This document shows positions 1-31,278 of a stretch of 31,278 nt of DNA, one piece after another. Position numbers and translations under genes: made by a program. The notes beneath the pieces are model-generated. The model had not been told where the DNA came from and did not search any database. It was given only the letters and a program-made list of their open reading frames with translations. Position 1 is the first letter of the stretch; every line of letters begins with the position of its first letter. This DNA comes from a virus. The DNA lies in the IMG/VR virus record IMGVR_UViG_3300045988_019785, positions 1 through 31,278 of that record. The stretch is one strand, 5' to 3'.

Positions 1-55
1 ATAGCGCTGCTGTGGCCTGGCTTGATGACAGCGCTGTCGAGGGTGACGCCGGCTC
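1..55. repeat. 55-bp exact terminal direct repeat (copy 1 of 2, identical to 31224..31278); closes a circular or circularly permuted 31,223-bp genome
   Basis: Compared by eye: atagcgctgctgtggcctggcttgatgacagcgctgtcgagggtgacgccggctc occurs at both window ends. The overlap lies inside one continuous ORF (the capsid gene), so it is an assembly or wrap overlap and not a biological terminal repeat. Confidence 0.95.
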
Positions 56-758
56 GACTGCTCAGGGCGCTAAGAAGAACAACATTCACTTCGTTAACCC
101 CAAGACCAACATTGAGGCACTGAAGAAGGTTACGGGTATCCTGGCATTCTCTGACGAAATGCTGGAGGATCATGCGTGGATGGCTTCGCACATTAACAAC
201 CGCGGCGTGTACCGCATCGCTGTAGCTGAGGAGAATCAGCTGCTGAATGGCTCTGGTCAGAATGGCCAGATTCAGGGTGTGCTGTCTAAGGCAGGCGTTA
301 TCTCTCGCGAGGTTGAGAAAACTGCTACTGTTCCTGAGTTTGGTGAGGCTGTGCTTGAGGGTGCGATGGACGTCCTTGAGCAGAGCGGTTTCCCGGCCGA
401 CGCTATCGTTCTCCACCCTCGTGACTATGCTGCTCAGCGTCTGGCTAAGGACAGCAACGGCCAGTACTTCGGTGGTGGCGCGTTCACTGGTGCGTACGGC
501 AACGGCCAGGTTCAGATTGTGCCTAGCTTGTGGGGCCTGAACACCGTTATCTCCCCGCGCATCCCCCAGGGCACTGCTCTGGTTGGTGCGTTCAAGGCTG
601 GCGGTATGCTTGTCCGTAAGGGCGGTGTCCGTATCGAGGCCACGAACTCACATGCGGACCTGTTCGTGTCCGACGTGACTGTGGTCCGTATGGAGATCCG
701 TGAGTTGCTGACCGTGACTCAGCCGAAAGCTTTCTGCAAGGTTTCTCGCAAGGCCTGA
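1..758 (+). CDS. Major capsid protein, C-terminal part (continues from 30797..31278 across the wrap; about 394 aa in total)
   Basis: The frame is continuous through the 55-bp overlap (...MTNSAAVAWLDDSAVEGDAGS...). The gene lies directly after the prohead protease. It has an N-terminal coiled-coil (delta-like) region followed by an HK97-fold-like body. Stop TGA at 756-758. Confidence 0.85.
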   Translation, partial: SAAVAWLDDSAVEGDAGSTAQGAKKNNIHFVNPKTNIEALKKVTGILAFSDEMLEDHAWMASHINNRGVYRIAVAEENQLLNGSGQNGQIQGVLSKAGVISREVEKTATVPEFGEAVLEGAMDVLEQSGFPADAIVLHPRDYAAQRLAKDSNGQYFGGGAFTGAYGNGQVQIVPSLWGLNTVISPRIPQGTALVGAFKAGGMLVRKGGVRIEATNSHADLFVSDVTVVRMEIRELLTVTQPKAFCKVSRKA

Positions 759-760
759 TC

Positions 761-1291
761 GTGGATCTTATTGGGGCTGATACTCTGGAAGCCCTAAGTA
801 AGGGGGTCATCAAAAAGGATGACCCCCTTACCCCTATTCTTATTAGGCAGGCTTCCGGACTTATTAGGGAATTCTGCGAATGGCATATCTACCCTTTGAT
901 CACTGAGACTAAGCGGATAGATCACAAGGGCGGACGCTTTATTAATCTGCCCACACTGATGCTTCAGGATGAGCCTACGATCGAGTATCTTGGTCATGAG
1001 CGTGTGGTTCAGGAATGGTCTGAAGCTGGTATGTGTAGGCTGAGTGATCCACTGCCTGCCGCTATGGGGGCTATTCAGGCTACGATGACTCATGGTTATA
1101 GTGAGCTGCCTGCTACTGTGGAGGTAGTTATGGCGTCTATTATTGTAGCTTCTAGGACTGCTCCGGTGGGTATTAATCAAGCTGCCGTGGGCTCAGTATC
1201 GAGTACGTTTGAAGTTCCTGGTGGGGGTATTCGATTGAGCGCTTATGCTAAGCGGGCACTCGATGGTTTTAGGTTGGTGTATCGTCCTTGA
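761..1291 (+). CDS. Head-tail connector/adaptor protein (gp6-like)
   Basis: 176-aa ORF with a GTG start 2 nt after the capsid stop. Its position immediately after the capsid gene and its N-terminal pattern (...ILIRQASGLIREFCEWHIYP...) are typical of head-tail adaptors. Its stop overlaps the next start (TTGA). Confidence 0.55.
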   Translation: MDLIGADTLEALSKGVIKKDDPLTPILIRQASGLIREFCEWHIYPLITETKRIDHKGGRFINLPTLMLQDEPTIEYLGHERVVQEWSEAGMCRLSDPLPAAMGAIQATMTHGYSELPATVEVVMASIIVASRTAPVGINQAAVGSVSSTFEVPGGGIRLSAYAKRALDGFRLVYRP

Positions 1292-1668
1292 GCTTTCCCT
1301 TTCTAACTAATGGTTATATCTGGGTGGCTCGACTTCAAGACAAGTACGATGACCGGGGTAATCTGATTCAAGATCAGGTAGCTAAGGAATTCACTATCCA
1401 GGGCTGCTCTATTCAGCAGCCTAGTGCTGCTGAGCTGTCTGGTGATAGGCAGGGTGACGGTCAGTGGACGTACACGGTGTATGCACCACTGACTGCATCC
1501 GTGCAGGCTAAGGACCTGGTCATCCTCAGCTGGGACCACAAAGGTACGCCGGGAGAATGGTTCAACAAGACCACACCTGTGTACAGAGTGTCAGGCGTTC
1601 CCGGTGTGTGGTCTTACGATTACCTAGGCCTTAGTCACCAGGTGATTAAGCTTGTGGCGGTGGACTGA
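1288..1668 (+). CDS. Head-closure / head-tail joining protein
   Basis: 126-aa ORF, translationally coupled on both sides (TTGA and TGATG overlaps). The call rests on position in the connector module only. Confidence 0.5.
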   Translation: MSFPFLTNGYIWVARLQDKYDDRGNLIQDQVAKEFTIQGCSIQQPSAAELSGDRQGDGQWTYTVYAPLTASVQAKDLVILSWDHKGTPGEWFNKTTPVYRVSGVPGVWSYDYLGLSHQVIKLVAVD

Positions 1669-1934
1669 TGCTTGAGAAGCTCGAATTCCACGATGAGGGA
1701 TTCCAGGAAATGCTTAAGTCATCTGAGGTTGCCTCAGTCCTGAACGATATGGCCCAGAAGATATGTGACCAGGCTAACGACAATGCTGGCCGTGATGACG
1801 CGTTTGAGTGGTCGGGCTATGTGGGCCAGACTCGGGCTAGGGCTACGGTGAGGCCGGCTAGCTTTTATGGGGCTAAGTCTGAGGCTGACAATAAGACACT
1901 GACTAGTGCGTTTGGGAGTTACACTCATGGGTAA
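1668..1934 (+). CDS. Hypothetical protein in the neck/connector module
   Basis: 88-aa ORF coupled to both neighbours. No motif recognised. Confidence 0.45.
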   Translation: MLEKLEFHDEGFQEMLKSSEVASVLNDMAQKICDQANDNAGRDDAFEWSGYVGQTRARATVRPASFYGAKSEADNKTLTSAFGSYTHG

Positions 1935-2346
1935 GTATGTAGCCGAGTTCCCTGACGCTGAGGCTGCCTGTATTATGGGGCTGCGGGCCCATCTACAGGG
2001 GGTACCTGTCAGGCAGCAGGCAGACAAACTAGGAACTCGACAGTGTGTGGTCAAGCTGACTAGTTCTGGTACCCGCTTAGATCCTCGTAGAGTGAGGGTC
2101 CAGCTTACCGTCACATGCTGGGGTAAGGACAACACTGATAGCACAGAAGCCTTTAACCTGGCAGCTAAATGTCTTAACTGGGTTGAAGAGAGACCCTATT
2201 ATGGGCATATGGGTAAATACCCTTGCTATAAAGTAGATATAGTTTCTTACCCTTATTATGACCCTGACAGTAGCCAGACGACTGGTGGCTCAGGGATCGC
2301 TCGATATTCTTTTACGTTCCGTATGATTCTAGCAGGAGTGAACTAA
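1927..2346 (+). CDS. Tail terminator / tail completion protein
   Basis: ATG at 1927 overlaps the upstream stop (ATGGGTAA). The ORF-track start at 1906 is a less likely upstream extension. The gene lies directly before the major tail gene. The pattern ...RVQLTVTCWG... resembles siphovirus tail terminators. Confidence 0.55.
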   Translation: MGKYVAEFPDAEAACIMGLRAHLQGVPVRQQADKLGTRQCVVKLTSSGTRLDPRRVRVQLTVTCWGKDNTDSTEAFNLAAKCLNWVEERPYYGHMGKYPCYKVDIVSYPYYDPDSSQTTGGSGIARYSFTFRMILAGVN

Positions 2347-2937
2347 ATGGCTGTAAATAACCGTAATGTGCTGGCAGGCCGTCCGGATCAGGCAGTGACT
2401 GGAGCTATCCTGTCCACTACTACTCTGGTGACTACTCTTCCCAGTGATCTGTATAATCTCGATCTAGGTACTCTTAAGATGACGGACTCGGGATATGTTA
2501 GTGATGCTGGCCTGACTCTGTCGGTTAAGCGTTCAACTAACGACATCAAGGACTGGTCTCAGTCTGTGGTTAAGAAGATCCTGAGTGAGTTCTCGGGTTC
2601 TATTAAGTGGTCTCACCTTGAGGTTTCTGAGGGCTCGGCGAAGAACTTCTTCGGTGAGAACAACGTCACGGTTACCCCGAAGACGACTTCTCAGGGTACT
2701 CGTCTGCTGATGAAGCTCCGCGCGGATGAGCTGCCACACAAGACCTGGTGCTTCCGTATGAAGGACGGCGACGCTAAGATCATCATCTGGGTTCCTGATG
2801 GCCAGATCACTGAGGCTGATGATATTACGTTCGCTGCTAGTGACGCCATCAAGCTGCCTGTGACTCTGACTTGCTACCCGGATGCCCAGGGTAACTCGTT
2901 GTACATCGCCACTGATGACGGGGTGACTGGGGCGTGA
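2347..2937 (+). CDS. Major tail protein
   Basis: 196 aa. Position is terminator, then this gene, then chaperones and tape measure. The N-terminus MAVNNRNVLAGRPDQAVTGAI... and the Ser/Thr-rich beta-type composition are typical of siphovirus tail tube proteins. Confidence 0.75.
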   Translation: MAVNNRNVLAGRPDQAVTGAILSTTTLVTTLPSDLYNLDLGTLKMTDSGYVSDAGLTLSVKRSTNDIKDWSQSVVKKILSEFSGSIKWSHLEVSEGSAKNFFGENNVTVTPKTTSQGTRLLMKLRADELPHKTWCFRMKDGDAKIIIWVPDGQITEADDITFAASDAIKLPVTLTCYPDAQGNSLYIATDDGVTGA

Positions 2938-3263
2938 GTAAGGTATTTCAGCTCGATGGCCCTAAGGCTACGGACAATTTTAAGTTCCGTATGCCGGGGT
3001 CTAAAGTCACTCATGAGTTGCCCTCGCTTCAGAAGCTGCCTGTGGGTATCCGCAAGCGTATGGGTGATCTAGCCGGGGCTATTCAGGCTCAGCAGGAGCG
3101 TGGTAAGAAGCCCACGTCCAAGCAGACTTCCGAATTGCTTGATTTCCAGCTTGATTTGCTTGAACACTATGTTCCGGGTATCACTAGTCAGCTGGACGAC
3201 GACATGTTTATGGCTCTTATGGAGGCGTGGAAAGAGCACTCTGAAATCAGCATGGGGGAATAA
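2934..3263 (+). CDS. Tail assembly chaperone (gpG-like)
   Basis: 109-aa acidic ORF immediately upstream of the tape measure gene. GTGA overlap with the major tail stop. It ends 2 codons after a G5 slippery run. Confidence 0.6.
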   Translation: MSKVFQLDGPKATDNFKFRMPGSKVTHELPSLQKLPVGIRKRMGDLAGAIQAQQERGKKPTSKQTSELLDFQLDLLEHYVPGITSQLDDDMFMALMEAWKEHSEISMGE

Positions 3264-3628
3264 TAGGGCTAGTGGGGGTGTGGCATAATCACCCACTAGC
3301 CCTAGAGCGTGAGCTCATTGGGCTAGGTTTGAGGTCCCGCCAGATAGGTTCGGATGAGCTTACCTGGCGGGACCTTCAGGCTATAGTCAGCCACGCTGAG
3401 CCAGGAGGGCCGCTGGCTAAGGATCTAGGCTATGTGTGGACCACAGACGGCTACATGCTAGCTAACATCTACGACGTCCTCGCTGGGGCCAACTGGCAGC
3501 GTGCTGGCAAGTCAAGTGAGCCTCCACCTAAGCCTATTCGAAGGCCAAATGAGATTAGGGATGATGAGCGTGCTTTCGGGTATGACCCCATCCCTCTAAG
3601 TGAATTCAATGATTGGTGGGATGCCTAA
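3245..3628 (+). CDS. -1 frame extension of the tail assembly chaperone (gpGT-like frameshift product, T part)
   Basis: The -1 frame relative to 2934..3263 is open from 3245 to 3628 and ends exactly at the tape measure ATG (TAATG). The G-run in ATG-GGG-GAA (3252-3260) lies just before the stop TAA at 3261-3263. The conserved G/GT arrangement of siphoviruses supports the call. Confidence 0.5.
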   Translation, partial: NQHGGIIGLVGVWHNHPLALERELIGLGLRSRQIGSDELTWRDLQAIVSHAEPGGPLAKDLGYVWTTDGYMLANIYDVLAGANWQRAGKSSEPPPKPIRRPNEIRDDERAFGYDPIPLSEFNDWWDA

Positions 3629-5982
3629 TGGCTTCTGTTGAGCTAGCTACAGGTTACTATCAGCTAGTGCCTTCAATGAAAGGCAACAAGGAAGCTATTG
3701 TAGGAGAAATCACTGGGGCTGTAAACGAGGGGTCCGATAAGGCTGGCAAAGAAGGTGGCGCAAGGCTGTCTACTAGGCTGGCTGAAGGGCTTAAAGGTAG
3801 CTCTCTTGCAGCCCTCGGTGCAGGTGTGGCCGCGGGTATAGGCGCTGCCCTCTACAAAGTTGGTGAGACTTTCGATGAGGTCACTGACACTATCCGCACT
3901 GGTACTGGCGCTACGGGTGAGGCTCTCGACGGACTAGTCGATGTTGCTAAGCGTGTGGGCTCTACTACTCCAGCTGAGTTCTCCAAGATTGCCCCTGTGG
4001 TTGCTGACTTGAATACCAGGCTAGGTCTGACTGGCGAGGACCTCGAGACTGTGGCTAAGCAGGTTCTTGAGGCTGGTCGGCTGCTCGGTCAGGATGTCGA
4101 TATCAGCAAGACTACAGCGGCGTTTAGTGCTTTTGGCCTTGAGGCTAAGCAGATTCCTGGAGCTATGGATGACTTGTTCAGGGTCAGCCAGGCTACTGGT
4201 TTAGGTTTCAATGACCTAGCCCAGAAAACCGCTCAGGCTGCTCCTACAATGAAGGCTCTTGGATTTGGGTTCCAAGACACAGCGGCAATGATCGGTGCCT
4301 TCGACAAGGCCGGGCTTAATTCAAGCCAGATCATGACCTCTATGACAAAGGGTCTTACTACTCTGGCTAAGTCCGGTGAGGAGCCTAAGGAAGCCTTCAA
4401 GCGAGTTACCGGTGAAATCAGTGGTTATATCCAGACAGGTAATGAAGCTGCTGCTCTTAAACTTGCTAGTAAGTTGTTTGGTACTAAGGGTGCTACCCAG
4501 TTTGTGGAGGCACTAAAGCAGGGCAAGATCGGTGCTGAGGACATGATGAAGTCCATCGGCGCTACTGATGACACTATTCTTGGTGTGGCCGGTGAGACGT
4601 CGGACTTCGCTGAGAAGTGGCAGATAGTTCAGAACAATGCTCAGCTCGCTCTAGAACCTCTAGGGTCTGCGGTGTTCAGTACTCTTGCTGACGTCTTGTC
4701 GGCTATGGCGCCTACTCTTCAGGATATAGGTAACTGGCTGAAAGAGAACACATGGGCGTTCGGAGCTCTGGGTGCGGCTATAGCAGGTATCCTGATCCCT
4801 GCCTTCGTTACGTGGGTGGCAGGTATCTGGGCGTCTACGGCAGCTCTTCTTGCCAGCCCCATCACGTGGATTGTGGTCGGTATAGCCGCTCTTGCTGCCG
4901 GACTTGTCCTCCTGATTGCTAACTGGCAGGCTGTATCTGACTTCATCGGTGGTGTGTGGAACGCTACTGTGGAGGGAGCTGGGCACCTGTGGGAAGACTT
5001 TGTCAGAGGCCTGACGGAGTTCGCTACGGGCATCGGCCAGTGGTTTATGGAAGGTCTAACCGGGGCTGGGCAGCAGATTGCTGAGTTCTTTGCTGGCCTA
5101 CCTCAGATGATCCTGGACGGCCTAGCCGCTCTGGGCGAGGTTACCTTGATGATTGTGGGCTTCTCTATAGGTATCTTCGCTGGTCTGATTGTGGGATTCG
5201 TACAATTCCTGGGGTACATTCCAGGGTGGCTCGCCTCTGTGGGTGAGTGGCTGATGTCGCTTCCTGGCAAGGTACTTGAGTGGCTTGCGGGACTTGGCCA
5301 GCTTGCTGGTAAGGCGGCTGAGTGGTTTGGCGGGTTCTTCCAGAGTATGGTCCGCAAGGGTGGCGAGATTATTGAGTGGGTTAAGCAACTGCCTGGAAAG
5401 ATCATTGGAGGTATAGCGTCACTGGCGTCGAGCCTCCCTCAGAAAGCGTCTGAGGCGTGGAACGGATTCCTCCGTAAGGCTCAGGAGCTAGGTGGCCAGG
5501 TTGCTGAATTCGCGCGCTCGCTGCCAGGTAAAATCACTGGGGCTCTTGGTGACCTAGGTAGCTTGCTGGTTAGGTCTGGTGGCGCTCTTGTGGATGGATT
5601 CTTGCGAGGTATCCAGGGAGCGTGGAACTCCCTTGTGGGCTGGGTCAAGCAGGGCATGGATTGGTTGCGTGGTCTGTGGCCTTTCTCCCCGGCTAAGTGG
5701 GGGCCTTTCTCGGGTAAGGGATATGTTACTCACTCTGGTAAAGCGATTATTCGAGATTTCGCTGATAGTCTTAAGAATGAGCAGCCTTATCTGCTTGATT
5801 CAGCTAAGAGTGTTATGGGTGACTTCCAGTCGAATTTCCAACCTAACCTGAACGGTGTTCAACCTGCTTATGCCGGAGCTAATGCTGGAGGTAATACCAG
5901 TAGGGTCAATGTCAACGCCTATAGCAGCGACCCATACGCTACTGCTGAGGAAGTTGCCCGGCAGCTTAGGAGATTGATGTGA
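3628..5982 (+). CDS. Tape measure protein
   Basis: About 784 aa, the largest structural ORF. It has an alpha-helical, Ala/Gly-rich N-terminus, a long hydrophobic central segment and a repetitive C-terminal half. ATG at 3628 overlaps the upstream stop, so the ORF-track start at 3613 is less likely. Confidence 0.9.
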   Translation: MASVELATGYYQLVPSMKGNKEAIVGEITGAVNEGSDKAGKEGGARLSTRLAEGLKGSSLAALGAGVAAGIGAALYKVGETFDEVTDTIRTGTGATGEALDGLVDVAKRVGSTTPAEFSKIAPVVADLNTRLGLTGEDLETVAKQVLEAGRLLGQDVDISKTTAAFSAFGLEAKQIPGAMDDLFRVSQATGLGFNDLAQKTAQAAPTMKALGFGFQDTAAMIGAFDKAGLNSSQIMTSMTKGLTTLAKSGEEPKEAFKRVTGEISGYIQTGNEAAALKLASKLFGTKGATQFVEALKQGKIGAEDMMKSIGATDDTILGVAGETSDFAEKWQIVQNNAQLALEPLGSAVFSTLADVLSAMAPTLQDIGNWLKENTWAFGALGAAIAGILIPAFVTWVAGIWASTAALLASPITWIVVGIAALAAGLVLLIANWQAVSDFIGGVWNATVEGAGHLWEDFVRGLTEFATGIGQWFMEGLTGAGQQIAEFFAGLPQMILDGLAALGEVTLMIVGFSIGIFAGLIVGFVQFLGYIPGWLASVGEWLMSLPGKVLEWLAGLGQLAGKAAEWFGGFFQSMVRKGGEIIEWVKQLPGKIIGGIASLASSLPQKASEAWNGFLRKAQELGGQVAEFARSLPGKITGALGDLGSLLVRSGGALVDGFLRGIQGAWNSLVGWVKQGMDWLRGLWPFSPAKWGPFSGKGYVTHSGKAIIRDFADSLKNEQPYLLDSAKSVMGDFQSNFQPNLNGVQPAYAGANAGGNTSRVNVNAYSSDPYATAEEVARQLRRLM

Positions 5983-6821
5983 AAGAAGTCACGTGGAATG
6001 GCCACGTGATCAACGGTGGGGACTGGGTTGTGAGTGAGTGCAAGCTCTTCGGCTCAGCCCCTGCCGTTGCGCAGAGTGGCCAGCGTGTGGGCTATGATGG
6101 TATATGGCGTACTAAGGCCTACCACGGTGCTAAGTCTGGCGCTATAAAGGGGTATTATGTAGGGCAGTCTCTTGAGGATGCCGAGGAGGCGATGGAGACC
6201 CTCCTAAGTGTGGCCTCAATTAACCCTACACCTCTGACTGTTAATACCCCGCGTGGGCCTAAGACAATGTACGTGGCCAGGGATAGTGCTCTTGATATAA
6301 CGTTCCTGGCTAATGGGTCAGCATTCGAGTGGGGAGCTACTCTGATAGCTCCTGACCCTGTGTGGTGGCGTGGAGGCCAGACTCCTGATGGCCAGATTGA
6401 TGACCAGTACACGGCTAAGCATAGGCTGTATCTACCCAATCTAACTGGCGGTATTAAGTTCCCTCTAAAATACCCTATATCTTTCTTGGAGTCGGGTAAC
6501 TATGGGTCGGTCACGGTAAGCTCTGGGTACCACAACAGGGTTAGCCTTAAGCTTTACGGGTATGTTCAGATACCGTCTGTGATCTTCTCTGGCCCTGGTG
6601 GTGCTGGCCGGCTGAGGTGGGACTTCACCCTACAGCAAGACGAGTGGTTAGACGTTGATTTGACTAACCGCACGTCACTTAGGCAGGGGCAATCTTCTGC
6701 TGCCCCTACTATAAGGGAATGGCCCACACTGGATCGAGGGGAACTGACGATTGGGTTCAGGTCTGATGTGTATTCCCCTACTGCTTACCTTGATGTAATT
6801 GTGAGACAGGTGACTATATAA
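5979..6821 (+). CDS. Distal tail protein (Dit-like minor tail protein)
   Basis: 280 aa, directly after the tape measure gene (ATGTGA overlap). The N-terminal pattern resembles the siphovirus tail (Dit) family. Confidence 0.6.
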   Translation: MKEVTWNGHVINGGDWVVSECKLFGSAPAVAQSGQRVGYDGIWRTKAYHGAKSGAIKGYYVGQSLEDAEEAMETLLSVASINPTPLTVNTPRGPKTMYVARDSALDITFLANGSAFEWGATLIAPDPVWWRGGQTPDGQIDDQYTAKHRLYLPNLTGGIKFPLKYPISFLESGNYGSVTVSSGYHNRVSLKLYGYVQIPSVIFSGPGGAGRLRWDFTLQQDEWLDVDLTNRTSLRQGQSSAAPTIREWPTLDRGELTIGFRSDVYSPTAYLDVIVRQVTI

Positions 6822-7711
6822 TGGCTCTCGATAATGTGCTACCTATTGGTGGTAATGTTTCAGTGAATGCCGCTGAATTCAGGCGGCTCGATGTGGGCTC
6901 TACTATGGTCCACGATACCCACCCTCTGGCGTGTAGGCCTGGTGTTACCTCTGGTATGACACCTAGCCTCAATGGCAGTCAGATTCGCGTCAGCTCTGGC
7001 ACGGCTATTGTGACCCCTGTGGCCTCGAATAACGGTAGCTACAGGGTGTCTAACGTTGATGATGTTAGCTTGCCGCTGTATGCTAAGGACACGTCGTACC
7101 CGCGTACTGATATTCTGGTGCTAAAAGTGTATGACGGTACTGTGGACGGCTCTAACAAGTACCAGGCCTCGTTCGAAATGATTAAGGGTACAGCGTCGGC
7201 TAGTTTCCCTACGCCAGCTACTCCGTCTGGTGCGCTGCTTATAGCACGCATTATTGTGTCTACTACGGGTAGCCCTACGCTTTACGATGCTAGGCAGTAT
7301 ACCTGTGCGGTGGGCGGCACTATCCCGTGCTATTCGAATAGCCGGCCCACTACGTGGTTCCTTCAGAAGGGCCAGCGCATCTATGAACTGGACACCAACA
7401 AGGTCATGCTGTGGACTGGCAGTTCGTGGCGTGAGGATACTGTGATTCCTCAGGTTACTCTTCCCCGTATCCCTGCTATCGCGTCGGGTACAGTGACTGC
7501 TAGCTCGGCCGGACCTGCTGTGTTTACTATCCAGTTCCCTCCGGGGCGTTTCTCGAGTGCACCGCGTGTTGTGGCCTCGGTTAGGTCCGCTTCTGGAGAC
7601 TTCACTTGGGATACACCTAAACCATATAATGTAACTGCGACACAATTTCAGATGTTCGTTAAGAATGGCCGGGGTTGTGACTTCGACTGGATAGCGGTAG
7701 AGAACGGCTAA
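6821..7711 (+). CDS. Minor tail protein
   Basis: 296 aa with TAATG coupling on both sides. Ser/Thr/Val-rich beta composition within the tail-tip module. Confidence 0.55.
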   Translation: MALDNVLPIGGNVSVNAAEFRRLDVGSTMVHDTHPLACRPGVTSGMTPSLNGSQIRVSSGTAIVTPVASNNGSYRVSNVDDVSLPLYAKDTSYPRTDILVLKVYDGTVDGSNKYQASFEMIKGTASASFPTPATPSGALLIARIIVSTTGSPTLYDARQYTCAVGGTIPCYSNSRPTTWFLQKGQRIYELDTNKVMLWTGSSWREDTVIPQVTLPRIPAIASGTVTASSAGPAVFTIQFPPGRFSSAPRVVASVRSASGDFTWDTPKPYNVTATQFQMFVKNGRGCDFDWIAVENG

Positions 7712-8775
7712 TGATAACATGGCATTCATTTGCCGCTCTTGACGGCAGGCCTCTTACTGAACTGCCAGGGCTGTCAGTGAAGTCTAGCCTGTCATCCATC
7801 ATTGGGCGGGGAGATTCCGTGACTGTGAGCCTCCCCGTCTGTGATAGGTGGCCAGCTAACTGGCGTGACGGTACTCAGCCTATGCGAGCTGTCCTGGCAG
7901 CTATAGAAGACAACATTGTCCTGTGGGCTGGCTGGGTAGAGAAGCGCTCATACGGGTCAGGTGAGGCCATGGAGCTGACTCTACAGCCTGCCGAGGAGTG
8001 GCTGAAGCGCAACTATATCCCTGAACTGGTTTTCAGGGACCAACGGTATACCACGATCGCTAGAGGAATAGGTCTAGACCGCCTGGTAGCTCAGTTTAAT
8101 GGGCGTCTGGACGAGGATCCTACCCTTGATTGGGGTGATAGGACGTACCGTGCTGACCAGGATATGACATGTCTGGCCGGTCTCCAGAACCTCATGAAGA
8201 CTAGGCATGGTGCTGAGTTCGCTACATCGTGGGAATTGCACGAGAACGGTCACCTCGGCATTGTGGTCCACACCGCGTATAGGCTTGGCGGTGTAGGTAA
8301 GGACACTGCTGGTGCTGCTGTGCTGTCTCAAGGTAGCTGGCAGCAGGTTGAGGACTGCTCTGACGGTAAAGGAGCCACTATCTGGCGTGTGGTCTCGAAT
8401 AGATCTGGGGATGAGCGCAAGGAATTCGCTACATCTAATGGTCAGGTCCTGCAATACGGCTGGCTAGAGCTCGAGAGACGCTGGACTCCTGACACAGGGT
8501 CAGTGGATGATGCTGTGCTACAGCAGTATATGTACGCGGCTAAGGAGAGCCAGTCCTACGGGCTGACGTCTATTAGTGTGGAGACTACGTTGGGCCACTT
8601 TATGCCAGGCCGTGACTTCGTTCTAGGTGACTATGTTGATGTTGACATGACTAATCTTAGTAACCCTGAGCTGCAATTCAAAGGTAAAGCCAGGGTTATC
8701 GGGTGGGTATGTGATCCTGACCCTGTATCTGGTGAGATCACTAAGATTAAACCAATGCTTTCATTGGAGGATTGA
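7711..8775 (+). CDS. Minor tail protein (Tal-like baseplate hub N-terminal type)
   Basis: 354 aa. The N-terminal pattern (MITWHSFAALDGRPLTELPGLSVKSSLSSIIGRGDSVTVSLPV...IVLWAGWVE) resembles actinophage Tal/gp27-like tail proteins. Confidence 0.5.
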   Translation: MITWHSFAALDGRPLTELPGLSVKSSLSSIIGRGDSVTVSLPVCDRWPANWRDGTQPMRAVLAAIEDNIVLWAGWVEKRSYGSGEAMELTLQPAEEWLKRNYIPELVFRDQRYTTIARGIGLDRLVAQFNGRLDEDPTLDWGDRTYRADQDMTCLAGLQNLMKTRHGAEFATSWELHENGHLGIVVHTAYRLGGVGKDTAGAAVLSQGSWQQVEDCSDGKGATIWRVVSNRSGDERKEFATSNGQVLQYGWLELERRWTPDTGSVDDAVLQQYMYAAKESQSYGLTSISVETTLGHFMPGRDFVLGDYVDVDMTNLSNPELQFKGKARVIGWVCDPDPVSGEITKIKPMLSLED

Positions 8776-9392
8776 TGAGTTTCGACCCAACAACGGTCGA
8801 TAGGCCGTCTAATGACCAGGGTATTAGGGAGGTAGTTAACCGCCTAGAGGGTCTCGAGAGCCGCATTAACGAGCTTACAGCCACTATTGGCGGTGAAGGG
8901 GCGGTGTATAATCGCTCTCTGTTCCACGTTAAGGGGCATGCTAAGTTTGATGGCACCCTCGAGATCGCTGAAGGTCTGATTGGTGACAAGGCACTCAAGT
9001 CTCAGATCAGCGTTGATTCTGGTAATTCGAGGAATCTTGACTGGTCTCCGGTTACTAGCTGGACCACAGGGGTGTCTACGTTCGTTGTGGCCCCATCGTG
9101 GGCTACTAAAGCGCTGGTCATAGCGGGCGGTTCCATCATGCCTAACTACGACGCTAACGCTGGCACCCCTGCATGCTGGGGCAGAGTCGAATGTAGGGGT
9201 CAGTATAGCCCTGATTTCTTGTCTTTCTTGGGGTCATCGGCTATCCCATCCAATATTTCGTGGCCATTCTTTACTGTACCTGATCCACGTGAGGGGGGGA
9301 TTGAGGTTAATTGCCAGGCTAAGTTGTATAGCGGTAGCTCTAATAGAGGCGGACGCTGTTTCGTGTCCGCTGTTGTACTGTGGTTGAGGTGA
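8772..9392 (+). CDS. Minor tail protein, candidate receptor-binding/fibre protein
   Basis: 206 aa. It has a short N-terminal coiled coil (RLEGLESRINELTATIGG) followed by a beta-rich C-terminal domain. It is the last gene of the tail module. Confidence 0.4.
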   Translation: MMSFDPTTVDRPSNDQGIREVVNRLEGLESRINELTATIGGEGAVYNRSLFHVKGHAKFDGTLEIAEGLIGDKALKSQISVDSGNSRNLDWSPVTSWTTGVSTFVVAPSWATKALVIAGGSIMPNYDANAGTPACWGRVECRGQYSPDFLSFLGSSAIPSNISWPFFTVPDPREGGIEVNCQAKLYSGSSNRGGRCFVSAVVLWLR

Positions 9393-9393
9393 T

Positions 9394-9831
9394 ATGTTGA
9401 GCCCTGAGACTATGGGTAGCCTTATTGGGGCTATCCTAGCGGGTATTTTAGCGGTAGGTTATAGCGGAGTTAAAGTCTATAAGGCTATGTCTGGGTCGCT
9501 TAAGAGGATAAAAGACCTTACTGCTGACCTGAAAGCTGATACTGAAGCATTAGTTTTTGACAAAACTGACGCTGAAGGCAACACAGTTCAGGATAAGTTG
9601 AATATTCTACTTAAGCAAGCTGACAAGACTAACACGGATTTAGAGATTCTGTCGTCTACAACGGCGGAAATTAAGGGGGTACTAAACCGGCATGATAAGG
9701 AGATCGGCCGGTTTAATGACAATATCACCCAGATTAATGATCGTGTGTCCAATACCGAGCGCATGTTGACTTCTAGGTTAGAAGAACATGGCCAGCGTCT
9801 GCTGGCTGTGGAGACAAGGAAGGAGGGTTAA
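9394..9831 (+). CDS. Membrane-anchored coiled-coil protein (lysis-associated? function unknown)
   Basis: 145 aa. It has an N-terminal TM helix (SLIGAILAGILAVGYSG) and then a long heptad-like coiled coil. Its stop overlaps the endolysin start (TAATG). The segment looks AT-richer than its neighbours by eye. Confidence 0.55.
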   Translation: MLSPETMGSLIGAILAGILAVGYSGVKVYKAMSGSLKRIKDLTADLKADTEALVFDKTDAEGNTVQDKLNILLKQADKTNTDLEILSSTTAEIKGVLNRHDKEIGRFNDNITQINDRVSNTERMLTSRLEEHGQRLLAVETRKEG

Positions 9832-10685
9832 TGGGATACGTATCTGTGGGCCCTAAGTATAACGGCCAGGAAGCTTATGCTGCTGAGATTCCAGCTAAGT
9901 GGTACAAGCTATTCAAGCGCTATATGGCTAAGTATCACCCGGATATCTCGATTATCCTGATCCAGGCTAAGGGAGGCGCAGCTGCGAGTGCAGGAACGCA
10001 CAGCGATGGCTGGGCGTTCGACTTCCAGAACTGGCACCTGACGTCTAAGCAGAACGAGATTCTGGTAGCTGAGTCACGTAGGTTCGGAGGTGTGGCTTGG
10101 GCTAGGTATAGGAGTCAGGGTTTCGAACCCCATGACCATGTGGCTTGTGATTCTGGTGGTAGTTCTGACACTGCCTGCCAGTACCAGGTTGTTGCTGCTC
10201 ATGCTGGGTACAATGGCCTAGGCTACCGAGGCCGTAAGGCCTCTGATAATCACCCCGCACCTGCCAGGTGGGTTACATGTGCCCAGGGTATAGGCATGCT
10301 GGAAGCTATCCTGGGTGGATTCAAGACAAACGAGGAAGGACCAACATTGGACAAGAGCGAACTGATTCAGGCTGTACGTGAAGGCGTTGGCGGACTCAAC
10401 TGGGGTAACGAGACGTTCGGTGCGTACCTCGGACGTATGCAGGCTGCTTGCCAGACTGCTGCGTACTACGCCCACCAGGCTGCTACTCAGACTGCACCCA
10501 TCACCCGGCCTGGCGACCCGTCTGCTGACAGCCGTGGGCAGGTTGTGATCCGCCAGGAGATCGCTGACGCTAAAACTCGCATCACTGCGGTGCAGGCTCA
10601 GATGGAGGAACTGCGCAACTCTATCTCAGTTCTGGCTGATCTGGTGCGAGGCCTGGCTCCTCGGGATCCCGGAGTCACTGCCTGA
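9831..10685 (+). CDS. Endolysin, LAS/peptidase M15-type zinc peptidase N-terminal domain
   Basis: The motif H-x2-G-x-A-x-D (THSDGWAFD) plus a downstream HDH (EPHDHVA) matches the M15/VanY-like metallopeptidase signature. The gene sits in a lysis cassette upstream of the holin. Confidence 0.75.
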   Translation: MGYVSVGPKYNGQEAYAAEIPAKWYKLFKRYMAKYHPDISIILIQAKGGAAASAGTHSDGWAFDFQNWHLTSKQNEILVAESRRFGGVAWARYRSQGFEPHDHVACDSGGSSDTACQYQVVAAHAGYNGLGYRGRKASDNHPAPARWVTCAQGIGMLEAILGGFKTNEEGPTLDKSELIQAVREGVGGLNWGNETFGAYLGRMQAACQTAAYYAHQAATQTAPITRPGDPSADSRGQVVIRQEIADAKTRITAVQAQMEELRNSISVLADLVRGLAPRDPGVTA

Positions 10686-10704
10686 TAGCCTGAAAGGAGG
10701 TGTG

Positions 10705-10731
10705 GTCCCCTGGTAGATAGTATCAGGGGAC
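10705..10731 (+). promoter_or_regulatory. Intergenic hairpin between the endolysin and GH16-like genes (8-bp stem, 11-nt loop)
   Basis: gtcccctg (10705-10712) pairs with caggggac (10724-10731). The 5' arm overlaps a GTGTGGTC copy (10700-10707) that directly follows AAGGAGG. No U-tract follows, so it is not a classical terminator. Confidence 0.4.
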
Positions 10732-10740
10732 TCTCCCCCA

Positions 10741-11448
10741 ATGAAAGACTACTTGAAAAAGAAACCACTATATGACTACAGGTCATACGGTGGGTGGGGT
10801 ATACAGCGTCCTGAGCACGGTACTCTAGGTCGCTTCGACCCGGCCATGACTAAGCTACTACCAGACGGCCGCACGTTCGAACTTAAGATGCAGTTCGACC
10901 GTCCAGCATACCTCATGTATACAGAGGCGGGGGCCACACACGAGAAGGCGCTGCATAACTCGCTGAGGTGTGGTTCATGGGCAAGCTTGTACAACGTCAA
11001 GGGTGAAGGCTACTGGTCCATGTGGGTCAAGAACCCACCCTCCTGGACGACTGAAATGGTAGCTATGCTGTGGCCCGAGGAAGACTCTAGGTGGCCTGAG
11101 GGCGAGATCAACTTCATGGAGACCCAGTCGGACAAGACCAAGACTCAGTTGAATCTCCACTGGCCCTCACCTAAGGACAGCTCTCCACAGCACTGGCCTG
11201 TGACGATCGACCTCGACACGCGCCAGTGGCACAAGTACGGGGTGCGTATCTACCCTGACTGTATACGGTGGTTTGTAGACGACAAGATGGTGAGGCACCT
11301 AGACACAGAGTTCTCACCCTACAATACCCGCCTGCACTTCGCTGTGCAGTGCGGTGTGAATCAGAACTTCGGGGTGATGTGGCACAAGGACATCGCCTGG
11401 GAAGAGAACATGTACATCATCCCTGAGAGAGCCCCAGGGATACTGTAG
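10741..11448 (+). CDS. GH16-like / concanavalin-A-like glucanase-fold protein in the lysis cassette
   Basis: MLWPEEDSRWPEGEINFME matches the GH16 W-P-x-GEIDIxE catalytic strand, with Asn replacing the middle Asp. The downstream WHKYGVRIYPDCIRWFVDDKMV matches the GH16 pattern 'H.Y...W.p..i.w.vD'. Confidence 0.6.
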   Translation: MKDYLKKKPLYDYRSYGGWGIQRPEHGTLGRFDPAMTKLLPDGRTFELKMQFDRPAYLMYTEAGATHEKALHNSLRCGSWASLYNVKGEGYWSMWVKNPPSWTTEMVAMLWPEEDSRWPEGEINFMETQSDKTKTQLNLHWPSPKDSSPQHWPVTIDLDTRQWHKYGVRIYPDCIRWFVDDKMVRHLDTEFSPYNTRLHFAVQCGVNQNFGVMWHKDIAWEENMYIIPERAPGIL

Positions 11449-11459
11449 TTAGGAGACAC

Positions 11460-11765
11460 ATGGATATTACTACGCTCGCCACTGTACCGGCTATGCTCGC
11501 TATTGTCGAGCTTCTGAAGCGCATCGGCCTGCCGGCTAAGGCCGCTATGCCGGTTACTGTGGTCCTGTCCGTTGCTCTGGGCCTTGCTCAGACTTTCCTT
11601 GGAGGTGATCCTGTCTACCAGGCTGCCGCTAAGTACCTGCTGATGGGTCTCGGTGCGTGTGGCCTCTACGATGCAGCTAAGATTGCATCCCCTACCGTGG
11701 AGCAGAAGAACGAGTTGAACACCACTGTCCCTCGTCGTGCTGAGGCTCCTGAGGTGACTGCCTGA
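11460..11765 (+). CDS. Holin
   Basis: 101 aa with 2-3 hydrophobic helices (TLATVPAMLAIVELL, VTVVLSVALGLAQTFL, LLMGLGACGLY) and a charged C-terminus. RBS-like AGGAG 6-7 nt upstream. It is the last gene before the terminator, next to the lysins. Confidence 0.65.
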   Translation: MDITTLATVPAMLAIVELLKRIGLPAKAAMPVTVVLSVALGLAQTFLGGDPVYQAAAKYLLMGLGACGLYDAAKIASPTVEQKNELNTTVPRRAEAPEVTA

Positions 11766-11778
11766 TCTAAGGCATAAA

Positions 11779-11815
11779 ATAACCCCCTACCTGTTAGGTA
11801 GGGGGTTATTTGTTT
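11779..11815. terminator. Bidirectional rho-independent terminator at the convergence of the late (+) and early (-) arms
   Basis: Perfect 13-bp stem: ataaccccctacc (11779-11791) pairs with ggtagggggttat (11797-11809). 5-nt loop. Flanked by AAAA on the 5' side and TTTGTTT on the 3' side, so there are U-tracts on both strands. Confidence 0.85.
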
Positions 11816-11829
11816 ACTAGGGTCATAGG

Positions 11830-11901
11830 CTACCTCAACTCGTTGAGGAAGTATAGGGTCGCTAGAATCACAACGGGGACTAGCAGAACTATCTCTAACA
11901 T
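11830..11901 (-). CDS. Tiny hydrophobic peptide (23 aa, MLEIVLLVPVVILATLYFLNELR), speculative
   Basis: ATG at 11901 with GAGGA about 9 nt upstream. Below the ORF-track size cut-off. A single TM-like helix. It would be the last ORF of the early arm. Confidence 0.25.
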   Translation of the reverse strand: MLEIVLLVPVVILATLYFLNELR

Positions 11902-11940
11902 GATATCAGTCCTCATTTGATATTGGCTTGCTGAAGTCCG

Positions 11941-12117
11941 TCACTTCTTGTCTCCAAGATGTTTCTTGATGATGCGCTTGATGATTTTCTCAGGTGGCCA
12001 GCAGTACAGGCCTGATACCTGAGCAATCTCTTGACCACACGCCAGGCGTTGCTCCTGGCTAGTGTGGGGGTAGTAGTAGCGTAGCTGTGCTGCCATCGCT
12101 TCCGGGTCGATCACCAT
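11941..12117 (-). CDS. Hypothetical 58-aa protein (not in the ORF track)
   Basis: Its ATG overlaps the stop of 12111..12377 (ATGGTGA coupling). I translated it by hand as MVIDPEAMAAQLRYYYPHTSQEQRLACGQEIAQVSGLYCWPPEKIIKRIIKKHLGDKK. Confidence 0.5.
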   Translation of the reverse strand: MVIDPEAMAAQLRYYYPHTSQEQRLACGQEIAQVSGLYCWPPEKIIKRIIKKHLGDKK

Positions 12118-12377
12118 AGTGCGTCTCCAATCGAGTCGATCTCGTCCATAAGGTTGTCTAGTTCACAGTAGTAGCAGTATGCGGCCAGGTAATCAGGCAG
12201 GTCCACACCGTCCCAAGTGACCTTACCTTCAGCAGCGTGGTCAATGTCAATCTTGAGGTTGACGAGGATGCCTTCCTGTAGGTCCTCACCGTACACGTTG
12301 AGTACGTGGTCGTGTAGCTCAGCAAGGTCGATGCCGTGCTCGGCTACGTACTCAGGGTCTCTCTTGAATCCTAGCAT
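12111..12377 (-). CDS. Hypothetical protein (88 aa, acidic)
   Basis: ORF in the co-directional early operon, overlapping both neighbours. No motif recognised. Confidence 0.6.
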   Translation of the reverse strand: MLGFKRDPEYVAEHGIDLAELHDHVLNVYGEDLQEGILVNLKIDIDHAAEGKVTWDGVDLPDYLAAYCYYCELDNLMDEIDSIGDALW

Positions 12378-12826
12378 TGGGTTGCCTCCATGTCGTCTAG
12401 CAGGTATACCAGCGGTGAGCGTTCAACTCCTGGTATAGCCCTCAGTTTTGTGATTGTCTCTTTCAGGCTCAGGTCTGTAGGGATCGCCCTGAACGCCTCT
12501 AATTCTAGCACAGTTTCGCAGTGAGTGTCTAGTACCCACTCAGCTCTGAGCATGAGGGCTGATACGGGGTCAGTGAGCAGGTCCCCTACAAGACTGTCGT
12601 CGATGCCCTCACCCATGTGGTCGTACAGCTCTTCACCGCACGGTAGGTACCTGTCTGCGGCCTTCTGGCAGTACTGTACTGCCCAGTAGCGAGGGCATAC
12701 CCACAGCTCCCACTCCCACATGAAGTCGTCTATCAGCTCATCATAGCCCCACTCGGTCAGCTTGTCGAGGACCTTAAGGTGCCCTGGTGTGGCTGATACT
12801 TTACGAAGCTCATCAATAGTGTACAT
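12371..12826 (-). CDS. Hypothetical protein (151 aa)
   Basis: ORF in the early operon. Trp/Cys-rich N-terminal half. No motif recognised. Confidence 0.6.
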   Translation of the reverse strand: MYTIDELRKVSATPGHLKVLDKLTEWGYDELIDDFMWEWELWVCPRYWAVQYCQKAADRYLPCGEELYDHMGEGIDDSLVGDLLTDPVSALMLRAEWVLDTHCETVLELEAFRAIPTDLSLKETITKLRAIPGVERSPLVYLLDDMEATQC

Positions 12827-12829
12827 TGT

Positions 12830-13003
12830 TCACCGCTCCACTACGAGAAAGGTTGCTTCGACTGGTGTGTGTTGTGAGGCATCCCAGTAGATATCTCCCA
12901 GCTCACTGGTGTAGAGGTAGCCGCACTCGAGGAGTGCCTCGATGCTAGCTCCGTAGAAGTTCTCGACGGTCTCGACTCGGATTGTTCCCTGTGTTTCGAT
13001 CAT
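12830..13003 (-). CDS. Hypothetical 57-aa protein (not in the ORF track)
   Basis: I translated it by hand as MIETQGTIRVETVENFYGASIEALLECGYLYTSELGDIYWDASQHTPVEATFLVVER. It fills the gap between the primase and the next gene. Its stop lies 3 nt before the next ATG. Confidence 0.45.
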   Translation of the reverse strand: MIETQGTIRVETVENFYGASIEALLECGYLYTSELGDIYWDASQHTPVEATFLVVER

Positions 13004-13022
13004 GGTATTACCTTACCACACT

Positions 13023-14624
13023 CTAGAGCGATTGCACAACCTCAGGCTGCCACTCTCCCGGAGTGTCTAGCCCGGTGACGACAAGGTCTTGTGACCCTGA
13101 CTTAGTTTCTACTTGAATACTCAACGACTCTGCTTGTCGAGATATGTACAGACTGTTGTCTGACCAGGCATGTAGGGCCACACTGCCTGCTAGTGCAGCA
13201 CCGCCAGTCGACGGCGCGTCCTTGCTGGCCTTACGCGTGTGGTGCACTATAAGCTGAGCGCACCCTGTGGCCTGAGCTACAGCCTTGATGGGCTGTAGGA
13301 TCTGCCCGTACATAGCCTGTGAGTCATTGATCGACTCTGTGGTCAGCATAGACAAGGTGTCATAGCACACTAGGCCTATACCCATAGATTCTACGGTCTC
13401 GCCTATCTCTTCGGCTAGCTCTGGTGACAGCCCCTGTGTGGGCCTGCCTGCTATGTAGAGGGGTATCTCCCCGTCAGGGGGGTTAAGCTCCAGCACGCCA
13501 GACTTGCAGGTTATGTACCCTCGAGGGTCATGGTGGGGGAAACGACACTGGAGGATAGTCTGTACGCGAGACCACACGCGCGATAGGCTATCCTCCGCCT
13601 CGATGATGAGGCAGGGCGCCTGGTGTGACCTAGCGTACCCTAGCACTGGTTGGCCTAGAGACAGACTAATAGCCATATCGAGCATTATCCACGACTTGTA
13701 GTGCTTAGGCGGTGCAGCTATGAAGCCACAGCCACCCTCCTCTACCAGGCCGTCTATACGCCACCGCGGAGGGGGCATGTTGACTAGCTCAGATAGTTTC
13801 CTAACCTGAAGCAAGGGCTCTCTAGGTGAATCTTCAACTATCTCGATAGTCTCAGTAGTTTTAGACCCTGCAAGGTCTAGTTTACTAGCTACCCTCTGAA
13901 CCTCAGCCCTCAGCTTGTCTACTGAACCCCATTTATTAAGGCACGTGTGCCTGATCAAGCCAGGGATAAACTCTGGCTCAACCCCACACTCCAGCATGCT
14001 AGCTATAGCCGCGTACAACTGGCTCGACCTGTCACCAAGGGCTTTACTAGCACGAAGCTGCCCAGCTATAGACGAAGAGCTACCGTCCAGTGTACGGTAC
14101 ACTGCTGAGACCAGCTCACCAGGAGTTTGTGTGGTCCCATACGAGGGCCGGCCTACCTGACAACCTCGCTTATGCGAGGGAGTGCCAGGTACCCTGAGTA
14201 GCTGAGTAGCATCCCAGCCTCCAGGGTCGCATCCAAGCACGTGGCTGACAGCCCTAGACAGGCTGTCCTGATCAGGCTGAGGCACAGTCTCAGTCAGTCT
14301 CCAGATAGCCTGTGTGTGGCCCGGGCTGCTAGACCACACAGCGAGGGGGTTAGTCCCCTCCGTGTGGCCGTCGTCTACGTCAGACCATATCAGTGGGCCT
14401 GCTTTGAGGAACTCCGCTTTCCTTTCTGGCTTACTGAAAAGACCGGGAGTGAAATATACATCCTGCCCAGCTTCAACGAGATCCCGCACGTAGCATTTCG
14501 CTTCGTCAAGTTGGTCCACAGCCCGAAAGGCCTTGCCCGGGTTGAAAGCCTGACCCGGCCACGTGATCCCACAGATGAAAAAATACCCATCACAACCCTC
14601 CCAGATTGTCTCGAAGAACCTCAT
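13023..14624 (-). CDS. Bifunctional primase-polymerase / RecA-type replicative helicase (prim-pol + AAA_25/RepA-like)
   Basis: N-terminal AEP/RepB-type motifs: DVYFTPGLF, IWSDVDD, SSPGHTQAIWRL. C-terminal helicase motifs: FIAAPPKHYKS (degenerate Walker A), CLIIEAEDS (Walker B) and LIVHHTRK. ATG at 14624 is preferred over TTG at 14630. Either start overlaps the VRR-NUC 3' end by about 35 nt, so the start is uncertain. Confidence 0.8.
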   Translation of the reverse strand: MRFFETIWEGCDGYFFICGITWPGQAFNPGKAFRAVDQLDEAKCYVRDLVEAGQDVYFTPGLFSKPERKAEFLKAGPLIWSDVDDGHTEGTNPLAVWSSSPGHTQAIWRLTETVPQPDQDSLSRAVSHVLGCDPGGWDATQLLRVPGTPSHKRGCQVGRPSYGTTQTPGELVSAVYRTLDGSSSSIAGQLRASKALGDRSSQLYAAIASMLECGVEPEFIPGLIRHTCLNKWGSVDKLRAEVQRVASKLDLAGSKTTETIEIVEDSPREPLLQVRKLSELVNMPPPRWRIDGLVEEGGCGFIAAPPKHYKSWIMLDMAISLSLGQPVLGYARSHQAPCLIIEAEDSLSRVWSRVQTILQCRFPHHDPRGYITCKSGVLELNPPDGEIPLYIAGRPTQGLSPELAEEIGETVESMGIGLVCYDTLSMLTTESINDSQAMYGQILQPIKAVAQATGCAQLIVHHTRKASKDAPSTGGAALAGSVALHAWSDNSLYISRQAESLSIQVETKSGSQDLVVTGLDTPGEWQPEVVQSL

Positions 14625-14895
14625 CCTCAACCCTAGCTATCTCTTCCTGGTAGGTATCTGGTGTGACACACGCCCAATACCCTCCGGCTGACATGATATC
14701 AGCCCCAACTCGAATTTGCCACTGGCTCAAAGATGAGCCTGTTTTAAGCTCCAGACCTATGAATCTACCTCTGAAGCAGGCTATCAGGTCTGGGATGCCT
14801 TTCTTAGTGTACTGGCTGGCGTGGTATTTGACAACCCACCAACCGCGCGACTCTAGATACTTCTGTATTTGTCTTGAGAACTTGCTCTCTAGCAT
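14590..14895 (-). CDS. VRR-NUC domain nuclease
   Basis: MLESKFSRQIQKYLESRGWWVVKYH...KGIPDLIACFRGRFIGLELKTG contains the VRR-NUC PD-(D/E)xK core (G-x-PD ... E-x-K). The internal ATG at 14895 with an upstream AGGAG is preferred. The ORF-track N-terminal extension overlaps the SSB gene and is low-complexity. Confidence 0.8.
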   Translation of the reverse strand: MLESKFSRQIQKYLESRGWWVVKYHASQYTKKGIPDLIACFRGRFIGLELKTGSSLSQWQIRVGADIMSAGGYWACVTPDTYQEEIARVEDEVLRDNLGGL

Positions 14896-14932
14896 GCCCA
14901 GGGCAGGGCTCCTGTCCCTGCCCCAGACTATG

Positions 14933-15376
14933 TCAGAGAATGTCGTCGAACTCGCCGAAGTCGTCTTCGTCGTCCTGCTGGACTTCCTCAGCCTTGGGCT
15001 CAACCTCAGCGAACTTGGCCACACGTGCTACACGTGACCTCAACTTGTCGTAGAATGTGTCATCCTCAAGCTCAACGTTGATCTTTTTACCAACATATTT
15101 GTCGGGGTCAATCTGCACAACCTTGCTAGGAACCTTAGTCCCAGCGGCTTCAATCAGTTCGCGGAGCTTCCACAGCTGGTTAGGGACAATCTTGCAGTAG
15201 TAGGGGTAGCGTCCAGGGCCACATTCGATAGCAAAGACAAGCATGTCAGTGCCATCTTTCTTAGCTTTGGCCAGCTCCACACCAGCTATCTCAGCGTTGT
15301 ACACGCCTGGCTCCTGATGAGCAGAGGTGTATGTGGGGGCCTTGACATTACTGAAGTCGATTGAGAGTTTAGCCAT
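14933..15376 (-). CDS. Single-stranded DNA-binding protein (DUF669/T7 gp2.5-like) with an acidic C-terminal tail
   Basis: Starts MAKLSIDFSNVKAP... (ATG 15376, preceded by AAGGAAAGGGA). Ends ...EEVQQDDEDDFGEFDDIL, an acidic/aromatic tail like those of SSB and gp2.5. It is adjacent to an AAA_24 ATPase, as in known DUF669 modules. Confidence 0.6.
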   Translation of the reverse strand: MAKLSIDFSNVKAPTYTSAHQEPGVYNAEIAGVELAKAKKDGTDMLVFAIECGPGRYPYYCKIVPNQLWKLRELIEAAGTKVPSKVVQIDPDKYVGKKINVELEDDTFYDKLRSRVARVAKFAEVEPKAEEVQQDDEDDFGEFDDIL

Positions 15377-15644
15377 TGTTAGTTTCCCTTTCCTTGAGGA
15401 TTGATCGGATGTAGTCGATTGTAGCAGTAGTAGTGGTAAAGAAGCAAACCGTGATGGTGAACATATCGCGGTTGATGTTATCATTGTAGCGGACCTCGTA
15501 CTGGCCTACCTGATGGGCCACAGTGATGGGGTTGGGTACGTCAATAACCGCAAGGTCCTTGTGCTCGATACGCCAAGGCAGGTCATCCATCTGATCACAC
15601 AGGCGAATGAGTGCATTGCTACATACCTTTGAAAAATCAATCAT
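15369..15644 (-). CDS. Hypothetical protein (91 aa)
   Basis: ATG at 15644 overlaps the stop of the upstream ATPase gene (ATGATTGA). No motif recognised. Confidence 0.55.
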   Translation of the reverse strand: MIDFSKVCSNALIRLCDQMDDLPWRIEHKDLAVIDVPNPITVAHQVGQYEVRYNDNINRDMFTITVCFFTTTTATIDYIRSILKERETNNG

Positions 15645-16299
15645 GTGTGAGGTACCTTTCAAGTCGCTCCCAAGTGGGAGACCCCAACCAAGGCTTGCGG
15701 GCTGCTATATCAGCTCTGCACCCTGCCACGATACCCTGTGTAGGCTTGAGCCACATACGATACCCGGTGTTGGAGTCTCTCTTAACTGACTCCGTATAGC
15801 CTATCACGTCCGCATACATGAGTGCAAACTGTCGAGCCTGGCCTGGAAGAGCCAACGTGACTTCCTTAGTCTGGGCCACATCAGCGTCCTCGGGGTCAGC
15901 CTCATCCACGTAGGTGACCTTAGCCTGTCCCGTGAGTACCACAGGGATGTCAAGACCACGCAGAGTAAGGATGAGTGACTTAATCAGTTCGTTAGCCTGA
16001 CCATACTGAGGCAGGCTAACCGGCTTGGCGACCGTTAGGAGGTCGCCACGCTTACGCCCAGAGACGAAATTCAGAGCAAGCTCATGGGCTACCGTAATAC
16101 TATCCAGGGCCACAGCTGTGGGAGGCTTGGCTACGATAGACTGAACCTCTTTGGCCAGGGCCTCCCAGGTATCTACCTGTGTGGTCTCGGCCTGTACTGC
16201 ACGGGTGCCTCCCTCGAGGTCGATGATGCGTACCCCCGGCACCGTAGCTGCGAAAGTGGTTTTGCCCGTTTTAGGCTGGCCATACACTAGCGTAATCAT
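15637..16299 (-). CDS. AAA_24 / Sak4-like RecA-core ATPase (recombination mediator)
   Basis: N-terminal Walker A (MITLVYGQPKTGKTTFA). The size (220 aa) and the neighbourhood (exonuclease upstream, SSB downstream) are typical of Sak4-like proteins. ATGA coupling with the exonuclease gene. Confidence 0.8.
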   Translation of the reverse strand: MITLVYGQPKTGKTTFAATVPGVRIIDLEGGTRAVQAETTQVDTWEALAKEVQSIVAKPPTAVALDSITVAHELALNFVSGRKRGDLLTVAKPVSLPQYGQANELIKSLILTLRGLDIPVVLTGQAKVTYVDEADPEDADVAQTKEVTLALPGQARQFALMYADVIGYTESVKRDSNTGYRMWLKPTQGIVAGCRADIAARKPWLGSPTWERLERYLTHD

Positions 16300-17243
16300 T
16301 TGTACCTTTCCATAGGGTCGCGCTTGTCGTAGAATTGTAAGAATTGCTCTTCAGTGCCGAACTCAACTCGTGCTGCGGCGAGCTTGCCCATACGGCATAG
16401 GTAGGAATTACCGCATACGCTAGGGTTTCGGTCTTCTGGTGGCTTAGACCAGTCATACTCCCCAACCTGCCTAGCCCACCTCAGTATCGATTTGATCTGC
16501 CTGGCATGCACCTCCTTATTGAACGGCACCAGCAGCCTGGTGAAAGCTGGGCAATGTTGACGCTTCAACAACTCAGCCTCCTTCGCAATGACATCGCACT
16601 CAGCTGAGGTGATCTCCGTCCGATGCTCATGAGCCCAGTCTACCAGAGATCGGTAGCAAGTGCTACCTGTGGACCCCTTAGTAATCTTGAGCTTACCTGT
16701 CTTGGTCAGTTGAGGCCACACGACACGCTGTGGCTGGATGTAGTCCCAGATCATCCCTCCCAGAGGAAGGTCCCAACCAAGACGCTTCTTGTTACCTTCA
16801 AGCAACCAGAGGTATGCATGAGACTGAATGTCCAGCTGCCGGTACTCGGCTGTAGGGAGGGTCTGATGTGTCTTGTGGTCCAGCACCCACAGACGGCCTC
16901 CGAGCTCGACTACCTTATCGATCTTACCTCGGTAGTCGTGGTTACACCCTGGGATGCCCCTGCTCAAATCGAGCTCGCACGCCAGGACGTTGAGGGGCTC
17001 ATCACGGTAGCGGTACTCATAGGCACGGTACACACGGTCAAGGTCATCATAGATCTGATGCTCTTCCTCCATGAGGTCCTCTGGGCGCTCTGGGGGAGTA
17101 CCTGTCTCGAGCCACGAGTGGAGGTAGGTACCTCTATCTAGGGCCGTACCCGGGTGGGGCTTAGCTGTGATCCCCTGGAGGTCATAGTAGGCCTCCAGAG
17201 GGCAATTCAGCCAGCTCTTAATCAAGCTTGTCGTTACTTGCAT
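16296..17243 (-). CDS. PD-(D/E)XK (Cas4/RecB-like) exonuclease
   Basis: GKIDKVVELGGRLWVLDHKT carries the D...D-x-K nuclease core. There is an N-terminal Cys (WLNCP) and C-terminal cysteines (HCPAF, VCGNSYLC), as in Cas4-like Fe-S nucleases. Good RBS (AGGAGAC) before ATG 17243. Confidence 0.7.
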   Translation of the reverse strand: MQVTTSLIKSWLNCPLEAYYDLQGITAKPHPGTALDRGTYLHSWLETGTPPERPEDLMEEEHQIYDDLDRVYRAYEYRYRDEPLNVLACELDLSRGIPGCNHDYRGKIDKVVELGGRLWVLDHKTHQTLPTAEYRQLDIQSHAYLWLLEGNKKRLGWDLPLGGMIWDYIQPQRVVWPQLTKTGKLKITKGSTGSTCYRSLVDWAHEHRTEITSAECDVIAKEAELLKRQHCPAFTRLLVPFNKEVHARQIKSILRWARQVGEYDWSKPPEDRNPSVCGNSYLCRMGKLAAARVEFGTEEQFLQFYDKRDPMERYK

Positions 17244-17251
17244 GTCTCCTA

Positions 17252-18973
17252 CTATACGTCAATCTCGGGCCCCCAGCAAGTACCCACCTCTACGTCCGCT
17301 ACCAGTGGGCAGTCAAAATGGGGCAGGGGCTGCTCCATAGTGCTCTTGATCATGCTCGCTGTGGTCTCGGCTAGGTCCTCTGGCACGAGCACGAGCACAG
17401 CATCATGGATCAGGCCTAGTATATGACTATCTCCCTCTAATCTAGACCACACACGTGTGGCGGCCCTCAGCATAACGTCACTACCTGTCCCCTGCACCTG
17501 GCTATTGACAGCCTGACGCTCAGCCGCTGCTACCTCATACTCATCATCACTGTACAGGCCTGGCAGGTGACGCCTACGGCCGAACATAGTCGAGCTATAC
17601 CCCAGCTGGTGTGCCTTAGCTTTAGCCCTAGCGTGCCAAGGACGCAGTCCTGACCAGTGCCTGAAGAAGTCCTCACGGAACTGCTCAGCCTCACCCAGGG
17701 TAATGTCTGTACCGTAGCTAACTTTAGCAAACTGGACAAACGACTTAGCACTCATCCCATACAGGAAGCCGAAGTTGACAATCTTTGCTTTCCTACGGTC
17801 GAAGCTATTGTCTGGGTCGAGCCCGATAGCACGTGTGGTCTGTGAGTGGATGTCCCCGCCCTGTCTGTACAGCTCGAGCATGTTCTTGTCACGCGAGACC
17901 ACAGCGGCTACACGCAGCTCGAGCTGGCTGTAGTCAGCCTCGATGATCTTATATCCCTCAGGGGCAGCTACCAGACCCCTTATGTAGGGGTCCTTCGGAA
18001 CCTGCTGTAGGTTCACTCCGACGCCATCGCATACCTTACCTGATGACAGCCTGCCTGTCACCGTACCGTGGAGCTTAAACGAGGTATATAACCGTCCCCT
18101 TTCATCTATTTGCTCTTTATAGGGGGTAATAAACCCGTCGATATTCTTCTTTAGTCGTGACCTTTCTAATAGTGTTTTAGCAATAGGGTGATTCATATAA
18201 GCAAGCGCCTTCTTGGAAAGACTAGGAGCACCATTAGGGAATGCTTTAGTGGGCTTTCCTACCTCCTTTTTGGGAATACCCAGATAATCATACAGGAACC
18301 ACCGCTGAAAGTTAGTAGTACCCCATTTGACCTGCATACCTTCGGGTATTTCCGAAGGTATTTCTGACTGCAATTCAGCGTCTATCTTAGCCAATTCCGA
18401 GGTGTACTTACGCTCAGCTATGTCAAGCTTATCCCGGCTAATCGGAATACCGTAGTCCTCAGACTCAGCTAACATATTTATAGCCGGGACCACAACCTTC
18501 TTGAGTAGTTTCTTCTGGTTAGGGGTAAGCTTACCCCTGTTAATCCGGTATAGTTCACGTGTGGCCAGGAGGTCCTTTTTCAAGTAGGCCGCCATAGCCT
18601 CGGGATCAGAGTCATCCCACACACCGTCATAAGACCAGTCACCTCCCATAAAGTCAGACATTAGAGACTTAAGCCCAAGAGACCGGTTCTCGTCCACCAT
18701 ATGGGCACCCAGCATAGTATCCCCAGCTGCCTCGATATCGGCACCGAAACGCTTAGCATAGACTATGTCGAATTTGATGTTGTGGCCCACTACCGGTTGA
18801 AGTTTGCCACACAGTCTCCTAAGCCTGTCTTGCCATGTCTCAGGGTGCTTGGAGGCCATGTGGAAAACTCGAGGTTCATCCTCAGGCTTATCCCCGAGGA
18901 TGCCCACCATAAGCACGGCGGCGTCCTTTGCACGGGGGTTAAGTCCTGTAGTCTCTATGTCTAGAAATAGCAT
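17252..18973 (-). CDS. DNA polymerase I (family A) with a 3'-5' exonuclease domain
   Basis: Exo motifs: LDIETTG, HNIKFD, YLKKD. Pol motifs: A = ADYSQLELRV, B = RRKAKIVNFGFLYGMS, C = LIHDAVLV, plus TGRLSS. Compact at 573 aa. Confidence 0.95.
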   Translation of the reverse strand: MLFLDIETTGLNPRAKDAAVLMVGILGDKPEDEPRVFHMASKHPETWQDRLRRLCGKLQPVVGHNIKFDIVYAKRFGADIEAAGDTMLGAHMVDENRSLGLKSLMSDFMGGDWSYDGVWDDSDPEAMAAYLKKDLLATRELYRINRGKLTPNQKKLLKKVVVPAINMLAESEDYGIPISRDKLDIAERKYTSELAKIDAELQSEIPSEIPEGMQVKWGTTNFQRWFLYDYLGIPKKEVGKPTKAFPNGAPSLSKKALAYMNHPIAKTLLERSRLKKNIDGFITPYKEQIDERGRLYTSFKLHGTVTGRLSSGKVCDGVGVNLQQVPKDPYIRGLVAAPEGYKIIEADYSQLELRVAAVVSRDKNMLELYRQGGDIHSQTTRAIGLDPDNSFDRRKAKIVNFGFLYGMSAKSFVQFAKVSYGTDITLGEAEQFREDFFRHWSGLRPWHARAKAKAHQLGYSSTMFGRRRHLPGLYSDDEYEVAAAERQAVNSQVQGTGSDVMLRAATRVWSRLEGDSHILGLIHDAVLVLVPEDLAETTASMIKSTMEQPLPHFDCPLVADVEVGTCWGPEIDV

Positions 18974-19476
18974 TTCGTTAGTTCTTTAGCTAGCTTATGA
19001 GCGGTACGGACGTCTGTGGTCGACTTATACTCTACCTTGTCCTCGCCAATAGTGAAAGTCGTGGCAGTGCGGAACTTGTTTAGCTTCCAGCTAGCAGTCC
19101 TAGCACACTCAGCTACCCACGCTCGGTACCCTATGCTCAGGACAAGGAATTCGGCCCAAGAATAACCAGTGTCTGCACCGGCCCACAGCTGTTTACCCCA
19201 GTCAGAAAACAGGTCATCAAGATTGAACGCAATCACTGCAAGGTTGAACCCCTTAGCTCGAGGTACGTTAGGCTTGGCTGCCTCACGGATACCCGAACTA
19301 ATGCCCGTATAGTCGTGGATATCACCATCGACCCACGAGCGGGTCAGCACCCCATGAGAGTTGTGTGGGTCCACAATGAGCTCACTAGGTGCGTACCCCA
19401 GACCTCGTGCAAAGATAGTGGGGTCCACACCTGGGGTGGCTGCAATGACCAAGCGGTCAGACGGATTCACTAGCAT
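18961..19476 (-). CDS. Hypothetical protein (171 aa)
   Basis: ATG at 19476 preceded by AGGAGAG. Located between the SNF2 helicase and the polymerase. No motif recognised. Confidence 0.6.
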   Translation of the reverse strand: MLVNPSDRLVIAATPGVDPTIFARGLGYAPSELIVDPHNSHGVLTRSWVDGDIHDYTGISSGIREAAKPNVPRAKGFNLAVIAFNLDDLFSDWGKQLWAGADTGYSWAEFLVLSIGYRAWVAECARTASWKLNKFRTATTFTIGEDKVEYKSTTDVRTAHKLAKELTKCYF

Positions 19477-20821
19477 AAGTCTCTCCTAGAAGGTAGTTGC
19501 GTGTATTCAGCATGATCTCTTTCCTGAACTCTGTGGCTTCCTGTAGGGAGGCCCACAGGGAGTCCTCTACGGTGTCCTGAGTCACCATCACGATGACCTT
19601 TGGATCAGCCGCTAGGGCTACTCTATCAGACATCTGACGGTAGGTCAACGCCGAGGTAGGCAGCCCATACCACACCAGCACTTCGGCCTCGCGCATGTCC
19701 ACAGCAGTAGCAGCCACCTGAGGGTTGACTACCAGCACGCCGTCCTTAGAAGCTTTCCAGGCGTCCAAGACTGATGTCTTGTCCTTGACCTTACCGTCCA
19801 GCCTGTAGGTGTGGTCTAGATGTCGCTCTATTGCGGTGAGGGAGTCAAGTAGCTCACTAGCTACCACTATACGCCCCTTGTAGGCCTCCCTGAGAGCATC
19901 GAGAGCCACAAGCTTATGGCCGCTGTACACTACCCTGCCCTCACCTGTAGAAAGCCCCTCAGCTAGCCTACGGCACCTGGCGAACAGGGCCAGCACTGAG
20001 TCAGCCCCAGACTCGCCCTGAGACTCCAGGACGTCTAGCTCATCCTTCACCATAGCCTGGTATATAGCCTTACGAGGCTCCTCTAGGAATACGGGCACAA
20101 CCTCTTCATCTATAGCCTTAGTGCCGATAGCATCCTCACGACTAATACTTATGGAGTGCGCTTTAATAAGTGCCTGGTATTCATCAGTATTCCGTGGTCC
20201 AAGGTACTTAGGGAACCCCCCAAAATTAGACCATTCACCAAAATACTCCCTAAACGACTTAGCAGAGGGGAATTCTTCCCTAATAGACGGGTCAGAGAAC
20301 ACTAGCTGTGGATAAATCTCACCCACCATATTCCGCTTGCCTACAGGTGTGGCGGTAAGGCATACACGGTACCGGGCCGATTTAGCCATACCCACAATAC
20401 GCCTAGACCGTTTGCTTGCCGGCGTCTTGATAAGGTGGGATTCATCCAGCACGATAGCTGAGGCATGGTATTCGGCACCTTTAAAGAGCCCTTTAGGGTA
20501 GCCACGTGAGAACTTATCATAGTTGATTAGCACGATCTTCGGCAGTGCTGTGGCCTCATATGCCCCATCGTAGACAATATCCGCCTCAGGGCCCCAGTAG
20601 TGCTGCTGGAGCTCCCTGACCCACACGTCGATAGCGATCCTAGGGCAGACCACAACGATATACCTGACATCCCGGTTGTGCATCAGCCAGCTGAGCCAGT
20701 CGATGGTTGTCTTAGTCTTACCCGTACGTGTGTCCATGAGGAGCATGCCGTGCTCTTTTTTAGCCAGCCACTTAACCGCGGCCAGCTGATAGTCTCGAGG
20801 CTTAGTGACTGGCTCAAACAT
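19457..20821 (-). CDS. SNF2/DEAD-like superfamily 2 helicase
   Basis: RDYQLAAVKWL, motif I LLMDTRTGKT, motif II VLDESHLIK, and a C-terminal helicase domain. TAATG coupling with the thioredoxin gene. Confidence 0.85.
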   Translation of the reverse strand: MFEPVTKPRDYQLAAVKWLAKKEHGMLLMDTRTGKTKTTIDWLSWLMHNRDVRYIVVVCPRIAIDVWVRELQQHYWGPEADIVYDGAYEATALPKIVLINYDKFSRGYPKGLFKGAEYHASAIVLDESHLIKTPASKRSRRIVGMAKSARYRVCLTATPVGKRNMVGEIYPQLVFSDPSIREEFPSAKSFREYFGEWSNFGGFPKYLGPRNTDEYQALIKAHSISISREDAIGTKAIDEEVVPVFLEEPRKAIYQAMVKDELDVLESQGESGADSVLALFARCRRLAEGLSTGEGRVVYSGHKLVALDALREAYKGRIVVASELLDSLTAIERHLDHTYRLDGKVKDKTSVLDAWKASKDGVLVVNPQVAATAVDMREAEVLVWYGLPTSALTYRQMSDRVALAADPKVIVMVTQDTVEDSLWASLQEATEFRKEIMLNTRNYLLGETYASESV

Positions 20822-21081
20822 TAGTTAATTGCTCCTTCAACCATCTTCTTGTACTGGAGTGTGGTCCCAGTACCCATCCTAGCAACCTCCACACCCTCGT
20901 GCAAGGCTATCACAGTTGGGACAGACATAATATTGAATTTACGCCCTAGGTCAGGATTGACCTCAACATCAACATACTCCCAACCAAGATACGGGAACTT
21001 TTGCATAGCCCTTTCAAAATTAGCCTTAGACTGTGGGCACTGTGAGCACCACGAAGCACCAATGAACAATAACTTCAACAT
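20821..21081 (-). CDS. Thioredoxin-fold redox protein (CxxC)
   Basis: 86 aa. Active site WCSQCP, with a cis-Pro motif (SVPT) at the expected spacing. TAATG coupling on both sides. Confidence 0.8.
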   Translation of the reverse strand: MLKLLFIGASWCSQCPQSKANFERAMQKFPYLGWEYVDVEVNPDLGRKFNIMSVPTVIALHEGVEVARMGTGTTLQYKKMVEGAIN

Positions 21082-21917
21082 TAAACTACTACCACCTTTG
21101 TTGAATAGATAGGCGCCTTATAATTGACCGCCTTAAAACCTTTACCTTTGAACTCTAGCACACCTTGCTTAGACGGTATGAACTCAACCTCCTTCTCTAC
21201 CCTAGCAGGCATCAGCATCTTATGCCAAACATCAAGATTCTGGCAATATACATGTGCATTTGCGGTAGTGAACCTCAGTTGACCCGGGGTCACACCGTGG
21301 CCATGCTGCCTCAGTGTATTAGTCATCAGGTGAATGAGCATCCACCCCTCGAGAGTATCGTATGGCAGACCGCACACAACGTCTGTGGACCTGGCAAAGA
21401 TGTCTAGGCTGACTCTCCCTCCTACTACATTGAATGCCCACGCCACAGGACACGGTGGGATACGCATAGCCCCGACCTCATACCCCTGCCATGCAGTCCA
21501 CACAGCTCGTTTGGTCGTAGGGTTAGCCACAAGCCTGTCCACGACATCGCGTACGGCATCGTATGCCCCGTCAGGACCTCCGTAGCGCCACTGGACGCCG
21601 TACATAGGCCCTAGCTCATCTGTGGCCCACGGAGACCACATACGCTCCACATCGGGGGTGATTCTAGCACACCTGTCGTGCTGTGTGGCCCCTGACCCAC
21701 TAAGCATCCAGTGGAGCTCACGCTGGGCCATGTCCACAGACACCCTACGGGTCTGGGACATGGGTGCGTGCGTGTAGACCACGCTCCATGACCCGTAGCA
21801 CCAGTAGGGGTGATCCTGGCCTTCTGTGACTAGCTCAGCAGCCTGTCTAGACAAGTGGTATATGTTCTGGTCATACTCACATAGCACGTCGGTAAGCCTC
21901 CGATACACACTTGACAA
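21081..21917 (-). CDS. Thymidylate synthase (ThyA) superfamily pyrimidine C5-(hydroxy)methylase; Asp at the Asn177 specificity position suggests a dCMP substrate
   Basis: It aligns by eye to ThyA: ELHWMLSG (ELLWFLqG), LGPMYGVQWR (LGPVYGkQWR), NPTTKRAV (DPDSRRII), IPPCPVAW (catalytic Cys, APCHAFF), ARSTDVVCGLPYD (QRSCDVFLGLPFN), ANAHVY (GDTHLY), and C-terminal KAPI plus a 9-aa extension. The start is uncertain: TTG 21917, GTG 21908 or GTG 21887. Confidence 0.85.
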   Translation of the reverse strand: MSSVYRRLTDVLCEYDQNIYHLSRQAAELVTEGQDHPYWCYGSWSVVYTHAPMSQTRRVSVDMAQRELHWMLSGSGATQHDRCARITPDVERMWSPWATDELGPMYGVQWRYGGPDGAYDAVRDVVDRLVANPTTKRAVWTAWQGYEVGAMRIPPCPVAWAFNVVGGRVSLDIFARSTDVVCGLPYDTLEGWMLIHLMTNTLRQHGHGVTPGQLRFTTANAHVYCQNLDVWHKMLMPARVEKEVEFIPSKQGVLEFKGKGFKAVNYKAPIYSTKVVVV

Positions 21918-22635
21918 TTACGTAACCCGGTTCCATAACCCATGAGCTACCATGTTTAGCCCAGTAGGTAAAGTCTTTAACCGCTTTATTGAAATTCTTA
22001 GCCAGGGTGTAATTAGTCACCCCATAAGAGACATCTGGACTTACATTATAGCCCATTCCGAGGTACTTATGGAAGGTCTCAAGAATAAACATACAGGCCT
22101 TTTTAGTAAGGTCCCTAAACCTTATGTCACCCCAGTTAAGGGTCTCCATGCATTGTGGATACCAGTCACCGAAATTAAGGTCATTAGACCACCGAGCGCC
22201 GTCATCTTTTAGAGACCTAATTACGACCACACCTGCATTCTTCAGTACGGTTATGCCCTGTTTGTGGTCTCGCCAATTAGGTTTTTTCAAGGCTGGGTCA
22301 AGCCATGGCCTATCATACTCCAGATATCCCCTAAACCCAGCCAGAAGCAACGCCCTAGCACAAGGAGCACAGGGCTCATATGTCATGGCTATGTGGCCCT
22401 CGCGCAGCTCGTAGGGAAGACTCATAAGTTCTTGTGAGGCCCACACCTCCGCATGAATGTACTCGAGACACTGGCCGTTAGGTGCAATGTCGTGAAGTTT
22501 AGGGCCAAGCTCCACATTATGGGTGGCTATGCTACGTCCTGTACGCGTGTTTTCAAAATAGCACCCAACTTTGTGGTCGGGATGAGACGACTGGCTAGCT
22601 ACTTCGTATGCTTTCTCAATGTTACTCAGCATCAT
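21877..22635 (-). CDS. Zinc-dependent cytidine/deoxycytidylate-type deaminase with an unknown C-terminal domain of about 110 aa
   Basis: The HAE (YIHAEVWA) and PCxxC (YEPCAPCARALL) motifs are about 26 residues apart, which is the CDA-fold signature. Residues from about 140 to 252 have no recognisable motif. Confidence 0.85.
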   Translation of the reverse strand: MMLSNIEKAYEVASQSSHPDHKVGCYFENTRTGRSIATHNVELGPKLHDIAPNGQCLEYIHAEVWASQELMSLPYELREGHIAMTYEPCAPCARALLLAGFRGYLEYDRPWLDPALKKPNWRDHKQGITVLKNAGVVVIRSLKDDGARWSNDLNFGDWYPQCMETLNWGDIRFRDLTKKACMFILETFHKYLGMGYNVSPDVSYGVTNYTLAKNFNKAVKDFTYWAKHGSSWVMEPGYVIVKCVSEAYRRAM

Positions 22636-22915
22636 AGCTCCTTACAATAACCCGATCGAACTGTGGGAAAGTCTTCAGAATAGCTTCACAAGTGATGCAA
22701 ACATGGTTAATTATGTACGCAATGCCCGGGCGTGACCCCCCAACCTCATTTAGCAGCCTCATTACTGGGTGGATGTAAGCCCCTCCTGGCTTAGGGTAGT
22801 ACTTACCCGGCACCCACCAGATACCGTCTGGGCTAGAGAAGACCACAGACGACATACAGCCTCGCTCAGGTTTGATGCTCTGGATCATCCGAGGAATATC
22901 CTTGAACTCGTACAT
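22622..22915 (-). CDS. Small deaminase-fold paralogue lacking the catalytic Glu (HPV ... CxxC), putative non-catalytic partner
   Basis: 97 aa: SSVVFSSPDGIWWVPGKYY...AYIHPVMRLLNEVGG...IAYIINHVCITCEAILKTFPQFDRVIVRSYD follows the CDA-fold pattern. His and two Cys zinc ligands are retained, but Val replaces the Glu of HAE. Confidence 0.45.
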   Translation of the reverse strand: MYEFKDIPRMIQSIKPERGCMSSVVFSSPDGIWWVPGKYYPKPGGAYIHPVMRLLNEVGGSRPGIAYIINHVCITCEAILKTFPQFDRVIVRSYDAE

Positions 22916-23121
22916 CAGAATTCACTCCAATCACCGAACTCGTCCTTGTGGCCGTACTTAGCCTCATACTTGAACCCGAGCCACACACCAGCAATAGCCA
23001 TCAGGATGAGGGCCACGTACCACAGACCGTAGAAGATCATCCAGGTGACCAGGACGCCGACACCTAGTGCAGCAGCGACAGCAGCGATGATACCGGCCAT
23101 GTAGGCGATGAACTTAAGCAT
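22915..23121 (-). CDS. Small membrane protein (68 aa, 2 TM helices)
   Basis: MLKFIAYMAGIIAAVAAALGVGVLVTWMIFYGLWYVALILMAIAGVWLGF is strongly hydrophobic. RBS GAAAGG about 8 nt upstream. It is the first gene downstream of promoter 23157-23185. Confidence 0.6.
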   Translation of the reverse strand: MLKFIAYMAGIIAAVAAALGVGVLVTWMIFYGLWYVALILMAIAGVWLGFKYEAKYGHKDEFGDWSEF

Positions 23122-23156
23122 TGTTTGACCTTTCTTGTTGTTTTCTTGATGTCTTT

Positions 23157-23185
23157 ATCTTAGCACACCTTGAGGAGCTGTGCAA
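23157..23185 (-). promoter_or_regulatory. Sigma70-type promoter (minus strand): TTGCAC-17 bp-TAAGAT, leadered
   Basis: On the minus strand the -35 is TTGCAC (23185-23180), the spacer is exactly 17 bp and the -10 is TAAGAT (23162-23157). The 5' UTR of about 35 nt contains GACATCAAG and RBS GAAAGG before ATG 23121. Confidence 0.65.
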
Positions 23186-23204
23186 CCCCTCAGTGGAGAA
23201 TTTT

Positions 23205-23603
23205 TCAGTTATTTTCAGCAAGCCACTCAGCACCAATCTCGACCAGCTGGTCATAGGTCAGCGTGTAGTCCTCGTCGACCAGGTCGATGAGGTAGCTGAT
23301 GAGGGCCCACACAGGGGTGTCCTCAATGACCTCAGCGGTCTCAGGCAGGACCAGAACCTCACCGAACTCCTCGTCGAGGGGGGTGTCCTCTGACTGAGGG
23401 CCCTCCACACGCACCAGCACAGGGTCAGTGGCGTCTACTGCGTGTGTGGCCCAGTACGCTGCCAGCTCCGCGATGGTCTCACAGCCACTCACACCATGCC
23501 TGACCTTCGACTCGTCGTAGTCCATGGGCCAGCTGTACTGGGTCTCAGGGTCGAGCAGGTACTCAGTACCGCGGTGCTTGTCCTGGATCCTGAAGGCGAT
23601 CAT
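23205..23603 (-). CDS. Highly acidic early protein (132 aa), function unknown
   Basis: About 30 of 132 residues are Asp/Glu and there are few basic residues. It has its own promoter and RBS (GAAAGGA). No motif recognised. Confidence 0.65.
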   Translation of the reverse strand: MIAFRIQDKHRGTEYLLDPETQYSWPMDYDESKVRHGVSGCETIAELAAYWATHAVDATDPVLVRVEGPQSEDTPLDEEFGEVLVLPETAEVIEDTPVWALISYLIDLVDEDYTLTYDQLVEIGAEWLAENN

Positions 23604-23636
23604 CTGTGTAGTCCTTTCGTGTGGCTTGATGTCTCA

Positions 23637-23665
23637 AGCTTACCAACTCTGCCAGGTATATGCAA
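23637..23665 (-). promoter_or_regulatory. Sigma70-type promoter (minus strand): TTGCAT-17 bp-TAAGCT, leadered
   Basis: -35 TTGCAT (23665-23660), 17-bp spacer, -10 TAAGCT (23642-23637). The UTR again contains GACATCAAG and RBS GAAAGGA before ATG 23603. Confidence 0.65.
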
Positions 23666-23764
23666 CTCGGATCAGGGGTTGTTATCAAGATGTTACTTTG
23701 CATTAGTCGAGATTCTAGGGCCTAGCCGCACCCCGGGGGTACAAGAGTACCGGGTAGGGGCTGC

Positions 23765-23777
23765 TAGGCCGTAAATC
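23765..23777. repeat. 13-bp perfect inverted repeat, left copy (TAGGCCGTAAATC), partner at 24080-24092
   Basis: The reverse complement of 23765-23777 equals 24080-24092. The pair brackets the zinc-ribbon gene and its promoter, a 328-bp unit. Confidence 0.8.
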
Positions 23778-24027
23778 AGCGTTGCGTCCAGCTCTCAGGG
23801 ATACTCCTGGCCTTGCTCCAGACACCCTCACGCTGTGCCATGCCCTTAGCCTCCAGCTCAGCTGGGGTCAGGCACCTACGTCGGTCCGGCCCCTCAGTCA
23901 CCCCGTGCAGGCTCGTACGATGCATGTCTCCCGCAGTGGTACCCCCGAACGTCTCGTGGCACACGGGGCAGTGCTCGTAGCTGCGTTTGATGATGTTCTT
24001 CTTGCAGTTTCTGCATGTCCAAGTCAT
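23776..24027 (-). CDS. Zinc-ribbon protein (FDxHR-family-like putative zinc-binding protein)
   Basis: MTWTCRNCKKNIIKRSYEHCPVCHETFGGTTAGDMHRT...RRCLTPAELEAKGM shows CxxC...CxxCH...(F)DxHR...C..P, as in the actinophage FDxHR family. ATG 24027 is preferred. The ORF-track TTG 24063 is actually the -35 box TTGACG. Confidence 0.6.
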   Translation of the reverse strand: MTWTCRNCKKNIIKRSYEHCPVCHETFGGTTAGDMHRTSLHGVTEGPDRRRCLTPAELEAKGMAQREGVWSKARSIPESWTQR

Positions 24028-24034
24028 GTGACCT

Positions 24035-24063
24035 ACCTTAGCACGGGCTAGAGACCCCGTCAA
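24035..24063 (-). promoter_or_regulatory. Sigma70-type promoter (minus strand): TTGACG-17 bp-TAAGGT, start codon 7 nt downstream (leaderless mRNA)
   Basis: -35 TTGACG (24063-24058), 17-bp spacer, -10 TAAGGT (24040-24035), then 7 nt (aggtcac) to ATG 24027. There is no room for an RBS. Confidence 0.7.
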
Positions 24064-24079
24064 GAGTTAACTTATCAGA

Positions 24080-24092
24080 GATTTACGGCCTA
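24080..24092. repeat. 13-bp perfect inverted repeat, right copy (GATTTACGGCCTA)
   Basis: See 23765-23777. It lies 17 bp upstream of the -35 box of promoter 24035-24063. Confidence 0.8.
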
Positions 24093-24176
24093 ACAGGCCC
24101 TGACCCTACCTAGGATACCCCCCGTCCCTTTTGAGGCCGTTTAGGGCGCCTCAGGCAGGGTCAGGATCAATCTAGG

Positions 24177-24557
24177 TCAGGACCACCAACCAGAGCGCGT
24201 CAGCAGGTCCTCCACCCACTCGCGATCGAACCTGCCCTCACGCACCCGGTAGCACACGCGGGCCAGCGCAGCCAGCGGGTGGGACTTGTGGCTGTAGGCC
24301 CACCTCGGGACGCGGGACCAGGCTGCCTTGGCCCCTACGGTGTGGCGCTTGATCATCGTGCCGCAGATGGCGTGGACAGCTAGCGTGAATGTCCAGGAGG
24401 TCAGGGCCACACCTGCCAGGGCGTGTAGGGCATCCTCGAGTGCAGCGATGTTGTCGGTCTGGATGGCGGCCATGAAGTCACCGGCCAGGACGCGCTCATA
24501 GCCGGTCTCCCTCGTGGTCGCGTTGATGGTTGCAAGGATCTCTCGTCTCGTGATCAT
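24177..24557 (-). CDS. Hypothetical early protein (126 aa), first gene of the early arm
   Basis: The ORF starts 6 nt downstream of a consensus -10 box. The gene looks GC-rich compared with the rest of the genome. No motif recognised. Confidence 0.6.
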   Translation of the reverse strand: MITRREILATINATTRETGYERVLAGDFMAAIQTDNIAALEDALHALAGVALTSWTFTLAVHAICGTMIKRHTVGAKAAWSRVPRWAYSHKSHPLAALARVCYRVREGRFDREWVEDLLTRSGWWS

Positions 24558-24563
24558 GGACCC

Positions 24564-24592
24564 ACCCTAGCACGGGACCACACACCGGACAA
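24564..24592 (-). promoter_or_regulatory. Sigma70-type promoter (minus strand): TTGTCC-17 bp-TAGGGT, start codon 6 nt downstream (leaderless mRNA)
   Basis: -35 TTGTCC (24592-24587), 17-bp spacer containing GTGTGGTC (24583-24576 on the minus strand), -10 TAGGGT (24569-24564), then gggtcc and ATG 24557. It shares CCCGTGC-TA(A/G)GGT with promoter 24035-24063. Confidence 0.7.
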
Positions 24593-24608
24593 GTCCCGCC
24601 CTGTGGTT

Positions 24609-24636
24609 CCCTCCCCCCTTAACCCCCCACCCTCCC
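24609..24636 (-). repeat. G-run tract on the minus strand (C-runs on the plus strand), G-quadruplex-prone
   Basis: Plus strand ccctccccccttaaccccccaccctccc has C-runs of 3, 6, 6, 3 and 3. Confidence 0.6.
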
Positions 24637-24643
24637 GCGCGCA

Positions 24644-24682
24644 CGTAGCACGCGGGCGTAGCACGCGGGCGTAGCGCTACGC
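24644..24682. repeat. 13-bp tandem repeat (CGTAGCACGCGGG x2.6) ending in a 14-bp perfect palindrome GCGTAGCGCTACGC
   Basis: Units at 24644-24656 and 24657-24669, with a partial third unit. Palindrome at 24669-24682. Flanked by alternating (CG)n stretches (24636-24642 and 24691-24700). Confidence 0.85.
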
Positions 24683-24713
24683 GTGCATGACGCGCGCGCG
24701 TACGAGGCCGGGA

Positions 24714-24759
24714 CCCCTTCCCCGCCTTCCCCCCAAACCCCCCTATCCACCCTAACCCC
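24714..24759 (-). repeat. Second G-run tract on the minus strand, G-quadruplex-prone
   Basis: Plus strand ccccttccccgccttccccccaaacccccctatccaccctaacccc has C-runs of 4, 4, 6, 6, 3 and 4. Confidence 0.6.
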
Positions 24760-24807
24760 TGAGAGTCTCTCTCTGGCGTTTACGCCTGAGAGAGAGACTC
24801 TCAGGGG
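24756..24807. repeat. Large perfect hairpin/cruciform 1 (19-bp stem plus an apical 4-bp GGCG/CGCC mini-stem)
   Basis: 24756-24774 (cccctgagagtctctctct) pairs perfectly with 24789-24807. The apex GGCGTTTACGCC lies at 24775-24786. Confidence 0.9.
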
Positions 24808-24810
24808 GAG

Positions 24811-24868
24811 TTAGTTAGTTATATATTTCTCTCTTTAGAGGGGGTATGGGGGAGACCTTTCTCTCTTT
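24811..24868. repeat. AT-rich island (ttagttagttatatatt) plus two copies of TTTCTCTCTTT between the two big hairpins
   Basis: TTTCTCTCTTT occurs at 24826-24836 and 24858-24868. This is the only strongly AT-rich stretch in a very GC-rich region of about 1 kb, so it is a candidate DNA-unwinding element. Confidence 0.6.
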
Positions 24869-24892
24869 GTGGGCGTCCTGACCGCTCAGCGC

Positions 24893-24979
24893 CCCGCCGT
24901 GTGAGCCCTCGGTCCAGGGGGCCCCGGGGCCCCAGGCGTAAACGCCGGGCCCCGGCCCTGGACCGAGGGACACGGCGGG
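24893..24979. repeat. Large imperfect hairpin/cruciform 2 (10 + 14 + 9 bp stems plus an apical GGCG/CGCC mini-stem)
   Basis: Pairings: 24893-24902 with 24970-24979, 24906-24919 with 24956-24969, and 24924-24932 with 24947-24955. The apex GGCGTAAACGCC (24935-24946) is the reverse complement of the apex of hairpin 1. Confidence 0.85.
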
Positions 24980-25191
24980 CAGGCACACACCGGGGATTGG
25001 CTTCAGCACGTCTGGCCGATCTGAGGAGGTGTGTGGTCTAGCACTTGGGGCAGTAGAAGCCAGGATGCCTCTGAGAGCCCCAGGAAGGCGCCTAGGAGGG
25101 CCTAGCAGGGTCGGGGTGGCACTGGAGTACCCCCAGACGATTTGAGGCCGTCTGAGGCGAGATACTGAAGCTCTCAGGAGGTGTTGCAGGG

Positions 25192-25506
25192 TTGCGGGGA
25201 GTGTGCTACCATGAGGTCATGGAGTTTCCACGAGAGATTGTTAAGCGAGTTGTCGAGGTGCCGGGGTGGGATGACATACCAGCGCTACCTTGCGCACAAC
25301 GGCTGGAAGAGGCTGGCATGGTCCACGAGGACCAAAGCAAGACCACACGCCTGAGGTACCGGGCGCGGCTTGCGGACTATCCGGTGGAGTCGTATGAGGC
25401 GAGGGCGATCTCACAGGCAGTGCCGACGTACGGCACACGTGTGGTCCAGCTGGAGAGTGTGATCGAGCTTGGGGTGATCTGGGTGAAGGTGACCGTGGCA
25501 TGGTGA
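25192..25506 (+). CDS. Hypothetical protein (104 aa); start uncertain
   Basis: AGGAGG (25176-25181) lies 10 nt before TTG 25192. Alternative in-frame starts are GTG 25201 and ATG 25219. The codon pattern looks coding, but I found no promoter upstream and the region is GC-rich, where spurious ORFs are common. Confidence 0.45.
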   Translation: MRGVCYHEVMEFPREIVKRVVEVPGWDDIPALPCAQRLEEAGMVHEDQSKTTRLRYRARLADYPVESYEARAISQAVPTYGTRVVQLESVIELGVIWVKVTVAW

Positions 25507-25518
25507 CGGCGTGTCGAG

Positions 25519-25547
25519 TTGACATGCTAGGGGGTACCTGCTAGGGT
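25519..25547 (+). promoter_or_regulatory. Sigma70-type promoter (plus strand): TTGACA-17 bp-TAGGGT, candidate promoter of the packaging/late operon
   Basis: Perfect -35 TTGACA (25519-25524), 17-bp spacer (25525-25541) and -10 TAGGGT (25542-25547), the same -10 as the early promoter at 24564. A leader of about 155 nt follows before the HNH ATG. Confidence 0.65.
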
Positions 25548-25692
25548 GTATACCAGGGTAGAAGATATACCCTGGGTACTGGTTTGGAGTACCCCCTGGA
25601 TTGGAACCCCGGGGGTACTCGGGTAAGGTACCCCAGGGGGTGCAGGAATAGCCCCCTGGGGTATACCCCGGTAGGTACCCCCGTAGTACCCC
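25529..25692. repeat. Dense array of GGGGTAC / GTACCCC heptamers and related palindromes (iteron-like)
   Basis: GGGGTAC at 25531 and 25612. GTACCCC at 25589, 25628, 25675 and 25686. GGGGTATACCCC palindrome at 25658-25669. CCAGGGTA-N7-TACCCTGG at 25553-25575. Confidence 0.85.
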
Positions 25693-25708
25693 TGGTAGGA
25701 CGTGTAGG

Positions 25709-26092
25709 ATGCCATATTCAGCCCCTGAGCGATGCTGGTGCGGAGAGCTAGGTTTGCCAGGCACAGCGTTGTGCCTGGCCCACACACCGACAAAGTCTGG
25801 ATGGGAATTGCGTCCAACTGCTTGGCTAGAAGTAGATAACAAAACTAGGTACAAATGGCAGAAGTTAAGGAAAAGATTCTTGAAACAGAATCCTTACTGT
25901 AATTTGTGCGGAATGATTGCAACAGAAGTTGATCACATTCAAGGAATTAAAATAATAAAGAACAAAATAAAAATTCTAGATGAAAATGAATTGCAATCGT
26001 TATGTCATGAATGTCATTCTAAGAAAACAAGGGAAGCGTCTAGAAAATCACGAATGCTCAATCAAAATGCGCGCCGGGGTAACTCTCCGTGA
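25709..26092 (+). CDS. HNH endonuclease (terminase-associated type)
   Basis: N-terminal Cys/His cluster (CWCGELGLPGTALCLAH), then ...YKWQKLRKRFLKQNPYCNLCGMIATEVDHIQG...LQSLCHECHSKKT, the HNH/ββα-Me motif. It lies immediately upstream of terS/terL, as in HK97-type cos phages. Confidence 0.85.
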   Translation: MPYSAPERCWCGELGLPGTALCLAHTPTKSGWELRPTAWLEVDNKTRYKWQKLRKRFLKQNPYCNLCGMIATEVDHIQGIKIIKNKIKILDENELQSLCHECHSKKTREASRKSRMLNQNARRGNSP

Positions 26093-26116
26093 AATACAGG
26101 TTAGTTGATCGTTAAA

Positions 26117-26131
26117 GTGAACAGTGTTCAC
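26117..26131. repeat. 15-bp perfect palindrome GTGAACAGTGTTCAC overlapping the terS start codon
   Basis: gtgaaca-g-tgttcac. It spans the junction of the 31-bp HNH-terS intergenic spacer and the terS start; its central GTG (26124-26126) is the annotated terS start. Confidence 0.8.
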
Positions 26132-26528
26132 TGTTTTGGAAGAAGGTGTTATTTTGACCGAAGAAGAGCGTTTTAGTGAGATTCCTCCTGGAATCGCCAA
26201 TAATGAGGTTTTGCGAGGTGTGTGGTCCGAGCTTGTGGGTATGATGCCCAAGGAAGTTCTTGACAACCTTGATGAAATGGATGGCCTGTTTATCGAGGCT
26301 ATGTGTAGGCATTATGCTATTGCACGAAAAGCCTCGAATGAGGTTATTTCAGCTGATTCAGTATTGGTTACTGATAACCCAAATCACAGGATGCAGAAGC
26401 ACCCAGCTGAGGTTATTTTTAGGTCACAGTCACAGGCATTCCTTGCTTATATGAAAGAGGCTGGATGGACGCCTAAAGCAAGGAATTCGGGTAAGAATAA
26501 AGACACTGATAACCCATTCCTTATGTAA
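26124..26528 (+). CDS. terS: Terminase small subunit (P27 family-like)
   Basis: 134 aa. The pattern ...VWSELVGMMP...LDEMDGLFIEAMCRHYAIARKASNEV...NPNHRMQKHPAEVIFRSQSQAFLAYMKEAGWTPKARN matches the P27-family small terminase. Position is between HNH and terL. The start is uncertain (GTG 26124 or a downstream TTG). Confidence 0.7.
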   Translation: MFTVLEEGVILTEEERFSEIPPGIANNEVLRGVWSELVGMMPKEVLDNLDEMDGLFIEAMCRHYAIARKASNEVISADSVLVTDNPNHRMQKHPAEVIFRSQSQAFLAYMKEAGWTPKARNSGKNKDTDNPFLM

Positions 26529-26538
26529 TCAGAATACG

Positions 26539-28212
26539 ATGAATAATGTAATTCCTAATGAAATTAAAGATTATTTAGTCAGTAGGAAGCTAGATATACC
26601 TGAAAGGGGACCACACCTCAAGTGTCCTGATCCTGGTGGTGTGGTCCACGGTATGCAAGTGCGATTTAACCCGAAGAGCGTAGATCATGCTCTTCGGGTT
26701 ATTTCTGCATTAAGGCATACTAAAGGCCGTTGGGCAGGTAAGCCCCTTAAGCTAACTAATGTGCAGATAGCCTACATTGTGGCCCCGCTGTTTGGCTGGC
26801 AAGTCTATGATGATTCTTTAGGGCGTTGGCTGAGGTTGTATAGGGATGCCTATATTGAAATGCCACGTAAAGGAGCTAAGTCCACACTGGCTAGTGCACT
26901 AGCCATGGTGCTCGCTTTCGGTGATCACGAGGGTGGCGCTGAGGTCATTATCGGGGCAGCTTCGCGAGATCAGGCAGGGGCGTGCTTCACGCCGCTTAAG
27001 CAACTTGTCGACAATAGCCCGCTATTGAAGCAGGCCGGCATCAGATCACTGCATAACTCGATCAAGCAGGACAGGACGAGCTCTGTCATCAAGGTTGTCT
27101 CTAGCAAGGGTGATCTGGCGCACGGTGCCAACCTCCACGGGGCTATCTGTGACGAGCTGCACGTGCATAAGAGCCTTAGCTTGCTAGAGGCTATGGAGAC
27201 AGGTACAGGTGCTCGTGAGCAGCCTCTGACGATGGTGATCACCACAGCTGATGACGGCAGTGTGGGTACGCCGTACGACCAGCGCCGAGAGCTGGTAGAC
27301 AACATATGTAAGGGGGTTGTAGAAGCCCCTAGATCGTTCTGCGTGGTGTGGTCTGCTGACCCTGATGATGACCCCTGGTCGGAAGAGACGTGGGCTAAGG
27401 CTAATCCTCTGTACCCCGTAACTCCGTCAAGAGCATTCATGCAGTCTGCTGCTGATAAAGCTAAGACTGACCCTGTGGCTAAGGCCAGCTTCCTGAGACT
27501 GCACCTAGGCATCAGAGGTAGGCTGGACGAGTCATGGATCAGCAGGGCTGACTGGATGAAGGGGTCTGTGGCCCAGCTGGACATTGAGGGTAGACAGTGC
27601 TATGGCGGCCTGGACCTTGCAGCTGTGTCGGACCTTACAGCACTGGTGTGGTTGTTCCCAGCAGAGGACGGTACCTACCAGATGCTGCCTAGATTCTTCT
27701 TGCCTGAGGCTGCGCTGGCTGAGCTTGACAGGGCCACATACCGTAATGCGAGTGTGTGGGCTAGCCGTGGGTTGATTAAGCTGACTCCAGGTAATGTCAC
27801 TGATTATGATTTTGTTAAAGCTCAGATTGATGAGGACGCTAAGCATTACGACATTCAGTGCATAGGCTTTGACCCGTGGAATGCTACTCAGGTATCTAAT
27901 GATCTTCAAGCTGATGGGTACAGACTTGAGAAAGTCCGTCAGGGGTTTGTCTCTATGTCAGGCCCTATGAAAGAGATTCAGAGGCTGGTTATGCAGGGGG
28001 GTGCTATTAAACATGACGGTAATCCCCTTATGGCGTGGCAGATAGACAATATCCGTCCTGCTATGGATCCTGCTGGTAATATTAAACCTGCTAAGCAAAA
28101 GAAGCGCGATAAGATCGATGGTGTGGCTGCGCTAGTAACAGCTATGAATGTGTGGCAATTCCACAAAACAAAAGTATCGGCTTACGGCGTGTCGGGGCTA
28201 GAATCTATTTGA
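26539..28212 (+). CDS. terL: Terminase large subunit
   Basis: 557 aa. ATPase region (PRKGAKST Walker A-like, ICDELH Walker B) and a C-terminal RNaseH-like nuclease (GLDLAAVSD, IGFDPWNA, DGVAALVTAM). Typical of the Terminase_1 family. Confidence 0.95.
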   Translation: MNNVIPNEIKDYLVSRKLDIPERGPHLKCPDPGGVVHGMQVRFNPKSVDHALRVISALRHTKGRWAGKPLKLTNVQIAYIVAPLFGWQVYDDSLGRWLRLYRDAYIEMPRKGAKSTLASALAMVLAFGDHEGGAEVIIGAASRDQAGACFTPLKQLVDNSPLLKQAGIRSLHNSIKQDRTSSVIKVVSSKGDLAHGANLHGAICDELHVHKSLSLLEAMETGTGAREQPLTMVITTADDGSVGTPYDQRRELVDNICKGVVEAPRSFCVVWSADPDDDPWSEETWAKANPLYPVTPSRAFMQSAADKAKTDPVAKASFLRLHLGIRGRLDESWISRADWMKGSVAQLDIEGRQCYGGLDLAAVSDLTALVWLFPAEDGTYQMLPRFFLPEAALAELDRATYRNASVWASRGLIKLTPGNVTDYDFVKAQIDEDAKHYDIQCIGFDPWNATQVSNDLQADGYRLEKVRQGFVSMSGPMKEIQRLVMQGGAIKHDGNPLMAWQIDNIRPAMDPAGNIKPAKQKKRDKIDGVAALVTAMNVWQFHKTKVSAYGVSGLESI

Positions 28213-28254
28213 AATGTGTTATACTGTTTACAGGATTGAATTGGAGGTGTATTA

Positions 28255-30126
28255 GTGGGTTTCTGGTCTGGTATATTTAACCGACTTCAGGGCATTACCA
28301 CGTATGAGCCTCGGCAGTATAAGGTCGGCCCTACTGAGTTGGTTGATCTTTCCGGTGTTTCAGCCGCTAAGCTATTCAAGACTCAACCACACCTGCGTAC
28401 TGTGGTTACGTTCCTTGCCAGGAATATCGCGCATCTGGGTGTACACTCCTACGTTAAGCAGAGCGATGGGGGTAGGCTGAGGGATACCTCGTCCCCTGTT
28501 GGCGGGTTTCTCTCTGGTGCCAAAGCTAATGAGAGCATGACTCTGTATCAGCTGATCTACGCTCTCGTTGTGGATAAGGCCCTTTATGATAGGGCCTACT
28601 GGTGGCCAGTAGTGAACCAGAACGGTAACTGGGAAGTCTACCGCCTGCCCCCTAGTTGGGTTCAGACCAAGTCTGATAATTTCGGTAAGGTCACGCATGA
28701 GGTTAGCTTCGAGTCAGATAAGAAGCTTACCTTGGACAGTTCACGTGTGGTCTATTTCGGTGGCTATCACCCGACTGATCCCGGAGGGTGCAGCGCGACC
28801 ATTGTCAGTTTGAAGGAAGTACTGGCTGAGCAGATACAGGCATCTAAATACAGGCAGCAGTTGTGGGCTCGCGGTGGTAAAGTCTCTGCTGTGCTTCAAC
28901 GGCCTGTTGACGCACCCCGCTGGACTGACTCTCAACGAGAGAATTTCCGTGAGGACTGGTATGAGAAATATACCGGTTCAGGTAAGCGAGCTGGGGGTAC
29001 TCCTATTCTTGAGGATGGGATGACCCTTAACCGTGTGGACTTCAGTGCTACTGACCAGCAGTACATTGAGGGCGTTAAGCTTGCTTATAGCACGGTAGCT
29101 AACGCGTTCCATGTTAACCCCACAATGGTCGGAATTCTTGACAATGCTAATTACAGCAATGTCAGGGAATTCCGTAAAATGCTTTACGGAGATACTCTAG
29201 GTCCGCTTATTGCGGAAATAGAGTCCACTCTTAATGCATTCCTTATTCCTATTATGGGTGGGGCTAAAGGTAGCTATATTGAATTCAACGTAGCTGAAAA
29301 ACTTCAGGCTGATTTCGAGCAGCAAGCACAATGGTTCCAGTCGGCTGTGGGTTCGGCTTACATGACCCGTAATGAAGCTCGGGCTAGGTTGAACCTTCCT
29401 GCTATCGATGGTGGCGATGATCTGATCACACCACTGAATGTGAGTGTGGACCCTGGAGGGTACAACCAGAACTCAGGTGAGGTCAGGACTAAGTCTCGAG
29501 GTGTGCGTGTGGACCGTAAGTCATGGGTCAAGAGATACACCACAGTGCTTGAGGCTCATGCCAGGAAGAGGCTGTATAAGGCAGGTCGTGTGAAGACCAA
29601 GGCCACAGCTGATGAGTCGTTAGCTGAGGACCTGCTTGATCTAGATCTGGGGCTGACCAGTGAGGTAGGCAGCAAGCTACTCGAGGGGCGTGACGAGGAC
29701 TATGACAAAGGGTCTACTAAGTCATATCTAAAGAAGCGAGCTAAGCGTATCTCTCAGGGTATCGTTGATAGCCTAGAGGACCTAGAGGATGAGCAGGCTG
29801 AGTGGGAAGAGGCTATGGAGGGTGATGATCCTCCGGACACTGTCGAGCCTGTAGAGCACTGGCTGAAAGAAGCTGCCCTAGGCATGGCAGGGTCGATGGT
29901 TACGTGGGCTATGGGCTGGGCCACACAGGAGGCTGGCAGGCAGTCTGGTGCGGCTACCAAGACGTGGCATACGGGGCCTAATGCTCGAGATAGCCATGCT
30001 GCTATGGACGGTGAGCGTGTGGGCCTCGATGAGGAATTCTCTAACGGCATGAAGTATCCCGGTGATGATGATGACCCTGCTGAGGTTGCTCACTGTAATT
30101 GCACGACTAGCATAGATTGGGAGTAG
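28255..30126 (+). CDS. Portal protein fused to a MuF-like (SPP1 gp7-like) minor capsid domain
   Basis: 623 aa. GTG start with GGAGG 7 nt upstream. The N-terminal part of about 400 aa is HK97-type portal-like. The C-terminus ...NARDSHAAMDGERVGLDEEFSNGMKYPGDDDDPAEVAHCNCT is the Phage_Mu_F signature. Confidence 0.9.
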   Translation: MGFWSGIFNRLQGITTYEPRQYKVGPTELVDLSGVSAAKLFKTQPHLRTVVTFLARNIAHLGVHSYVKQSDGGRLRDTSSPVGGFLSGAKANESMTLYQLIYALVVDKALYDRAYWWPVVNQNGNWEVYRLPPSWVQTKSDNFGKVTHEVSFESDKKLTLDSSRVVYFGGYHPTDPGGCSATIVSLKEVLAEQIQASKYRQQLWARGGKVSAVLQRPVDAPRWTDSQRENFREDWYEKYTGSGKRAGGTPILEDGMTLNRVDFSATDQQYIEGVKLAYSTVANAFHVNPTMVGILDNANYSNVREFRKMLYGDTLGPLIAEIESTLNAFLIPIMGGAKGSYIEFNVAEKLQADFEQQAQWFQSAVGSAYMTRNEARARLNLPAIDGGDDLITPLNVSVDPGGYNQNSGEVRTKSRGVRVDRKSWVKRYTTVLEAHARKRLYKAGRVKTKATADESLAEDLLDLDLGLTSEVGSKLLEGRDEDYDKGSTKSYLKKRAKRISQGIVDSLEDLEDEQAEWEEAMEGDDPPDTVEPVEHWLKEAALGMAGSMVTWAMGWATQEAGRQSGAATKTWHTGPNARDSHAAMDGERVGLDEEFSNGMKYPGDDDDPAEVAHCNCTTSIDWE

Positions 30127-30800
30127 CGATTAAGACTAAGTCGTTTAAGGTTAAAGCAGAAGAGTCTGAGGAATCTGGGTCAGGCTATTTCGTAGGGTAT
30201 GCCTCAGTATTCGGTAATGTTGACTCTTACGGTGAGGTTATGGAGAAAGGCGCTTTCTCCGATACCCTGAAAGAATGGGAAGGCCGTAAGATCCCCGTCT
30301 TCTATGGGCATGACCTGACTAACCCCGAGAACAACATCGGATATGTTGAGTCTGCTGAGGAAGACGATACCGGCCTGCTTGTCAAGTGTGTGGTAGATAC
30401 TGAGGGTCCAGGCAATGGCCCGATCGTTTATAAGCTTTTGAAGGAAGGCCGAATTGACCGTATGTCTTTCGGCTTCTATGTTAATGACGCAGACCACAAA
30501 GGCGGCGTGACTTATATTAAGAAAGTCTCGCTGCTTGAGGTGTCTGTGGTCCCCGCTCCGGCTAATCCCGAGGCGGCTATCAATGAAGTTAAGTCATCTA
30601 AGAAAGAATCGGGTATGACTCCGGAAGACATTGAGAAACTGATTGTGGAGCCCATCCTTAAGCACATGGATGAGGCTTTCGAAAAGTATTGTGGCGATGA
30701 GGAAGAGGACCCTAAGCCTGAGGAGAAGCCGGCTGAAGACAAGCCAGCTGATGATCAGGCTAAGTCCATCCTCGCTGAGATTAAGGGGTTGTTTGCGTGA
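30117..30800 (+). CDS. Prohead maturation protease (HK97 / S78 family)
   Basis: ...GSGYFVGYASVFGNVDSYGEVMEKGAFSDTLKEWEGRKIPVFYGHD... is the S78 N-terminal signature. Acidic/Pro-rich C-terminal tail. The TTG start overlapping the portal end is uncertain. Confidence 0.85.
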   Translation: MGVAIKTKSFKVKAEESEESGSGYFVGYASVFGNVDSYGEVMEKGAFSDTLKEWEGRKIPVFYGHDLTNPENNIGYVESAEEDDTGLLVKCVVDTEGPGNGPIVYKLLKEGRIDRMSFGFYVNDADHKGGVTYIKKVSLLEVSVVPAPANPEAAINEVKSSKKESGMTPEDIEKLIVEPILKHMDEAFEKYCGDEEEDPKPEEKPAEDKPADDQAKSILAEIKGLFA

Positions 30801-31278
30801 GCGGGATTGAGGCACTGAAAGTTAAGGCTGCTGAGATCAAGGGCCGGCTGAAGGCAGTCGAAGAGTCAGGGGTTGTAGGTAAAGATACCGAATCTCTGGT
30901 CGAAGAGTATAAGTCAACTATTGCTAAGATCAAGTCCTTCGAGTCGAATGAAGGCGCGGTTAATGAACTGAAAGGAAATTCTGTGGCGGTTGCTGGTGAG
31001 GCTAAGTCCCTGGGTGCGCACTTTGTTAAGCACTTCGGTCCTGAGCTTGCTCGGGTTAAGGGCCGTGACAATTTCTCGGTGAATGGTCCCGAGTTCAAGG
31101 GTGCTGAGGATTGGCACCTGACTTGGGACAGCCTGATCGGTTTTGATACCGATTACGATAAGGCCGCGCATTACGCCCAGCCTCCGCTGTATGTTGGCGA
31201 CCTGTTTGCACAGGGCATGACTAATAGCGCTGCTGTGGCCTGGCTTGATGACAGCGCTGTCGAGGGTGACGCCGGCTC
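30797..31278 (+). CDS. Major capsid protein, N-terminal part (runs off the window end and continues at 1..758)
   Basis: GTG 30797 overlaps the protease stop (GTGA), with AAGGGG upstream. Coiled-coil N-terminus (SGIEALKVKAAEIKGRLKAVEE...) like an HK97 delta domain. No separate scaffold gene is present. Confidence 0.85.
   Translation, partial: MSGIEALKVKAAEIKGRLKAVEESGVVGKDTESLVEEYKSTIAKIKSFESNEGAVNELKGNSVAVAGEAKSLGAHFVKHFGPELARVKGRDNFSVNGPEFKGAEDWHLTWDSLIGFDTDYDKAAHYAQPPLYVGDLFAQGMTNSAAVAWLDDSAVEGDAG
31224..31278. repeat. 55-bp exact terminal direct repeat (copy 2 of 2, identical to 1..55)
   Basis: See the feature at 1..55. Confidence 0.95.

Follow-up and report, generated by a model that had tools for sequence, protein, structure and literature searches.

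Does the cluster of four genes in the early region of an uncultured phage direct the synthesis of a modified pyrimidine and, if so, which one? The window (31,278 nucleotides, the whole stretch of DNA analysed) represents an essentially complete genome of ~31 kb from a siphovirus-like phage with replication proteins that are distant relatives of the actinobacteriophage ones. Within the early leftward operon, four consecutive, overlapping open reading frames on the minus strand were found where the original prediction had placed them, encoding a 97-aa protein, a 251-aa deaminase, a 268-aa ThyA-family enzyme and a CxxC thioredoxin (Table 1). Translational coupling had been taken to define the cluster; the four genes do overlap, but 1-nt stop/start overlaps also tie them to an upstream gene encoding 68 aa and to a downstream SNF2 helicase gene, and coupling therefore sets no boundary to a four-gene unit. 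Key residues of all four genes are invariant in 36–37 related metagenomic phage genomes of ~31 kb, and dN/dS indicated purifying selection on each of them (ThyA homolog, 0.09; 97-aa protein, 0.11; deaminase N-terminal domain, 0.11, and C-terminal domain, 0.24; thioredoxin, 0.15).

Table 1. Features of the cluster, in window coordinates
Feature	Position	Strand	Basis or remark
Thioredoxin-fold protein, 86 aa, WCxQCP and cis-Pro	20821..21081	minus	PF00085 (E 3.1e-7), PF13192
ThyA-family enzyme, predicted 5-methyl-dCMP synthase (dCMP C5-methyltransferase)	21081..21887	minus	268 aa from GTG 21887
ThyA homolog, Asp177 codon	21357-21359	minus	Residue-to-codon map, E. coli numbering
ThyA homolog, Asp169 codon	21381-21383	minus	Residue-to-codon map
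ThyA homolog, Pro147 codon	21447-21449	minus	Residue-to-codon map
ThyA homolog, Cys146 codon	21450-21452	minus	Residue-to-codon map
ThyA homolog, Ile143 codon	21459-21461	minus	Residue-to-codon map
Deaminase C-terminal domain, ~107 aa, predicted four-helix bundle	21877..22200 (including stop codon)	minus	AF2
Deaminase N-terminal catalytic CDA/dCMP-deaminase domain, residues 1-144 of 251 aa	22201..22632	minus	PF00383
Deaminase PCxxC motif	22360-22374	minus	
Deaminase HAE motif	22447-22455	minus	
97-aa clade-restricted protein, candidate Zn-binding deaminase-like fold without catalytic Glu	22622..22915	minus	

The ThyA homolog matched PF00303 (E 1.1e-31) and scored far under every NCBIfam equivalog cut-off (104 bits vs 327 for thymidylate synthase); BLASTP gave E 4e-19 against the 5mdCMP synthase of Xanthomonas phage Xp12 and E 0.002 against T4 gp42. 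An Asp had been proposed at the position of E. coli Asn177, and three independent alignments agree on it, phmmer against solved ThyA structures setting GLPYD opposite GVPFN and two MAFFT alignments giving the same placement. This Asp is invariant in 36/36 related loci. The replacements of PCH by PCP, YQRS by FARS and GDTHLY by ANAHVY noted in the original prediction were all seen in the alignment. The His of position 147 is replaced by Pro or Thr (Pro in Xp12, Thr in T4 gp42); like these two enzymes, the homolog lacks Gln165, and it retains Trp83 and Asp169. Position 143, three residues N-terminal of the catalytic Cys, is Ile/Leu, and Pro-Met stands beside the catalytic Tyr, with no Ser/Thr partner there. 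Two details of the original prediction had to be revised. The gene had been drawn as 21081..21917, and the TTG at 21917 was rejected in favour of the likely start at GTG 21887, which has a GGAGG Shine-Dalgarno sequence 9 nt upstream and yields the 268 aa of all relatives. A 9-residue C-terminal extension, supposed to follow the motif closing the folate site, proved to be an alignment artefact, because the invariant Tyr256 lies opposite the Tyr of the E. coli ThyA C-terminal GYDPHPGIKAPVAI and both proteins continue for 12 residues beyond it; the tail equals that of E. coli ThyA in length.

The two residues with the strongest association with cytosine modification of viral contigs are those at 177 and 147 (PMC8670742), and in mutagenesis N177D (N229D in L. 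casei) turns preference towards dCMP (cited in PMC8670742, PMC13326640). Among seven Asp177 homologs tested, five made 5mdCMP and two did not (bioRxiv 10.1101/2024.12.05.627091). 5-Hydroxy-dCMP synthases have Asn at position 169. Hydroxymethylases carry Asp/Glu three residues ahead of the catalytic Cys (PMC6400193; PMC13326640). The product had been left as 5-methyl- or 5-hydroxymethyl-dCMP; a C5-modified dCMP stands, and 5-methyl is favoured because position 143 is Ile/Leu, not Asp/Glu, and Trp83, the C-terminal tail and Asp169 are kept. From its diagnostic residues and by analogy, the ThyA homolog is thus predicted to be a 5-methyl-dCMP synthase, not a hydroxymethylase or a 5-hydroxy-dCMP synthase. 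In the present alignment the Xp12 enzyme has Asn at position 143, not a bulky hydrophobic residue, and the rule at this position therefore separates acidic from non-acidic residues and nothing finer.

The deaminase matched PF00383 above the gathering score (E 1.4e-8), with S. mutans dCMP deaminase as the best PDB sequence match, and Foldseek with its AF2 model returned the human, S. mutans, T4, S-TIM5 and PBCV-1 dCMP deaminases as best matches (E 5e-6 to 1e-4). HAE is kept in 37/37 loci and PCxxC in 36/37, the alignment of the remaining locus not reaching PCxxC. Judged by sequence, this is a bona fide protein of the dCMP-deaminase family with its active site intact; it is very divergent, giving no tblastn match in 50,697 GenBank phage records, and its substrate preference lies beyond what sequence can tell. 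The second ATG (22632) is the probable start codon and is overlapped by the 3' end of the 97-aa gene. The extra domain previously described was recovered in the AF2 model as a C-terminal unit of four helices (155-169, 178-192, 208-226 and 231-251) following the deaminase domain; Pfam and PDB sequence searches matched nothing in it, even with the limit relaxed to E 10, and its invariant columns do not conserve the EExxE/ExxD motif of MazG-type pyrophosphatases.

The 97-aa protein had been called a deaminase-fold paralogue, a claim that draws its support from predicted topology and fold matches, not from sequence. Comparison with the neighbouring deaminase revealed no sequence similarity (hhalign probability ~1%, Smith-Waterman z-score <0), searches of Pfam, PHROG, NCBIfam and PDB sequences gave no match, and the protein falls in only 2 representative clusters among 1.84 billion proteins. 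Its invariant residues are Glu17, Cys20, His49-Pro50-Val51 and Cys73-x-x-Cys76. The medium-confidence AF2 model (pLDDT 68.7, topology a-b-b-a-b-a-b) places His49 and Cys73/Cys76 at helix N-termini, and its best Foldseek matches, weak but consistent, were APOBEC, CDA and dCMP deaminases (E 0.03-1; APOBEC, E 0.05-0.5 with TM about 0.4). The model suggests a Glu-less deaminase-like fold, and a heteromeric pair of active and Glu-less deaminases is a possibility. As predicted, the fourth gene encodes a CxxC thioredoxin, with a PF00085 match over the gathering score, similarity to TIGR01068 under its cut-off, and WCxQCP and the cis-Pro kept in 36/36 loci. Its membership in a pyrimidine pathway is unsupported, the one tie being adjacency, which all early genes of this genome share.

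A scan of about 40 open reading frames found no second ThyA/ThyX, DHFR, MazG-type dCTPase or dNMP kinase, in agreement with the earlier report of no canonical Asn-type thymidylate synthase, dCTPase or nucleotide kinase, and no glycosyltransferase; nor was a nucleotide pyrophosphohydrolase as in Xp12-like phages found in the genome, whose sole classical Walker A motif is in an AAA_24 ATPase. No 4-bp palindrome is avoided, which is weak evidence compatible with global protection. CTGCAG is absent (0 observed vs 7.2 expected), and this could be a sign of persisting restriction pressure.

In published data, 70% of the deaminases on modified contigs, but 6% of those on unmodified contigs, lie ≤3 kb from a ThyA homolog; these linked deaminases favour 5mC, and the authors proposed synthesis of dT nucleotides from 5mdC nucleotides (bioRxiv 10.1101/2024.12.05.627091). 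Our preferred reading, given a probability of about 0.62 on sequence and analogy, is that the early operon carries a minimal cytosine-replacement module of the Xp12 type. The ThyA homolog would bind dCMP via Asp177 and, with methylene-tetrahydrofolate supplying the one-carbon unit and the reducing power, release 5-methyl-dCMP and dihydrofolate. Host kinases would raise 5-methyl-dCMP to the triphosphate, no phage enzyme for this step having been found, and the phage family-A polymerase would place it in DNA, so that 5-methylcytosine would replace much or all cytosine in the virion and blunt restriction. By analogy with characterised in-cis deaminases, the deaminase may convert part of the 5-methyl-dC mono- or triphosphate pool to dT nucleotides. 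With these two enzymes the phage would obtain 5mC as well as T and could dispense with a dUMP-type thymidylate synthase. The 97-aa protein and the helical domain of the deaminase most likely, if speculatively, assist the deaminase as non-catalytic partners or regulators, and the thioredoxin may be a general redox helper, for example in host ribonucleotide reduction. The core of the original proposal, a C5-modified dCMP of which part may be deaminated, with virion DNA probably modified, holds and matches published systems (PMC8670742; bioRxiv 10.1101/2024.12.05.627091). Against the module stands the absence of the DHFR and pyrophosphohydrolase that Xp12-like phages carry alongside the pair, and with no recognisable dNMP kinase or dCTPase to phosphorylate 5mdCMP or exclude dCTP, replacement may be partial or absent.

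The same gaps would suit a two-step thymidylate route, in which dCMP is methylated and all 5-methyl-dCMP deaminated to dTMP, replacing dCMP deaminase and thymidylate synthase and leaving virion DNA canonical: with no dNMP kinase, dCTPase, pyrophosphohydrolase or DHFR, nothing visibly drives 5mdC into DNA or clears dCTP, the deaminase gene directly precedes and overlaps the methylase gene, and the missing CTGCAG hints that restriction still acts. This route is nevertheless unlikely, as experimental selection for cytosine modification yielded contigs strongly enriched in pairs of Asp177 ThyA and deaminase, the one characterised deaminase of this type requires triphosphates, implying a 5mdCTP pool that a polymerase could use, and a phage could get to the same result more directly with an Asn-type ThyA. 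We consider it distinctly improbable that the enzyme is a T4-like hydroxymethylase making 5-hydroxymethyl-dCMP, possibly deaminated to 5-hmdUMP. It shares Asp177 with gp42, and 5hmC is also a substrate for some in-cis deaminases (bioRxiv 10.1101/2024.12.05.627091), but identity to gp42 is just 21%, the published signature (PMC6400193) is missing at both Cys-3 and the residues near Tyr, Trp83 is not swapped for a small residue, the C-terminal tail is present, and the genome lacks a detectable glycosyltransferase or dNMP kinase. Ordinary nucleotide supply, with the homolog acting mainly on dUMP despite Asp177 and fed by a plain dCMP deaminase, appears very improbable: canonical ThyA is its highest overall similarity and similar Asp177 proteins of Microbacterium and Curtobacterium phages carry the GenBank label thymidylate synthase, yet the N177D mutants, the additional loss of His147 and Gln165, the invariance of Asp177 across the clade and the sub-cut-off equivalog scores all speak against it. 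Least probable is a deaminase pair attacking DNA or RNA cytosines of the host or its defences rather than free nucleotides, since APOBEC3 domains among the best PDB matches of the 97-aa model, ssDNA activity of mSCD-type enzymes in vitro (bioRxiv 10.1101/2024.12.05.627091) and an unexplained helical domain are set against the low APOBEC scores, a catalytic subunit best matched in sequence and structure by mononucleotide dCMP deaminases, and its place beside a nucleotide-modifying ThyA homolog.

Pairs of active and inactive CDA-fold units occur elsewhere, as in the C-terminal pseudo-domain of E. coli and plant cytidine deaminase and the tandem domains of CDADC1. Like ADAT3 of ADAT2/ADAT3 (Tad2/Tad3), the 97-aa protein keeps His/Cys/Cys with Val for the catalytic Glu beside an intact HAE unit, and its invariant Cys20 could match the fourth protein zinc ligand that ADAT3 has in addition to V225; it differs in being far smaller, a separate polypeptide and without detectable sequence homology, its fold coming from a pLDDT 69 model. 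T4 gp42 shares the ThyA fold, catalytic Cys, Asp at the specificity position and a non-His residue after Cys (Thr in gp42), whereas its acidic Cys-3 residue, Ser94, Val for Trp83 and truncated C-terminus are not found in the present enzyme. As with mSCD-B5 and the related 5mC-selective deaminases, which MetaGPA detected and which were selected on these features, a PF00383 deaminase lies ≤3 kb from a PF00303 protein with Asp177, and the PBCV-1, S-TIM5 and T4 dCMP deaminases are structural neighbours; mSCD-B5 is a single domain of 154 aa, unlike the 251-aa deaminase with its C-terminal helical domain and separately encoded Glu-less partner candidate. In Xp12, where 5mC fully replaces C and the 5mdCMP synthase is experimentally verified, the Pamexvirus-type module comprises 5-methyl-dCMP synthase, a dCMP-family deaminase, DHFR and a nucleotide pyrophosphohydrolase. 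Both phages have an adjacent, co-oriented ThyA homolog and PF00383 deaminase, with Asp177 and Pro147 in the former and 31% identity over its catalytic core. The present phage differs in reversed gene order (deaminase first), in lacking the DHFR and pyrophosphohydrolase, in Ile/Leu for Asn at position 143, in the extra domain of a deaminase 24% identical to that of Xp12, in the added 97-aa and thioredoxin genes, and in a genome of half the size with replication proteins resembling those of actinobacteriophages. ThyA homologs with Asp177 that are paired with a deaminase in cis have been described before (Xp12; PMC8670742; bioRxiv 10.1101/2024.12.05.627091), which makes this phage a new example of a known pathway, not a new kind of pathway.

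The ThyA homolog of the module was assigned to the thymidylate synthase family based on a match to PF00303 (110.4 bits, cut-off 24.3, E 1.1e-31, profile positions 41-256 of 266) and on matches to 120 ThyA chains in the PDB (best E 5e-23). In ThyA, Cys146 is the catalytic residue and Arg21, Arg127', Arg166 and Ser167 bind the phosphate (E. coli numbering here and below). All of these are present in the homolog, together with Glu58, Tyr94, Asp169, His207 and Tyr209; Arg126 to Lys is the sole change among the family residues checked. Comparison of 36 loci showed Arg21, Glu58, Tyr94, Cys146, Arg166, Ser167, Asp169, His207 and Tyr209 to be invariant, as were Asp177 and Trp80/83, with position 143 occupied by Ile in 30 loci and Leu in six, and position 147 by Pro in 30 and Thr in six. 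From residue 143 onwards the numbering of the 268-aa protein coincides with that of E. coli (Ile143, Cys146, Pro147, Ala165, Arg166, Ser167, Asp169, Asp177). The aspartate that the original prediction had placed at the position of E. coli Asn177 was confirmed in all 36 loci: GLPYD aligned to GVPFN in HMMER alignments to PDB ThyA chains, and MAFFT alignments with E. coli ThyA, T4 gp42, the Xp12 enzyme and two actinophage proteins agreed with this placement. The third-best PDB match, 1njc, which we take to be the L. casei N229D mutant, has GVPFD in the printed alignment. A predicted C-terminal extension was not found: the conserved Tyr aligned to the Tyr of the E. coli C-terminal GYDPHPGIKAPVAI, 12 residues follow it in both proteins, and the supposed correspondence of KAPI to KAPV was a coincidental offset.

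Of all positions, 177 and 147 show the strongest association with cytosine-modified viral contigs (PMC8670742), and 5-methyl-dCMP synthases are distinguished by Asp177, a non-acidic residue 143 and retention of the water-excluding Trp83 and C-terminal tail (PMC13326640; PMC6400193). The homolog has Asp177 and Trp in 36/36 loci, Ile or Leu at 143 and the 12 residues beyond Tyr, thus keeping the features required for hydride transfer and lacking any hydroxymethylase or hydroxylase signature. It matched the verified Xp12 5mdCMP synthase with E 4e-19, compared with 0.002 for gp42. Based on these residues and alignments, the best-supported reading is that it is a predicted 5-methyl-dCMP synthase of the Xp12 type, whose products would be 5-methyl-dCMP and dihydrofolate. 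In the alignment obtained here, the residue of the Xp12 enzyme (in L006:44377-46980) that corresponds to E. coli Leu143 is itself Asn and not bulky and hydrophobic, so that the published rule of water exclusion by Leu143 seems to distinguish no more than acidic from non-acidic residues.

The ThyA homolog and deaminase may instead serve thymidylate supply only; no dCTPase or kinase was found in the genome, and cytosine replacement may be incomplete. In the MetaGPA preprint, 70% of the dCMP-family deaminases on modified contigs were beside Asp177 ThyA homologs, vs 6% of those on unmodified contigs, five of seven tested ThyA homologs of that kind gave 5mdCMP, and many of the linked deaminases favoured 5mC, with a proposed role in converting 5-methyl-dC nucleotides to dT nucleotides (bioRxiv 10.1101/2024.12.05.627091). 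Other chemistries fared less well. Hydroxymethylases such as T4 gp42 and MilA have Asp/Glu at Cys-3 with a Ser/Thr partner, Val for Trp83 and no C-terminal tail (PMC6400193; PMC13326640); the homolog has Ile/Leu at Cys-3, Pro-Met before Tyr and a full-length tail. The 5-hydroxy-dCMP synthases of the RB69 gp48 type combine D169N with an acidic residue at 143 (PMC13326640); in the homolog, 143 is Ile/Leu and 169 stays Asp throughout the 36 loci. A canonical dUMP thymidylate synthase (EC 2.1.1.45) would have Asn177, His147 and Gln165 touching uracil O4/N3; the homolog instead has Asp177, Ala165 and, at 147, Pro or in some relatives Thr, and its scores fall well short of all NCBIfam cut-offs for thymidylate synthase equivalogs (best 104.4 bits vs 327; TIGR03284, 87.6 vs 108.35 bits).

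The deaminase scored above the gathering threshold of PF00383 (35 bits, cut-off 25). HAE was kept in 37/37 loci and PCxxC in 36/37, the alignment of the last locus stopping short of the motif, and a PDB profile search found the S. mutans dCMP deaminase. An AF2 model (pLDDT 74) placed a canonical CDA domain at residues 1-140 and, after it, four long helices at 155-251, and its top Foldseek matches were the dCMP deaminases of human, S. mutans, T4, S-TIM5 and PBCV-1 (probability 1.00), in agreement with the canonical HAE/PCxxC enzyme with an additional domain that had been proposed. The C-terminal domain matched nothing in Pfam or the PDB, even with the E cut-off raised to 10; it evolves faster, yet under constraint (dN/dS 0.24 vs 0.11). 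MazG/PRA-PH-like enzymes are also helical bundles. PRA-PH co-occurs with modules of Asp177 ThyA homologs and deaminases (bioRxiv 10.1101/2024.12.05.627091); a fused MazG/PRA-PH-like dCTP pyrophosphatase was rejected on the lack of any such match and because its would-be EExxE/ExxD acidic positions are not conserved. Searches of GenBank phages by tblastn with the deaminase and by megablast with the 4.7-kb region returned no matches, marking a very divergent protein and leaving no cultured relative to lean on. The deaminase gene overlaps that of the Asp177 ThyA homolog, the in-cis arrangement of the 5mC-selective deaminases (mSCD), whose 5mC preference is polyphyletic and not predictable from sequence according to the authors (bioRxiv 10.1101/2024.12.05.627091).

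The 97-aa protein is the product of a real, constrained gene (dN/dS 0.11) with invariant Glu17, Cys20, His49, Pro50, Cys73 and Cys76. It is restricted to the clade: 1.84 billion representative proteins contained two clusters of it, and an exhaustive profile search of the same set returned, besides its own clade, repeat-protein noise. Its description as a deaminase-fold paralogue found no sequence link, since comparison with the deaminase N-domain, of which it might have been a duplicate, gave an hhalign probability of ~1% and a shuffle z below 0, and no match to Pfam, PHROG, NCBIfam or the PDB was obtained, nor any similarity to the CDA fold from these profiles. An AF2 model (pLDDT 68.7) arranges its elements as in the CDA core (a-b-b-a-b-a-b) and puts His49 and Cys73/Cys76 at the N-termini of helices 2 and 3, respectively; the top Foldseek matches in the PDB and a viral structure library were deaminases, with E values of only 0.03-1 and TM of 0.4-0.56. 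No catalytic Glu follows the His (His-Pro-Val in 32 loci, His-Pro-Ile in five), so that the protein, if the fold is right, would be non-catalytic. On this modelled fold, a Glu-less CDA-like zinc protein is plausible, at slightly better than even odds. In ADAT3, Val stands where the catalytic Glu would be and the zinc has a fourth protein ligand; the 97-aa protein likewise has Val, and the analogy is a fair one. More speculatively, at a probability of roughly one in five, the deaminase would be a previously undescribed two-component enzyme in which a catalytic CDA with a clade-specific helical domain acts with the 97-aa protein as a separate Glu-less mini-CDA subunit. Such a subunit would keep its zinc site, possibly with four ligands, and could tune the share of 5-methyl-dC nucleotide sent to thymidine.

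The module lies inside a long leftward (minus-strand) operon of the ~31-kb phage genome. Related contigs are 30-32 kb in length, so that the window covers nearly a whole genome. Each of the four genes overlaps its neighbour, as predicted; the claim that they form a coupled unit of four did not hold, because the same 1-nt TGATG/TAATG overlaps tie in an upstream 68-aa membrane protein and the downstream SNF2 helicase, making translational coupling a property of the whole operon. The ThyA-like protein has 268 aa in all relatives and GGAGG lies 9 nt upstream of a GTG at 21887, so that the gene is likely 21081-21887. For the deaminase the most likely start is the second ATG (22632), which follows AAGGAG by 5 nt; the protein then has 251 aa, the length seen in relatives. 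Scanning the module region for Rfam families, tRNAs and promoters or terminators revealed nothing above chance. Upstream, G+C climbs to 64% in the bin 24001-25000, where the leftward early operon has its upstream end and adjoins the rightward HNH/terminase start; 24000-25200 is likely a divergent control region or genome end. The predicted CxxC thioredoxin proved to have a genuine redox-type fold (PF00085, 30.8 bits, cut-off 23.5; invariant WCxQCP and VPT, the cis-Pro loop). Its score below the TIGR01068 equivalog cut-off indicates a thioredoxin-like protein, not a TrxA orthologue, and it is tied to pyrimidine chemistry by position alone.

Features of the phage genome and of the region around the module
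Feature	Position	Strand	Remark
HNH, TerS, TerL, portal, prohead protease, capsid, tail tube, tape-measure, GH16-domain protein	window	+	
Primase-helicase, Hjc, AAA_24, PD-(D/E)XK, family-A DNA polymerase, SNF2 helicase	window	-	
Early ORF	12371-12826	-	conserved
Early ORF	18961-19476	-	conserved
Thioredoxin-like ORF	20821-21081	-	
ThyA-like ORF	21081-21917	-	extent in the original prediction
Deaminase ORF	21877-22635	-	
97-aa ORF	22622-22915	-	
Early ORF	23205-23603	-	conserved
95-aa protein	23776-24063	-	same operon, upstream; phage FDXHR zinc-binding domain (PF24071, E 5e-12; phrog_7707)
Early ORF	24177-24557	-	conserved; sub-threshold lysozyme match (Pfam)
Hairpin, terminator-like	24796-24812	+	

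The phage is one of a populous clade with genomes of 30-32 kb (L012-L041 from IMG/VR, L001-L005 and L010), which occurs in many metagenomes and has the same order of genes around the module throughout. Several of the IMG/VR identifiers have the form 7000000xxx, which by the look of the numbering we take to be Human Microbiome Project samples, suggesting a human-associated actinobacterial host. No relatives of the deaminase turned up among 185,579 species-representative genomes scanned for host or prophage context. At 62,721 bp, one module-bearing contig, L010 (ena:ERZ1740170 NODE_60), has very nearly twice the unit genome length; in the surrounding 20 kb the module is accompanied only by the usual phage genes. 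Head-to-tail concatenation or duplication during assembly is the probable origin of this contig, rather than integration into a host. In the window CpG falls short of expectation (observed/expected 0.66) and TpG/CpA exceeds it (1.13), all 4-mer palindromes are at 0.84-1.46 of expectation with none avoided, and CTGCAG is absent (0 observed vs 7.2 expected). Restriction-site avoidance was thus uninformative as a proxy for modification, only CTGCAG being missing; these deviations may stem from the dinucleotide bias of the host, from deamination of 5mC or from restriction pressure of the PstI type.

Among GenBank phages, the nearest relatives of the ThyA homolog were Microbacterium phage Armstrong gp59 (L009:2875-3789) and Curtobacterium phage Teagster gp69 (L008:2857-3732), both annotated 'thymidylate synthase' (28-30% identity). 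They have Asp at position 177 (GVPFD), Met147 and Ile/Leu143; DHFR is encoded near gp59, and no deaminase is annotated within the ~3-kb flanks of either gene. The two cultured actinophages may make 5-methyl-dCMP; a literature search found nothing on this compound in either phage.

The original observation held for the most part, and the pathway proposed with it matches in essence the published one, as seen from the gene set of Xp12 and the 2024 preprint. Since this logic is already published, the conceptual gain is modest: the module is a new, minimal and divergent example of the Xp12/MetaGPA-type 5-methylcytosine system. A hidden dNMP kinase was not apparent, the sole classical Walker A motif of the window being that of the AAA_24 ATPase. 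None of the four early ORFs (126-171 aa) reached a Pfam threshold, matched PHROG or NCBIfam where scanned, or contains a P-loop; they are the only remaining candidates for a 5-methyl-dCMP kinase or for dCTP removal, if the phage needs its own. Were the prediction true, an abundant, uncultured ~31-kb phage clade (represented in public metagenomes and IMG/VR by dozens of near-complete contigs) would swap cytosine for 5-methylcytosine without DHFR, pyrophosphatase or kinase, setting a lower bound on the gene number for base replacement. In the two-component case, two catalytic enzymes with host kinases and DHFR would suffice in a 31-kb phage, the smallest such pathway known. The deaminase diverges strongly from the 5mC-selective deaminases characterised so far, a type of enzyme with practical interest for direct methylome sequencing, and its extra domain and possible inactive partner could show a new mode of regulation in such enzymes.

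In Xp12, 5mC replaces C in the DNA, and a ThyA homolog with Asp177 and Pro147 is adjacent to a dCMP deaminase and DHFR; relatives of Xp12 have a nucleotide pyrophosphohydrolase in addition. Unlike in such modules, no DHFR, pyrophosphohydrolase or kinase was found in the window. The phage further differs from the known systems in its two-domain deaminase, its 97-aa gene and its lineage, its polymerase sharing 38% identity with Gordonia phage polymerases; if the prediction is true, the Xp12-type strategy would extend from proteobacterial phages to those with actinophage-like replication genes.

Follow-up and report, generated by a model that had tools for sequence, protein, structure and literature searches.

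In the plasmid RSF1010, RepC opens oriV at the iterons, RepA unwinds the DNA and RepB' primes on two exposed 40-nt hairpin sites that lie on complementary strands (PMC8567376; PMC6925257). In phage G4 and related ssDNA phages, a stable hairpin in the single-stranded DNA marks the start site of the primase (PMC13037366). The oriV of an IncQ1 (RSF1010-type) plasmid, which was found via published oriV primers, was read directly. Here ssiA (639-678, minus strand) and ssiB (751-790, plus strand) point their 5' ends at each other, with 84 nt between the bases of the two hairpins; next to them are stretches rich in AT and in GC and 3.5 copies of a 22-bp iteron. Mitochondrial CSBII and ColE1 represent another kind of origin, in which priming depends on transcription and a G-quadruplex. 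The gene-free region described here belongs to a phage genome and resembles the IncQ oriV in outline. We consider that there is about an even chance of its being the replication origin of the phage, working by a logic like that of RSF1010 oriV, with a fused primase-helicase priming on two hairpins.

The window is the whole stretch of 31,278 nucleotides of IMG/VR record IMGVR_UViG_3300045988_019785. Its two ends (1-55 and 31224-31278) form an exact 55-bp direct repeat, an assembler overlap, and because these terminal bases are identical the window represents a complete genome of ~31,223 bp, assembled as a circle. It is the genome (~31.2 kb) of a lytic actinophage; neither an integrase nor a repressor was found in it, and the nearest cultured phages, with protein identities of 30-48%, have Arthrobacter, Gordonia and Microbacterium hosts. 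The genes form two divergent arms. The plus arm runs from 25219 through a 95-aa gene, HNH, terS, terL, portal and protease genes, and wraps round to the structural and lysis genes (12-11765). The minus arm, from 24557 down to 11941, is the replication module and codes for a SNF2-type helicase, PolA, a PD-(D/E)XK exonuclease, Sak4, an Hjc-like nuclease, the primase-helicase, thymidylate synthase and dCMP deaminase. The ~600-bp region between the arms is the largest non-coding stretch of the genome. The cumulative GC skew reaches its minimum here and the local skew changes from -0.7 to +0.5 at hairpin 1, although this signal is confounded with gene orientation. When searched by blastn in near and distant modes, the region gave no match in 50,697 phage records. 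A protelomerase or telomere reading was rejected, as no ORF of fitting size or family was found.

Table 1. Positions of the features of the region and of the related elements elsewhere in the window
Feature	Position	Strand	Remarks
Primase-helicase, 535 aa	13023-14630	minus	RepB'-like AEP primase and helix bundle (~1-255) fused to RepA-like helicase (~280-535)
Promoter of gene A (126 aa; first gene of the replication arm)	24558-24592	minus	-35 TTGTCC 24587-24592; 17-bp spacer; -10 TAGGGT 24564-24569
11-mer GGTGTGTGGTC	24576-24586	minus	Inverted partner of the copy at 25028-25038; the pair brackets the whole region
C-tract 1	24609-24636	minus (G-runs, G4 motif)	Conserved in all relatives
CG-rich alternating stretch	24636-24711	none	Holds the tandem repeat and the palindrome; iteron-like; unit varies by clade
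13-bp tandem repeat CGTAGCACGCGGG	24644-24675		2.5 copies; TRF, 100% match
Perfect 14-bp palindrome GCGTAGCGCTACGC	24669-24682		Tandem repeat runs into it
C-tract 2	24714-24759	minus	Second G4-prone tract; largely missing from the L003 clade
Hairpin 1	24756-24807	minus	Arms 24756-24774 and 24789-24807; 19/19 bp plus 4 apical pairs
AT-rich core and spacer (proposed unwinding element)	24808-24892	none	85 nt between the hairpins; contains TTAGTTAGTTATATATT; 24818-24868 nearly invariant
Hairpin 2	24893-24979	plus	38 pairs in blocks of 11+14+9+4; unpaired bases all on the 5' arm
Conserved non-coding block	25028-25181	plus	Begins with GGTGTGTGGTC; core GGGCCTAGCAGGGTC..TGGCACTGGAGTACCCCCAG
Promoter of gene B (95 aa)	25184-25218	plus	-35 TTGCAG 25184-25189; -10 TACCAT 25207-25212
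Inferred cohesive end CGCCGGGGT	26072-26080	none	9 nt, in the last codons at the 3' end of the HNH gene, just upstream of terS

An earlier note, made from the letters alone, had listed C-tracts, a repeat, a palindrome, two hairpins, an AT patch and a pair of TTTCTCTCTTT in this region, and every one of these elements is present where it had been placed (Table 1). The perfect 19-bp stem of hairpin 1 was confirmed, as was the lack of relation between the two stems, the apex alone being common to both. Some of the counts required correction: the tandem repeat has 2.5 copies rather than 2.6, hairpin 2 has 38 pairs rather than 37, and the tip shared in opposite orientation is a 14-mer (24775-24788 and 24933-24946, 100% complementary) rather than a 13-mer. 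Hairpin 1 has the loop TTTA on the plus strand (24779-24782), so that its minus-strand apex reads CA-GGCG-TAAA-CGCC, and hairpin 2 presents the same apex on the plus strand (24933-24946). The AT patch lies at 24811-24827 with TTTCTCTCTTT at 24826 and 24858; the GC content is 0.35 in the 40-nt window 24810-24849, against 0.75-0.85 on both sides. CGCGCG runs flank the tandem repeat and the palindrome. The only canonical G4 motifs of the whole 31-kb window are at 24615-24636 and 24740-24759, both on the minus strand, which in the case of C-tract 1 is the outward-reading strand relative to the AT core. A single 7/9 match to the DnaA box, CTATCCACC at 24743-24751, was dismissed as it is absent from one clade. 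When folded as DNA, hairpin 1 gave z = -8.5 and hairpin 2 z = -8.0, equally on both strands, and none of 200 shuffles on either strand folded as well; the CG-repeat stretch (z = -0.15) and the AT core (z = -0.73) showed no excess folding by themselves.

Both flanking genes are served by promoters of one kind, with a -35 TTGNNN, a 17-bp spacer and a -10 TANNNT after GTGC, the start codon following six bases on. Gene A (ATG at 24557) and gene B (ATG at 25219) are leaderless, a layout typical of actinobacteria, and the motif (C/T)GTGCTANNNT-N6-ATG is kept in all relatives. The same layout is seen again at 24045/24027 and 13020/13003. Between the two edge promoters, neither a leaderless-type promoter motif nor a sigma-70-like site nor a GCTANNNT promoter was found. 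As the outward promoters are confined to the edges of the region, the ~590 bp between them is not a divergent promoter. The name 'divergent promoter region' fits only the outer ~35 bp on each side. Leaderless genes number at least four (24557, 24027, 25219, 13003) and have (C/T)GTG(C/G)TANNNT six or seven bases ahead of the start codon. For the ORF at 23776-24063, the TTG start in the annotation is probably wrong, and ATG 24027 gives a protein of 83 aa.

The region was compared with that of relatives, as the earlier note had proposed. The region occurs at 72-93% identity in ~25 IMG/VR contigs of ~31 kb, several of them from Human Microbiome Project samples, and a search with gene A gave 214 protein clusters at 90% identity and dozens of ~31-kb contigs. 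The phages in which it is conserved are a common, uncultured actinobacterial family. The C-tracts, the CG-rich short tandem repeats, hairpin 1, the 35%-GC core and hairpin 2 make up a layout common to the ~25 contigs. In the alignment the near-invariant parts are the AT core (24818-24868), both hairpin tips, C-tract 1 and the 150-nt block at 25028-25181. The earlier claim of no convincing ORF in ~600 bp holds, because indels among relatives change the frame. The tandem repeats are more variable, with clade-specific units of 11-13 bp in 1.9-3.4 copies, and were undetected in L017, L178, L003 and L013.

The hairpins show a different kind of conservation. Their apex, CAGGCGTAAACGCC, is invariant and always has the same reading on the strand outward from the AT core, whereas their stems differ completely between three clades and yet fold in every version. 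Pairing was counted from per-sequence folds in place of alignment-based covariation by RNAalifold, the counts of which understate pairing because the arms of different clades misalign. The 25 distinct versions, of 13-44 bp, contain 562 Watson-Crick pairs against 12 G.T pairs (12/574), and with TAAA taken as the loop every unpaired base is in the 5' arm. All 14 genomes agree in orientation, the left loop being TTTA and the right loop TAAA on the plus strand, and a third copy present in two relatives is on the right in the same orientation. Judged from these patterns of sequence change, the hairpins are under selection as structures. A scan of IMG/VR with the 14-mer apex gave at least 119 unrelated chance matches and was uninformative.

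A sister clade (locus L156), in which the primase is 48% identical, has unrelated stems with the same TTTA and TAAA loops: the left hairpin is GCACTACCCCCC-TTTA-GGGGGGTAGTGC and the right one GGGGCTCGGGCC-TAAA-GGCCCGGCCCC. The order in this clade is C-tract, CG stretch, hairpin, AT palindrome, CG stretch, G-tract and hairpin. Taken together with that of the window, this layout indicates a shared design that is two-fold symmetric about an AT-rich centre, with the G-runs and the TAAA loops on the outward-reading strand. Microbacterium phage Koji has the same replication module with a homologous primase-helicase (31% identity), and the equivalent intergenic region is without paired hairpins. The loci of more distant primase homologues (L157, L158, L174, L176) stop before the start of the replication arm, and the comparison of origins covers the remaining ones.

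The proposed reader of the hairpins is the 535-aa primase-helicase, the best solved relatives of which are RepA and RepB' of RSF1010. A profile of 26 homologues searched against the PDB had RepA (1g8y) at the top (E 4.6e-14) and RepB' (3h20) as the only primase match (E 2.2e-5). The AF2 model (pLDDT 86) consists of an alpha/beta domain, a helix bundle and a RecA-fold domain; it superimposes on RepA (1nlf/1olo) with TM 0.73-0.74 and rmsd 3.4-3.7 A, and Foldseek matches it over 302 columns to full-length RepB' (3h20), with E 1.9e-8. Many homologues contain PF16793 and PF13481; in the protein of the window PF16793 scores 21.6 bits, just below the cut-off of 24.3. Primase motif II has a Gln, a trait of RepB'-like primases. 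Homologues occur in 352 phage records of Microbacterium, Gordonia and Mycobacterium phages (e.g. NC_042118.1 gp31), and many are labelled 'RecA-like DNA recombinase' or 'DNA recombinase', which looks like under-annotation.

The likeness to the IncQ oriV extends from the enzymes to the DNA. The phage encodes homologues of both RepB' and RepA, and it has two hairpins with a common recognition element, the 14-mer, which lie on complementary strands and face each other with their 5' ends. Direct repeats and stretches rich in AT or in GC accompany them within a few hundred bp. Between the phage hairpins there are 85 nt as against 84, and the geometry is the same if the strand bearing TAAA is the strand that is read; the agreement in spacing may be a coincidence, since the spacing varies among relatives. 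There are also differences. In the phage the primase and the helicase are fused in one protein, PolA is supplied by the phage itself, and no homologue of RepC was found, the proteins of the replication arm giving no match to a RepC-like initiator in Pfam or PHROGs, though a non-homologous initiator may exist. The repeats are of 11-13 bp in two to three copies and not of 22 bp in 3.5 copies, and they fall short of the 20-22 bp of IncQ iterons. The AT-rich element is between the hairpins, whereas in IncQ it is beside them, and G4-prone tracts are a feature of the phage. RepB' recognises its 21-nt hairpin by the base and the 5' tail, whereas the phage hairpins are 52-110 nt long and conserved at the apex. 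Their flanks share nothing with each other or with ssiA/ssiB, and neither the 5' CCTTTC tail nor the GTG start triplet 3' of the hairpin that characterise ssiA/ssiB was found in them. Given the lack of RepC, the short and variable repeats, the conservation of the tip and the lack of similarity to ssi, the region is like an IncQ oriV in outline and not a member of the group by sequence or by the full list of parts.

The other two systems are more remote. As in phage G4, a stable hairpin in single-stranded DNA would serve as the mark for the start of the primase; the G4 system, however, uses the host DnaG on SSB-coated viral ssDNA and one site, and not an AEP-type primase on two opposed sites of a dsDNA phage. 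The G-runs on the non-template (outward) strand beside the presumed start recall CSBII and ColE1, a likeness that comes from general knowledge and is a lead only. Unlike these origins, the phage has a dedicated primase and no promoter was found upstream of its G-runs.

The anatomy and its conservation, the two-fold geometry and the enzyme's homology are all observed, and from them we infer that replication could be initiated in the following manner. The 35%-GC core would melt, probably with the aid of supercoil-driven extrusion of both long palindromes, and the G-runs on the outward-reading strands may also be helpful in melting. The helicase part of the RepB'-RepA-like fusion would be loaded on each strand and travel outward in the 5'->3' direction. 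The strand being tracked would fold into a hairpin, with the same apex on either side (CA bulge, GGCG/CGCC stem, TAAA loop); the primase part would recognise the structure of this apex and lay a primer, which PolA of the phage would extend back over the core. In turn, each of the two first primers would grow into the leading strand of one of the opposite forks. An initiator may bind to the short CG-rich tandem repeats, or the fusion protein itself may do so.

The earlier note had named four candidate roles (an origin, a packaging structure, a regulator platform and structured RNAs) without choosing between them, and of these the replication origin is the best supported. It is favoured because the region is the largest gene-free stretch, lies between the outward promoters of two arms and coincides with the minimum of cumulative GC skew; because an AT-rich core in a very GC-rich setting is accompanied by direct repeats and by the only G4 motifs of the genome; because the hairpins appear to be selected as structures and the sister clade keeps the layout; because a RepB'-like primase fused to a RepA-like helicase is encoded and the RSF1010-type oriV, where RepB' primes on two opposed hairpins, has its hairpins in the same geometry; and because an internal promoter motif is lacking and cos is elsewhere. 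Several observations count against it. No RepC-like initiator was found, and gene A is a poor candidate for one, as its all-helical model (pLDDT 92) has a best Foldseek match of E = 2 and no match in the PDB. The tandem repeats are short, clade-specific, limited to two or three copies and below detection in four relatives. RepB' reads the tail and base of its hairpin while the apex alone is conserved here, and Koji has a homologous primase-helicase but no such hairpins in the equivalent region. The GC skew is confounded with gene orientation, and the conserved 150-nt block is left unexplained by the origin model.

The origin could also be one that is specified by structure and needs no initiator. 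Cruciforms next to the AT core and G-quadruplexes on the outward strands would then open the DNA, and the fused RepB'-RepA protein would read the bulged apex with its TAAA tetraloop. We regard this form of the model as rather doubtful.

The hairpins could also act as RNA. According to this explanation, promoters in the AT core would fire both ways, the transcripts would begin with a hairpin tipped by GGCG-UAAA-CGCC, a phage protein or RNase III would read the tip for antitermination, processing or stabilisation, and the conserved block would be a small RNA or a leader. The outward two-fold orientation does give the same RNA apex on both sides. The block is another point in its favour: its equivalents, of ~150 nt, are found in three phage clades (25028-25181 in the window, 544-694 in L156, 467-637 in L180), a covariance model detects it at 84 bits in the sister clade and weakly (17 bits, E 0.006) in the third phage group, it has a few compensatory pairs, and it always points outward, even in the sister clade where it is inverted and on the opposite side of the hairpins. 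The covariation term of the block, however, is ~0; it could be an RNA or a protein-binding site. Its reading as a coding sequence was rejected, as a 1-nt indel puts its 40 most conserved nt into another frame. That structured leaders may be in use in this phage is indicated by a promoter-plus-hairpins element nearby (25520-25700), which has GGAGTACCCCCWG in common with the block. Against an RNA role, no sigma-70-type or GCTANNNT promoter occurs inside the region, and both flanking genes have leaderless promoters of their own. The proportion of G.T pairs is unusual for RNA stems, and neither hairpin is followed by a T-run on either strand, the scan for intrinsic terminators giving only a trivial 7-bp site. 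Rfam 15 gave 0 matches at the gathering threshold, and below it only generic miRNA-like hairpins (17-33 bits against thresholds of 60-230). Near-pure Watson-Crick stems with neither an internal promoter nor U-tracts favour a DNA hairpin or cruciform over RNA, and we consider an RNA function rather unlikely.

The nearby element just mentioned occupies a second gene-free stretch, 25507-25708. It has a canonical promoter, TTGACA(25520)-N17-TAGGGT(25543), and ~150 nt downstream of it that are almost invariant in 14 relatives. It contains three strong hairpins with TACCCC/GGGGTA arms, the hexamer being present in 8 copies in 160 bp, and had no match in Rfam. It may be a leader or ncRNA of the HNH-terS-terL operon, or a protein-binding array.

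A regulatory platform at the DNA level is less probable again, and we hold it to be distinctly unlikely. Here a dimeric regulator would bind GGCG-N4-CGCC, either as duplex or on extruded cruciforms, together with GGTGTGTGGTC sites, and would set the early/late balance of the divergent arms. In its favour, the invariant apex is nearly a palindrome, stems with Watson-Crick pairs only are compatible with a structure to which both strands contribute, and GGTGTGTGGTC not only brackets the region but also sits in the spacer of the gene A promoter. Binding to a duplex, however, would not need 20-44 bp of covarying stem, the hairpins are 200-300 bp away from either promoter, and no DNA-binding regulator was found beside the region. 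With regard to GGTGTGTGGTC itself, there are 4 exact copies genome-wide (1603, 24576, 25028 and 26217), and 55 matches, where 11 are expected, if as many as 2 mismatches are allowed, 38/53 being oriented with transcription. Conceivable explanations are a site for a protein, a Chi-like signal and an effect of codon use.

The packaging or cos-associated role can be set aside as highly improbable, since cos is ~900 bp away from the region. It had been suggested by the HNH-terS-terL module, which is within 1.5 kb, and by the many contigs of relatives that stop inside the region. Of the 22 mapped contig termini, 13 (nine contigs) fall within it (equivalent positions in L002, L007, L010, L014, L015, L018, L020, L022-L025, L031 and L032), but they are spread over 400 bp (24599-25002) at the C-tracts, the hairpins and the AT core, and are probably assembly or coverage breaks caused by these sequence structures, and less probably a real DNA end or a fragile site. 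Consistent ends lie elsewhere: four contigs end at the equivalents of 26071, 26072, 26072 and 26080, flanking CGCCGGGGT, and two more, making six in all, end 160-170 nt past a start at CGCCGGGGT and have terminal overlaps. The earlier suggestion of a packaging or cos-associated structure was therefore not supported.

The origins of actinobacteriophages are almost unmapped. If the origin really is free of an initiator, no IncQ-style origin primed at hairpins would have been described in a tailed phage before it, and its primase would be reading the tip of a hairpin and not its base. If the hairpins are priming sites, they would offer a phage AEP primase a DNA substrate that is defined and open to testing, and the region would show how cruciform and G4 elements can form part of an origin. 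Tests by comparison and by coverage are feasible, given how abundant the family is in public metagenomes. A homologous primase-helicase is widespread in phages of Microbacterium, Gordonia and Mycobacterium, and priming on these hairpins would thus link a large group of phages to the IncQ mode of replication.

Follow-up and report, generated by a model that had tools for sequence, protein, structure and literature searches.

A heptamer array upstream of the HNH-terminase operon of an uncultured oral phage as a candidate structured leader RNA

The late region of phage lambda runs from the Q gene through the PR' promoter with qut and the tR' terminator into a late operon that continues through cos. 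Hairpins at the 5' terminus of a transcript, as in the ompA 5' UTR, act as stabilisers by blocking 5'-end-dependent RNases. Among the actinobacteriophages, the start-associated sequences of Cluster K and the stoperators of Cluster A are short asymmetric words located near gene starts or in intergenic regions. Late-gene timing is poorly understood in small lytic phages of the Gram-positive or actinobacterial type, in which recognisable late regulators are often absent. The put RNA of phage HK022 is a promoter-proximal element of two long stem-loops, about 70 nt in length, which works in the nascent transcript and needs no dedicated protein factors (PMC9378689). In phage HK97, the cohesive end is a 10-nt 3' overhang, and TerS binds 15–29 bp downstream of the cut (PMC11331095). 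The zinc-ribbon HNH enzymes encoded beside terminase genes are site-specific nickases with a specificity of 3–7 bp (PMC3592412). Here, we analysed an array of GGGGTAC/GTACCCC heptamers directly upstream of the HNH-terS-terL operon of an uncultured phage. The array is probably a transcribed, structured and cis-acting leader RNA, and not a packaging site or an operator array.

The stretch of DNA that we analysed (the window; 31,278 nucleotides, IMG/VR record IMGVR_UViG_3300045988_019785) is a complete phage genome of about 31.2 kb in a circular assembly, originating from human oral metagenomes. The original prediction had described a TTGACA-17-TAGGGT promoter, six exact heptamers, a palindrome and an inverted pair ahead of the HNH gene, and all of these were found in place: GGGGTAC at 25531 and 25612, GTACCCC at 25589, 25628, 25675 and 25686, the palindrome GGGGTATACCCC at 25658-25669, and the inverted pair CCAGGGTA-N7-TACCCTGG at 25553-25575. 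The distance to the HNH start, given there as about 155 nt, is 161 nt, and the start at ATG 25709 stands. Counted on both strands of the whole window, the heptamer occurs 17 times, compared with 4.96 ± 2.25 in dinucleotide shuffles (17 was reached in 0 of 100). Its clustering in the array is far beyond chance because six exact copies fall within 162 bp, where the background rate gives about 0.03–0.06. Outside the array, the copies lie mostly in coding sequence, with GGGGTAC on the G-rich sense strand; those at 25124 and 23730 are within conserved intergenic modules. Longer versions of the words had also been predicted to recur at other control points. All three were located, and modules containing GTACCCCC are conserved at about 25098-25160 and 24087-24145, whereas the copy at 1997 looks like a chance occurrence. 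Individually, the three longer words are unremarkable against the exact repeat pairs expected by chance under a Markov-1 model of the genome (about 23 for 13-mers, 80 for 12-mers and 308 for 11-mers). The dispersed motif proper of this genome is another word, GACCACAC.

The array and its surroundings comprise the following features.

25219-25506, + strand: small gene 5' of the promoter, 95 amino acids from ATG 25219 (longest open reading frame from TTG 25192).
25519-25547, + strand: predicted promoter of the sigma-A/sigma-70 type, with -35 TTGACA at 25519-25524, a 17-nt spacer and -10 TAGGGT at 25542-25547.
25553-25575, + strand: H1 hairpin, CCAGGGTA / loop GAAGATA / TACCCTGG, at the predicted 5' end of the transcript.
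25574-25586, + strand: junction GGGTACTGGTTTG, invariant in 27 of 29 variants.
25587-25620, + strand: H3 hairpin, GAGTACCCCC / loop / GGGGGTACTC, containing the heptamers at 25589 and 25612.
25621-25668, + strand: H5 hairpin, core GTACCCCAGGGGGT at 25628-25641 / loop GCAGGAATA / GCCCCCTGGGGTAT at 25651-25664.
25664-25696, + strand: C-rich tail with 11–12-nt direct repeats TACCCCGG / TAGGTACCCCCG / TAGTACCCCTGG, containing the heptamers at 25675 and 25686.
25697-25711, + strand: likely ribosome-binding region and HNH start codon, with TAGGA 8 nt 5' of the start codon.

We compared 29 distinct relatives, which belong to two main lineages plus recombinants and thereby represent few independent events. 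The -35 hexamer TTGACA does not vary among them, and the -10 hexamer is TAGGGT, TAAGGT or, in type B leaders, TAACCT at a spacing of 17–18 nt, keeping TANNNT, while the spacer and the DNA 5' of the -35 hexamer vary. H1 begins 6 nt past the -10 hexamer, where transcription would be expected to start; the leader RNA, with its transcription start and its timing, is a prediction. The predicted transcript contains five of the six heptamers, three as stem arms, one as a candidate long-range partner and one as a variable copy, and the sixth (25531) lies in the promoter spacer and is poorly conserved. The copies are mostly the two arms of leader stems. H1, H3 and H5 are all predicted in each variant. 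At the position of H1, type B carries an unrelated hairpin, GTAATG-TTAAC-CATTAC, which shows a two-sided compensatory change of its own, to GTATTG...CAATAC, in L030-type sequences. The 20 distinct variants of H3 share one common fold with an invariant loop core, CTGGATTGGAAC. Its outer stem shows an A-U / G.U / G-C series, two-sided changes occur in 6 of its 11 pairs, and paired C/G deletions arose twice independently (L021 and L187). H5, which includes the heptamer at 25628 and the 5' portion of the palindrome at 25658-25669, is a 12-nt perfect inverted repeat with an invariant apex, GGGGGTGCAGGAATAGCCCC. A C-G pair is replaced by U-A in 6 of 21 distinct sequences, again a two-sided change, and the type B stem is lengthened to 16–18 bp (GAGATACCC...GGGTATCTC) with G.U variants. 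H3 and H5 are long and G+C-rich, and their apical loops contain GGA (loop words GGAUUGGAA and CAGGAAUAG) and are invariant while the stems vary. A CsrA-type reading of these GGA loops was noted and not adopted, as actinobacterial-type signals speak against CsrA. A search for sites complementary to the invariant loops, which could form kissing or long-range contacts, returned only chance-level 7–8-mers.

The copy at 25531, between the -35 and -10 hexamers, occupies the classic position of a repressor site. The original prediction had offered an operator array that times late transcription; here the regulator would read GGGGTAC half-sites, both within the spacer and 3' of the promoter, and would repress the promoter or set its timing. 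Both orientations are present as in half-sites, the GTACCCCC modules are conserved in other intergenic regions, and the word recurs in the leader of the relative L033. However, the spacer copy is the least conserved of all, reading GGAGGTACC, GGGGATACC, TGGGGTACC or GGGAGTACC in relatives and a different sequence, GGGGGATGAGG or GGTGTATGGG, in type B. Conserved sites with a fixed half-site spacing, as expected of operators, are not what we found: the spacer copy is variable or absent, and the inverted copies are 0–10 nt apart, an arrangement ill-suited to a single dimeric binder. The stems change with their pairing kept, since H1 is swapped for an unrelated hairpin and the arms of H3 mutate to GTGCCCCC/GGGGGCGC, which still pair. 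Pfam, PHROG and fold comparison revealed no DNA-binding domain in the products of the neighbouring small genes. The operator array is at best a weak candidate, and we consider it improbable.

Covariation in homologues, a comparison that the original prediction had proposed, argues for the structured leader RNA. For the formal count, the alignment was fitted to the structure model; in this model-fitted alignment of few lineages, the covariation score is 0.265, compared with 0.121 in shuffled alignments, and was reached in 0 of 500 shuffles. In the same model-fitted alignment, 96.7% of cells pair (100% in H5), compared with 38–58% when the partners are slid, and seven pairs carry two-sided changes. 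By a rough count, about 8 changes create G.U and 2 create A.C, and at positions x1–x4 of H3 all non-Watson-Crick pairs are G.U on the + strand. G.U as the only non-Watson-Crick pair on the + strand points to RNA. For 16 of 20 variants of H3 (mean difference 3.1 kcal/mol) and 8 of 9 variants of H5, the + strand also gives the more stable fold of the two strands; the window's own fold z-score is modest, −2.8 on each strand. We take these substitution patterns to demonstrate selection on pairing of the + strand, i.e., on RNA. The position of the element, 3' of the predicted promoter, 5' of the first start codon and on the sense strand, is that of structured cis-acting leaders in general, and so is the combination of compensatory change with strand-specific G.U, as seen in few lineages and a model-fitted alignment. 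Among the readings that the original prediction had put forward, the structured leader RNA is the one upheld by the conserved promoter, compensatory substitutions, paired indels, + strand G.U and the covariation count.

The hairpins might also be real and have no regulatory role, as remnants of a local duplication of a G+C-rich palindromic word. Duplication would give the observed reuse of the same word, drift is unconstrained in the last copy and in the spacer copy, and the element is limited to one clade. Yet the loops and the junction are invariant although the neighbouring coding DNA of the relatives is only 75–90% identical, and compensatory changes together with paired indels indicate purifying selection on pairing, making such remnants quite improbable.

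The predicted leader RNA extends into the C-rich tail, in which the GTACCCC core of the heptamer at 25675 is invariant, and the heptamer at 25686 is variable (GGTAACCCGG, GGTCCCCGG, TATACCCCG). The type B tail has a 24-nt insertion, resulting in five repeat copies. RNAalifold predicts a long-range helix, P2, between GGGTAC(T) of the junction and (G)GTACCC at 25674-25680, and both arms are invariant; this GGGUAC/GUACCC helix may close around H3 and H5. Single-sequence folds place the closing helix differently, and in some relatives the minimum-energy fold pairs the copy at 25686 with the 3' arm of H3. Structure alone does not account for the reuse of one word in all stems or for the invariant GTACCCC in the tail. 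A Rho-utilisation reading of the tail was ruled out because C is about equal to G (hand count). Downstream of the tail, TAGG is invariant in the alignment, and TAGGA would serve as the Shine-Dalgarno sequence of the HNH gene, which starts with ATG, or with GTG in L031.

The tail could instead matter as non-B DNA, with cruciforms or a G-quadruplex/i-motif acting as a replication or transcription signal or as a packaging brake. At least four C-runs of at least 4 nt with 6–10-nt loops are present at 25651-25691 (on the template strand, G4-N6-G5-N7-G4-N10-G5), type B has five runs with 7–8-nt loops, the palindromes could extrude as cruciforms, and packaging would presumably meet the array about 400–500 bp before the terminal cos. 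Nevertheless, neither a G-quadruplex nor a cruciform requires the GTA prefix, the invariant loops or strand-specific G.U, and the C-runs of L033 are separated by 13–23-nt loops, which are poor for a G-quadruplex. We assign non-B DNA only a very slight probability.

The packaging genes and the cos region comprise the following features.

25709-26092, + strand: HNH endonuclease gene with an N-terminal zinc-ribbon-like CxC...CxxH (Pfam HNH at 8.8e-5, PHROG down to 5e-18).
26069-26131, no strand: conserved cos block, cosN followed by a cosB-like segment with the palindrome GTGAACAGTGTTCAC.
26072-26081, no strand: cosN, predicted to give a 3' cohesive end of 10 nt, CGCCGGGGTA; relatives have CGYCGGGGTA.
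26155-26528, + strand: terS (Terminase_4), with Pfam and PHROG matches.
26539-28212, + strand: terL (TerL_ATPase and TerL_nuclease), followed by portal and protease genes.

Among independent assemblies, the exact contig start is 26082 in five cases, 26089 in two and 26081 in one. The full-length contig 3300045988_031494 runs from 26082 round to 26071 and lacks exactly the 10 nt of cosN, and a contig from another sample likewise stops just before them. Termini read from these contig ends, at 26071/26082, are outside the array. Contig ends at 24697-24824 were considered as a second terminus and rejected; because the blast matches there are self-inverted, we attribute them to assembly breaks at long perfect hairpins. 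cosN is located within the last HNH codons, between the HNH C-terminus and terS, and 370–540 bp downstream of the array. Across 23 distinct sequences, the cos block of about 65 bp hardly changes, in contrast to the variable coding DNA on either side, and the separate conserved part of the block at 26082-26131 occupies the position expected for a TerS site. An HNH gene next to terS and terL, the TerL family and the 10-nt end gap are those of an HK97-like, HNH-dependent cos module. HNH opens the operon, and in the linear genome as packaged it comes last. Its start (ATG/GTG) and N-terminal peptide are kept in relatives, and the N-terminus is also found in L033 and RootBeer; ATG 25855 was ruled out as the start, being out of frame, given the conserved start at 25709 and N-terminal peptide. 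The true start of terS is probably TTG 26155 (ATG in many relatives), judging from conserved variants of the ribosome-binding site plus start.

The original prediction had also proposed that the array is a cosB/pac-like recognition site of terminase or HNH. It would then be a binding array for TerS or a cluster of HNH nickase sites, and the packaging proteins would read the repeated word. The array does share its non-coding end region with HNH-terS-terL, its tail repeats are spaced by 11–12 bp, about one helical turn, and terminase-adjacent zinc-ribbon HNH proteins are site-specific nickases that recognise 3–7 bp (PMC3592412). The overhang CGCCGGGGTA also includes CCGGGGTA, the reverse complement of 25664-25671. 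This 8-mer match, however, has a probability of roughly 0.06 by chance (an estimate), and in L033 the leader word is not shared with the putative cos in this manner. Because cosN is at 26072-26081, the array is not the cleavage site, which it neither contains nor adjoins. A cosB would be expected on the other side of cosN, between it and terS, and the array is on the last-packaged side. The near-invariant block downstream of cosN suits the HK97 TerS position, and stems that change while keeping their pairing, with G.U on one strand, would be unexpected for a site recognised in double-stranded DNA. A packaging role of the array is therefore highly unlikely.

The structured leader appears confined to a narrow group of phages. 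L033, with a TerL identity of 68%, has a two-hairpin leader of its own with TACCCCCC/GGGGGGTAC words directly 5' of HNH (fold z-score −4.5), and in the clade with 52–54% TerL identity the array is absent and other genes directly precede HNH. A covariance model, R1, of H3 and H5 searched against all fetched loci found nothing beyond the close clade, with no match in L033, the 52–54% TerL clade, RootBeer, Gudmit or Shambre1. Rfam cmscan of 23000-26600 at E<=1 gave no match to any family in 25519-25708, nut/put-type RNAs, riboswitches and HEARO/omega RNA included; its only matches were sub-threshold and miRNA-like, in hairpins at 24750-24980. DNA similarity to cultured phages was limited to weak terL matches in Mycobacterium abscessus prophages. 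The nearest cultured TerL relatives, at 45–48% identity, are cos actinophages whose records begin just upstream of terS. Against GTDB genomes, TerL matched best a 5-kb contig binned as Oscillospiraceae, the others being distant Alphaproteobacteria, and the matches are uninformative about the host.

We regard it as quite likely that the element acts in cis at the RNA level. In this reading, the array encodes a folded 5' leader of about 160 nt, with which the transcript of the rightward HNH-terS-terL-portal-head-tail operon in a small cos phage would begin. The leader would act in cis on the late operon after initiation at a promoter that looks constitutively strong. H1 would shield the 5' end against decay, while H3 and H5 would constitute a pause or attenuation barrier and a docking platform, with the invariant loops binding a factor. 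Such a factor might allow read-through and/or HNH translation, comparable with lambda PR'-tR'/Q or HK022 put. By position, the product of the unannotated gene directly upstream (25219-25506) is the candidate trans-acting partner. Its homologues, which carry no annotation, were found solely on contigs of about 31 kb from the same phage group, and the VAW-stop C-terminus is kept in relatives. Pfam and PHROG searches with the protein gave no match and revealed no antiterminator, Q-like or RNA-binding domain. AlphaFold predicts a beta-beta-alpha-beta-beta fold (pLDDT 84), for which Foldseek found no match in the PDB with E<0.04 or TM>0.5.

Control of read-through is plausible because a strong terminator-like hairpin with a 14-bp stem (798-831) lies inside the operon, 3' of the capsid gene. 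H3 and H5 are not canonical intrinsic terminators because they lack U-tracts; the sequence 3' of H5 is UAUACCCCGG, and no terminator-like site was reported in 25500-25710, although a U-less terminator is conceivable. Gating by attenuation or antitermination in particular is a tentative proposal, and a role mainly in mRNA stability or translation control is tentative to the same degree. A bolder and unlikely possibility is that H3 and H5 are a new processive-antitermination or attenuation RNA, either factor-independent like put or read by the beta-beta-alpha-beta-beta protein, which times the packaging and structural operon. If true, H3 and H5 would license polymerase from the constitutive promoter across cos and the post-capsid terminator. 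As a variant, HNH or TerS may bind its own leader through the word common to the cos overhang, thereby coupling enzyme dosage to genome processing.

In summary, public assemblies alone were sufficient to place, to the nucleotide, the cohesive ends of a clade of uncultured oral phages. This corrects the array's look of a packaging signal. A promoter, a hairpin at the 5' end, two stems that covary beneath invariant loops, and a C-rich tail make up a clade-specific candidate cis-RNA absent from Rfam. Should the leader gate read-through into the operon for terminase and structural proteins, it would be a compact new case of RNA-based late control; if it only stabilises the mRNA, it would be an ordinary feature.

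Compared with the systems described above, the locus resembles each in part. The Cluster K and Cluster A motifs are dispersed genome-wide at many genes, whereas the word here is concentrated in one leader as paired arms. In both leader types, H1 lies where transcription is predicted to begin, as the 5' stabiliser hairpins do, but only H1 fits, leaving the invariant loops of H3 and H5 and the C-rich tail unexplained. As in lambda, a small gene is found directly upstream of a strong host-type promoter, followed by a hairpin leader of about 160–190 nt and a very long late operon across the joined cos. Unlike in lambda, we identified neither a Q-like protein nor qut features, H3 and H5 lack U-tracts, HNH and not the lysis genes follows the leader, and there is no sequence or Rfam similarity. 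The two-stem module of H3 and H5, about 82 nt long and about 35 nt past the predicted transcription start, is reminiscent of HK022 put, although homology in sequence or structure was not detectable, with no Rfam match at E<=1, the loop sequences differ, and the present host is not enteric. Interaction with the beta'-ZBD and read-through are features of put, and the present likeness is architectural, as seen in the sequence. In contrast to the HK97 cos module (HNH gp74 - cos - TerS gp1 - TerL gp2), the cut here lies inside the last HNH codons, and the heptamer array lies outside the module, upstream of HNH. Otherwise the two modules agree: HNH comes last and terS, terL and portal first, the ends carry 10-nt 3' overhangs, and immediately 3' of the cut there is a conserved segment, in the region where HK97 TerS binds (+15 to +29).

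The window is a complete, circularly assembled genome of ~31,223 bp, because the bases at its two ends are identical over 55 positions (1-55 = 31224-31278) and the major capsid gene runs over the junction. This terminal direct repeat of 55 bp reflects overlap in the assembly of a circular contig, in the style of k=55; the capsid gene is divided between the window ends. No integrase was seen in the window. The genes are arranged as follows.

25709-26092, + strand: HNH endonuclease gene, heading the + strand gene order
after HNH, + strand: terS (Terminase_4)
26539-28212, + strand: terL, after terS
to about 11.8 kb, + strand: portal, then prohead protease, then capsid, tail and lysis genes
12.4-24.6 kb, - strand: replication module (DNA polymerase, helicase, primase, Sak4, exonuclease, thymidylate synthase, dCMP deaminase)

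The arms are separated by a non-coding zone rich in G+C (24560-25190), a single small gene on the + strand (25192/25219-25506) and the array of GGGGTAC/GTACCCC heptamers (25519-25708). The non-coding zone, at 62-66% G+C, divides the leftward replication arm from the rightward genes. Its features include C-tracts, two tandem copies of GCACGCGGGCGTA and two long, almost perfect hairpins (24756-24807 and 24893-24979), and it is a candidate for an origin or for a region of early promoters. A number of public contigs of ~31 kb are interrupted within it, at 24697-24824, probably because assembly broke at the palindromes. A conserved intergenic module of ~60 nt (GGCCTA[AG]CAG ... [GA]TACCCCC ... TTTGAGGCCGT[CT]TA) occurs at 25098-25160 and 24087-24145, both in + strand orientation, though one lies among - strand genes, and a related long hairpin is found at 23720-23770; all three elements are conserved in relatives and carry the word GTACCCCC.

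Many close relatives were found in IMG/VR and in human oral metagenome assemblies from ENA, with identities of 94-99% for TerL and 75-96% for DNA. Remoter relatives are the single contig L033, at 68% TerL identity, and another clade at 52-54%. The closest cultured phages by TerL (45-48%) are Arthrobacter and Gordonia cos phages, whose records start just upstream of terS.

All coordinates in the original prediction were correct on re-checking. The window contains 17 heptamers compared with 4.96 +/- 2.25 in dinucleotide shuffles, and the clustering was confirmed, with 6 copies inside 162 bp versus about 0.03-0.06 expected. Copies beyond the array are mostly coding, with GGGGTAC on the G-rich sense strand. 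The longer words reported to recur at other control points do exist, but each taken singly is within chance (such a genome would be expected to contain ~23 exact 13-mer repeat pairs). A stronger genome-wide signal than the heptamer is the 8-mer GACCACAC (extended [AG]GACCACAC[ACG]), with 24 copies on both strands versus 1.4 expected from shuffles, none of 100 reaching 24. Its copies (for example at 1569, 1606, 14332, 17445, 24576, 25031, 25341, 26220, 26609 and 26639) are mainly intragenic, sometimes in inverted pairs 30-37 bp apart, and close relatives have them at a similar density (0.7-1.0 per kb); in L033, the 52-54% clade and the cultured relatives the density is about zero. They might serve as Chi-like sites, modification targets or dispersed operators.

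Three hairpins are predicted in the leader.

25553-25575, + strand: H1, starting 6 nt past the -10
25587-25620, + strand: H3, whose arms include heptamers 25589 and 25612
25621-25668, + strand: H5, including heptamer 25628 and the 5' part of the palindrome 25658-25669

We gathered 29 distinct promoter-plus-leader sequences, which fall into two main types, A (that of the window) and B, plus recombinants. In type B, the place of H1 is taken by an unrelated hairpin, GTAATG-TTAAC-CATTAC; one sub-lineage has GTATTG...CAATAC instead, a two-sided compensatory change. All 20 variants of H3 share the same fold; a single pair shows the series A-U, G.U and G-C, in each of the two lineages L021 and L187 a C is missing from the 5' arm together with a G from the 3' arm, and non-Watson-Crick pairs at the four outer positions are all G.U when read on the + strand. 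In H5, one pair changes from C-G to U-A, and the stem is lengthened to 16-18 bp in type B. Of the two strands, the + strand RNA folds more stably in 16 of the 20 H3 variants and in 8 of the 9 H5 variants; this asymmetry is due to wobble pairs, since variants with perfect Watson-Crick pairing slightly favour the complement. A covariance model of H3 and H5 gave an alignment of 39 matches (21 distinct), in which 96.7% of cells paired, compared with 38-58% when partners were slid. Seven pairs show two-sided changes and the covariation score was 0.265 versus 0.121 for shuffled alignments (0/500 reaching 0.265), in an alignment that was fitted to the model and holds few independent lineages. The apical loops are invariant (H3, CTGGATTGGAAC; H5 apex, GGGGGTGCAGGAATAGCCCC), and the junction GGGTACTGGTTTG is almost so.

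The hairpins could be neutral remnants of duplication, which is quite unlikely given the invariant loops and the compensatory changes. Non-B DNA, either a template-strand G-quadruplex in the tail or cruciforms, is highly improbable as it would leave the conserved GTA prefix, the invariant loops and the G.U asymmetry unexplained. Covariation supports the predicted stem arms formed by three of the six heptamers and by the greater part of the palindrome. Among the other heptamers, one is a candidate long-range partner and two appear weakly constrained. RNAalifold proposed a closing helix, P2, between GGGUAC(U) at 25574-25580 and (G)GUACCC at 25674-25680, which would employ heptamer 25675; neither arm varies. 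Alternative pairings are possible because C-rich copies outnumber G-rich ones, and some relatives have a minimum-energy fold in which the 3' arm of H3 pairs with the tail copy 25675 instead. Within the HNH coding sequence, all relatives conserve the nucleotides of a perfect 10-bp hairpin at 25756-25779 (GCCAGGCACA-gcgt-TGTGCCTGGC); four of them have ...CCTGGT, giving a G.U pair on the + strand only.

Among the 29 sequences the -35 TTGACA is invariant, and at a distance of 17-18 nt type A sequences have TAGGGT or TAAGGT as the -10, type B sequences TAACCT, so that TANNNT is kept. The two types differ in the promoter spacer and in the DNA upstream of the -35. The first heptamer (25531), located in the spacer, is poorly conserved and replaced in type B; the last (25686) also varies among relatives. 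That the array is an operator array, as had been suggested, is unlikely: the spacer copy and the half-site spacing both vary, and the stem sequences turn over.

The proposal of a terminase or HNH recognition site was judged wrong. Contigs start at 26082 (5 independent contigs), 26081 (1) and 26089 (2). The full-length contig 3300045988_031494 (31,257 bp) starts at 26082 and ends at 26071, missing exactly 26072-26081 = CGCCGGGGTA, and a contig from another sample likewise stops right before the equivalent CGTCGGGGTA. We infer that this 10-nt gap is the product of end-polishing a 10-nt 3' overhang. HK97 has a 3' overhang of 10 nt, with TerS binding 15-29 bp downstream of the cut (PMC11331095). 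Positions 26069-26131, including the palindrome GTGAACAGTGTTCAC, are near-invariant among 23 distinct relatives, whereas adjacent coding DNA is variable. The same 23-relative alignment points to a terS start at 26155 (TTG or ATG). The mechanically called start (GTG 26124) makes terS overlap the conserved block, and alternative cassettes of ribosome-binding site plus start in relatives, GAAGAAGG...TTG or GAGGAG...ATG, indicate 26155 (region 26124-26155). Because of the contig ends, the near-invariant block and this start, the predicted cos site is placed between the HNH C-terminus and terS, an arrangement known for many HNH-terminase phages (PMC3592412). The predicted cut (26072-26092 region) falls within the last seven HNH codons (...N-A-R-R-G-N-S-P-stop); therefore, a complete HNH frame with its stop codon would exist only in joined (circular or concatemeric) DNA. 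Located 370-540 bp upstream of cos and close to the right end of the packaged DNA, the array is by its position not the predicted cosN and would be on the wrong side for a cosB. Although the overhang and one array word share CCGGGGTA, which is suggestive, we estimate that chance would produce such sharing in roughly 5% of cases. With termini mapped elsewhere, a separate conserved cos block and strand-specific compensation, a packaging site is very unlikely.

The array region matched no Rfam family, and the H3+H5 covariance model found no matches beyond the close clade among the relatives' loci searched. At the same position, L033 has a different leader, with an extended -10 promoter, two strong hairpins (fold z-score -4.5) and repeated TACCCCCC / GGGGGGTAC words; the theme, though not the sequence, therefore reaches beyond one clade. 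In L033 (866-990, upstream of HNH) there are a TGnTATAAT promoter and the direct repeat ACCCCCCTCA, present twice; GUACCCCCC pairs with GGGGGGUAC, 5 nt ahead of the start codon, in a hairpin that could sequester the ribosome-binding site. The 52-54% clade has no such leader, and in Arthrobacter phage RootBeer the HNH gene at the right end is preceded by 421 bp of non-coding DNA that lacks the array.

The comparisons show selection on the predicted + strand pairing in three hairpins, alongside a conserved promoter-like element and invariant loops. The array is probably a transcribed, structured, cis-acting leader RNA, rather than a packaging site or operator array; of the original suggestions, a structured leader was right in kind, as pairing is kept on the + strand in relatives. 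The leader directly precedes the opening gene of an operon whose transcription has to cross the joined cos, and would control late-operon output in cis. Control after initiation is plausible because the promoter looks strong and host-recognised, with no conserved activator site upstream and no recognisable late regulator in the phage. H1 would have the geometry of a stabiliser hairpin at the transcript 5' end, and H3 and H5 are promoter-proximal and predicted to be very stable. Gating by attenuation or antitermination is our tentative first choice, and control of mRNA stability or HNH translation is a nearly equal possibility. The invariant loops suggest a sequence-specific partner. By position, the small unannotated gene directly upstream is a candidate, a role that its sequence and predicted fold neither support nor exclude. 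Inside the late operon, just past the major capsid gene, lies a strong terminator-like hairpin (798-831) with a 14-bp stem, GTAAGGGGGTCATC...GATGACCCCCTTAC, and a T-rich tail; it overlaps the start of a mechanically called ORF (761-1291).

The element's interest is moderate; proof that it controls read-through, or that a packaging protein or the small protein encoded next to it binds it, would raise it. The two-stem layout of the HK022 put RNA resembles H3 plus H5 (PMC9378689), and the promoter-leader-terminator logic of lambda PR'/tR' resembles the arrangement of this leader. Structured leaders of phage operons are a familiar class, to which this element adds a new, clade-specific member; it is not a new kind of system.
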